Source: Mytilus trossulus (Eukaryota). Taken from it: 64,000 nt of DNA. The translations under genes were made by a program, and so were the position numbers. Each line of letters begins with the position of its first letter. Within the stretch, counting starts at the first letter, position 1. This document shows positions 1 through 64,000 of this stretch, piece after piece. The notes under the pieces were generated by a model. The model had not been told where the DNA came from. It ran no database searches and saw only the letters and a program-made list of their open reading frames with translations. The stretch is taken from contig NC_086382.1 of the NCBI RefSeq assembly GCF_036588685.1, positions 62,001 through 126,000 on the forward strand, read 5' to 3'.

Positions 1-975
1 TGGACAAAAATTTCTACCCTCCCCCCTTTTCTGTAAAAGGGAAACTAAAAATTCGATGTTTATATAAGAGTCATGATACCTTACATGTTTCAATTTTTTT
101 TTAATATTTTCTTATATATATTAATTGAGATATATTGCGGTTTCGAAAATTTACGTTAAGATGTTGAGAATATGCCTACTGTAATAATTTATTTTAGTTA
201 AGATTCACGTAAGACTTTTGAAAAATGCTCTTGTATGTATTTGGATTTGTGGACACAAATTTCTACCTCCCCCTTTTTTTTGTTATGAAAGGGAAACTAA
301 AAATGTTAATTTCACATCAACATAGATTTTTTCAAACCATAAGCAAATGTATGCAAGGGGGTGGAAAGGGAGATGTCAGCGCATAATAAGGTGAACTATT
401 AGTAATTATTTTATTGAATAATGTGTTTTGTAAAATGTTTTGTTTTGTAAAATGATTTGCTTACAATGCAACCCTTAGTCTTGTGCTACGCCACTGAAAC
501 ATTGATCATGTTTTGTTAAAGTTTAAAATATATTGTTGTATCCAGAAAGTATTACACCCATGAAAAGATGATTAAAGATTAAGTAGAGGAAAGTCTTGAA
601 TTACCGAAATATTTTTCTTCCAATGCTCATCCGTAAAAAAAAAAAAAACCTTAAAAAGGGTTGTCTTATATGCGCCTATTGTTCATCATTATACTATGTT
701 TATACGGTCTATTGCATTTTTTTACATACCAATATCAATTTAACCCAAGCTCTTTAAAATAAAAGCATACATTGATCAATAAATGTAAATGATCATAACA
801 AACTTTTACACGGATGAGTACATGTGAAGAGCTAGTATATATAGTATGGTAATTAGAGAAAGGTTCCGATTTAGGTATTCCGCTTAAGAATTTTACGTAA
901 CTAAGGAAATACTTAGTGAAATCTAAGTTTAAGGAATACTTAAGTTAAGATGTTTTATGCATACGGCCCATGGTC

Positions 976-1185
976 TTAAGGAAACGATGATAGTCCGTCG
1001 GAAGGGGACGATAAATGGCTGACCGGTGTAAAGAGAGAGTCATATCTCTTGAACGTTAAAGACACCCATGTAGATTTCGAAAAAGAGTAGGCTAATACCG
1101 CTACAAGGCAGCACTCGCACCCGCAAAGTGGAAAGGGATTAACATAAGTTGCAAGACTTGTTTCCCAATCCACTATGAATAAATA
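976..1185 (+). repeat. SINE-like dispersed repeat (central domain and 3' part; bivalve V-SINE-like)
   Basis: A near-identical copy lies in inverted orientation at about 7315-7465 (…gtggaaagggatt…aagttgcaa…aatccactat…). The central gacgataaa…gttaaaga..ccc motif resembles V-domain SINEs; family assignment is inference. Confidence 0.55.
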
Positions 1186-2084
1186 TGTTTAAACTAAATT
1201 AATTGAGAAGAAAATAAAATTGATATTACATGATCAATTGAGGGCTACTTAAATGTCACAAGATTTTCGAGATGATTTTCAGATCTAAAACCTGCTTTTT
1301 GTCGAGCCATAGGGATAGTGATCCGGCGTCGTTAGCTAACTTCTTAAAAGCTTTATATTTAAGAAGGTGGATGACCTGGATGCTTCATACTTTGTTAATG
1401 GATGCCTTGTGTTACAAAGTTTCAGTCACACACATGTCCAATGTCCTTGACATCATTTTCATGGTTCAGTGACTAATTGAAAAAAAAGTTCAGATTTTTT
1501 GTAATGTTAAATTCTCTCTTAATATGAGGAAGGCGTTACCTTAAATGCCAGCTTTATATAATAATGTCCTATATATATTGATTGGTTGTTGGTTGTTTAA
1601 CGTTCAGTGACAAATATTTCATGCATGTTCAGAACGAATGTCCAAGGCTACATTTACGTATTGTTTATGTCTAAAATAAAATTATAAGTTCAGATGGAAA
1701 ATGCTATTTGTCCTGAAAAAATATTCTGATTCCCAAATTGATGAATAAAAAAGCATAGGACAAAAAAATATTTCGAATCCAGATCTTTACCAAAAATGAT
1801 TTTATCTTTCAGATATGCAAAATAAATTTAACTTTTATATATCTAAAAACATAAAAACTTCCCAAACCGCACATGTCAGTCTGTACACAGTATATTTATA
1901 GGTGATAATAAGGCTGTATTTTCCAATTTGTTATGATAAACCTTAAAACTAGTGTTAAATTTTGACTAAATAATTCTAAATGATAGCGCTAAAGGGCTTC
2001 GGTAAAAAAAATATCTGACTCGAATAAAAAAACATTTGTATTTCTGATCATCTTCAGTTTGTGAGTTCTACATCAATATCATGT

Positions 2085-2385
2085 ACTACAATCCCCTTCC
2101 CTTTCATGAATTTGACCTTCCAAATTATACTATTTACCGGATTTGTAATCACATAAGCAACACGACGGGTGCCGCATGTGGAGCAGGATCTGCGTACCCT
2201 TCCGGAGCACCTGAGATAACCCCTAGTTTTTGGTGGGGTTCGTGTTGTTTATTCTTTAGTTTTCTATGTTGTGTCATGTGTACTGTTGTTTTTCTGTTTG
2301 TCTTTTTCATTTTTAGCCATGGCGTTGTCAGTTTGTTTTAGATTTACGAGTTTGACTGTCCCTTTGGTATCTTTCGTCCCTTTTC
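2085..2385 (+). repeat. Penelope-associated repeat (3'/pLTR-type segment)
   Basis: Closely similar to 45200-45495, which directly follows a Penelope-like RT fragment (shared cacatgtggagcaggatctgc..acccttccggagcacctgagat..ccc). Confidence 0.65.
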
Positions 2386-4787
2386 TACTATTAAATTCAG
2401 AGTCGGTTTTATGTCATTCGGATTTATGTCATTTCTTGCATATATTTTTTTTGTTACATGTACATAATGTAGCTTACTTTTCAAGTTGTTATATGACAGC
2501 AAAATAAAATTGAGAATGGAAATGGGAAATACAAGCATGTACAAAATTTGCTTTTGAGTAATGCTTAATCATGTCATAGTTGTTTTCAAGAAGACACATT
2601 TGGTTTCAGACAATAACTTGAGTTAAGTAAATGGATTTCCATTAAATTTTACTAGGAGGTTCAATACACAAAAGGAAGATAAGAATTGATTTTGGGGTTA
2701 TAGTACAACATTATTGGGGGTATTTTTTTTTTAATTTTGAGGTTTTCTTCCAAAAATTACCTTATTTACATTAATTATACTCATCTAGTATATATATAGA
2801 TGCAACAAATACTGATTTGTCATGAGATGCACTCAAAATAGGGTGTTTCAAATAATTAATCTGTAGTCTGTGCATTTTTCCTATGATGTACATGTACTTC
2901 TTGATAATGTTGATGTGAGTATCATGATAAAGAAAATATGTTTGGTAACCATGAGTATATATTCACAATTGACATGCACCAGTGCGAGAAAAGGATCTTC
3001 TTTCCCTTTAATTCCAAAAATTGCACATGATTTTTTTTCTCTCACTGAAACACATAAGTTATTTGGTAAATAAAACATTTGTCAATGTTTGAAACTTTCA
3101 GTAATAAAGATTCAGTTTAGCTTGTTTGAATGTTTCACTGATTGTGTGAAAATTTTAACAGCATTGTGCAAAACACTTGAAAAATTTGCATTTTCTGCAG
3201 AATTATTGTTAACTTTCCTCACAATAAATTCACAAGGACATAGAACTAACATATTGTCCATGCTATTCTGATCTGAGTTTAATACATACATATACTGGCA
3301 TGGCTGTGCTGTTTCAAGTTGTCTTCTTTTTTTGATTTCTTGAGAAGTATTTGTTTAACCTGTTCAGTCACTATAAAGTGTTACAATTCTTATTTAGATG
3401 TAACACATTAATAGTGGCCAAAAAGGTACTGCTTACACATTTTAAATATTTTAGTAGGACTTGCTATCATATGAAATTAAGGAGATATGTAGTTAGAGAC
3501 TTCTGCTGAATAGAAATATGTGGGTCTACCTGCTACCTGTTTTCAAATTAGCCCATATTGAAGTTTAAAGGATCCAAAATTAAAATATGTTTGATTTCAA
3601 CTGACATAAAAAAAAAATGTGTTATTTATATGCTCAATATACATCTGCGGTCGTATCAGGCTGTGCATGGCAAAGCATTTTATTGCCTCTAGGTTTGTAC
3701 ATTTTTGTTTGTTTTGGTCATGAAAATAAATTTGTAGTTCTGTTGTGAAGTTGCTAACATGAGAGTGCCCAAATTGCACCTATATTGTGAGTTTTTTTCG
3801 CCAACTTTTTTAATGAACCAGACAAAAGTTTATTCTATGCTTATTTATTAGACTATCCTTGTTTACAATATACTTATATGGTTTCCTATTTAATTTTGAG
3901 TTCATCTAGAGTCATAGAAAAATGGGTTTCAACTGACCTCCAAACAATCCATGATTCTGTAATGAGGTCAGTACCCAAATTCCACACATCATGTACATCA
4001 TTACATGTTATTTCAAATCCTTAAAACTGGAATTAAACAGATGTTTTGTTTTATTTCTTCAAATATTTCAATAAATTTGACATTATTCCATGCTTAAACT
4101 TTTATATTTTGAAGAAAACGATGCTGGTAACAAATTTAATTTACTCATTTTAAAAAGATGATAATTAAAGAAAACTTGTAAGATTTCCACAGCTTTTTTT
4201 GTTGAATAGGTGCAATTTTAGTTACTGAGACAGAGTGCAGTTTTGGTACTGTAATGTTAAATAACCATATTAAGTGTGTATTGCTTAATAGGTTCAAATG
4301 TGAACCTGATAGTGATATAGTGATAGAGTACTTGGTAGAGTGAAAATGTTTTTGATCAGGTTTAAACTGATGCATAAAATATACAGGTGACTGTTGCAGC
4401 TTGAATTTTTAAGGATGTAGCCCACAAACATGATAATCTCCCAAGTAATGTATGCCCTGTACATGTATATACCTATCAAAGTCATGGTATTATCATGGGT
4501 AATCATATTATATAATTAACTCCCATCTTCCCATAAATCCAATTTTGGACAATATGGGAGCATACAATATATAGTTTGTACTTAAATGTACTACTCAGAC
4601 TCAAGTCTCCAAGTCTCCTTTTATGATCTAAGTGATCGTCATTGTGCAGGATAAACTAGGAATAAAGTTTGTTCAGTAGGTATTTAATCACAATTCCATC
4701 TCCTGGGACTGTATCTATTAAAGTGATCTATGTGACATAATCAGTGAAAAGATTTGTTGAGAGTTTGCCAAAGGAGGGTTTCTTATC

Positions 4788-5232
4788 GTCGAGTTGCAAG
4801 TCGACGAGTTAAGAAAGTCGAGTTGCGAGTTATGAAAATCGAGTTGCGAGTTAAGAAATTCGAGTTCGAGTTAGGAAAGTCGAGTTGCGAGTTACGAAAG
4901 TCGAGTTGCGAGTTACGAAAGTCGAGTTGCGAGTTACGAAAGTCGAGTTGCGAGTTAGGAAAGTCGAGTTGCGAGTTACGAAAGTCCAGTTGCGAGTTAC
5001 GAAAGTCGAGTTGCGAGTTACGAAAGTCGAGTTGCGAGTTACGAAAATCGAGTTGCAAGTTAGGAAAGTCGAGTTGCGAGTTACGAAAGTCGAGTTGCGA
5101 GTTAAGAAAGTCGAGTTGCGAGTTACGAAAGTCGAGTTGCGAGTTAAGAAAGTCGAGTTGCGAGTTAAGAAAGTCGAGTTGCGAGTTACAAAAGTCGAGT
5201 TGCGAGTTACAAAAGTCGAGTTGCGAGTTACA
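4788..5232 (+). repeat. 21-bp tandem array (AAAGTCGAGTTGCGAGTTACG)n, about 20 copies
   Basis: Periodicity is directly visible and explains the heptapeptide-repeat ORFs (RKSSCEL / VELRVTK). An inverted copy lies at 12455-12850. Confidence 0.95.
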
Positions 5233-5716
5233 AATATATTGTTTACACCGAATTTTCAGGTTTGATTCACATTTGATAAACAAAACATGCATGTATCCGA
5301 ACTTAGTTATTCCCGTGATTGTGGGATTTGAAACAGTTATGTGATACTTATTTATAAGATTAAGTTCTCGGGAAGCATTTAAAAAAAAATAATGTATCTT
5401 TAATGGACGAGATCGATCTTATTTAATTCAATGCGTTTACACTACAACATAAAAAGAACCGATCTGACCATAAATTACCTTTTGTAAACAAATAATCCTA
5501 AAAATAGAATAGTAAAGGAAATTCTGCATCTCGCGCGAACTATAACACATTGCGAAATCATTGAGAAAATAGTTTGCTCATTGGAATTTCGTATGGACTT
5601 GTTAATCATTATTTTGGATCGTACATCACAAGTCATTAAACAAAGATATGTCTATGGAACGCCATCACTGCCTTATAAGAAAAAAAACTACTATGACATG
5701 ATACAAATGTTGCTTA

Positions 5717-6070
5717 CATGATGTGAATTCTCCTTTATATGATGTGAATTCTTCGTTACATAATGTGAATTCTTCTTTACATGATGTGAACTCTTCTTTA
5801 CATGATGTGAACTCTTCATTACATGATGTGAATTTTTCATTACATGATGTGAACTCTTCATTACATGATGTGAATTCTTCATTACATGATGTGAATTCTT
5901 CATTACATGATGTGAATTCTTCTTTACATGATGCGAACTCTTCATTACATGTTGTGAATTCTTCATTACATGATGTGAACTCTTCATTACATGATGTGAA
6001 AACTTCATTACATTACATGATGTGGAAACTTCATTACATGATGTGAAAACGTCTTTACGTGATGTGGTTG
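5717..6070 (+). repeat. 21-bp tandem array (ACATGATGTGAATTCTTCATT)n within the left TIR
   Basis: Visible periodicity; gives HDVNSSL-repeat ORFs. Confidence 0.95.
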
Positions 6071-7214
6071 TTTCATTATATGATGCGAAACTTTCCTTAT
6101 GTGATGTTAAAATAAAAACCCTTATACATGATGCGAATACTTTAGTGTATAATGTGAATATTGCAGTACGTGATGCTAGAACTGCATTACCTGATGTGAA
6201 CGTCACCTTATAATTATACGTCATGTAAATTGTTTAATGATACCCTTTAAGGGTTCAAAACTTCATAGAAGCGTGCTTTGTGTTTTTTTAATATTAGGTT
6301 TGGCCGTTTTCGGTATTCTTGTGCTCCTTAACCCAAATATGTGCCCTATATTCACTATAAACGTTTTTTTGTACAGTCCATAGGCTTGTTCAGGATATAT
6401 AGGATTTAAAGCCATTCAAGGGTTCAAAACTTTATAGAAACGTTCTTGGTGGTGTATTTTTATGGTAGTGTCATTGTAACGGAGGGGTTCGGTGACGACA
6501 CCTCCCGGGACGTGTAGTTGCCAGTATTGTGTCCCTAATCGACCACCTGATGTCAGATTATAGCTGAACAACAGACAGTTAATCAAAAGAAACTATGTTT
6601 AGTCACAAATGTACAATAATTGCGGACAAACGAGAGTAAAAAAACTTTCTTAAATGAAGTTCAAAAATAGAGTAATTTCAAATGTAAAATGAAAAATAAA
6701 GTGTTCCAAGAGTTAGTCTTTAGTAAAGTTAATTGGCTTCGCGTTGTGTTTTATGTAGTAGAATTGCCCCAAGAAGAGGTGACTAGCTCTTGCGAACTGC
6801 ACCGAAGTGGTGACTATATATAACTCTAAACTCAAGTGGACTGATACAGTCCGGCGAGTATTTGGAGGACTGTACAAGGCCGACTCCAACTGAAAAACAA
6901 TTAAAATCCTTATATTGTCATTAAACCGGATAACTTTTACATTAAAGGTACTGAATACAAATTGAATAAACTAATATTCATAAAACATTACAGAAACATC
7001 AAAAGTTAAATATTAAAACAGTTAAATTAACAATCCTTACTTTTATCTCACTATGGAGTTTAAATCAAATTAAACTTAAAATAAACATTTAATCATTTAA
7101 TAAACAAATAATTAATCTATCCAAAAGTAAGGGGAATTAACTAGGCACATTTATTACACTATTATAAGGTGTATATTTTAGGAAACATCAGTATTATATA
7201 CTAAACGTTTATGA

Positions 7215-8070
7215 GTCACTTACCAACGAAGTTGAAGGGGACTTTCGGTTTGCAATTTGTCTGTCGGTCAAAATGTCCGTTCGGAAAATTAGTTTTCCGC
7301 ATTTTTTAGTTTTAAACATATTTATTTATAGTGGATTCGGTAACACGTTTTGCAACTTATATAAATCCCTTTCCACTTTGCGAATGCGAGTGCTGCCTTG
7401 AAGCGACATCAGCCTACTCGTTTTCGAAATCTACAAGGATGTCTTTTACGTGCAAGAGATATGGCACTGCTGTTGGCAATGCTTGAAGAAATTGATTTGA
7501 TATTTAGTATATAATATAACCATGAAAAGTTACAGATCAAGTTCTAATTTTGTTGCGGTTTGAGGATTTTTTTTTGCAGAGTTATGGCCCTTGGACTTAG
7601 GAAATTCACTCAGATAATTGGTTTCCACATTTTGACTTAAAATTTGACATAAAGATTATTTGTAAAACCATGACAAGTTACAGATCAAGTGCGATTTGTG
7701 TTTGCAAAGTTATGGTCCTCGAACTTAGAAAAATAATGCAAGAATTTTCGACTATTTTTTTGTCATTAACTTACAGATTTAGATTTGAAATTTTGTTTAT
7801 AGTTTTACCATTACAAGTTACAGATCAAGTTTAAATTTAGTTTTGATTTGATGATATTTTGAAAATTCATGTGATCCTTAGACTTAGAAAAATCACACAA
7901 TGTTCTGCACATGTTTTAGTCATGCTTGTCTAACTACCGTTATATTGATTTGATATTTGATATCTACTTTTAACACTACAATTTGCACATCAATTCTAAA
8001 TTTTCTGTTTGAGAATGATGAATATTAACTGGTAGGGAACTATGTATTGTCATGCAATACTTTCAGAATG
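7215..8070 (+). mobile_element. Degenerate Helentron/HINE-type non-autonomous repeat nested in the IS3EU-like element
   Basis: 5' hairpin-like head followed by a gtct/gtcc microsatellite, three internal repeats containing aagttacagatcaagt, and a 3' hairpin gtattg-tcatg-caatac. It is itself interrupted by a SINE copy at about 7315-7465. Confidence 0.45.
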
Positions 8071-9029
8071 ATGGATACTACCAATACTGGTCTCTGTCCA
8101 CACTTTTTATGTTTGTGTATCATTTCTTAGTTATTTTTTATGGATTAATTTTTTGAAGTTTAAATAAATTAATAGATCAATTAATTTGAAAGTGAGATAT
8201 GTAACAAAGTAACGTAAGTGAGACAATTGTACATGTACCGTAGAGCTTCTGGATATACATGATATAGAAGAAGTATTTTCGAATATTTTTTATAAGGGGT
8301 TTGCCAACATTGCCTCTAAAAAATTTGAATTTTGTTCCTAAACTTATATAAATATATAAAAAAAAAATGTCGTATACTTAAAATGAAAATTTTAAATATG
8401 ACACCGTCACGGCCATGTTTATATATATAAGCTCTAAATGTATAGCATCACTCATAATTTACAGAAATTTTATATTCAGCTCCTTTTGAATGCATTTAAA
8501 GATGTACTTTGTTGAAATTTTTAAGAATCCAGTAATTAAAATTGATATTATAAGTCGAAAGAGCATCAGCTAAGGTACAAAACAAGCTGAAAAAAATATT
8601 GATAGGTCATGGAGCTCCTTTTTGTGATGTTTCAGTTTTAAAAAATGGCGAGAAAAGGCTGACTTGGACTTTAACCTTGCATTTGCATTCAAATTTGGTA
8701 TTAATTGGATCTCCAAATTAGCTATTGAAGATTTTTATGAAAATAAAAATTAGTGTTATGGGGCAAAATATTTTACCCTATAGCTTTGGAAAAAATCCAA
8801 GGAGTCTGAATAATAATAATAATAACGTCCGAGAAGTCCCGTGTTCTTATAAAGATGTTTTGACATAATGAAGAGTTCACATAACGTCATATGTGTTTCT
8901 TACCTCGTAATACCCATTTGACATTACGATGTATATATTTTGGCATAATGTAATAGAAATACGACATAAAGATTTTTTAACATAACGTAAAGAAATTTTC
9001 GAATCATGTAACAAAACTTTCAGATTAGG

Positions 9030-9375
9030 TAATGAAACAACTACATCACGTAATGAAGTTTTCACATTATGTAAAGAGGAATCCACACCATGTTTTCACA
9101 TCATGTAATGAAGTTTTCACATCATGTAATGAAGTTTTCACATCATGTAATGAAGTTTTCACATCATGTAATGAAGTTTTCACATCATGTACAGAAGTTT
9201 TCACATCATGTAAAGAAAAATTCACATCATGTAAAGAAGAATTCACATCATGTAAAGAAGAATTCACATCATGTAATGGAGAATTCACATCATTTAAAGA
9301 AGAATTCACATCATGTAATGAAGAATTCACATCATGTAAAGAAGAATTCACATCATGTAAGCAACATTTGCATCA
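9030..9375 (-). repeat. 21-bp tandem array within the right TIR (inverse of 5717-6070)
   Basis: (aatgaagaattcacatcatgt)n; reverse complement of the left array. Confidence 0.95.
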
Positions 9376-9689
9376 TGTCATAGTATTTTCTTATTATAAG
9401 ACAGTGATGGCGTTCCATATATGTCTGTAGACTATCGCTAAATGAAGAACGGCCAATGCGTTTGAAGATGAGGATTTGCAGCAAACATATAGAACTTATT
9501 GATTTAGAAGATAATAAAAAAACAGCCGAATCTATGTTTACTTTTCGTATTCAAACCATCATTTTTAAACACGCCGAACATGCGCAGATTTATTTTCATA
9601 TCTGATTATAACATTCACATGAAAAAAGCGATCGATCTAAACATTTACACTTGAAAAAAGATCGATACAAATAAGATTGATCTTTTTAA

Positions 9690-11150
9690 AACTACATCGA
9701 TATCTGGAAGTAGACTTTTTAAAACCGATTGAAGATCGATATTTTCCGTTTTCATTATTCCATCCATCGTTTTGATAAATGTTTGTTTTTGCCGCCAAAC
9801 ATAGGTAGTAATTTCCATGCAATCGTGAGAGATATGTACAATAAAAGTGAATTATGTGCGAAAATAGATAACGTGCTTACTTCTAATTTATATTCCCAAA
9901 TTGGAGTAAACTAAGGGGATATTTTGAATCCCAATCTTTTTAAGATTTTTATAAAAGAATTTTACCGGATGCATTTAATGAAACCCCAGATGCTGTTGAT
10001 ATAAATGACCGCAAAATTGAGTGCCTCATGAATGTAGAGGATCTTGTTATTTTTTGTCTAGTTCCAAGGCAAGTCTTTCAAAAACGACTTGATAGTTTAT
10101 CCTGTACTGTAAAATGGTGTTTAGAGGTCAATCTATCTAAAACCAAAGTTAATATGTTTAACAATCCCGGAAAACTTTGTATTGCGAAATAGATATAAAA
10201 GAATGTGTTTACTAAGTATCTAGGTTTAAAATGTATATTGACTTTTTAAGCATGGAAAGGGAGAGCTATACAAAAAAATCACTATAAGCAATACACAAAT
10301 TGCGAACTTCATCATCTTACAATCCAAGTAAGTTTACTCTATAACATATATATGTATGACCATACAATAAAACCTATTTTAATAAATGACAGTGAAATTA
10401 CAGGAATGTTCAAAACTATCTCTGCAGCATGCCAGAAAGAAAGTGAATATTTATTACAGCACCTTTACATATGAACGATTTTTTAGATGAATCCAATTTA
10501 AAATATATGAAATATATTTTAGGTTAAACAAATTGTCTTCTAACTTTATAGCTGTGCTAGGAGAGCTTGATATATTCCCTTTATATTTTTCAGTTGTATT
10601 ATCAATTATGAAATATCGGTTTAGAATTAAAAAAAAAACAATATGAAAGATGGTTTGCTATATGATACCTTAAGGCTTCATGTGTAACAAAAACATGTTC
10701 ACTAATAATATTGAACGCTTTAATTCATCCATACACATACATTATTTTTTTTCAAAAAGCTGAACATTCATAATTTGGAAGTAAAGCTAGACTTTGTAAT
10801 CAAGTCAGTTAAGCAAAAACTTTGTTATAGTTTGGTAAAATTTTGGAACACAAAAAGAATAGATACAAAGAGTAGTAAATTAGATTTTTATTTCAAATAA
10901 ATGATGAAGTGATGTCATATGTAAAATCAGAATCAGTGCCTACGATCTCAAAATAGAAAGAGACAAGATATAAAACTTTGTATATAACAAGAGACCATTT
11001 TAAAGGATTTGCAAGAAATGTAGTTGAAGATGAACAAAATTTCATTACAAGTTGTCCAGCATGTACAAAGATGATCTGTAGGGAGATGTTTTTCAAGGAG
11101 ATATTTTTCAGTACTTTTGCTAATTTTTCATATCTCTCAAATGAGACAAA
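9690..11150 (+). pseudogene. Degenerate LINE reverse transcriptase 3' region
   Basis: Frame-broken RT motifs: IVRDMYNKSELCAKID, GVN*GDILNPNLF (GVxQG..LSP.LF), a decayed YADD-like NVEDLVI, NLSKTKV, KYLG, AVLGELDIFPL and a terminal VEDEQNFITSCP motif. Confidence 0.75.
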
Positions 11151-12454
11151 ATTTGTTTTGTTATGTATATTTGAGAATGTGTCTGTACATAAATATTTAT
11201 GGAACTACATTTGTATATTATGACAAGTCTAGATGTTAAACGAAATGTAAATGATTAGATGATACTTAACAATGATAATTGTAATGATTTTATAGTTCAG
11301 GCACTGTCTTGAATTAAATGAAGGTGACTTATTTAGAATAATATTTCGTTTCAACGTATAAAATATGGCAGTGGCTGTTTTCTCGACTCTCTTCGGGGCT
11401 ATTTTGCCGGTTTTAATTAAGTTTAAAATAACTTATAATTGACAATATCAAACATGTGAAAACTATATAACTCAAGTTGAGTTTAAACCTAAGTGACTCA
11501 GTTTAAGAAGTTACCCAATACTTTCAGAGGCGGATTTAGAGGGGGCAGGTGGCCAGGGCCCCCCCCTTTTTGGGAAAAAAATTGGTTGCTTATATAGGGA
11601 ATCACGATGTAGCAAAAATCAATTTATAGTTTCCAATTAAATCTTACCTGTAAAATGGCGCAAATATAGTTTTTACAATAGTATCTTTGACAGCTACATT
11701 TATAAAATAAAGAATAAAAATGGGGAATGCGTCAAAGAGACAGCAACCAATTCAAAATATACAATTCAACCAAAGGTCACTGTTGTGTCTACAACACAGC
11801 GAAAAATCACACACCTAGAGGGAGCCCTGAGCAGGCCACGAAACTCAATATTAGATGGATCAAGAATATAGACGTCATTCTATGCTGCTAAATATAAAGA
11901 TGAACCAAAATTAAAACTTATACAAGAGCAACAAAGGCTAAAGGTTCCTGACATATGCGGCGGGTTTAAACTGGTTTTATTTACGCCCATCATATCCCCT
12001 TCATCTCTAGCCAATGTATAAGACATATATAATTTTAACATCCTCAATTTTGAGTGTCACTGACAAACAATAAATGTTGCGGTCTCTAACGAATATTGCC
12101 CGGCTCTGCAACTGCCCCAAAAGGTCACTTTAATAAACGAAATCTGCAGAAGGGGTGTTTTACATACTATAGTTTTGTTGCTATCTCCCTTTACGTTTAA
12201 TACGACGGTGCTATGTATGAAATCTAAAAATAATTAAACTGCAAGACATCTGCTGTATTTCAAAAGGCTATCTGCTTCTTCAGAAAATACTAAACGTAGT
12301 GATTACATCTAGTCCATTTTGTTTTTACAAGAGACTCAGATAAAGTCCAAACCACAAAAATAATCAACAACACTATGTACAATTCTATAAGCAATCATTA
12401 TTCCAAAATGTTACACAGTTACACCAAAAAATTGAAATATTTTAGTTTTCACAT

Positions 12455-12850
12455 TTTTACGCAATTCGACTTTTGTAACTCGCAACTCGACTTTCTTAAC
12501 TCGCAACTCGACTTTTGTAACTCGCAACTTGACTTTCTTAACTCGCAACTCGACTTTTGTAACTCTCAACTCGACTTTTGTAACTCGCAACTCGACTTTT
12601 GTAACTCGCAACTCGACTTTTGTAACTCGCAACTCGACTTTTGTAACTCGCAACTCGACTTTCTTAACTCGCAACTCGACTTTTGTAACTCGCAACTCGA
12701 CTTTTGTAACTCGCAACTCGACTTTCGTAACTCGCAACTCGACTTTTGTAACTCGCAACTCGACTTTCGTAACTCGCAACTCGACTTTTGTAACTCGCAA
12801 CTGGACTTTTGTAACTCGCAACTGGACTTTCTTAACTTGCAACTCGATAC
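12455..12850 (-). repeat. 21-bp tandem array, inverted copy of 4788-5232, next to a TATGG-type terminus at 12875
   Basis: (actcgcaactcgacttttgta)n; the flank reads TATGGAGAGATTCACTTGTTGTCGAG on the minus strand. Confidence 0.9.
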
Positions 12851-12909
12851 TCGACAACAAGTGAATCTCTCCATAAAGTAGCAGCAGCAAATTTCAACGA
12901 TTTTTTACC

Positions 12910-13840
12910 TTAGCGGGTTGACTTTACCTGTGGAATTTCAAGAATATTTACATACCTGAAAGAATATTTAGATTTTTTGACATTCACCAAATTTTGTAAG
13001 CTCACAGGAGCGATATTGTTTAAAATTTTATATAAAAAGTTTCTAGAGTCATTGTTCCTATCCGTCTGATCTGCAAAAAAAGGCACCTTAACTTTAAATA
13101 AGAGGTCCTCGTAGGAGCTGGTAAAATCCTCATAAACAAAACGGAGTACTCTTTCCTGCACCTTTTCTAGTTTTTTGGAATTTTTCTCAGTGCAAAAATG
13201 CCATGTCAAAGAGCAAAAATTAAAATTACTAAGAATAAAGTATGAAATATAGTAAGTTTACTAAGTCTATCCAAAAATGAGCCTAAACGTTTTAAAACAT
13301 TTAATTGCTGTGACAACTTCCTCAGATTGAGCTGATATGAACATCAAAATTTAGCTGGTAGTCTATTTCAATGCCTAACAATTTTTCTGTTTTTTCACAT
13401 GTGTGGTTCGAATTTTGAACATGTATAGATGGGTTCTTTTCAAAGGTCTTTTTGCCAACAGCCAAAACTTGAAATTTGTCAGGATTTGCTTATTTACCCT
13501 GAACCACTCAATAAGTATTTTTGAATCAGATTCCAAAGTTGAAATTAATAAATCAAAATCTGGAGTACAAAAAGATAAAGTATTGTTATCTGCATAGTTA
13601 TATAAACTACCATGTTTAACAAAAAGAAAAATATCATTCATAAATATGTTAAACAATAATAGCCCTAGTATCGAACCCTATGGTACGCCTTTATGGATGT
13701 CAGCCCAACCACTCAGAACATTGTTGACTTTAATTTGCTGTTTTCGATTAGATAAATAGGACTTTAAAAAAGCAACTGCATTGGGGATTAAACCATATGC
13801 TGATAATTTATCTAGCATAATATTGTGAGGCAGGCTTAGT
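12910..13840 (-). pseudogene. CR1/L2-group LINE reverse transcriptase fragment
   Basis: LPHNIMLDKLSAYG…SYLSNRKQQIKV…GVP*GSILGLLLFNIFMND…YADNNTL…WHFC…KLEKVQERVLR; contains stops and frameshifts. Confidence 0.9.
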
Positions 13841-13849
13841 TCTAGTGTT

Positions 13850-14640
13850 GTCTTTTTGTACAACAAATATTTCATTATAACACATGTGGTAAATTAATTG
13901 GAAAAAATGTCCTTCAACTCCCAGTTTTAAAAGTTTTTTCAAAAAGTCCATCATGCCAAATTGAATCAAATGCCTTGGTAAAGTCTATATCTGCTTTTTG
14001 TGTTTAAAGATATATTTGTTCAGTATTGCCTTTATTGTAAATATATGATCAGTTGTACGGTAATCTGGTCTGAATCCGGCTTGAAAATTGTTATATATAT
14101 TATGATCATCTAGGTATCCGCTAAGTCAAGTCTGTAATAAAGAAGTCAAAAATGTTTTCAAAAGCAGCTTGTAAGACATAGGCATCTGTAATTATCACAA
14201 CAATTGATATCACCATTCTTATGTATAAATGTGGTACATGTGATATTCCAGCAATCTGGAAATACACCCGATGACAAAATCCTATTAAATAAATTGACGA
14301 AGGAAGGTTATAACTTATTTTTACAACATTTTATAAATTCATTAGGAATCATATCAATGTCTGGTTGTTTATTGTTGTTTAACTGATGAATACCTCTACG
14401 GATCTCTCCACAAGTAAAAGGGAAATCTAGAGGGTCTGTATCTAAAAGATCTATAGCTGTAGGTATAAAATTTGGGGCTTCATCTATTTTTGCTGCATAT
14501 AAATCATTTATATATTTGTGCCAATCAGAGATACTAATTGGATTAGTTTGGGCAGTTAGTCTCCTAAAACAATTTCGGATTATTTTCATGTAGAGTGTCC
14601 AGTTTTGTAACTAAATCATTGACAAACTTTCGTCTTGCTT
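13850..14640 (-). pseudogene. LINE ORF2 fragment (linker and N-terminal RT) of a second family
   Basis: LDFPFTCGEIRRGIHQLNNNKQPDIDMIPNEFIK…LFNRILSSGVFPDCW…DNYR; decayed QAGFR and DFxKAFDS motifs further downstream. Confidence 0.85.
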
Positions 14641-16270
14641 ATTTCAAAGATTTGTTATATTCTTTGCGAAGTCTACGAAAATTACTTCGCATTTGTGCAT
14701 TATTTGGATACTGTTGCATTTTCGAACCAATGCGGTGACATCCCATTATTCCGACAATGCATTTTTCTTCTGTGTATGGGTAAACTTTCTCTAAAAAAGA
14801 CCACTTCCGTTCTCTGTAATATTTGTGGTTTTCCGTTTTGATCCCAATTATTCTTTCCATGCGGAATATAAGTCTCAGTACATTGGAGTTGATACACATG
14901 CTTATTGCAACTGCTCAGTCCTTACCCTGATCCCTCTTTCGTTTTACGTGTCGGGGTATTTTATTTTTCTTTACATTTTCAGTCTGTGCTGTTCTAGTTC
15001 GCTGTGTTTTCTGTGTGTGTCTTGATCTATCTTCTTTCACTAGATCGTCGGTTACCCCCTTTCGAGTATCAGGGGAGTGATGTTTCATCCCTATTAACTA
15101 CATAAAGAAATATATCGGAGTTTGATAACACATCTGAGTTTTATTTAAATTATTAATTTATTTAATAAATTAATTTTGTCGCAGAAATGAGGGACTAATG
15201 AAGCGTCAGTAAAATTGAGAAAAACGAAGAGACAAATACATACCCACATTCTTAAAAATAAGATGACATCTAGGACAAATATGTGCTCAGAAAAGATAAG
15301 TAAATCTCATTATGAATACGGTATCATGTACGGGAATGTGAATCCACGAAATACGGAGACAGAACACATCACCTCCAATAGCGATCGATCAGACATAGTC
15401 TGAGAGATGACACTTATTTTTTTTGTAGTGATACCAATTTTATATCCCGAGCTTATTTCAAAATCTAGAAAAATATGCCTCTTTTATAAAGCTTGAAGGA
15501 AGTGCAGGACTGATGATTTACAACAAAACGAAAAACAAATATGACGGACATGAACATCTCGGCAACTTCTTTTTCTTAAATTACAAATATTCACGAGGAA
15601 AAGTGATATCGGGACGGTGAGTGTTTATGACATAGAAATATACTGTAAAAGTATTTTGAACGAGTGCAGTTTAAAAGCAAATAACAACTAGTAAGAAATC
15701 TAAGACATTCTGGTCCTGCTTGTGTCTTTCTCAAATTGTCTAATTGTAAATTTACTACATTATGTGTTTTGTGGCAAACTTGACACTTATTTGTTCATTT
15801 AAAGATTGTTTTCAAGGGGAAAAATATTTTGATATCATTGATTTTAAGAATGGGAGTTCATATGTTAATTGAGAATCGGTGCTCACCCATTACATTAAGA
15901 ATTGAAAATGCCAGATATTCCAAAAATCGTATAGTATAGCTGATAAAGTTGAGAATGAGTGTCATTTTTCGATCGAATGCTCACATTATCAAAATTTGAG
16001 GGAGGAACTCTTTCAACATATTCAGTCTAGCACATGTCAGAACTTTGAAAAGTTAGATAAATATGATAAATCTTCGATGTAAACTCAAGAAAACTTTACT
16101 ATTATAGGGGAAACATATGGATTATATACTTTGAACTTTTCGAAAAACTAAGGATTTTCTTTCCCCAGGAGTAGATTACCTTAGCCGTATTTGGCACAAC
16201 TTTTTGGAATTTTTGGTCCTCAATGCTCTTCAACTTTGTATATGTTTTGGCTTTTTCACTATTTTGATCT

Positions 16271-16316
16271 GAGCGTCACTGATGAGTCTTATGTAGACGA
16301 AACGCGCGTCTGGCGT
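16271..16316 (+). ncRNA. Minimal type I hammerhead ribozyme (Penelope/retrozyme type)
   Basis: gcgtca-CTGATGA-gtc ttatgta gac-GAAA-cgcgcg-TC-tggcgt. Intact core, stem I (cgtca/tggcg), stem II, palindromic stem III and a GTC cleavage triplet. Confidence 0.88.
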
Positions 16317-17410
16317 ATGAAATTATAATCCTGGTACTTTTGATAACTATTTATATTGTTAGTTCTTTTGAATTAATATATAGTACATGGTTTGATACTG
16401 ACTGTTATTTGATATCAATGTGCTAGTTATTTTTTTTAAATTTTTTTTTGGCTCCGATTGTGACTGAGGCTTGCCTTGTAAAAAAGATAATTATATCATA
16501 TTATTACTATGATATACGTATTGTAAAGTCTTAATGTTGACCAAATCATTATACCGCCGCTTCGCAAAAGTGGGAATATACTGTTTTACCTCTGTCTGTC
16601 CGTCCATTCAACCGTTCACTCGTCAGTCAGCCAGTCCTTCAATTCGTCCTTTTTCATGAACGACATTACAAGGATTTCTGAAAGGTTTATTGAAGTCGGC
16701 TATATCGTGTGATACGTTTTCAGATTCATTACTCAACAAATTCTTGTTTACCGAAAACAATTTTCACATGACAGCCAAGTTGAAAATGTTCGTCACATTT
16801 TACGCAGGAACTACAATACAATGATTTTTCAAGGTTGAAATAAGTCAGCTTTTTCAGATTCACAACCCAACAACGAAGTATTTGTGCGGGAGCATCAGCA
16901 GTAGCACGCACCATCACTGGTTATTCTTGATTTATATGCTGTTTATATACCCTTTAATTTGGAAAGTGAAATAATATTTTCTGTTCTGTTCTATATACAG
17001 ATTTCGAATTGAGTGTAGAGAAAGTATTCGGACTACCTCAGCCTTATGTTATATATATACGGAGTTATTTCTTAAAATATATTATTACATAATATATAAA
17101 CGTAAATATACAGACAGACAAGTTTAATTTTACCCTGATACCCTTATACTTGGCTTAATAAGTGTCGGACTTACGGGTTGTCGGAGTATTGGGCTGTCGA
17201 AGCAATGGGTTGTCGGATTAATGGCGTGTAACTTTCTTGTCTAAATTGCGAAGTTCTTTTTTTTCAAAATGAAGCAATTACCATTTCAAGGTCATGCTTC
17301 TTTTCTTTTTGAATAATTTGAAATTAAATGATTTCTTTGCCGCTTTAATCATGATATTAATGTTTAGTTGAGTATTTATATCTTTTTCCTGGACAATTGA
17401 GGATTCCATT

Positions 17411-19176
17411 TTTAGCTCACCTGGCCAAAAAGGCCAAGTGAGCTTTTCTCATCACTTGGCGTCCGTCGTCGTTAACTTTTACAATAATCTTCTCCTCTGA
17501 AACTACACGGCCAAATTAAACCAAACTTGGCCACAATCATCATTGATGTATCTAGTTTAAAGTTTGTGTTTTTTTACTCGGCCAACCATCCAAGATGGCC
17601 GCCATGGCTAAAAATAGAACATAGGGGTAAAATGCAGTTTTTGGCTTATAACTCAAAAACCAAAGCATTCAGAGCAAATTTGACAGAGGTTAAATGGTTT
17701 ATCAGGTCCAGATCTATCTGCCCTGAAATTTTCAGATGAATCAGACAACCCATTATTGGGTTGCCCCCTCTAAATTGGTTATTTTAAGGAAATTTAACTG
17801 TTTTTGGTTATCTTGAATATTATTATAGATGGAGATAAACTGTAAACAGCAATAATGTACAGCAAAGTAAGATTTACAAATAAGTCAACATGACCAAAAT
17901 GGTCAGTTGACCCCTTTAGGAGTTATTGCCCTTTATAGTCAATTTTTCATTATTTTTCGTAAATATCCATGATCTTTTACAAAAATCTTCTCCTCTGAAA
18001 CTTCTTGGCCAAATTAATCCAAACTTGGCCACAATCATCATTAATGTATCTAGTTTAAAAAGTGTTTATTTACCCGGCCAACCCAACAAGATGGCTGCCA
18101 CGGCTAAAAATAGAACATGGAGGTTAAATGCAGTTTTTGGTTATTTCTCAAAAACCAAAGCATTTAGAGCAAATCTGACAAGGGGTAAAATTGTTTATCT
18201 GGTCAAGATCTATCTGCCCTGAAATTTTAAGATGAATGGGACAACTCATTGTTAGGGTGCTGCCCCTAAATTGGTAATTTTAAGGAAATTTTGCTGTTTT
18301 GGGTTATTATCTTAAATATTGTTATAGATAGAGATAAACTGTAAACAGCAATAATGTACAGCAATTGAAGTCTCAAAAATAAGTCAAAATGACCAAAATA
18401 GTTATTGTCCTTTATAATCAATTTTTAACAATTTTCATAAAATTTAAAAAAAATTTACTAACATTTTCCACTGAAACTACAGGGACAAGTTTATTATAGA
18501 TAGAGATAATTGTAAGCAGCAAGAATGTTCAGTAAAGTAAGATGTACAAACACATCAAAATCACACAAACACAATTTTGTTATGAACTGTCTGCTTCCTT
18601 TGTTTAATTCACACTAGAACACACCCGTGATTGAATTTTTATATATAACTATGCGTATGCCTTTTTTTAGTATTGGTATTGTCATCTGATAAAGTCATGC
18701 CGATAATAAGATGCACAGTTTTCTCTACTTTCAAAATCTTTCTGTTTGAACCCGTCGACCTGGAACCTATCAATTATTGGTAATATTAAAAATTTGGAAA
18801 ACAAAAGGGCCTGGAATGGAGTATCTTTTACTCAACAGTATAGAGCAAAATTCTAAATACACCGTTTGGTTGTGCGCCTGTCAGATGCGGAACGTACATA
18901 TAAGGTAATAGGTAACAGGTGAATCTACTATTGGTATCGGTGTCGGATTCGACCCGGAACTTCTTAATTATTTGCAATATTAATTACTTGGAAAACAAAG
19001 GGGCCTGGAGTGGTGTAATTTTTAATCAACACCATTGTACTATATTAGTTATATGTAAAGTTGAATTCTTTGATTCATCGTTTTTACGTGATGACGGCTG
19101 ACAAATTGGACCTCGTAATTTTAGTATTATAGATATATACCAAGGTTAGCGACACAGGCTCTTTAGAGCCTCTAGT
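17411..19176 (+). mobile_element. Helentron/HINE (DINE-1-like) non-autonomous element with internal ~510-bp repeats
   Basis: 5' agctcacctggcc…ggccaagtgagct hairpin, gtc microsatellite, subterminal inverted repeat aggttagcg and 3' hairpin aggctct-tt-agagcct, inserted in a T-run. A same-family inverted copy lies at 50206-51600. Confidence 0.8.
18614..19133 (-). mobile_element. Non-autonomous Helitron nested in the HINE element
   Basis: On the minus strand it begins TCTATAATACT and ends TTCTAG, inserted between A and T with no TSD; the host element sequence resumes on both sides. Confidence 0.65.
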
Positions 19177-19189
19177 TTTTATCTTCATC

Positions 19190-20470
19190 ATTTTCTAGCT
19201 CGGATATGTATTCATTTTTACCATTTTCTACAAAATAAATTCCTGGGATTGGGAAAGTAAAATTGTAATCTTGTTTGAATTGTTTTTGTTTATATTAATT
19301 CAAGTTTTCAAACTTAACCATAAAAACAATGACCTGATAGTTCATTAGGGGGAAGTACAAATAGGAAAGGAAAACTATTTACAATGTCTTCACTGACAAT
19401 AACACAATCTGTATTACTTCTACCATTTGGACAAAAATAGGTGAAGTTACCTGGTGAGTCACCCATCACTGCCATTAAGAATTATCATTTTTAAAACAGG
19501 TTCCTTTATAAAACAGTCTTTAGAGCTGAGGACAGAGGACTCTTAGTTAGTTTTACTTGTATATATATAGATATGTGTGTGTTCAACTCAGTTATTTTAT
19601 TGTTGTTGTTATTTTTGTTTTTTTAGGTCACAAGTATAATGTTACTTATATGACAAATAAAGATTATTTATTATTATTTAACTCGATACAAAGATCAATA
19701 TTATATTTGCATTGATCATTTACAGTTGTATTCTTGTTTTGTCTTATGGTTACATCTGTAAATTCAATGGTTGAGGTTTGTTTATGTGTCATATTTGTTT
19801 TTCGTTTTTTTTTTTTTTAAATAAATAAGGCCGTTAGTTTTCTCGTTTGAATTGCTTTACATTGTCTTATCGGGGCCTGTTATAGATGACTATGCGGTAT
19901 GGACTTTGCTCATTGTTGAAGGCCTTACGGTGACCTACAGTTGTTAAGGTCTGTGTCATTTTTGTCTTTTGTGGATAGTTGTCTCATTGGCTTTAATACC
20001 ACATTAATTTTATATTAATGGGTCATCTACAGAGTAGTTTGTTGGAAGAAAATTATTATCTATATGTGAAATGTGGTCTAGTTCGATATAATGAAACACA
20101 TCTCTAGTCCAGGCATTAAAGTCTCCAATTTAAATAACTTTCCCCTTTTGGGAGAAGTTGTCTATAGAGTTTTTAAGATTTTCAAATAATGAATCATGAT
20201 CAGGGAAAACTGAGGCCATTCTTGGTTTAATATAAACAGTGCAAATAAAAAACCAGTTGTGTTTTATTTAATGTTATTCATAAATAGTGTATGGTAGATA
20301 TAACTTTATTTATGATATTTAAAGTTGAAAGTTCTTTTTTATATTCTATAATTCCGCCTGATCGTCTACTCCTCTTAGCTTTAGCTTTGGTTGCATGAAC
20401 TGTAAGTAGCCAGGCATAGAAATCTTCGACTTCCCAGATGTTCAAGATTTTACAAATCTAAAGCTATCAT
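19190..20470 (-). pseudogene. LINE APE-endonuclease domain, fragmented
   Basis: KRSRRSGGIIEY, ICTVYIKP, IGDFNA, GNFTYFCPNGRSNTDCVIVS and ELSGH (decayed SDH). Interrupted by a dispersed repeat at about 19760-20005. Probably upstream of the RT fragment at 13850-14640. Confidence 0.8.
19760..20005 (+). repeat. Abundant dispersed repeat (ataaataaggccgttagttttctcgtttgaattg…gtctcattggc..taccac)
   Basis: Further copies at about 40660-40855 and 45960-46210. Confidence 0.8.
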
Positions 20471-22386
20471 ATGTTTTGCCAAAAATGAAATAGTTCAACT
20501 TAACTTTAATTGTATAAATTTCAAGATTAATGCAAAAAACATGCTCGAACTTGATTGGTAGGCATTTGTTAGTGAGAAGAACCGACCGGAACTCGTGGCG
20601 TGAATCATTAAACTGAAGATTGTTGTCATATATAACTGATGTGATGAATATAATTGTTTAACAATTATTTCCTTGTTATGAATATTCAAAATTCCTTATG
20701 TATTTGTGTACTGTTTTCCAAGTGTTTATTTCGCCACATATTCCTATGATAACGAATACAAGTTTAAGTTGTAGTCATTTTAGTATACATTCGTCAATCT
20801 TCCATAGTATCCAGACTACAGATACAATAATTAATGGAGATAATGTACACATACCAAGGGAAAACTTGATGCAAATCATTATTATTTGATGTTTTATTGC
20901 ATTTAAAAGGAAATGAGTACTTTGTGGCAAATACACCAAGATTTTTATAGAAATCCACAGCCTTTATTTTTATTATAAATGAAACATAGTTTACTCACTT
21001 GCTTTCGTATGATGTGCAAGTGTTTATTAAAAAAAATGCTAAGCAACCTGTAAATTCCGAAACACCTCGTGCTTGCTGTGTCGCTAAGTCTGAGTGCACT
21101 CTGAGAGGTGTACTTGACTTGGTCCATATTATTATTTGTTTTAACCAATAACTACATTCATTAACTTGTATTAAAGAAATCAATTCTGGCACTACAAGCA
21201 ATAAACCTATACATATAAGTCACCAGTTTTAAAGAAATCAATGCTAGCACTACAAGCAATAAACCTATAAGTCACTTAATTTCGAATCATGAGAGTACCA
21301 CGGATAATGCATGGCTTTGGATTTTGAATAAAATTTCCATATGTATAGCATTGAATCAACACAAGGGTACAACATCCTAATTAAAAAAGCTGCATCAATT
21401 TCATGCATTGTAAAGCACTTCGTTGATTTGACCTTCAAAAAAAGACTATTTTAGCTATCGAATTATTAATACACGATTGTGCGGTTTCAGTTAATCAAAA
21501 ATCATATGACCTTAAACCTATGTAAATTTACGTTTAAAAAATAATTTTATACATGGGTATATTTATATTCAGCCGTCCATAAAAATGTATCACACTTTCA
21601 ATAGATATAATTTCTTTATCGACCATTTCGTCCTCTCTCTGTTTTCCCTCCATTGAATGAGATCTTCCTTGACCAATATGGTCGTTTTCTGTGTAAACAG
21701 AAAAAAATATATCATATTAGTCTATTTATATGTTAAGTAATATCGACTGTGATCGAACACCCGAGAGAGAGGGATTGATGTTGATACAATAGTTGTTAAT
21801 ACCGAATCACGTGAAAGAGAAAAAATAATATTATTACAATATACAGTAATACAATTATTTAATACCGAGAACATAATTTATTGTGACCTGCCTCTATCTC
21901 CACGTCTGCGTCAAAACATCCTCCCGCCTCAACAGAAGTTTGAGACATAGTATAAAATTGTTGCCATCCAGTGTTGAAATGCCATGATATAGTAGCCTGA
22001 AATATAAATGATACAATTTTTGGAAACATACTTGAAACAATCAATGTCTAAATGACATTGGTAAGAACTAAACGGAGAACAATAACAAATATCTAACACA
22101 TCAGTTGCAGACACAAAAATAGAATAAACGTTAAAATTGCCAATGTCTCAAAGGGTTCCCATCTAGTGCTAACACATTTGACCTGAAATATAACTGATAT
22201 GAAGATGGTCAATATATTTGAATTATCACAAGAGCTAGCGTTTTTTGTTTCAATTTCCAGATAGTTATTGAAGGTATTTTAACAGTATAGCTCGGAAAAT
22301 ACCCGTGCTGACTGCTGAGAAGATGTTTAGTACAAGTATATTCACTTTAGGTTGATAGCTATTTTTTCTATGATAAGGTTGTTAAA

Positions 22387-23129
22387 TTATTTCCAACAGT
22401 CTCTACTCATTTGGTTACTAATTTTTCGTAACCAGTATCTAGCTAATGTATGACCAGGATGTAATCCGTCACTGTTAAGTTCAAAATTGAAGTAGTTGCG
22501 GTTTTTAGGATGTTTATGAGCTTTAACTTTTCTGTGATTTTGAATGTCGGTAGTAAATTGTAGACTATACTCCTAGTGCTTTGTTGATGTTTCTTATGTA
22601 GCTGTTTAGAGTATGGATTTGTTCCTCTAATTGTTTGTCCTGACTTTAGAATTGTTCCGGGGATGAGTGTCTTAATGATTTGTTGTATTTGGATATAGAA
22701 TATACAGGAATTTCAAGAATTGAGATTTTGTTGTTTGGATATTCTTTTATTAGTTTGATTATTTTCTCAATATATTTTACGCATTTGTCTACCGTAGAGT
22801 TGTCAGTGGATCTTATGGATATATAACGGCCGTCTTTTCGTGTGAGGTTACAAATACCTAACCAAACATATAACCAAATATTGCCTGTTGTTGTTAGCAT
22901 GCTGCTTAAGTTTGCTTTCAGCCAGTCGTAACAGTTTTGAAAAGTTTCACCACCTTTGCACCACCATTGAATATGTTGAGTAACAGGATGGTCTGAAAAT
23001 ACTTTATTTTTTATTTTATTCCTTTTTTATTCCTTTAGTATCTGATAAAAGCACTGGAGTATAAGCTCTTTTATTTGATGGAGATATTTCTGGCTTGCTA
23101 AGCTGTTTGTGAAGTTTATTCAGTGACAT
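22387..23129 (-). pseudogene. SGNH/GDSL hydrolase-family gene, disrupted
   Basis: Manual translation: MSLNKLHKQL…YTPVLLSDTKG (block I) / WWCKGG (block II) / YVWLGICNL (block III) / …FNFELNSDGLHPGHTLARYWLRKI…CWK* (block V DxxH). Frameshift near 23020, stop at 22646-22648, and a further stop plus frameshift near 22560. Confidence 0.82.
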
Positions 23130-23425
23130 ATGTGAAGTAGAAGTTAGTGATTCTTGATAAGTTCAATGTTAGATATATATGTCAAGCACTATATTGATAT
23201 ATGTATGGCACTATACTATTCTATATGCAAGCTAAATATTGTATATATAAGCACTGGAAGCAGTAAATCTGATATTAATTTTGGGCAATATCTGTGAAAT
23301 GGGTTCAGCCTTAAATACAATTTAGCAATTTAGTATATATTGGTATATCACAAAAGTTTATTTACAATTACGTAAATAATGTGAATGAAAAAGCTTTAAT
23401 AAAATCTTTTATTGATTTTAAAGAC

Positions 23426-23470
23426 TTTGAATTTCGCGCCTCTGAAAAAAAATAAACAAAAATGGCGTCA
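23426..23470 (-). promoter_or_regulatory. E2F/CHR-like (GGCGCGAAATTCAAA) plus YY1-like (CGCCATTTT) promoter motifs upstream of the SGNH gene
   Basis: Plus strand tttgaatttcgcgcc and aaaatggcg; a candidate first-exon donor (gtaatt) lies at 23371. Function is inferred. Confidence 0.45.
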
Positions 23471-23968
23471 AAATTTTCTGACAGGTATCGTCAGTGGATA
23501 TTCACTAAAACCCTATTTAATTGTGGGCTTTTTTAGTTATAATATTAATGCAACGATATAACGACTTTGTATGTACAAATTAACACAATGTGACACAATG
23601 TAACTAAAGGTAAACACAAAAAACTTTCAAATATTCGCTCCAAGTCAGATTCACGTCTTCACTCTTCAATCACACGCACTCATTTTCATCAAAGGTTATC
23701 TCGCAAAGGTCGCCCCGGTCTCAACCGGGAATCGGCCGGCGCACGGAAGAAAGTTGTGTCCGTACAGGCACGGAGACCTCACTCGTCTCAACAACGGGTG
23801 ACCCCGACCAGTCGGCACACAGGTACACGGGAAAAACGATATATTGAAAAAAAAAACAACCACGACGTTTATTATGTTATCAGACATTTGGCTCCTGTAA
23901 TAATTTGAAAGTTGAAAGGTTTTTGAAATTTCCTTAATTAAACATGTTTCTTTTTCCTGAAACGCTTG

Positions 23969-25373
23969 CTTATACTGTCCCTGAACACTGTCCAGAGCAG
24001 CATGACGATCGGTGGTTCGACGACTCTTGTCTTAAAACCTGTCCGCCGTCTAAGGGTTGTGGGCCATGTGTTTGGCCAGGGCAGTCTGTATCTGGCGGTC
24101 GGCTCCTGCCTCGCGCATTGTAGTCCCAGCCAGCTTGCGATTCAAACTAGCTGTTAACTTTGGCAAGTCCTTGCCAATGGACTTGCCAAACTTCTGCCAC
24201 TCGGCGTTTACCATCTTGGACATGGACTGCAAAATAACATATATATGTATTAGTTATTTTATCAAAGTAAGTGCAACCTGTAATTACGTAACGATATCAG
24301 TAGCATACAACCATGAAGGATTGCATTTTCTGCATCAAATATACATTTATTGATATTGCTTTCACTAAATTGTTACCCTTTTATTGCCAAAGTGGCCATT
24401 GTGACATTGTTATTTGGTTCACTAACAAATTTTCACTAATTAAATAGCAGAACAAAGATGATAAAATAAATCTTCAGTTACCGAGGATGAAATTTGAGTG
24501 CCAGTCTAAGTGACAAACATGTATTTGGTGTTATTAATTACATGCTTGTCAAATTTCTTGAGGAAACCCAAAACCTCTGCCGTGACCCGTATCGGGCACT
24601 TCTTTCCAGACTTTGCCTCCTTGTGTTCGAACACTTGAAAATGACAGTTAAACTTGTATATAAAAACATATATACTTATACTAATCGCTGTACAACAACA
24701 TCCGACAAACATAAACAAGTGAGGTAGTAGTTATCATGTGATCGGATACTTGTATTTTTTTACGTGTACAGCTGTACGCACCTGGTGCAGCCAGGAAAAT
24801 TAAAGTGCGTATTTGAAATGATTATTTCAGTACAGGCTGAATCCCTACAAGATTAACTAAGGCCAAACGCTCTGGACTTGAGACAAGCGCCAAACATTAA
24901 TAGATGAAGTGTTATTCTCATACTGGCGTTTACTGTTTCGTACCAATTTCTTTAAATGCCACTTGAACAGATTATCAATTGTTTACTTATAATTGCCACA
25001 ATATTGATTCATTACCAAAAGAAACTAAAACTGAACGCATGTAATGTTACTTTCAATATGACTTGAGACGTGGATAATTTATTATGATTTTAATCTATAT
25101 TTACTTACCAAGAGTTCGACATCGTCTCCCTTGGCCGATTTGGCCTTTACCACCTGGTCTTTTGTGAGGTGCGTAATGTCCCCTGCTCTCTTGGCGTTGG
25201 TCAAGATGAGCAGGGTCATCAGACAATTACGCACCTCCAGCTGTTCGGGTTGCGTTAAGTCTCTTGCGCCTGCCTCCTCCAAGATGTTGTGGAGGAATGA
25301 ATGGCGGTCTCCGCTCAAGTAGGATCCCACCATCCATCCCTCTATGGCAAGGTCTAATTCCCCGGCTGCCTGT
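23969..25373 (-). CDS. Tyrosine recombinase catalytic domain (three exons, inactivated)
   Basis: Ordered R (KRAGD), K (HKE), xxRK (LNRK), H (MAH) and the expected Tyr position (TADRF-TAA) match the YR catalytic order R-K-HxxR-H/W-Y. Confidence 0.85.
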
Positions 25374-26208
25374 CTGAAAGAAAGGGAAAAAAAAACGTCT
25401 TAAGCTTATCTATATGCCGTAATTTGTGTGTAATATATTATTTGAAGGTGACGTGACTTCTACTCCAAATGACCAAACAGATATGTGTTTATACACCCGA
25501 CGTGTGTTTCTACGAGTGACGTGTGGTTGGTGTTATTTTCGTCCGGTACTTTAAAGGTATTAAAATTTGTATAAGAAATCAACGAAACATCCCAGAACAA
25601 GGTGATAAACCCAGTGGTTGTAAATAATAATCGATAAAAAAGACATTTGGTGTGGACACATGTTCAAGGATGTGACTTCCTATAAATGTTTAATGTAATT
25701 TGTATCGTATTCTTACCAGTTATACTGGTGAAGGGTCAGGTAAAAAGGGTGATTAAGTAATTCTCTTTAAACCCTTAAGATATAGAGTGTAGAATTGTAC
25801 CTTTCAACTAGTCTCTTGTTGATATCCTCTTTGAGGGACTTTGCCATATTTTTCAACTTATTGACCAGTGTGAGCAGCTGGATTGGTGTGTATTGGATGT
25901 GCCTCATCCATTTGCTGGATCCGGAGAGGTAGTTCAGATAGTTCGCCAGGCTATGAAGGTAGGCCTTCATGCTCTCTGGTTGGATTCTGAAAAAAATGAA
26001 ACATTTTTATGAATTAATTCAAAAAACCCCACATAGAATGAATATATCTTTAATGCGTACCAACAAATAACAGCACTACCCTCTAGTACAGGGGATATGT
26101 ACACTTGTTAGATCAATTGTACTGTATTTTTGTTATGTTCTAATTCTTGGCAATAACCCCCTACACTGCAATCAATAGTTATTACAAGCACCTGATTAAT
26201 AATTTAAT

Positions 26209-26252
26209 ACGCCAGCCGCGCGTTTCGTCTACATAAGAGTCGTCAGTGACGA
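26209..26252 (-). ncRNA. Degenerate hammerhead ribozyme copy in a YR-gene intron
   Basis: CTGACGA…GAAAcgcgcg with the triplet mutated to GGC. A more decayed copy lies at about 26878-26925. Confidence 0.6.
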
Positions 26253-27037
26253 TGAAATAAAAATAGTTATCCAACGAAAACATGTAGTTGAAGTTGAAGA
26301 TCAGTCAGGACTTAAAAATGACACACAGTGGTGGCCAATACGGGTAAGATTATCTATTCCTCGGATAAAATGTGATTTAAGTGTAATATGATTTGTACAT
26401 TTACTGTTGAAATTGCTTATATAAGGATAATTACTTTTTGGCCTGGAGCTGCTGGTCAATGAGACCATTGGCCTCGCCAATTCTTTCCAAGCCATCAATG
26501 GCTCCCTTGGACAAGCTGTCCAAGAAGAAATTGATGGCACAGGTGTGGGCCTGCGTGGTCCCCAGCGATTTCTTGGAACCCGTCGCTCGATCAGAGAGAG
26601 ATTTTCTGAATAAAAGAAAAATATAATCAGATATTATGGTCACCTGTTACAATACAACTTCAGAGGAATTTAATAACTTTCAGTGCTATAAGGTTTACCA
26701 GGTACAGGTGTGAAAGAACCCAATGTTGGGTCATTTGAACACTAATGCACACAATACAGATAGAAATACTGTGTAATAGTATTTCAGTTAATGCATATGA
26801 AAAAAATAATCATAGATAGACGGGACTTTTAAATTTTGTATTTACATAGTTATCAAATGTATCAGGATTATAATTTTGTACGCCAGACGGGCTTGTTGTC
26901 TAGTAAAGATTTATCTCTGACGGTTAAATTCCACAAAATGTAAACAAAAACACAAGTACAGTACGAAACGAAAGAGCCTTGAGAAGCATGTTACAGGAAT
27001 TTTGTGCATAGGTACAGGTTATTTAAATAATACATAC

Positions 27038-27374
27038 CCATAATCTACAATGGAGTGTTGCAGGTGAGTCTTCTCCTCACTCACGAAAACATGGGCCGCC
27101 GACTCGTCACAGGCCTTCTTGTAGTCTGCATCTGTGCGTGTCATGTCGTGACAACGCACAAGATGCAGGTCCAGGCGTATGGTGTCAACGCCGCAAATGG
27201 AACAGACCCGTCTGCCCCCATACTGACGCTTGGCTGGTTCGCGTACAGGGATATAATCCTATAATCCTGCACGTCAACAGCCAAGTGGGCAGGGGTCTTG
27301 ACGGCCAGATGTCGTGTGACATTCACGACGCTGGCACCACACCCTGGGACTGGACAGTCCAATCTCTGTCGTTT
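27038..27374 (-). CDS. Exon with two C2H2-type zinc fingers (frameshifted)
   Basis: CPVPGCGASVVNVTRHLAVKTPAH, then after the frameshift RRVCSICGVDTIRLDLHLVRCH. Exon length is 337 nt but phases 0/2 require 3n+2, consistent with a 1-nt loss. Confidence 0.8.
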
Positions 27375-29069
27375 CTGAAAATTAATCACGAGATGAAAAA
27401 ATTGCCAACGAAACCGTTGATCCACGACGAAGGAACGAAATTAATTGATGTTATGACACTATAATAGTGATTTTAAAACCCATTCATTCGCTTTAAATTT
27501 TGTTTAACACATTACCGTCAGTGTAGGCATTCATAGAACTATTAAAAACTATTCACTATTGTAATGTTCACACTTGGAACATACAATACATATATTATAA
27601 AAAGTAAAGCACAAATTTCCATACGCTTCGGCTATTACGTACAGATTCTTTATACGCTATGGGAACACCATGAACAATTTGTCTGTGTAACTGAATTGGA
27701 ACAATAAAGGTTTCGAGTATCGTCATTGTCACATTTATAAAGCGAACAGTATAAAAACCAGTGTTCAATAGGGATGGAGTTGTAAAGGTTGAAACGATAT
27801 AGGATACGATTAATGTGTTACTGATACCAGTAAATAGGTGTCATGCAGGCATGTACATCTAAGGGTTCAATAGTGATGGTGTCGGTAGGTTCGTATGATA
27901 TAGGTAAGGATTATTGTGTTAATGAAACTACTAGGAGTCATGCATGTCTATCTTAGTGTTCAATAGTGAAGGTCTTCGGTAGGTTAAAACGATGTAGACT
28001 ATGATTAACATCTTAATCATACCAGTACATATGAGTTCTGCATGTCTATTTTAGGGTTCCATAGTGATGATATTCGGGTAAGTTCATACGATGTCGGTGA
28101 TGATTAATATGTTAATGATATCAGTAAATAGCAGTCATGCATGTATATTTCACTATCAAATCGTAAATAAGGATGTCCATGCAACATTATGTATTACTTA
28201 CTGTCTCTCCTGTCCTCTGTTTCGTGTGCGCGGCTCTCTTTACGGGCTGCTGTTTTTCCGTCACCACCACTTCCATAATTTCAACATCTGAATCATCCAC
28301 CTGTGCAGGTGCAGGCACTTTCAGAAACGCCAAAGTGGTCTGTTTCAATTTCTGTTTGGTCATTAAAAAAGTATAAATAACACTGATATGTAGTTCAACA
28401 GAACAAAAACAAATATTTATACGCAACAATAGGTACATGCAAGATACGATGTGTGTCATATGGCAACACCCCTTTCTGGAGATGTTTGTATTCATTTTGT
28501 GACGATGTTGTTTTTTTTTTTTTTTATTTTCCATTGGTTCATTTTCGTAATATTTACATATCATACTTCTTTGGGATTCCCTTCAGTGATTATGGTCATT
28601 ACAATTTGTTAGGACTGTTTGCTATTTATAATATACCTAGCTGTTATACAAGTGTGGGGTTACAAACAAAATAAGTGTTTTAGTTCTGGAAATTTACGCT
28701 CGTATCCAACGTTTGAACGTTTGGTTTGTCTATTATGGATGTCGCCACCCTTTTTTTAATTGTTCATGTTGTGTTTTTAGTTTTCTTTTCGGTCTTTCTG
28801 TTATATACGTTTATTCATTCTTACCTGGGAAGGGCGCTGTGACATCTTTGAAGGGGGCTGTGACGACAGCTTTGAAGGGCGCTGGGAAGGGCGCTTGGAA
28901 CGGCGGGAGGACCGCTGTGGAGGGCGCTGGGTAATATCCTCCCGCCGATCCTCCTTCAATTGTCGAATGTCCTCTTTAGTGATCCGGAATTCGTCCCCGG
29001 ATGCTGTAAAAAATAGTTTACATTAGTCACAGTTCATGCTCTGTGAGATGAATATGCATATACGTATTT

Positions 29070-29295
29070 TATAGATATAGGAAGATGTGGTGTGAGTGCC
29101 AATGAGACAACTCTCCATCCAAATAACAATTTAAAAATTAAACCATTATAGTTTAAAGTACGGCCTTCAACACGGAGCCTTGGCTCACACCGAACAACAA
29201 GCTATAAAGGGCCCCAAAATTACTAGTGTAAAACCATTCAAACGGGAAAACCAACGGTCTAATCTATATAAACAAAACGAGAAACGAGAAACATT
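29070..29295 (+). repeat. Dispersed repeat in intron (gatgtggtgtgagtgccaatgagacaac…aaacgggaaaaccaacggtctaatc)
   Basis: Related copy at about 43640-43930. Confidence 0.7.
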
Positions 29296-32200
29296 TATGT
29301 TCATTTGTGTTGTATATCATTTACTATCATGTATTCCAGTGAAGCAAAATAAGTGGTTATTCATGATATTCTGGTATTTACCGAGTGTCAATAGTGATAA
29401 GAAAACATGTGTTTATGCTTCAAAGGAATATGGTGTCGTCCTTTTATCATGGTTATGGCACTGGGTCTACAACACCCATTTAATAATTCCTTTTATGATG
29501 GACTAATCAGTAGTTTGCGAAAGTATTCATCCTTTTCAGATTCCGCATTACTACTGTTTCAGACAGTATGGTCATTAGTATTAGCGCAGGTGCCGACATC
29601 TCCTCATTTGCAGAGGAAAGAATTAAGGTGTTTACTTACAAAGTATTTCTATCCGGTCGTCCTCGGAATCCAAAGGAACTGAAAAGTATAAAATGATGCT
29701 CTGTCATAATGCACTTTCAACACTTTGTCCACAACTTTAAATTTTACTATCATAGTCTTTATATGAATTTAAAAAGGATTGGTATTAATTGTACTATCAC
29801 CACACTGTTATTATCGTCGCTATATGAATTAAAAAAGGATTGGTATAGTTATATGTATGATTGCATTTTCATTACGATGTAATATTATATTTACCTATTC
29901 TGTCCGTGTCCGGAATGGGGAGGTGTGGTCCTGAAGAAGAAAATGTGTTGTTTTTTTTATTATTAATAACCTGAGTCATAAGAAGCATCACTAAACAATA
30001 TGTACATGATGTATCACCGTTGCAAAATCTCTCTCTCGCTATTGGAAAAAACAAGACAAACGTTTGTGATCATTGCCCATCCTTTTTAATTTGTTTTAAT
30101 TTGATATATAGTTTATGTATGAGTGAATTGATAACACATGAGTTAATCATTGTATTTTATGAAAATCCACAACATCAATTGCTCTTTATTGCACCTGAAT
30201 TTTCGGTATTTCAATGCCAGTTTCATGACCAATACACCTATCGATAATTGTTAAGCGCATAATTTACTTACTACTCCTTTGGAAAGCTGACGGTCGTATC
30301 AGATTCTGCTCTTTTCCTGTTAACATAGAAAAAGGTTAGTTTAATTTAAAGTAGATGATGACGTTTCGTTGAAATTTAACCGTATATGTATCAAATTGGC
30401 GGATACCATTAAATTGTAGTTGATATAATATTGAGGTTTTGGTGATCTTTAAATTCATCTTCTACACCAACAATAAGTCCTTTGTGACCAGCTACCCTTT
30501 TTGTAGTCTCGATTTGTTGAAAATACTCTTCCACTTTAACACATAATTGATCAATAATGACCCAAATAAAGGCAACAGTAGTATACCGCTGTTCGAAAGT
30601 CATAAATCGGTTGAGAGTCAAAAAATTCAGATGCGGGTTACAAATTAAAATTGAGGGGAAACGCATCAGATATAGGAGTAGAACAACGACACAAAAGAAA
30701 CACAACATTAACATGTAACACACACAGAATAGACAATGGCCGTTTTCATTACTGGGTACAGGACATGTTAAGAAGAATTGTTGTTTACTCACTTTTCAAA
30801 GACTTATCCGAGCTGTGATGGTGCAGCTCGGCTGTCACCACTACTGTGTTGTTGTTGGTGGTGGTGTTGGCCTTCTCATCTATTCAATAAAGATATTTGA
30901 AAGTTTTCATTTATATATATGTTTATTATGAATATGACGGAAAAATACAACAATCCAAAACTAATACGTTTTTCACGCGCTAGACGGTTTGTGTAAATGC
31001 AATATTCAATTGATCGGTCTTTCCCCAGCGTTGATAGTAGATCGAGAAAACATGTGATCGTATACATGTAATAAAAGGCAACACCAATTTGCACACACCT
31101 GCTATTAGAGTTTCGCGTTTTTTGAGCTCATTTAGGAATTGACATAAACTTACCAATAGGACACTCAGTGGTTGCGTCTGCCGCAGGCGTTGGCAGGGTC
31201 TGATCATCTGCAATTAAATACATAGGTATGTTATTATTAAAATATTGATAAATAATACAAATCTACAATTAAAGCCGACACGTGATCGTATACATATAAA
31301 GTGATAACCATTTTTGGGCAGAGACAAGGCTATAAAATGTCATTAACTGACCGAGATCTGTCAGTGTATCAAGTTCGTCTGTCTGCTCCTCAGGAGGAGT
31401 ATTGTCTGCCATTAAAAATATTTTAGTGTTATAATTGACCTGTTGATGATTTCTATACAGATACATAGGAAAAGCGGTGATCCGTTGTCATTTGCAACGA
31501 CAGATGATTTGCATGAATCGACAATTGTATTGAAATGTGTTAATCTACAGTTGAGAGAAGGGTGTGTGAAACTGTGATTGTATACATATAATAAAGTGAT
31601 AACACCTTCTTGGCAGATGCATGGAATGACAGCTATCGCGTACGTGAACAGTTTATATGAGGGAGTACGACAGTTCATTGAAAATAAAAGTCTCGTTGAC
31701 TTACCAATGTCAGTGGGTGTGTGGCCTTCTCCCACAGGAGGAGTATTGTCTGCAATTAAAAAAAAAATCGTGTTATAATGGACATATTGATGATTTGTAC
31801 AGATACAAAGATAAAGTGGTGACCCGTTGTCATTTTCAACGGCAGATGATTTGCATGAATCGAGAATTGTATTGAAATGTGTTAATCTACAGTTGAGGGA
31901 AGTAGGTTTGAACATGTGATCGCACACATATAATACATTGATAACAGCTTTTGTAGAGTTCACAGTTCTGCGTACGTGTATAGCGTATATGTGGGGGATA
32001 TGCTTCATGTAGAATTTGGCAAGTAACTTACCAGTAGGATGGACACTGTGGGCATCCTGTGAGAGGTTCAGCTGCTCCAACGAGACATTTAGTGTGTCGT
32101 TTTCTGCAAAGAAGATACGTCCATGTTATAATTGATATATTGTGGAATATTAAAACAAAGTGAAGTAAATGTCCGTAGTCAAATTCTACAACAGATACAA

Positions 32201-33614
32201 CGCATTAATTATCTGTTCAATTGAACCATGTTTGTCCACCGTAAAGAAAAGGAAAAAAGTAAGAATGTAATCGGCTACGTATCATAACGCCGACAGACTA
32301 CTTGCAGCGAAGTATCATCACAGTTTCTTGTTACTGAATAGCGCCGTACGTTACCAGATGATGGGATTAATTTAACAAGTGTCAATGCGTTACCAGGGAG
32401 AGGACAGACATTCCGGGAATCATCATCATCATCACCCGAATCCTGATGGTTTCCGTCCACAGTTCCTGCAATAAAGATTCGTTCATTTTATCTTTGATAT
32501 ATTGAGGAATAATACAAAAATCAGTAAACCAGAGTCCCGAACTCATTTTGACGACACACTATACGCATGCATCAATTTTTCTAATGACACGTGTTTGTCT
32601 ACCATTGACAGACGAAAGAGTAAACCTGAGATCGGCTACATATAATAAAGTGACAATAGCATTGGCACGGTCCGGCCGCCACAGTTGCGCGTCGTTGTAC
32701 AGCATATGTTAAAATGGAATAGTGTTAATTTCAAATTTATCAATGACTTACCATCTTCAATGGCCAACGCCCGCCACTTGTCGCCCTCCTCTGACAGGTT
32801 ATACAGACAAGGCTGTATCTTAAATGATTGTATATCTGCAATAAAGATATGTGCAGGTAACTATTGATACCATAAGGAGTGATAAATAATATGACCAGAG
32901 GCCCGTACTCATTTCCGACAACGGAATATTCGCATCCATCCAAAGTTCTACTCAAGTGTGTTTGTGAAGCGTTAAGAGAACATTGATTAAACATGTGGTT
33001 GCGAGAAGGAAATGTGAAACTGTGATTGTAGACATATAATGAAGTGATAACAACTTCTTGGCAGATGCATGGAATGACAGCTATCGCGTACGTGAACAGT
33101 TTATATGAGGGAATACGACAGTTCATTGAGAATAAATGTGTCATTGACTTACCAACACCAGTGGGTGTGTGGCCTTCTCCGCCGATCTCGTCGGGCTGTT
33201 CCTCAGGAGGAGTATTGTCTGCAATTGAAAATATGTTAGTGTTATTGAACCTGTTGATGATTTATACAGATACATAGAAAAAGCGGTGATCCGTTGTCAT
33301 TTGCAAGGACAGATGATTTGCATGAATCGACAATTGTATTGAAATGTGTTAATCTATAGTTGCGAGAAGGATGTGTGAAACTGTGATTGTATACATATAA
33401 TGAAGTGATAACACCTTCTTGGCAGATGCATGGAATGACAGGTATCGCGTACGTGAACAGTTTATATGAAGGAGTACGACAGTTCATTGAAAATAAAAGT
33501 GTCATTGACTTACCAACATCCGTATCAGTGCCCATCTGGCCTTCATCCACAGAGTGAATATCTGCAATAAAGATATGTGCATGTGACTAATGATACCATG
33601 GGGAGTGATAAATA

Positions 33615-33831
33615 CCGTATAGCGGGTTATTTTCGCGGGGTGTAAATTTTCGCTTATTTTCGCGGATAGAACAAAATCGCCAAAATAAATTCCGCCAATT
33701 TAAATGTGTACATGCAAAGGTAATGTTAAAAATGTCGAATCCGCCAAAATAATAATCGCCAAAATTTTTCGTATACCTTATTCAATGAAAATCGCGAAAT
33801 TTTACACCCGCGAAAATAACCCGCTATACGG
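33615..33831. mobile_element. Tc1/mariner (pogo-like) MITE, 217 bp, TA TSD
   Basis: TIR CCGTATAGCGGGTTATTTTCGCGGG…; TA at 33613-33614 and 33832-33833; an empty paralogous site (gataaaTAatttgacc) lies at about 34565-34580. Confidence 0.92.
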
Positions 33832-36800
33832 TAATTTGACCAGAGGTCCGTACTCATTTCCGACAACGGACTATTGACATCAATGCAAAGTTCTACTCAA
33901 AAGTGTTTGTGAAGCGTTCAGAGAAGAATGATTAATTATTTGGTTGATCTACAGTTGAGAGAAGGATGTGTGAAACTGTGATTGTATACATATAATAAAG
34001 TGATAACAACTTCTTGGCAGATGCATGGAGTGACAGCTATCGCGTACGTGAACAGTTTATATGAGGGAGTACGACAGTTCATTGAGAATAAAAGTGTCAT
34101 TGACTTACCAACACCAGTGGGTGTGTGGCCATCTCCGCCGATCTCGTCGGGCTGTTCCTCAGGAGGAGTATTGTCTGCAATTGAAAATATGTTAGTGTTA
34201 TCATTGACCTGTTGATGATTTATACGGATACATAGAAAAAGCGGTGATCCGTTGTCATTTGCAACGACAGATGATTTGCATGAATCGACAATTGTATTTA
34301 AATGTGTTAATCTACAGTTGCGAGAAGGATGTGTGAAACTGTGATTGTATCCATATAATGAAGTGATAACACCTTCTTGGCAGATGCATGGAATGACAGG
34401 TATCGCGTACGTGAACAGTTAATATGAAGGAGTACGACAGTTCATTAAAAATAAAAGTGTCATTGACTTACCAACATCAGTATCAGTGCCCATCTGGCCT
34501 TCATCCACAGAGTGAATATCTGCAATAAAGATATGTGCATGTGACTAATGAAACCATGGGGAGTGATAAATAATTTGACCAGAGGTCCGTACTCATTTCC
34601 GACAACGAACTATTGACATCAATGCAACGTTCTACTCGAAAGTGTTTGTGAAGCGTTCAGAGAAGAATGATAAACATTTGGTTGATCTACAGTTGAGAGA
34701 AGGATGTGTGAAACTGTGATTGTATACATATAATAAAGTGATAACACCTTCTTGGCAGATGCAGGGAATGACAGCTATCGCGTACGTGAACAGTTTATAT
34801 GAGGGAGTACGACAGTTCATTGAAAATAAAAGTGTCATTGACTTACCAACAACAGTGGCCTTCTGTCTGTCCTGTGTTGACGGGGTTATCTGGCTCATGT
34901 CTGAAATAAAGATATGTCCATGTTATTATTCATGAGTTGAGGAGTAATAGCCAAAAAATACAAGAGTCCCGAAGTAACGCGTCAGTGTACTGTGTGTGAG
35001 GAGGTTTTGGGGTGAATTGATGTAGTGTTGTTAACTTACCGAAATCCCAGACTGGATCCGACCAAGCCTTTGAGGTGGAGGCCTTTTGGGTGGAGGATAA
35101 GAGCCAGTTGTACGGTGTCGTCCGTCTTGATGAATCTGGTTCTTCTGTAATAGTAAACCCCTTCATTTACATGAAAACTTTAACATGTACAGTTAATGTT
35201 AGTCTAATGTTGTCATTGATAGGAAACGTGTGTTACTTGACGTTATGCAAACATAATAAAAGGGGTGTTGATCTACAGTTGACAGAAGGAGGTTTGAACC
35301 TGTGATCACATACATATAAGACTCTGATAACACCTTTTCGGCACCTACATGGATTGACTGTTTCGCGTACGCGAACAGTGTCTATGAGGGAGTTCATTGA
35401 CTGAGCAAGATGAGTGTCAAATGTTGCTGATTTATACAGATACAAAGGGAAAGTGTTAACCCGTTGTCATTTGCGACGACAGACTACTGCCATGAATCGA
35501 GAGTTGTATTGAAATGTGCTGGTCTACACTTGAAAGAAGGATGTTGAAATGAGTGATAGCATACATATAATAAAATTATAACACATAAAGATATGTGCAT
35601 GCTATTATTGATAAAAATACAAGAGTCCCCAAATGACGCGTCAGTGTACTGTGTGTGATGAGGTTATGGGGTTAATGGATGTAGTGTCATTAACTTACCG
35701 ACTGGCTCCTTTGAGGTGTAGGTCTGTGAGGTGGAGGCCTTTGAGGTAGACTAGGGTCTATACAACTCCTCGGAGGTGTAGGCCTGTGAGTTGGAGGGCT
35801 TTAATGTTGAGGCTAAAAGCCAGTTTTTCGGTGTCGTGCGTCTTGATGATGCATATGGTTCTTCTGTAATAGTAAACCACTTAATTTACATGAAAACTTT
35901 ACAGTAATGTTAGTCAAATGTTGTCATTGATAGGAAACGTGTGTTACTTGCCGTTATGTAAAAACAATGAAAGGGGTGTTGATCTACAGTTGAGAGAAGG
36001 AGGTTTGAACTTGTGATCGCATACATATAATACAGTGATAACATCTTTTCGGCACCTACATGGATTGACAGTTTCGCGTAGGGGAATAGTGTAAATCAGG
36101 GAGACAGACGGTTCATCCTAAAAATTGTCATTGACTTACCAACATCAGTAGCCTCCTGTGTTTCCTGTGTAATGGGGCTCATGTCTGCAATAAAGATATG
36201 TCCATGTTATGACTGATGAGCTGAGGAGTAATTCCCCAAGAATACAGAGTCCCGAAGTCACGCGTCAGTGTACTGTGTGTGTGTGCTTATTACATTAATA
36301 TTATAACAATCCTTTGAGGTGGAGGCTACCATCCAGCTGTACGGCGTGGCTGGTGTCGATGATGGTTGTGTTGTAATAGTAAACCACTTAATCTACATCC
36401 AAACTTTAACATGTACACTTAGTCTTAGTCAAATGTTGTCATTGATAGGAAACGTGTGTTACTTGTCGTTATGTAAAAATAATGAAAGGGGTGTTGATCT
36501 ACAGTTGAGAGAAGGAGGTTTGAACTTGTGATCGCATACATATAATACAGTGATAACCCCCATTTCGGCACCTACATGGATTGACAGTTTCGCGTAGGTG
36601 AATAGTGTAAATCAGGAAGTAAGACGGTTCATCCTAAAAATTGTCATTGACTTACCAACATCAGGAGCCTCCTGTATGTCCTGCGTAATGGGGCTCATGT
36701 CTGCAATAAAGATATGTCCATGTTATGATTGATGAGCTGAGGAGTAATACCCCAAGAATACAAGAGTCCCGAAGTCACGCGTCAGGGTACTGTGTGTGTG

Positions 36801-37566
36801 TGCTTATTACAATAATATTATAACAATCCTTTGAGGTGGCAGCCTTTAAGGTGGAGGCTACCATCCAGTTGTACGGTGTGGCTGGTGTCGATGATGGTTG
36901 TTTTGTAATAGTAAACCACTTAATCTACATCCAAACCTTAACATGTACACTTAGTCTTAGTCAAATGTTGTCATTGATAGGAAACGTGTGTTACTTGCCG
37001 TTATGCAAAAAAAACCAGTTATACATTTAGTATTCTTTCCAGAATTGCATTATCATAATATAAACCTCTTTATCTGCCATTGAGAGTAGAATAGGTAAAC
37101 ATGTGATTGGCTACATATAAAGCAGCTTCTTCCATCAGAGGTTGGCGTCACTCTTCATCGTATGTGATGATATAATTGGGTTATTCAAGAATTGTCATTG
37201 ACTTACCTATATCAGGCAGTGGGTCTGTAGTAAGGGACTGCTGACCTATATCAGGCAATGACTCCTGGCTGGATCTTACAAGCCAGTTGAATGGGGTGGA
37301 TGGTGGTCTTCTGAGTGGTTGTTCCACTGAATTTACATCAAAACTGTAACAGGTATTGTTAAGAGTCAAATGGTGTCATTGAGAGGAAACGTGTGTTACT
37401 TTACGTTATGCAAAAATAATGTTAAACACGTGTTCATTTACATTCACTCTTCCTAATAAATTAGATCACATTTTGCCATAAGGATATACATTGCATTTGA
37501 ACCAAGCATGCTTTAATAAATTACAAACCTGGTGAAGCGACCGACCATCTACCATATATATATATA

Positions 37567-38162
37567 CAACTCGTCTAAACATCAACCCAACAATGTTAGA
37601 TCTGTAAATTTGCTTTCGCAAATTTTTTATTCTTCCCTCGCCGGGATTCGAACCCATGCTACTGTGATATCGTGACACCAAATCGCCTGCACTGCAGCCG
37701 TCCCGCTAGACCACACGACCACCTGGGCTCTACAATAATAGAGCTTTCGCTGGCCGTGTTTTACCTTTCCTCGTCAGTTTTAATCTAGCGGCGTACTACA
37801 GTACATGATATATAAGGCATGAAGATGTTATTGTTACAGATCAGCTAAATTATCTATAGAAAAGGATCCTACAAATTAATGTAATATACAGTCACAGAAA
37901 ATAATTAAGTACGTCTGAGTCAGTGACAACTCTACAACAGATGTATCCATCGGATCGCCATCAATGATGGTGATACATGGCTGTGTACATAATGTATATA
38001 CAACTCGTCTAAACATCAACCCAACAATGTTAAATCTGTAAATTTGCTTTCGCAAATTTTTGATTCTTCCCTCGCCGGGATTCGAACCCATGATACTGTG
38101 ATATCGTGACACCAAATCGCCTGCACTGCAGCCGTCCCGCTAGACCACATGACCACCTGGGC
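37567..38162 (-). mobile_element. tRNA-like direct-repeat element inserted in (TA)n
   Basis: Two 162-bp direct repeats (37567-37728 and 38001-38162), each with an A-box-like TGGTCRTGTGG and B-box GGTTCGAATCC, separated by about 270 bp; (TA)n on both outer sides. Confidence 0.8.
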
Positions 38163-39130
38163 TATATATATATATATATTTTCTTCTTCTTTATTTCGGT
38201 ATAATTGTATAATAACTGTATATAATTGTCCAATACCACCATCCATCCCCCACACCAAGCGAACCACTTTCTCTCGGGTTGTGGATGGATGGTGGCATTG
38301 ATTTTTTTTTATACCACCATACATCATCAAGCCTGCCCAATCACGTTCACTTGCAGTTGGCCTGGATGTCGGCATTACACACTCATATAGAGTAATAATA
38401 CAGTTATTGCCTATTAATCAATTAAAACCAATGGACATTATATTGTCAAAGTATTATAAGTGTCAGCGGTCTCCAACCACAGTTCCGCCTAAGTGTACAG
38501 CGAATGTGAGTCGGTGTGATGGGGTTCATTTTAGTGGTGTTATTGACTTACTAATATGTGGAGATAGCATCTGGTACTCTACACCACTATGGTTATAATC
38601 GGCAGTAAACATAGGTGCATATTATAATGGACATATTGAGCAATAATAAAACAGCACACCAGAGGTCTCTTATCAATTCTGAAGACACAATCTTCGCCTG
38701 AATCCTTGGTTTTAGTGAAAAGTGTTTGTATCGCGTTGGGAGAAGAATGTGTAAACATGTGATCTTCTACATGTAATAAATGGCAAACACCATTTGGAGC
38801 GGCGTGTCATCCAGAGTTCCGCTTAAATGAACAGCGTATGTACGAGGTAATGGTGTTAATGTAAGAATTATCATTGCCTTACCTATCACAAGTGCTGAGA
38901 ATGTCTTTGGAGGGTCTCTCTTCTTAGACATGGCTTCTAAAATAGATTTAAAAAAAAAAATTACCTGTTACATTGAGCGGTTGATGTAACAGCAGTATAC
39001 TACTGTTGCCTTAACTTCCGCCTACACTATATCTGTCAAAATGTAATTGAAGAGTCCAAACGTTTGTTCATGAAAACGATATATTTTCCACTTTAAGTTT
39101 TTCATAAATAATTCGATACACGTGTACATT

Positions 39131-42013
39131 CACAGTGTAGATACTATTCTGTACGCTATCCGGAAGTCGCGATTTTCGAAGCGAGGATTTCAAACTGGTC
39201 AACAGAACGGTTTTGTTTTGGTGCCTTTTCTCATAATCTTTTTACTCCTATATCTATAAAGTGCTTTGCACATCTTAAATGTATGTATAACATCATAAAT
39301 ATGAGTAACTGTAACAAAAACATGCAGTAGAATATAAAATATACGTGTGCATCACACCAACTTCGTAGAAAAAAGTGAAATCGATTGACAATTTTGCTCT
39401 CGTAGTAAAAAGCAAATAATCTTTTATTGCAAATATTTGCATCAGTTAACAGTAAAATATATACTGTTTCAATATTCCTACCGTATTTAAGTAGAATGTT
39501 CGTATTTCAAATAAAAAATATGTTTTCCTTGAGGATCCCAAAATAAATTACTGTACGATCAGTCTAAAACTGACTGTATTCTAGTAGAGATTTCAGATTT
39601 TTTGACTGTATGATCAGTCGTGATTTTGAAGAAAAAAACCAACAATAAATGGAAGTTTTTAACGACCTTGACTGAAAAACAAAGGCAATTTGAAGGTATA
39701 TACGTGTCTATGTGATATTATGATTGTGTCCATGGAACTATAACGTGTGATTTCTTTCATCAGACAATACAAATATATTTCTGATGATTTTAATAGACGG
39801 CAAAATAATTATATTTTGGTTCCGTCAGTCTTACTTAAAATCAAATGCCTAAAAAGCAATACATGATCCGCTTGTGGACTTTGTATTAGAGTGTCGTTGC
39901 AGCTATCTGTTTAACTATTACATTTTAAAGACTATTTACACCATCTGCCGTTGACCAATTAGTGATAACATACATCAAGCCCGTCTCTTTTAAAATGACA
40001 AAAAATAGACAGAGAAAGCTTTGCTTTAAAAATTAAGGTATTGAGGAAAGAATTAACGAAATTATAACCCGCCACTTCTATAGTCCATGTTTTGGAAAAA
40101 AATAAACCACCAGAAAAACTAAATCATAGGTGCACAATGGCATCATTTAATAACGAATATGATGAAGTTTTATAAATACTAATATATGGTAAGTTTTTGA
40201 AAGTTGCATATAGTAAACGGGTACCACCCAATAAGGTAATGGAAAAGTCCTTATCATGGAAATAAAAAAATGATGATTTTTCGAAAAACCAAAATAAGAG
40301 GTACACAATTGAATTAAATGATCAGGAATCTGAAAAAGATTCATTGAGTTATGACAAGTGTCTGAAGGAAGTTGTGGATATAAAATAGGTACGCCCAATA
40401 TAAGGTTATGACAAAGTCCGTATTTTAGATATAGAAACATCAAAAATATTCTCACCAAAAATTCGAAATAGAAGGTCCATAATACATCAATAGAGTAAAA
40501 ATGGAGCAATTTTAGAAAAGTTTAACAATTGGTTTTGGAAGTCACAGTTGGAAAAACCTGATGGGTGCCCCCATATAATGCAATGTTCAAGTCCATATCT
40601 TATATAAAGAAACCCCATAAAAGATTTTTGATAAAATTCGAAATACATTCCTTTTTTATATAAATAAGGCCGCTAATTTTCTCGTTTGAATTGTTTTACA
40701 TTGTCATTTCGGGGCATTTTATAGCTTACTTTGTGATATTGGCTTTGCTTATTGTTGAAGGCCATACGGTGACCTATATTTGTTAATGTCTGTGTTATTT
40801 TGATCTCTTGTGGACAGTTGTCTCATTGGCAATCATACCACATCATCTTTTTTATATTATAATTTATGATACGGAATCCGAGAAAAAATAATTAATAGTT
40901 ATACCAGTGATGGATTCAGGAAAATTGGGATCCGGCGGTTTGAAACTCTTTTTTAACTTTCAATGCATTTGTATGGGAACATATATTTGGAATCCTCTTT
41001 TCTCCTGGATTGGACCCCCTCTCCATTTAAAAATGTCTGGAAACCCCTATGTATATTAAGTGGTTTATGAGAAGATGCGCTTGCAAAACCGGCGAAACAT
41101 GTTGCACCGGTCCAACGGACGAACGGAAAGACGGACTTCATTATCACTATAATCCATCGCTTTACAAAGTGGTGTACAATTGAGTGTGAAAGAGGCAGAT
41201 CTACATCCAAAACAAAGTGAAGGAACTGTGATCAATTATAGGCTACAGTTCGGCCTCGAATGTTTGTAAATTCATGCATTTTTATATAACAATTAAATCA
41301 GTGTGTTTGTACAATTGTAAGTATAACGGAGGACATTTCTGAAACTTCTATAAACAAACAAACCTTTTTCTATTTCAGTCACATTCAAACATCATTATAC
41401 TTAATGTAGTAAGTCGAGTACACCCTATCAAGCTAAAAAATGTTTGAAGTTTACAGGATGTGAATTTATTAAAATACATGTGTGTTCTTTAGAAAAATGC
41501 CATCTTCTAATGTATCGTAAATAACTTTGAAATCACTACTAGAATACAGTGAAATAAAGACTGATCATACAGTTTCAAAATATACAAGCGAGACTGATCG
41601 TACAGTGATAAATCCAAACAAGTGTAATTTTCTTATTTCTGGCTTCAAAGATCTGGCTGAAACTTTTACCACCACTTAGAATATACTTTATTTAGTAAAT
41701 TAAGTCTGGATTTTACGTTAATTTGTACAGTAAGGGTGCAAAAAGATTGTTTTAGGTTCACCGACTGCTTTTCTTTAGTGATGCACTTGAAAATCTCTTG
41801 ATTAAAGCAAAGATACGAATAATGAATGTGCTAAATTTAATTATAAACCATTTGTGAATATCGATGTCAGCTGAATTAATCATTAAGCAATGTACAGATG
41901 AACATCTTACCGTTTAATATAGTATATCCAACAAATTTAAAATGTGATCCAAAAAGTTCTCGCTTCGAAAATCGCGACTTCCGGAAAGCGTACAGAATAG
42001 TATCTACACTGTG
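39131..42013. mobile_element. Non-autonomous Transib/RAG-like DNA transposon
   Basis: 55-bp TIRs with one mismatch (39131-39185 and 41959-42013) beginning CACAGTG; 5-bp TSD ACATT (39126-39130 and 42014-42018); paired subterminal inverted motifs ACTGTAYGATCAGTC. No transposase ORF seen. Confidence 0.88.
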
Positions 42014-43423
42014 ACATTGATAACCCAACCTCCAAATATGACATGAATTCAATATTATAATCAAATGTGTCTAACCGTTGAGTGAAGAAGAATGACTAAA
42101 CAGGACTGTGATCGCCTACATATCATAAAGTCAGCAGTGGGAGCGCCCTGCCACCAGAGTTAGTCGTAATTGTACAACATAGGTCAAGATGTAATGGGTT
42201 TAAATTAATAATAGCCATAGCCTTACCAGTCATAGCAGTGGCCTGGCTATTGCCACTGGTTATGATCCAGTTATAGGGACTTCTCCTTGTCTTCTTGGTC
42301 TTTGTGGAGGAGTGTTCTGTGAAAATTACAAAAAAATATATTTACATCTTAACTGTAAGATGTTAAGCTCAATTGTACGTTTGGCAGAACGAAGTATATA
42401 CACGTGTAAATTGATAAATTTTTAGGCAAATATGACACTTTTCATTTATATATCATTTACATTTGAACATAGCATGGTAAAATACAAACCTCTTGGGGCC
42501 ACCGACCATCTCCCACTTTGTGATTGCACTGTATCTCCTGAAGAAATAATGTATATATTTTTATATTTTTTTTGGTAATACCGATATCACTGTATTACTC
42601 CTGTTGATAATTTGTGAGTAGCCCCCATCTCCTATTTTTGGTTTATTAGTACACCTTCATCAATCGAAAGGCATGCACCTAATATTCATGATATGCACAA
42701 TCATTTGTAATCAATTGCTCCTGCGTGTTAATGAAAAGGCTACCAGTTTGTTGTATTGAAGTTCAAGTTCAATGACAATGTAATATATGATATAACTTGT
42801 AATTGGTTTCCAATAAGTGTCGAAAAAGTTTCGGATGTAATATTTCTCTGAAAAGGAATATTCCAAGTGATTAATATACACTGTGTTTTAAAGACTTTCA
42901 CTTTGTTGATTACTCTAGCGTTTGCTTGATATAAAAACCAGTGTTTTTTTTGGGTCTGTTCTTATGCATATTTTTTTTTGTAGCAATTGTGCAGTGGCGT
43001 ATTTTGCTTAGGCCACGCTATATAACAGTTGGTTAGAAACGTATATATTTGGTAATGGAATAGTACGTACCTGTTTCAGTTGGCGTACGGACATTATTGT
43101 TGTGATCTGAAAAAAATGAACAAGTAGTACAATATGTATAAAAATCTAGATGCTGATACACAATAATTTGTCAACTGGACATTATCAACAAACAAATGCA
43201 AACAGCCGTTGTAATTTTTAACGTTTTTATACTGATATTTTCATTTTTGATTTTTTTTTAATGCGAAGTCATATCGAGATATGTTAAATTTAACAGGCCA
43301 AATATCATTTTAAATAACTTGAGCACGAAAACTATCAAAAAAATTACTTACTTGTGCTAAAGAAATAGTTAATCCATCACTTTAAGAAAATTTTATTCTC
43401 GAGGCGGAGCTCAATAACACCAG

Positions 43424-43438
43424 TTTAAATATGGCGCC
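43424..43438 (-). promoter_or_regulatory. GGCGCCATATTTAAA motif (E2F/CHR- or YY1-like) upstream of the YR gene's candidate first exon
   Basis: Lies about 70 bp upstream of a strong donor (gtaagt, 43351-43346) and resembles the motif at 23426-23440. Confidence 0.4.
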
Positions 43439-44614
43439 CAGATTTGATTAATTTTCGAAATATAAAATCCAAATAAAAAAAAACCGAACTTCTTCCTTTA
43501 TCTATTATGGCATCGTTTAACGACGATCGGTTACAATGTTGTTTAAACGTAGTTTATAGCTTTAATATACAGAATTGAATACAGTTTGTTTCAAAAAGAC
43601 AAAAAGGAAATTCTTATTAGAGTTTTATGAATTTATAAAAGTAAACCATTATAGGTAAAAAAAAAATCAATGTCTTCAACACGGAGTCTTGGCTGACACC
43701 GATCAGCAAGATATAAATGACCCAAACATTACTAGTGTAAAACCACTCAAACGGGAAAACCGACGCGGTCTAATCTATATAAAAACGAGAAAAACTTATG
43801 AACCACATCAACAAACTACAACTACTGAACATCAGATTCCTGACTTAGGACAGGTGCAAACAATTGCAACGAGTTTAATCATTTTAATTGTATCAAACAT
43901 TCGACTTTATCTGAAACAATGGTGTAACATTGTATTTATAATACCCCGTTTTAGATAGTCAAACCTGACCCTTTCAAATACAAGGAGAAAAAAAACATAA
44001 CCCCATTTCAGACAAATGAGCTGAAAATGTAACCCTGTCCGTCTTAACATACCCGTCTCGGTATCATATTTATCCAGTAAGTATCCACCAGGTACAAGTA
44101 AAATGGCAATTGGAGAAGTGTCACACAAAACAACCATTTCATGTATGGATTTCCTTACCGTTTTTGTTGTATAAAAATGGTGTCCAAGTACCCATCGAAT
44201 AGGGAATTAGTATAAAAAGAATTCAGAGTACGTGTTTAATTATTTAATAAAGCAAATAATGATAGGGGTTATTTTTGTTAAAAAGGATGGGGGTGCGTAC
44301 ACCCATTACGCCTTTGCGTGGACCCGCCCCTGCAAATTTCAATAATTTCCTGAAGCTAGATGTCCTTGTCTGCAAACGCTAATTGAATAGCATGTCCTTG
44401 ATATTCATTCCAGTGTCTGGTAAAAAAGATTGGACACGATAAAAAAAAAATAACCTCTTAATATGTTTGCCTATATAGATACTATTAATTTACGCCATCT
44501 TTAGTTTCATACGAATTGATCGAAAAATATCGGTGAGCTCACCTTTTTAGTGAACTCGCAAGTTCCAAATTGAAAGAGTTGGTATTGCTTTGTTTCATAA
44601 AAAAAGAATGACCA

Positions 44615-45495
44615 ACGTAGATACAAGTATCTTGTCTTAGGGAGGGATAAATCCTACTTTGTAAAGGACCACTCTGATTCAAACAAAAAATTCTCTGATA
44701 CTGACATTATCGACAAGATGCTTGATTTCTTAATTGATAACATATTTGTTATGTTCGGAGGACGTGTTTTTCAACAGATCGGTAGTCCAATGTGAACAAA
44801 TTGTGCCCCTCTTCTTGTCGACTTGGTTCTTTATTATTATGAGGCTGACTTCATACTGGAAATTCTTAGAAAGAAAGATAAGAAGTTAGCAATATCCTTT
44901 AACTATACTTTCCGCTATATAAATGATGTTCTTTCACTAAATAATTCAAAATTTGGCGACTATGTTTAACACATCTATCCAACCGAACTGGAGATTAAGG
45001 ATACAACAGACACAGTTAAGTAGGTTCATATCTTGATTTACATAGATCAAGAAATTGACAATGAGGGTCGGTTGAAAACAAAACTTTACGACAAAAGAGA
45101 TGATTTCTGCTTTCAAATTGTAATCTTTCCATTTCTAAGTAGCCACATTCTAGACTGTTACACAAATGATATCGGATATGTTCCTTACGTCGTAACTACA
45201 ATCTCCTTCCCTTTAATGATGTGACCTACCGATTTTGACTATTAACAGGATTTGTTATCACATAAGCAACAAGACGGATGCCACATGTGGAACAGTATAT
45301 GCTTACCCTTCCGAAGCACCTGAGATCACCCCTAGGTTTTGGTGGGGTTTGTGTTGCTTATTCTTTAGTTTTTTTTTATAATGTGTCATGTGTACTGTTG
45401 TTTGTGTGTTTGTCTTTTTCATTTTTAGCCATGGCGTTGTCAGTTTATTTTCGATTAATGAGTTTGACTGTCCCTTTAGTATATTTCGTCCCTCC
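44615..45495 (+). pseudogene. Penelope-like element RT fragment with 3' repeat
   Basis: KMLDFLIDNIFVMFGGRVFQQ…PM*TNCAPLLVDL…FRYINDVLSLNN…IYPTELEIKDT…TKLYDKRDDF; contains stops and frameshifts. Confidence 0.9.
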
Positions 45496-46599
45496 TTATC
45501 AAGCCAAACCATTACCTCCGGCTTTTCCAACTCACAACTTGCAATACGACCTACAAGTTTGCACAAGGTCATGTTTTTTTCTCTGGCTGTTTATGACGTT
45601 TTTACACTAAATCCATAGGATGTTGGATGTGTACGGATTGATGGTTTAGTTTAAGTTGCACGATTATTTTATTAGTTGTTAGTGGCTTTGAACTAGCTGT
45701 CAGATAACTTCAAGTACTCTCAGATCAGTTCATTGGGTCTTTTTGTGTCGGGATGTATAAGTACCCGACCACGTCCACTTTGATTTTATATCTATCTGAT
45801 GATTTAAGCCTTTTTCAACTGATTTTTATAGTTCGTTCTTATGTTGTACTGTTATACCACTGTCCCAGGTTAGGGAGAGGGTTGGGATCCTGCTAACATG
45901 TTAACCAACCCACATTATTTATGAATGTGCCTGTCACAAGTGAGGAGCCTGTAATTCTGTGGTTGTCGTTTGTTTAAGTGTTACATATTTGTATTTCGTT
46001 AATTATTTTTTTTTACATAAATGAGGCAGTTGGTTTTCTCGTCTGAATTGTTTAACAGTGTCTTATCGGGGCCTTTTAAAGCTGACTATGCGGTATGGGC
46101 TTTGCTCTTTGTTAAAGGCCGTACGGTTACCTAAAATTTTTAATGTTTGTGTCATTTTGGTCTTTTGTGGATAGTTGTCTCATTGGCATAATACCACATC
46201 TTCTTTTTTATATCTTCTACAAATTTGGTGCTCCTACTTATATAGCCACCAGACTTGGCTTATTGCTTACGCACTGCGTGTTGAGGCATTTTGTGTAAAA
46301 AGAATGTCACATGTAATTTCCAGCGGATGACCATGTTGATATCATAGACACGTTTTCTCGCGAATAGATAGATTTGCTCAATTAGTAAACATGGTAAAGT
46401 CTGAAATATTTCTTGCATATCATACACGAAGTAGCAGGTATTTAATTATACATGTTTGATGTCTACAATTATTCAAATAAAGATAACAAAAAATAGATGT
46501 TTGTTAAAGTCCGGTTGCAAGTATTGCAGACAATTTAAACTCAATGCCAAAAAATGAAAAATTCAAATTAAATATATTTTTTTTTTGCTCTGTCTTGGA

Positions 46600-47150
46600 G
46601 TAAAGGCATATAACCCATATAATACATTCATAGAAATGTTCCATAAAAGTACACACCAAGACTCAAAAGATAGAATTTTAAAAGAATTTCAAACTGAAAG
46701 AAAGAAGGACCCGATGTGTGATTGCTATAGTTATTTTTGGTATGGGTCTAAACATACGGGACGTAGACTTGTTAGTACATATTGGATGCCCTAAATCTGT
46801 ACTCTTTTAGTGGCAAGAGGCAGGCCGTTGTGCGAGAGATGGCCGACTAAGTCTCATTTACGACATGATCACCACATGTCTTTGAAAAATATCGCTAGAG
46901 ATAATCGTACAGAACAAAGATAGCATGTGTGTCCGTACGCAAGTACTGTCACTTTAATATTTCAGACAAAAAAACAGTAGCAAGTCTGTCGGAAAGTACT
47001 ATATGCAGTGGATGCGACTTGGAACATTGTGATTGTTCTTCCTGTAGATCTTGTTCTGTGCGCATTAAAAAGTGTCCATGTCAAAAGAGATGCTTTTGCA
47101 ATGTACAGACTTTCCTTAACCAAGAATGTGTTGATGACAAACTAAGTTAA
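46600..47150 (+). pseudogene. RecQ-like helicase C-terminal fragment (probably from an Academ-type transposon)
   Basis: IEMFHKSTHQDSKDRILKEF, frameshift, then RCVIAIVIFGMGLNIRDVDLLVHIGCP…*WQEAGRCARDGR (motifs V and VI), followed by a Cys-rich tail. Intronless. Confidence 0.75.
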
Positions 47151-48684
47151 AAGTTTCTTGTGGCATTTACAACTAATAGGTGAATGAAGATTTCTTTTCT
47201 CACCCATGGATTGTACATAGAGACTTGTCTTGTTAAAACTGAATTGTATAATAAATGTCAATACATACTGTCAATCCAACTAATGGGTGAATGAAGATTG
47301 CTTCGCTCGTCCAAGGAGTTGTTGTTCGGTTCAAACTAGACTGTACATTAAATAATGATACTATCATCGGTGTTTCACTTCAATTTTTATTTAAAAACCA
47401 AGCATAAACCATAATTATAAAATTATTCAATTGAGCCAATGCAATGTTATCAAACTGTAAACTAAATATAAAATCATTCCTGACTTAGAAGAAAATGACT
47501 GAGATAGTTCAGCTTTACAGGGAGACCGTTAATTGAATATTACTCAACTGAGTATACCGATCATTTACAGTTTTTTTTTTATATTCTATCTAGTTTTTAT
47601 TTACAAAGAAAATCTTCATGTAAATCTATCATATAACAAAATAACTTCTGTTATGTCTATACGTTATCTTATAGTGAGGGTTTATTATCATGTACTCCTG
47701 TTCAAAGGAGGTTTACACACAGAAGAATAAAATTTCGTTTCGTTTCACGAAGAAATCCGTTTTTGTATTAGCCGTTTTGAAAGTTTGAACCTGATGTTGA
47801 TGAATGTTGATGAATGTTGAATTGTTATATTATGACACATTTTCGTTGGATTTAAAGCAATATTATATGATATTTCTCTTCTTAGTATGACTGGACACAC
47901 TTAAAAACAAGGTAAACATGTTGATTTGAGAATTTGTTTTTGCTACGCAAATTTTGATATGACCTCGGGTGGCACATTGCTAGTAAAAAGAAAATATCAG
48001 AACAGCAAATAGAAATAGTGAATAATGCCCCCGAGGTCATATGTTATAGGACTAGAGACTTGACAATTTTCACCCAAACTCCAAGTTTGCGGATAAAATA
48101 AAGAATAAAGGACTTTGATTTGATGTGTGAGCTTTGGCGAGAATAAACTATGGATACTCGGGATTATTTAGGTCAATAGGTTTTTATTACGACAATAGTA
48201 TTTAGTGAGTTAAAATGAGGTTTGTCTAGTCCGTTTTTTTACTGAATTTTCACGGTCACGCGACTCTATTGTTGCTGATCAACTTCAGTCAAACCGTGAC
48301 TTTCCAACTGTTCAAATTGGTTATTTATATATTATGATTATCAAATGTTATTAATTAAGTTCATTTTCCCTTTCTTATTCCTTAATATGTCAATGTCTTA
48401 TCGCCTGGACTATGCTCATAGGGAAATACCCCAAAATGGTACCCCAAGAGGGAAATTCCAAACACTTTGTTTTAACAATTTTTGTTATCTATTTTTTTCA
48501 TTTTTCTTTTTTTTTTTCGATTTCAGTATAAAGACAATATACGTAGGGTGTCTTGAAATATGAAATTTATTTGTATTCGGCACGAAACGGGAAAATGTTC
48601 GGTAGAACCTCGCATTTTCCAGTTTCTAAGCCTCATACCAATAAATTTCATAACGTATATTGTCTAAATATATATATGGTGTAA

Positions 48685-49095
48685 TTGATTGATTGATTGT
48701 TGGTTGCTTAACTTCCGGTGGCAAATATTTCATGCATATTCATGACGAGAACAAATTAACAATAAATACAATAGGTAGGTGGTTATAAGAGGATGATGGT
48801 CGGGGAAATTTGGACTGCCACAGGAAAATGAGGGTATATTGGATAGAGACAGAAATTATGCCTTGCAACAGGCCACCTACGGACCCCTCAAAGAGTTGTT
48901 GCAAGGGTTCTTAACATGCAAAGAGCGTGGCACTCTCTTCACACGAGACATCGGATTTAACGTCCCCCTTCTGACCGGACGTGACTGCGAACTTATACAT
49001 CCCGCACAGCCAAACGGACGCCCCACTTCGGCAAGCGTTTAACTGCCGGTCGGGAGAAGACCAAGTGACCATATTTTATATACCCCAGTCACCCT
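48685..49095 (-). repeat. SINE-like repeat with (aatc)n tail
   Basis: The tail and 3' segment recur at about 1580-1635 and 56708-56780; contains a central gacgttaaatccga…gttaagaaccc domain. Confidence 0.6.
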
Positions 49096-49689
49096 TGGGG
49101 TATATGGTATACAATATTAAATTTTACCTGTACATGAAGTTATTTTATATACTAGTATTTCAATATATTTAATGGTGTGTGAGTGTCTGTTTCCTGTTTT
49201 TTTTTTTATTACGCATGATACATTTTAAATGCATATTTATTTTTTATGTTTCTTATTGTTCTCTTCTTAAAACTTTTGAACATTTCAGCACTTCACTTCA
49301 ACAGTTTGTTTTGGCATATTTTCATTCATATTTAGTTTAATATATATCTAAAGATAACAGAAAATAAAAACAAAACTTTGTCAAAAGAAATAACAGAAAT
49401 GGAAAACTGACATGGTTGAGATTTATAACCTAATACTTTGGCCACGAGCATCACTGAAGAGATATGTATTGTCAAAATGCGCATCTGGTGCAGGAATATT
49501 GGTACCGTTAATGCTAATACTATATAAATACATTTTTGTATAACATCTTCACCAATGCTTACATAAAAAAAAAAGATGTTTAATATTTGCTTACAGTTTT
49601 ATATCGTTGCTATCTAACTGGGAAAATGCATACGTCATTATAAGTTATATGGTTATAAAATATTGAAAACAACACGTTATTAATTTCTT

Positions 49690-49732
49690 GCGTCCGAAGC
49701 GCTTTTCTGGATTTACCTTCATCAGGAACGCT
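49690..49732 (-). ncRNA. Minimal hammerhead ribozyme, second family
   Basis: gcgttc-CTGATGA-aggtaaatcca-GAAA-agcgct-TC-ggacgc. Confidence 0.7.
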
Positions 49733-50151
49733 CAAAGCCAAACATTTGAAATCCGAAGATGTATGAGTACCGAAACCGTTGAAGAGCTGTATGTCAAAAA
49801 TACCTAAAATAAATAGCCAAATTCATCTAAAACCAACTTTGCCTGAGGGATTTGAAACCTTAGTTTCTTAATAATTTATAAATATATAAACGGACAATTT
49901 TAGAAAAGTTTGTTATACGCTTCTGACCCCCTACAACTCCATAGAGGGTTAGTAAAATTCATCGGGGATGAGGCCGAATCACCTATGGCTTATATTCACC
50001 CTGTATGGTCCGTAGGGTGTCAGTTGTGAACCATATAACGATTTTATCGCACGCGAGACTTTTTCTGGAGTGCTTTTGTACAAAAATAAACAATGAAACA
50101 CAGCAACATAAATAAACTCATCATAGATACCAGGACTAAATTTGTTTATAT

Positions 50152-50197
50152 ACGCCAGACGCGCGTTTCGTCTACAAAAGACTCATCAGTGACGCTC
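50152..50197 (-). ncRNA. Minimal type I hammerhead ribozyme (same family as 16271-16316)
   Basis: gagcgtca-CTGATGA-gtc ttttgta gac-GAAA-cgcgcg-TC-tggcgt; intact core. Confidence 0.88.
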
Positions 50198-50205
50198 GAA
50201 TCCAA

Positions 50206-51600
50206 AACAAGAGGCTCTCAAGAGCCTGAATCGCTCACCTTAATTATTTTGGTTAAATCTCTCATCAATGATTATTTTGGCTTTTTAATTTATTTAAATG
50301 TTTTTTGAATCGTCCTATTTTCTTCAAAATCCAAAAAAAATAATCATTTTCTCCTATGTTTTATTTTAGCCATAGGAGCTATGTTTCTTGACATACAAGG
50401 AAATAAAATATAAAATTTATACTAGATACTCTGAAACTCATTTAGCCTAATTTTGGCTGAAATTGATACAGCAGTTTCAAAGGAGAAGATTTTTTAAAGT
50501 AAGTCAACATGATGAACAAATTGTGAAAAAGTCTTTAAAGGGCAATAACTCCTTAAGGGGTCAATTGACAATTTTGGTCAAATTGACTTAATTGAAGATC
50601 TTACTTTGCTGAACATTATTGCTGTTTACAGTTTATTTCTATCTATAATTTTATTCAAGATAATAAACAAAAACAGCAAAATTTCCTTAAAATTATCAAT
50701 TCAGGGGCAGCAACCCAACAACAGGTTGTCTGATTCATCTGAAAATTTCAGGGCAGATAGATCTTGACCTGATAAACAATATTACTCCGTGTCAGATTTG
50801 CTCTAAATGCTTTGGTTTTTGAGTTATAAGCCAAAAACTGCATTTGACCCCTATGTTCTATTTTTAGCAATGGCGACCATGTTTGTTGATAGATCATAAC
50901 TTCGGATACAATTTACAAACTAGATACCCTAAGGAACATTCAGTTAAAGTTTGGAAGTATTTGGCCCAGTAGTTTCAGAGGAGAAGATTTTTGTAAAAGA
51001 TTACTAAGATTTACGAAAAATGGTTAAAAATTGACTATAAAGGGCAATAACTCCTAAAGGGATCAACTGACCATTTCCGTCATGTTGACTTATTTGTAAA
51101 TCTTACTTTGCTGAACATTATTGCTGTTTACAGTTTATCTCTATCTATAATAATATTCAAGATAATAACCAAAAACAGCAAAATTTCCTTAAAATTACCA
51201 ATTCAGGGGCAGCAACCCAACAACGGGTTGTCTGATTCATCTGAAAATTTCAGGGCAGATAGATCTTGACCTGATAAACAATATTACACCATGTCAGATT
51301 TGCTCTAAATGCTTTGGTTTTTGAGTTATAAGCCAAAAACTGCATTTGACCCCCATGTTCTATTTTTAGCAATGGCGACCATGTTTGTTGAAAGATCAAA
51401 ACTTCGGATACAATTTATAAATTAGATACCCTAAGGAACATTCAGTTAAAGTTTGAAAGTATTTGGCCCAGTAGTTTCAGAGGAGAAGGTTCTTGAAATA
51501 GTTTACGACGACAGACGACGACGGACGACAGACGACGGACGACGACGGACGCCAAGTGATGGCATAAGCTCACTTGTCCCTTCGGGACAGGTGAGCTAAA
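50206..51600 (-). mobile_element. Helentron/HINE element (same family as 17411-19176)
   Basis: Terminal hairpins agctcacttgtccc-ttc-gggacaggtgagct and aggctct-ca-agagcct, (gac)n microsatellite and internal ~500-bp duplication. Confidence 0.8.
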
Positions 51601-51649
51601 AAGTAGCCAGAATGAACTCATAAGTATTATAATTGCTAACTTTTTTTTC

Positions 51650-52490
51650 AGAACAACTTATACAGGACATTTTAAGTGCTAAGTTTTACACCATAATGGC
51701 TGATAAAGTAACGTCGCACAACCAAGAATTCATGCCTTTGTGGATAAGATTTGTAGACAAGGAGAACAACATCAGAGAAGAATTTTTGGAGTTCTGAACC
51801 ATAAAGAGAATAACTGGTCGAAAGTTGGCAGATAAACTTTTGGATTGTTTGAACCAGTAAGGAGATTCCTCTGAATGATATGCGGGGTAAATGTTATGAC
51901 TGACCGACCAACATGTCAAGTGACCGCTGTGAACTACAGAGATGTATACGTGAACAAGCACCTTTAGCGCCATACACCAGATGCAACAGCCATGCCCTTA
52001 ATCTGGTTAACCAGGTATTCCTGCATGCAAACAAACAGATGTAGCCCATACTCTTACAAAAATGAAAGAAGTCTGTATGTTCTACAAATACAGCCCGAAA
52101 CGTCAAGGACTACTGGAAAGTATCATTGAACAATCCGTGTCGTCAACAAACAAGAGAAAGCCTCTATTAGATCTTTGCAAGACACGATGGGCAGAAAAAC
52201 CTTGCGCGTATTCCCATTTCTATGACTCTTATGTGTTTGTAATAGTCTTTAGAATTCATGTATTAGGCCTACATAAAGACAAATATGATCTTTACTTGTA
52301 TGATGAACCCTGGGATAACAACACCAAGCATGATGCGGTTTTTCTTTTGAACACAATAACAGAATTAGGCTTTATCATTTTGTTCATGACCATCTACCAG
52401 GGTCTTTCTGCATTAGCTGGGATAAGTGTCGGACTTAAGCGCAATGCCTTGGGTGTATATGACGCATTTTCCAAAGTAAAACTGTAAAAT
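51650..52490 (+). pseudogene. hAT transposase relic (ZMYM1/THAP12-like)
   Basis: FYTIMADKVT…IRFVDKENNIREEFLEF…RGKCYD*PTNMS…YTRCNSHALNL (CxxH)…SPKRQGLL…LCKTRW. Confidence 0.85.
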
Positions 52491-55169
52491 CATTACATTG
52501 CAACCAAATAATAACAGTAACTTTCAAAAAACGGGAATTGCATCAAAACAGAAACCACAGTACATAATTATGGTCAATACACACATGAACAACAACATTT
52601 TTTCTTCTGAACTAGTATCTTTGGCAAACACAGCTGTCCAGTGCAGAGGGCTAGACAATAATACATCTACGTCGTTTACACAAAACTCATTATAACAAAA
52701 TATCATAATCTTCTGGCAATAAAACGAATTATCCAGCATTGAAATATATCGAAGCTCATTCTCCCTTCAAGGAGATACAATTAGTCCCACTTTGTTTAAT
52801 ATATCCATAAATGATATCATTGATATATTCAAGAGCTATACTTGTAATCTTCTTAAAGCAATGGACTCTGAAGTCTTCGCAGACAATATAATTATCCTAT
52901 TAAAAAAACAAATAAGGTTTTCAAGAGTGTATACGTTATTTTTTCGAAATATTGTGAAAGTTGACATTGTCAGTAAATGATAAAAAGACTAAGACTACAT
53001 GTATGATATTTCAGAAAAAGAACACGAAGGAAGAAAAGCCATTTATAGAATATATTTTGTTTTGTCACAAGCTGTATTAAATATGATTTTATTATGACTA
53101 TACAATTGATTTATAGATTATTATCACCACATACAATGTTCCATCCTCTTGTTCGGCTGTGCTTTTGTGTCTTTTTCCTCTCGGATATGTCGTTTGTCTA
53201 TTTGCCGATTAATGTGTTGATTGTAAATTGTTCGTTTTAAACATTCAGGTTGATTTGGTGAAGTCGTCGTACAATTCCCTGCGAACAAATATAGACGGGC
53301 GATTCGGTGTATGGTTTTCTCGAGCCACCCGGATTGCTGAACGAGTGAGTATTTCTGACATAATGATACGAGAACAGCAAATTTGGCAGTTATGTTCACA
53401 TTGAGCATTATGATTATTTCAATTCTAATTTAACTTGTATGCATAGGTACGTGGCATTAATAAAAAAGAAAAGACACAATAAAAACTACGTGTTCACAGA
53501 CATTTGAGTTTCAATGACATCTGTAAATTATTATTCTTAAACTGTAGTAGTTTTTTTAAGTCAATAATATAATAGTTACGATGTTTACATAATATGTGTA
53601 AAATAAAACTTTTAGAAGTTATTTAAATGTTTTGTATGCTTATGTATGTCATAAGTTATATTAGTATTTTTTCTATTTTTTCTTGTTAAAAGTGCATTTT
53701 ATGAGAAAAAAAATGAGTGTTTAAAAGGGGCCAAAAACAGTACTAACAAACATTTGACATCATGCCATTATAACATGCTTGTTGATTAAAATATGATTTT
53801 TCTTTGTTTAAGAAATTGACCTCATCAGCATGGATATATTTTGCATGTTAGTGATTGTTTTGGTATTTGCGATTATATGTATAATGGAGAGCAGGTTCAA
53901 ACTCGATTTAGAGACGCTCATATCTTCAGATAAAGTGCCGTTTTAAATTGAGAGCAAGGTATTTGTAGAACATGAAAAAACCCACGTGTAGCAAATTTTG
54001 CCAAATCATCATGACTAACTATATAATTTAAAGTCTTAAAATTTAACCCAACAGTGTTAGAATAAGATACATGTATTATAAGTCTAAAGTTAAGACAAAC
54101 AAACAAGGGTGTTGGAAGAGAAACCTAATTTTATATGTGTGTTCATGCAAAAAAAAAATCTTTCGTTGGTGCATGTTGTTTGAGCATATGCATGATGTGC
54201 ATGTAAGTTTAAAATGAGAATCTTGATTAATTTATCATGTTTTGATTTTTTTTAACCATGTAATGACATTTTTAAATTTCAGCGATATATAGTGTATTTC
54301 TTATTATTTTATTATGCAAAATAGTTGACATATACAATGATATATATTGAAGTTCTTACTCATAAGCCAAAGACATATTGATAAAGCCATTGGAAAAACC
54401 AAGACAATGTTTCTCCAAAAGTTAACCCACCAAATACTTGAAATACATTAAATAATGATTTAAGAATCATCATAGAAAGTACAGGTCAACTTTGTTAAAA
54501 AAAATGTGATGAAATTTTACTTACCATGCTTACCTGCAAAACCAAGGGTATTCACTTGTAAACTTATAAGGGTAATGTCCTAATTTAAAAAAAAGTAAAT
54601 TCATTGTGATCTTTAAAAATTATAGTAAATTAATTTTAATGGTGTTGCCCTTCTAAAACTTAAAGTTAATACGTATTGATACTAATATATCTTCTTGTAG
54701 CAACAGAGGACAACAGCAATTGTGATATTCGAATTATTCACAGAAAACTGAAACCAGGAACTTTAAAAAAAATATATGAATTTAGAGAAAGAAAGAAATT
54801 GCTAAATCAAGGATTTAAAAATGTCCAAAAGAAGGGTCATGAATAAGTTAAGGCAATCAGCTGTTAAACTTGAAAAGGAACAAATATATGAACCACTGGA
54901 CCCGCTATTCTTGATTAGTAAAAAGGGTTAAACAATAATCACATCCTATAGATATGGGAAACTAAAAAGCCAATTCATGGAGGGATTGCCATAAACAGAA
55001 GACTTACAATACGGCAAGAAGAGGAAATAGCTAGCAATGCCAGTGTTCCAGAAGGATGCTGCTAAAGAGTTTCTTACACCAGGAAAAGACAACTTTAGTT
55101 TTGGTGTAGGGAGCGGCAGGACACTGGCAGAGCAACAAAAAAGCCAATTGGACAACCGCCAAAACTCAT

Positions 55170-55697
55170 AAATCCATGGACAAAAAACAATATCGGGATA
55201 AAAAAAACTAAAACCGAGGGAAACGCATTAAATATAAGAGAACATCGACACAACACCAAAACGCAACACACACAGAAACGGACAGAGCATCAGACAAAAT
55301 ACCACGAGAAAACCAAATATAACATCAAAACCAAATACATGAATTTGGGATAGACAAGTACCGTGCCACGTCTAAAAAATAAGAGAAAACTAACGACACA
55401 ACGTTAAAATGCAACACACACAGAAACGAATAGATAATATAACAATGGCAATTTTCCTGACTTGGTACAGGACATTTTTAAAGGGGGAATAAAAATGGTG
55501 GGTTGAATCTGGTTTTGTGGCATGCCAAACCTCGCACTTTAATGGCAAAGTTAAATATAATAATATGAAATGTCAACATAATATTACAGGACTACAATAC
55601 AAATAAATAGGAGAACATATTAGACAAAGAAAAACATGATTAATAGATAACAAAAAGCATCAGGTTTAAAATTCAATACGCCAAAAACGCGCCTCGT
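55170..55697 (-). repeat. Penelope pLTR-like dispersed repeat ending in a truncated hammerhead
   Basis: aaaccgagggaaacgcattaaatataag… also at about 30563-30780 and 56855-57030; ends in aatacgccaaaaacgcgcctcgt (decayed HHR stems I/III). Confidence 0.6.
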
Positions 55698-56600
55698 AAA
55701 TGAGGTGATTAAATATTGTAGTCCAGTAACTATTAAATGCTACACAAAATTATATAACCTTATTCTTGATTCAGGGTATTCCCCTGAAACATGGCGTTAT
55801 TCTCTATTAGTGCCAATATTTAAGTCGGGAGATTCAAAAGACCCAAATAACTACAGAGGAATATCTTTTATAAAATGGTATTGCCAAAATATTTAGTTCA
55901 ATTTTAAATAACAAAATAACTAAATATATGAAGAACAGATTTAGCCAGGAACAATTTGGAATTCTTCCAAAATAAAGAACTACAGATAACCTATTGTATT
56001 TAAAACTTTGATTAATAAATATTTAAATATAAATTTAAAAAACCATTATATTTTTGTTTTGTTGACTTACGTAAAGAAATTGACTCCATTTGGAGAACAG
56101 CTTTATTAATATATAAAATTTTGTCTCAGGGTATTGGCAGTAAAATGTATCAAGTCATAAAGAATATGTATTTAACCACAAAATCTTCAATTAAGATTAA
56201 TGATAAACTCACTAACTGGTTTGAAGTAACTAGAGGGGTAAAACAAGGTGAATCTTTAAATCCCACCCTATTCATTATCTTCATTAATGATCTACCTCAA
56301 TTTTTTAAACAGGATGACTGTGATCCCTTGAAAATAAAACAGACAAATATCGGAAGCCTCCTATTTGCTGATGATATTTTGATAATGTCCGAGACTTACG
56401 AAGGTCTTCAGTCAAGTTTGAACCATTTGGCACAATACTGTGATAAATGGCAGTTAACTGTAAATTGTAAAAAAAACTAAAACTATGATTTTAAGCGCAA
56501 GTAACAATAGGAAAATCTTAACCATTCTTTTAATTATAATGATGACAAATTAGAGCAAATGGAAAAGTTTAAATTTCTTGGTAATATCATTAGTCAGAAT
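55698..56600 (+). pseudogene. LINE reverse transcriptase fragment
   Basis: LLVPIFKSGDSKDPNNYRGI…FVDLRK…RGVKQGESLNPTLFIIFINDL…LLFADDILI…KFLG; frameshifted. Confidence 0.92.
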
Positions 56601-57899
56601 CACTGGTGTAAAGCTGATGACCGTAACGTCATCCCAAGATGTCGGATGAAAAATTAGGTCAGTTTCTGTATTGTCTATTAAAGTTTTTATATATTATTTT
56701 CTTTACATTGATTGACAGTTGGTTGCTTAACGTCCAGTGGCAAATATTTCATGCATATTCAGGACGAGAACAAGTTTACAATACATACTGTAACAAAATG
56801 GGGGTTCCTTGAAATGGAACTTGTTTTCCCTAAAATTGTGTGATGATGTTGTTAAATAAAGGCAACAGTAGTATACCGCTGTTCAAAGCTCATAAAATCA
56901 TGGACAAAAAACAAAATCGGGGTAACAAACTAAAACCGAGGGAAACGCATTAAATATAAGAGGAGAACAACGACACAACACCGAAACGCAACACACACAG
57001 AAACGGACCAAGCAACGGACAAAACATCCGATTTTATACCGAAACTCAAGTAAATCGTGTATATATAGCGTTCTGTTTACAGTATACATTTTTCCATCCG
57101 ATTTTGAATAGATTCGAACAAGTGCTTTTTGCTTGATAATTGAACAAATATCAAATCAAGTATCATAAAACTAAAACGGAATATTTTTTTTCTGGATAAA
57201 ACATTTTCCTTCGTTTATTTATTTTGAGTTATTGAGTATTTTGTTAAAAAAAGGGGAGTTTGTTTTTTTATATATTCCGCCGTATCTCAGAAACAATTTA
57301 TGATTATTGCTTAAAACTTTACACACTTCTTAAATATATTAATCTAAAGACCTTATCTTTATTTGGTGATGATTCAAAGTTTTATTTTAGAGTTATTGAG
57401 TTTTTTGTAATAAAAAGGTGGTTTTTTTTTCACATGTCGCGCCGAATGTCCGAAACTTTTTATGATTATTGCATAATAATTCACCATAAGACGACGGGCG
57501 TATTGTGCGCTTATAACACAGCTGTTTATTTTTTTATGTTTTGAAAAGTAATGATTCATTTTAACTAGGAGTTGTTACAGTGAGCGATAAAAAATGCTTT
57601 CGTCTTGAAAAATATGCACGTCACTCGCACTGATGTCTTTTCTTACTTCTCAAATAACATTAAAATGAGATATTGCCGTATACAAGACAGCAACCCGACG
57701 ACAAAATATCCAAAAAAAGAAAATTATCAGCGTAAATAGGAATTATTTCCAATGGACAAACTATTAGCCTACTGTAATATTATATTTAATTCACTAGTTA
57801 TTTATTAACGGCAAAATGACCTATAAAGGCCAACATACAGGTTTAAAAAAAATGTGTCTGTACAATATGTGAAGTTGCCGGCATTTTATTCATTATAAA

Positions 57900-58290
57900 T
57901 TGTGTTTTAGCTGAATGGACGGGCGTAGACATTATGTTTAAGCTTAATGGACGGGCGTAGACATTGTGTTTTAGCTGAATGGACGGGCGTAGCCATTGTG
58001 TTAGGGCTGAATGGACGGGCGTAGACATTGTGTTTTAGCTGAATGGACGAGCGTAGACATTGTGTTTTAGCTGAATGAACAGGCGTAGACATTGTGTTTT
58101 AGCTGAATGGACGGGCGTAGACATTATGTTTTAGCTGAATGGACGGGCGTAGACATTGTGTTTTAGCTGAATGGACGGGCGTAGAAATTATGATTTAGCT
58201 GAATGGACGGGCGTAGACATTGTGTTTTAGCTGAATGGACGGGCGTAGACATTATGTTTTAGCTGAATGGACTGGCGTAGACATTGTGTT
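57900..58290 (+). repeat. 32-bp tandem array (ACATTGTGTTTTAGCTGAATGGACGGGCGTAG)n, about 12 copies
   Basis: Direct periodicity. Confidence 0.95.
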
Positions 58291-58419
58291 GTAAGGCTGT
58301 CGCTTCCTTTATCTTTATACGCAGTGGATCAAAAATGAGAAAGTTATCGTTTACATGAGGCACCGACTTCTGTATGTAATTGAAAAATATCTATTTTACT
58401 CCCAATAAACTGTTTGTCC

Positions 58420-58866
58420 AAAACCGCTCTGTCAAAATATCGCACTATCCTTTTGCATGTTCAATGGACCGTGAAATTTGGTAATAATCTAATTTGGCAT
58501 TAAAATAAGAAAGATTATACTATAGGGAACATATGTACTAAGTTTCAAGTTGATTGGACTTCAATTTCATCAAAAACTACCTTGACCAAAAACTTTAACC
58601 TGAAACTTCCACTTTCATTTTCTATGTTCAGTGGACCGTGAAATTGAAGTCAAAAGTCTAATTTGGCTTTAAAATTAGAAAGATCATATCATAAGCAACA
58701 AGTGTACTAAGTTTCAAGTTGATTGGACTTCAGCTTCATAAAAAATTACCTTGACCAAAAACTTTAACCTGAACGAACGGACGCACAGACGAACGAACGC
58801 ACAGACGAACGGAGCCACAGACCAGAAAACATAACGCCCCTCTACTCTCGTAGGTGGGGCATAAAA
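58420..58866 (-). mobile_element. Helentron/HINE-type repeat with ~165-bp internal duplication
   Basis: Terminal hairpin gcccctctac…gtaggtggggc, (gaac/gac) microsatellite and a duplicated aagtttcaagttgattggacttca block. Confidence 0.6.
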
Positions 58867-60651
58867 ACGATATTTATTATGACTAACATGTCACAATATA
58901 TTAAAATTTTGTTGTTGAAAAATTACCATAATAATTGTATAGCCAACACCAATTTATTATTTTTCCTTTGATTTGTTTTGTCATTGATCAATAATTGATC
59001 TAAAACAAGCCATCAGCTTTTAAATATTTCCATGATACAGTTTTCATAAATATAAAGAATAAAAATATCTTAATTTAACTCCAATTCCCTCAATATTATT
59101 TTTTTAGTAGGGCGAACAGACTGAACATGTTACTGTCATTTTAACACTATACATCCTTCAACAATGAGTTAATCCATACTGTATAGTAAGATCTAAATAA
59201 CCCAAAAATAACAAATGTAAAGCATTCCAAACAGAAAACTATTAAACGGTCTGATTTATATCCATTTTTTTTTATATAAAAAAACAAATGTCGGTATGAT
59301 ATATATACATGATACATGTACAACATTTAGTTAGTACATGTACATATATACATAACAAAGGACAACCACATGCACTGAATTATATGTATGACAATGAAAG
59401 ACTTGGATTACATGAAACTTTCAGAAATCTTCAATACCTTGGTAACTACATGTATGTCATGTTGCCTTTGCATTGTGAAACTATTTTTCTTAATATGTCA
59501 GAGTGAGCAACAGTCAGCAACTGAAATTATACATACATTGTTTTTACTGTATTTTTGTTTGTTATATATTTACTTTTTTTCTATTCCTAATTAAGTCAAT
59601 ATATATACAAAACTGTGTTTTGAGAAAAGGTATGAAGGTTAAAATTGAGAATGGAAATGGGAAATATGTGTCAAAGAGACAACAGCCCAACCATAGACAC
59701 ATGATAGAACAGACAGGTCACCAGTAGGTCTTCAATGCAGTGAGAAATTCCCGCATCCAGAGGTGTTCTTCAAATGGCCACTCAACAAATATATACAATA
59801 CACAATACTACATGTAGTTCAGTGATAATGAAAGCCATACTAAACTCCATATTCTATATTTTTGTTGTTGTTTAGCTTGATTTAATATTTATTATTAAAA
59901 CTGTTTTTAAGGTACCTTCTACTAGTCATCCAGTGTCGTTTAAAGTTAATAGAGCAGAAATTGAAACCATGAAGAAAGTGATACACTGTATATATAAAAG
60001 GTAATTAACAAATAGAAAATATGTTTTTTTTTAAATATTCTTATATCAGACAACTTACAATTGACTTAGTTGATAGAGAACTGTTAGTAGATTGTGCCAC
60101 TTTTGTTCTCTTGTTCATATTTTTGATGCCTTTTTTCAACTGGACTAGTACTGATCCTTTGATTTCTATACACACATTGTAAAAGTACATTAGATTACAA
60201 CTAGGCTGAAAAAGTTCAATTTCATTGATATGAAACTTTGACCAATATATGTAGCAGCATTTGTAACTCTATATCATATATGTATAAGGTGAATCAATGT
60301 GCTTGTAACTTTGAATAGAGTCTCATGAAATGGTGAAACTCACTATATCCTGGTACACAGGTTTGTCAATAAATGAAAACTTAAAATTAGCAGAACTTAT
60401 AATACTTATACATATATTCATGATATTACAACAACACTTTTAAGAGTCATTTTTTTTTTTAAAACTTGGATCAGATAAATATAGAAAAATATATTTACTA
60501 TTTATCAAATCTAATCATAACTGCTGACTGTCTACTTTCACTTTTTCCTCTCCCAAAGCAATTTAACAAAATTTAACGGTTTCAAGTTTCAATGTTACAT
60601 GCTTGTTGAGTAAACAGGTGTTTATAAGTATGACATTTGATTTCTATTAAT

Positions 60652-61590
60652 TAGGTCTTTCCACCTTTCCGTGGAAAGACCTATTGAATTTGTTCTGATT
60701 ATTATTATTATTTTTTTTTTTTTTTTTTTTCTTCCGCCTAATTTTTTTTCTTGCGTATTATTGATGTTTCAAAAGATGTCGCTTAGATATTTGGAATATG
60801 GTATCGTATAGTTTATACGCTTTAAAAATTTACAACTGCGTAACAAAATACTATACGTTGTAAGAGTTATCTCCCCAAACACTGTTTTTCTTGTGGCCAC
60901 TACTCCTTCTCAACCGTTAAAGATTATGACAAATTTATTTTACCAAATTGCTCGTTACATCTTCAGGATTAGGATATTCATTTGGACCGAAGCTTTACGG
61001 AGACTCCATATGAGAGTTATTCCCCTTTTTCATTTAAATTAAGTGATACGCATTTTTAAATGGTAAACCATAAGTCATAGAGACCAAGGGTCTTTAGATT
61101 TTAGGTCCTTAGTAAAAAAAAAATTAGGTCAAGGTCAAAGGTCAAGGTCAAATTCTAAATTTTGATTTTGGCTTATTTTCACTAATTTTCATTAACTTTA
61201 TAAGATTTCGAATTATTTTTTTTACTAAATTGTTAGTTGCGACATGTCGTAACTTATGAATTTTGATTGGAAGGGTGCGTAGACAATAAATTGGAGTTTT
61301 TGACCCTCATATATTTAGAATTATGCGTAAAGTGATATTACTCATGAACCATACATAATACAGACCTAGGGTCTCTTGATTTGGGATCCTTGGTTTATGA
61401 CCTTGAAATTGAGGTCAAGGTCATAGGTTAATTGGACGTTCTAGATTTTGACCTTTGCTCGAAATTCATATTTGCATATCATAAAGCCATGGCAACTGAC
61501 ATTTTCAACTGAATCTTAATATTTTCATATCAAAATAGATCCTTATTGGTTGAAAGACCTTCAATTGTTCTTTGAACAATTGGTTTTTAA
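60652..61590 (+). mobile_element. Helentron/HINE-type repeat
   Basis: 5' hairpin aggtctttccac…gtggaaagacct, (att)n/poly-T, subterminal gaaagacct and 3' hairpin caattgttc-ttt-gaacaattg before a T-run. Confidence 0.65.
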
Positions 61591-64000
61591 TTTTATTCTT
61601 ACAATTTTTTTAAACATGATCATACATTGTCATACATGTATCATTATTATAATACTTTCATTTCTGTTATGTAGACTTTCTAGAGTAACTACATATTGAG
61701 TTACATAACAGACATAGAGCTATCACAGTCATAATGTCTTGGAAGCAGCATTTTATAAGATATCAATAAGACAGTAGACATACTACATTGTACCCTTTTG
61801 GATGAATTATAGCCTGAAGAAGTTTTGATCTAACATTAAGGACTGGGCCATACAATTTTTGCCATAATCATTCAAGTGGTTTGTTTAGAAGGGACTGAAT
61901 TGGCTTGTGTGTGTCTGCATCTTTAAACATGTTAAAGGAAAAGACTTGATTGACTATTTGTAAAAACCAAAATCTTATAGAATTATAAAGAAAATAATGC
62001 TAACTGATTTTTGTATTGTCTGTGAAAATAGAGCTATATAACTATATGGAAGACTTAAAGATTTACTTATTACTATCTGGCTGCAACAATGTAAACTATT
62101 TGTATTTTAGAGGGGATAAGACATGGATGCTTCAAACCTTTTATGCAGATGCCTTATGCTAAGAATTTTCCTTCTGTCAGGCGTCCCTTTTCCTTTACAA
62201 CATTTTCATGTTTCAACAAAACCATAAATATTTACCTACCAGTTTGATCTGCTCTTGTTCTCATTTTCATGATTCATCGGTCAATGTTAAGTTTTGTGTT
62301 TTGGTATGTTTTTCAATTCTCATAAGCAAAACAAGATAAAACTACTTTAGTGTACTGAAGTGAGCAATTGTAAGGTGTCTGTCTGACCTTGACCGCAATG
62401 GCTCATTGTCATGGATCTTTAACAAATGTCCAGTTGATGAGATACATGTGTATTCTGATCCTATAGAGCAACCAATTAGTTGTCCTTTTTAGAAACAGTA
62501 TTGAGCTTTATCTTGAACCATTACTACTATATTGATAGGGTTCAAACTCCCCTTTTATTGTCCAAATTTTACATTGAATTCACATTAAAAGATTAAAGAA
62601 TAAGTTCATTTTTTTTATGATTTAAAGGCTATTCCTTGCACCAACGTAACAAAACAGCTTTCAGTGATTAAATATAAAGCTTAAGGGGGCTCGCGGGTCT
62701 TAATCATTTTTTTTTAATCTAATATATGATTTCTCTATATTTTTGTATAAATGAACTTTATCTAATACATTGTACTTAATAGAAAAATGAAATATATAAA
62801 AATGGGGTCACCTTTCATTTACGCTCACAATCTGCCTTCGATTTTGATCTTGCACGGCAACGAAAATCTTTGTTTTGTTCACATAATATTGATGTGTACT
62901 TCAATCTAAACATGACTCCTGTTTTAAGAAATGGTTTGGTCGTAGGTTGATGATAAGATATGTCTCATTATTTTCCCAAAACAAGAAAGATTACGAAAAA
63001 CATGTCAAATAAGTTGGCCCTCGTCTCATCCGATTATATTCTATATGCATTGCAACTCTTTTTCTGATAGAAGGCCACTGTGTGTGTGTAATAAATATAA
63101 TTGGCATTAAAATCTTACATACATATGTTATTTTTCAAAATTTGATCACGAAAGAAGCGTTGTTGAGGTGTTTAGCTGACCACATAAATCCTTATGTACG
63201 GTGCATAGTTAAGTTGTTGTACACCGTACACAAAAACTTTTATTTTCATACTCGTCTATAACCCAAAAAGTTTCAAGGAATGAGTAATCACAGGTAGCTT
63301 TATGATTGGCAACTTTTACTCTTGCCCTGTATTAGGTTTCGTTCAGATAAAACATGTAAATGTCTCAACAAACTGTATCGAAACTGAAAATTAGTGTTGC
63401 CATTCACAACTATTTGCACATAAACTTGTTAATTGTTCTCATTATAATATCACAGTTGTTTTATGAATAGGAAAAGTCGATGCGAAAATTATTTGGGAGC
63501 AGGAATGTCAAATGTTGAGAAATATACATTAAATATTGATAAAACAAAACAAAGATTTTCGTTACCGTGTAAGTTCAAAATCGATCATGCCCGCTTGGTT
63601 AGTACCTATATCCGCTGTGCTGATGATACACGGTTTTTAGTTTAAACAGTATTTATTAATGAAAAATGTCAAGACAAATATTACAATGTTACTAAGTTCA
63701 AATATGGGATTCGGAAACAAGTTTGGAAAAAAAAAATATAAAAATATAAACTACAAATAAAATAAAGGAAAAAAATAAAAAGTGAGGAAAAAAAACAACA
63801 ACAAAAAAAACAACAAAAAACAGTCAACTCTTATTTAATTTTCTAGACAGTCATTGGAACCAACACACACGTCCGACCACAATCAATTACAACGGACAAT
63901 CCACTCGATTTTACATCATATTTAAAAAAAAAATCTAAATATAAAATTTATATACATATACTAAATTAACTTTCAAAACGTTTTGTTTTATTTATGTTTT

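Follow-up and report, generated by a model that had tools for sequence, protein, structure and literature searches.

Serially duplicated symmetric mini-exons as probable modules of a predicted disordered tail on a tyrosine-recombinase gene at Mytilus chromosome ends

Transposon-type recombinases are usually regarded as compact; the CryptonV group was defined in Repbase Reports. The Crypton DNA transposons have been described by Kojima and Jurka (2011; PMC3212892) and CryptonV is named in PMC8869645 and PMC5753468; Cryptons of animals are reported to be without terminal repeats, and some CryptonV families to be target-specific (microsatellites). In the micro-exon genes (MEGs) of schistosomes, the greater part of a short protein, which is secreted and has a signal peptide, is encoded by exons of 6-81 nt, mostly of 15 nt, and dN/dS is high (PMC4350168; bioRxiv 10.1101/2023.06.21.545858). 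The Argiope MaSp2 and flagelliform silk genes have iterated, near-identical introns, which were proposed to promote unequal crossing-over (PMC9779670). According to the accessible parts of two papers, symmetric exons generated by internal tandem duplication encode disordered regions in host genes (PMC3632108), and the exons of Dscam encode mutually exclusive Ig modules (PMC3342872).

The window analysed here is a stretch of 64,000 nucleotides from Mytilus trossulus (contig NC_086382.1, positions 62,001 to 126,000). A preliminary description of it had proposed an array of about 24 symmetric phase-1 mini-exons, and this is what we find on the minus strand (Table 1): all 24 are preceded by AG and followed by GT, measure 36-165 nt (median 54 nt; 18 of them ≤81 nt), and are multiples of 3 in length with phase-1 ends. 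A script that concatenated them gave a common frame interrupted once, by a stop in 35863-35699; the two alternative frames contain 23 and 46 stops, and it is the common frame that runs on into exon 29003-28825. The array encodes 525 amino acids, about half of the coding region. The disordered tail announced in the same description is also predicted by FoldIndex, which is <0 in 449 of 475 windows; the maximal 19-residue hydropathy of the array is 0.17 and it has no hydrophobic stretch, though the true start codon was not located. Exons 3, 5, 8 and 9 have the motif [ST]PxNW[LI] in common, and Pfam scans of single exons gave no match above cut-off. Three decayed units had been missed: two of the exon-8/9 type, near 36902 and 36370, whose acceptors are dead, and a half exon at 37553-37529, which is the remaining 3' half of the exon-2-like unit cut by an insertion.

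Table 1. Features of the mini-exon array, of the recombinase exons and of the insertions (positions in the window)
Feature	Position	Strand	Remarks
Dispersed repeat replacing ~1 kb of the gene's 5' part	43214..43575	.	blastn vs C14a
Mini-exons 1-3	43106-43071, 42537-42490, 42316-42227	-	AG/GT and frame; joints 2-3, 3-4 in X3
Insertion of 2.9 kb in intron 3, inverted ends of 61 nt	39130..42014	.	absent from C4, C14a
Mini-exon 4	38936-38883	-	AG/GT and frame; joint from exon 3 in X3
Repeat insertion cutting an exon-2-like unit	37529..38170	-	unit 45 nt and intact in C4
Mini-exons 5-9	37326-37207, 36700-36656, 36184-36140, 35863-35699 (one stop), 35144-35040	-	AG/GT and frame; joint 9-10 in X3
Mini-exons 10-14	34900-34847, 34519-34472, 34174-34109, 33561-33514, 33218-33153	-	joints of these types in X3, X4
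227-nt inverted-repeat insertion	33836-33610		within the region of mini-exons 10-14
Mini-exons 15-19	32835-32752, 32465-32394, 32103-32032, 31749-31705, 31405-31352	-	exon 19 donor GTCAGT, skipped in X4 and X5
Mini-exons 20-24	31207-31154, 30879-30793, 30316-30272, 29930-29895, 29678-29640	-	spliced contigs in X4, X5
Exon 25, basic/proline-rich linker	29003-28825	-	phase 1 to 0; joint 24-25 in X4
Exon 26, basic/proline-rich linker	28351-28202	-	joint 26-27 in X4
Exon 27, two Cys2-His2-type zinc-finger motifs	27374-27038	-	motif common to relatives
Exons 28-32, tyrosine-recombinase core	26605-26435, 25986-25801, 25373-25109, 24634-24482, 24226-23936	-	

That the exons had been picked by chance is ruled out by three observations: the spliced joints described below, indels and frame-blind calls. 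Between copies, all 9 indels in mini-exons are divisible by 3 as against 2 of 30 in introns (p 2.6e-7); for intron indels of ≥3 nt the figure is 2 of 12. A frame-blind exon caller, given generic splice weights not trained on the locus, made 18 calls on the sense strand of the array, 14 of them divisible by 3, compared with 0/1 on the antisense strand and 5/26 outside the gene (Fisher p 1e-4, the duplicated units being non-independent); looser thresholds gave 15/22 versus 12/51, and 19/29 versus 27/90.

The enzyme to which the array is attached had been called transposon-type, and profile matches and a modelled fold identify it as a tyrosine recombinase. A profile search of the core returned XerC-like/XerA matches at 5.4e-8, and the fold model of a sister copy, P0001 (pLDDT 90.8), had Cre, XerH and lambda Int as top folds in the PDB (E 1.6e-5 onward), while single-sequence fold prediction was unusable (pLDDT 36). 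As modelled, the downstream exons thus encode a zinc-finger and tyrosine-recombinase protein with a Cre/Xer fold. Residues R217, G219, K248, R324 and Y359 are each conserved at ≥90% across 97 relatives and are all kept in the C4 copy; going by their position and the known motif, without superposition of structures, we take R217, K248, R324 and Y359 to be the catalytic Arg, Lys, second Arg and Tyr. C4 is open for 581 amino acids from exon 25, without a stop, and full-length relatives likewise have low-complexity N-termini, of 400-550 amino acids. None of 24 proteins scanned (5 + 19) matched DUF3504, with weak Phage_integrase matches below cut-off instead; the mussel recombinase is therefore not a CryptonA.

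The origin of the array by serial exon-intron duplication, as had been proposed, is supported by its introns and twin exons. In blastn comparisons 17 of 23 introns fall into one homology group, and the recent twin exons 6/7, 11/13 and 12/14 are 91-98% alike. One donor-side intron block (93-98% alike) stands after three old exon types, and those that follow exons 10-14 and 18 fall together in a single clade whose branches are close to zero, whatever exon precedes. Exons 10-14 (33153..34900), in which each of three exon types is followed by this block, are the youngest part of the array. The earlier statement that introns are homologous while exons diverge is thus right for the introns, but the divergence of the exons is partly an effect of chimeric units, and recent twins are close. 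An open frame of 94-106 codons crosses each of introns 14, 17 and 18, and two such open introns are retained in the M. edulis gene model P0157; because intron indels do not keep frame, we set aside in-frame retention as a function and treat the open introns as inherited chance.

Three near-identical copies exist besides that of the window (C4, C14a and C14b), and they differ in exon number and order. Between exons 9 and 15 the window has 10-11-12-13-14, C4 has 10-11-11-10-11-11-14-11 and C14b has 10-11-14; C14a is without exons 11-18 and 22-26, and C14b without exon 23. In M. edulis, P0157 has a different module order and one extra module, and in M. coruscus other modules are repeated (P0003 and P0004); homologues of the N-terminal modules occur in three other Mytilus species. 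Since the copies differ in this way and their exon indels keep frame, the source of the variation that is shown is gain and loss of units in the DNA. The junction of the C14a deletion contains a repeat insertion; not every loss is therefore a clean crossover. Positive selection on the mini-exons was not seen: their pN/pS is 0.27-0.67 in 6 of 6 copy pairs (uncorrected, the pairs not being independent), and that of the core 0.11-0.27 in 5 pairs.

The window copy is itself a 5'-truncated pseudogene, a state on which the preliminary description was silent. Its exon 27 is frameshifted (337 nt versus 329 in C4), the acceptor of exon 31 is not AG and this exon has one stop, and exon 32 has two, one of them at the conserved Tyr position. 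The repeat in place of the 5' part has 79 genome matches from 40 scored candidates; the part lost includes an upstream 124-nt coding exon, present in C4 and C14a, which matches M. coruscus P0003 at 64-67%. Intron 3, free of the 2.9-kb insertion, measures 407 nt in C4 and 406 nt in C14a. In C4, exon 16 is interrupted by a stop and the acceptor of exon 18 is dead, and the annotated protein of this copy begins within exon 27; no copy in the assembly is fully intact.

Spliced contigs from public runs join at least 18 of the 24 mini-exons or near-identical twins, among the matches listed. The joints lie at the predicted exon edges in three runs from two studies (X3, X4 and X5), whose RNA nature is a guess and which do not derive from the window copy; the DNA-like runs X1, X2 and X6 show intron cover and, among the matches listed, no exon joints. 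One 459-nt contig of X4 spans exons 20-21-22-23-24-25, one 305-nt contig of X5 spans 18-20-21-22-23-24, and X4 also has the joint 26-27. Joints for exon 1, for exons 5-8 and between 25 and 26 were not among the matches listed, and no single contig covers the array plus the catalytic exons; exons 5-8 are called independently in P0157. The preliminary description had named two findings that would speak against it, a lack of spliced reads using the exons and a transcript ending before exon 25; as the exons are used in spliced contigs and one of these runs from exon 20 into exon 25, neither holds.

The reading that we consider probable is that the mini-exons are spliced, frame-preserving modules of a predicted-disordered tail on a recombinase gene, likely Crypton-like and of chromosome ends, and that the length of the tail varies as whole units are added to or lost from the DNA, likely via unequal crossing-over. 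Crossing-over between homologous intron blocks would add or remove whole exon-intron units and, these being symmetric, would leave the reading frame whole. The tail may then act as a length-tolerant linker or regulatory region, in which selection would mainly keep frame, of a protein presumably made in full length by an element that is or was mobile.

Mobility is the point at which another reading, tentative but possible, departs from this one: the gene would be a domesticated, non-mobile subtelomeric host gene, spread by segmental duplication only, with the biology of the array unchanged. The four close copies have >10 kb of downstream flank in common and are thus segmental duplicates, copy number is low (5 close matches to the gene), and in this one assembly the 5' stretch of the gene matches only two places, C4 and C14a; neither element termini or target duplications nor, in the same assembly, dispersed copies with common termini and unrelated flanks were found. 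The homologous N-terminal modules in the three other species, purifying selection and spliced transcripts would suit a host gene as well. But every copy in the assembly carries disabling changes, and the catalytic residues are kept, unlike those of the domesticated DUF3504 genes of PMC3212892. All 19 genome matches of the enzyme's last exon lie ≤0.76 Mb from a chromosome end. Two more recombinase lineages (~38% and 25-35% identical) cluster at these same ends and array fragments are scattered over six places on C5, which argues against a host gene. The gene span contains no reverse transcriptase ORF, and those nearby look like separate LINE/Gypsy insertions. That the gene is part of a Crypton-like element at the ends of mussel chromosomes is likely.

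A second alternative, that the array was selected for combinatorial splicing, as in micro-exon genes, with many N-terminal variants per allele produced by skipping, appears doubtful. All array units are symmetric, and with skipping a transcript would avoid the stop in exon 8 of the window copy or in exon 16 of C4. Exon 18 is joined to 20 in X4 and X5 (one study), though 19 lies between them in all three copies that hold 18-19-20, and X4 carries four C4-type markers; this is the only alternative joint hard to explain by differences in DNA. In X3 an exon-14/18-type unit is joined to exon 15 (depth 69) and to exon 16 (depth 33), and exon 10 directly to such a unit. However, exon 19, skipped in two runs and of zero depth in 4 of 4 runs examined, is never seen included and could be no more than a dead exon; 4 gap letters in exon 16 mark the X3 contig lacking exon 15 as another allele or copy; the two joints from exon 11 in X4 connect neighbours in the C4 order, and the remaining alternative joints likewise match known copy layouts or come from the contig with different alleles. 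Contigs cannot assign joints to alleles, and a pN/pS <1 in the mini-exons also speaks against this use. Of the combinatorial in-frame skipping first envisaged there remains one supported skip, beyond which the variation shown is in the DNA. Skipping occurs at least as a silencing of weak units and is likely a secondary matter, and programmed mix-and-match splicing is weakly supported.

That the array is expressed, at least in certain mussels, as a short transcript of its own which stops short of the recombinase exons is improbable. X3 has array joints at contig depth 49-124 while its exons 20-22 and 24-32 are almost uncovered, but missing contig cover is weak evidence and we do not take it as absence, whereas in X4 one contig runs from exon 20 to exon 25 and exon 26 is spliced to exon 27. 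Judging from lengths, the 430 extra letters before exon 30 in an X4 contig fit what the end of exon 27 (its last 71-72 nt) and the whole of exons 28 and 29 would add, and an X5 contig opens with the final 71 nt of exon 27, from which it goes on for 488 letters. Finally, an integrase of an endogenous large DNA virus targeting telomeric repeats, suggested by the chromosome-end location and by the domain order (C2H2, SAM-like, catalytic) of telomere-associated nimaviral recombinases of crustaceans in the accessible part of PMC10871703, is very improbable: there were no related loci among the viral contigs (single-protein patterns, close relatives only) or metagenome contigs searched, no virus core genes recognised by eye among the long ORFs of 40 neighbouring stretches (retrotransposon-like, other recombinases or unassigned) and no three consecutive TTAGGG repeats anywhere in 8 regions examined, and the viral fold matches are generic integrases at 9-17% identity.

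One observation is not accounted for by the reading that we prefer: between copies, the silent sites of exons differ by as much as 25%, with a difference of only 1-2% in the introns beside them. CpG decay was rejected as a cause, CpG-type differences being only 3/22 in exon 31 and 4/33 in exon 32, with no single type of change dominant. The 77-85% copy at C10:77.86 Mb was rejected as a donor, since it matches window and C4 about equally (3:3, 2:5 and 12:10 in exons 29, 30 and 32). An apparent 14% divergence of intron 28 is an alignment artefact from a C4 insertion (4 differences per 448 nt versus C14a). We may speculate, as a rather unlikely possibility, that a chromosome-end recombinase element diversifies itself at three levels, its tail exons being reshuffled in DNA via the intron blocks they have in common, its units spliced off or on, and its exons overwritten from diverged relatives via an intron-less RNA or cDNA template with the introns kept. 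This would explain the silent differences and could serve escape from small-RNA silencing; provided that these differences are no assembly artefact, gene conversion of one exon after another with the introns kept would be directly testable on them.

A literature search, outside of which lay most subscription papers, Repbase Reports and supplements, yielded no paper on this gene or on such an array in a recombinase. The gene resembles Cryptons in encoding a tyrosine recombinase of eukaryotes, in the conservation of the catalytic residues and in that no adjoining reverse transcriptase was seen, and differs from them in its tandem zinc fingers and its tail of >500 amino acids from symmetric exons; with CryptonV it was compared by description and not by sequence. 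Nimaviral recombinases, as described in the accessible part of PMC10871703 and likened here by description rather than by tree, have the same three domains and the chromosome-end niche, and some are multi-exon, but at the mussel locus neither virus genes nor telomere-repeat flanks were seen. These comparisons point to a poorly described family of animal recombinases, which in this genome occurs solely at the ends of chromosomes. The proposed likeness to schistosome MEGs stands for the architecture: short exons, divisible by 3 and skippable in frame, with repeats nearby. It fails in that the mussel exons are larger, without a hydrophobic segment and with pN/pS <1, and the protein ends in a catalytic core; moreover, while exons of 6-81 nt hold most of the coding region in MEGs, a quarter of the mussel mini-exons exceed this size and the whole array is only about half of it. 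The DNA-binding core would also argue against secretion, and the array is not a MEG of the schistosome type. Whereas Dscam exons are mutually exclusive, the mini-exons are used in series. Silk genes are similar in their repeated exon-intron units with near-identical introns, alternating types included, but their exons are homogenised structural repeats, whereas in the mussel several ancient exon types have been rearranged around a single intron block. The recombinase thus has a tail of >500 residues made of interchangeable exon units, gained and lost across four copies and other Mytilus gene models, and provides a clean natural case in which symmetric exons and homologous introns build a disordered region.

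All 24 mini-exons of the array, proposed in the preliminary description as symmetric GT-AG exons of phase 1, were confirmed in place: each is preceded by AG and followed by GT on the minus strand, measures 36-165 nt with a length divisible by 3, and has phase-1 ends. We number them 1-24 from 43106 downward, followed by downstream exons 25-32. When joined and translated by script, they contain a single stop in the frame they share, the other two frames having 23 and 46; the shared frame continues into exon 25 (29003-28825). On the array sense strand, a frame-blind exon caller with generic splice weights gave lengths divisible by 3 in 14 of 18 calls versus 5 of 27 in controls, and in 15/22 versus 12/51 and 19/29 versus 27/90 at looser thresholds, duplicated units not being independent in these counts. 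The array peptide (525 amino acids) carries the motif [ST]PxNW[LI] four times and lacks a hydrophobic segment; the disordered N-terminus that had been anticipated is borne out by prediction, in 449 of 475 windows. At exon 5 (window 37326-37324), the acceptor used in C4, a near-identical copy named after its chromosome, is gone through a 13-nt deletion, and an in-frame AG lies 3 bases upstream. Introns 14, 17 and 18 (window 31412-33586) are free of stops over 94-106 codons when read in frame with the exons and would give a Cys-rich peptide; two such introns are retained in the M. edulis gene model P0157, but intron indels do not preserve the frame. Intron 26 holds a diverged 99-nt tandem repeat of 3.7 copies (window 27786-28150).

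The order and number of exons differ in all four copies (the window, C4, and C14a and C14b on chromosome C14) and again in P0157, and in M. coruscus other modules are repeated, so that the suggested check on exon-number variation among copies gave a positive answer. Among the copies, mini-exon indels are divisible by 3 in nine cases out of nine versus 2 of 30 in introns (p 2.6e-7; exons 12-14 and the extra C4 units, not assignable, were excluded, and gaps at the ends were not counted); pN/pS is 0.27-0.67 in mini-exons versus 0.11-0.27 in the core. The acceptor sides of the units group into three families. Behind exons 10-14 and 18 stands a single donor-side block (93-98% alike) irrespective of exon type; judged by sequence, the exon-intron units are chimeric. 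Crossing-over inside this shared block would add, drop or swap units with the frame kept, a logic also proposed for the iterated introns of spider silk genes (PMC9779670).

Splicing was surveyed in six of the 23 listed public sequencing runs (X1-X6); those with spliced contigs are presumed to be RNA and are no proof that the window copy is transcribed. X1, X2 and X6 behave as DNA. X3 joins exons 2-3, 3-4, 9-10, 10 to a unit of exon-14/18 type, 15-16 and 16-17. On the C14b copy, a single 459-nt X4 contig runs through 20-21-22-23-24-25, another joins 26-27, and X5 reads 18-20-21-22-23-24. X4 also carries four C4-type markers, among them the dead exon-18 acceptor, where intron 17 is retained. Joints were thus seen for 14 exons at their own position and for four more (11-14) via a near-identical type; among the matches listed there is none for exons 1, 5, 6, 7, 8 and 19, nor for 25-26, where contig ends are compatible with one. 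The array is therefore neither unspliced nor part of a transcript ending before 29003-28825, the two outcomes that could have undone the preliminary description. Its proposal of in-frame skipping stands in part: exon lengths allow it, and X4 and X5, both from one study, leave out exon 19, but combinatorial use is unproven in the contig joints. Exon 19 may be silent rather than optional, because it has zero depth in all four of four runs; both X4 joints from exon 11 link units that are consecutive in C4; and X3 joins the 14/18-type unit to exon 15 and also to exon 16, the latter in a contig with four gap letters that represents another allele or copy. Combinatorial splicing is thus possible by exon arithmetic only. 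The array is genuine, its exons are spliced and selection acts to keep their frame; its variation is demonstrated in DNA, not in splicing.

Between near-identical copies, exons diverge far more than adjacent introns, mostly at silent sites (window 23936-28351 and 35040-42316 versus stretches L011, L012, L017, L018 and L022). Window and C14a differ at 99 of 1361 core-exon sites (67 at third positions) versus 25 of 1295 in flanking intron; for window and C4 the values are 96/1718 versus 29/1770 (pS 0.25); mini-exons give 56/1294 versus 93/4379. The excess is present in five of six copy pairs for the core and four of six for mini-exons; the differences end at exon edges and are patchy, exons 25 and 27 being low versus C4, and 26, 28-32 and 3-9 high. 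The changes are not of the CpG type, which disposes of CpG decay, and the copy at C10:77.86 Mb does not account for them as donor. Assembly polishing may be the source. Our best guess is gene conversion confined to exons, with diverged relatives as donors and possibly an intron-less template. In the neighbouring lineage the excess is weak overall (7.1% versus 5.9% and 5.1%). This odd evolutionary signature deserves further study.

Exons 25-32 code for a basic linker, two Cys2-His2-type motifs and a core whose model (97 aligned relatives) has a pLDDT of 90.8 and a fold matching Cre, XerH and lambda integrase; the profile matches XerC/XerA structures, and R217, G219, K248, R324 and Y359 are near-invariant among aligned relatives. 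By model and alignment, then, the gene is a tyrosine recombinase. The C4 core corresponds to M. trossulus LOC134716416, and C4 reads stop-free for 581 amino acids from exon 25. The core has relatives in M. galloprovincialis, M. coruscus and M. edulis and, further off, in Mercenaria, Pinctada, Mizuhopecten and Lineus (391 relatives at E 0.001). Since low-complexity N-termini of 400-550 amino acids precede the zinc fingers in full-length relatives, the long tail is a family trait. The gene is undescribed in the literature searched.

The copy in the window is a pseudogene: a dispersed repeat has taken the place of about 1 kb in the 5' part, exon 27 has a frameshift, exon 31 contains a stop and its acceptor AG is gone, and two stops fall in exon 32, one of them where the conserved Tyr would be. 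C14a and C14b have frameshifts and partial deletions, in C4 a stop interrupts exon 16 and the exon-18 acceptor is dead, and a start codon was found in none of the copies. Directly upstream of the C4 5' similarity boundary (L010:5361-L011:900, C4:96.165-96.171 Mb) sits a LINE-like element that has two long ORFs and may conceal the first exons of C4.

Positions of gene copies and of features in the window
Feature	Location	Strand	Remark
Window (holds the pseudogene copy)	G000:C10:62001-126000		
Near-identical copy (C4)	C4:96.17-96.19 Mb		
Near-identical copies (two: C14a, C14b)	C14:81.49-81.55 Mb		
More distant, rearranged copy	C10:77.86 Mb		
Sole stop of array frame	exon 8, 35863-35699	minus	script translation of joined exons
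Mobile-element insertion in array intron	window 39130-42014		missing from other copies covering site
Mobile-element insertion in array intron	window 33610-33836		missing from other copies covering site
Mobile-element insertion in array intron	window 37553-38170		missing from other copies covering site
Mobile-element insertion in array intron	window 29071-29293		missing from C14b
Tandem arrays, 21-nt (two types) and 32-nt units	window 4805-5231, 5714-6089, 9095-9360, 12460-12847, 57899-58290		

All 19 exon-32 matches (36 candidates scored) lie at most 0.76 Mb from a chromosome end, at five ends of three chromosomes (C4, C10, C14), two more distant recombinase lineages included. The close copies have common flanks and so do not count as proof of transposition. 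Neither telomere-repeat runs (eight regions) nor recognisable virus genes (long ORFs of neighbouring stretches, by eye) were found nearby. At L031:2766-9930 (C10:148.8-155.9 kb), L033-L034 and L038 there is a second lineage of multi-exon recombinases, about 38% identical, which has acidic N-terminal exons of its own and in which an intron motif is repeated; at C10:148-156 kb it has five of six core intron positions in common with the window gene (by eye). The M. coruscus protein P0003 is a fusion of the same two lineages, which are thus probably adjacent there too. Just upstream of the second lineage, at C10:146-147 kb, lies a remnant of an older array copy (exons of 42, 69 and 84 nt; introns 80-89% alike). 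Six places on C5 (L052-L057) hold lone array fragments of 430-730 nt (73-91% alike), and the 30 kb examined there contain no recombinase; three have a common composite layout, as though carried by another mobile element. Window 51600-52570, which by its motif we take to be a broken hAT-like transposase fragment, has no Pfam match; it is common to C14a, which also holds an inverted duplicate.

The likeness to schistosome micro-exon genes drawn in the preliminary description breaks down on exon size, coding-region share and dN/dS (PMC4350168, 10.1101/2023.06.21.545858), and in its working the array is like other tandem exon duplications with symmetric exons and disordered products (PMC3632108, PMC3342872). 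The recombinase appears loosely Crypton-like, as a tyrosine recombinase (PMC3212892, PMC8869645, PMC5753468), and not CryptonA, since DUF3504, the mark of that group, had no match in 24 proteins scanned. Its domain order is similar to that of telomere-associated nimaviral recombinases (PMC10871703). The ingredients are familiar ones, in a new variation and in a host where they were not expected.
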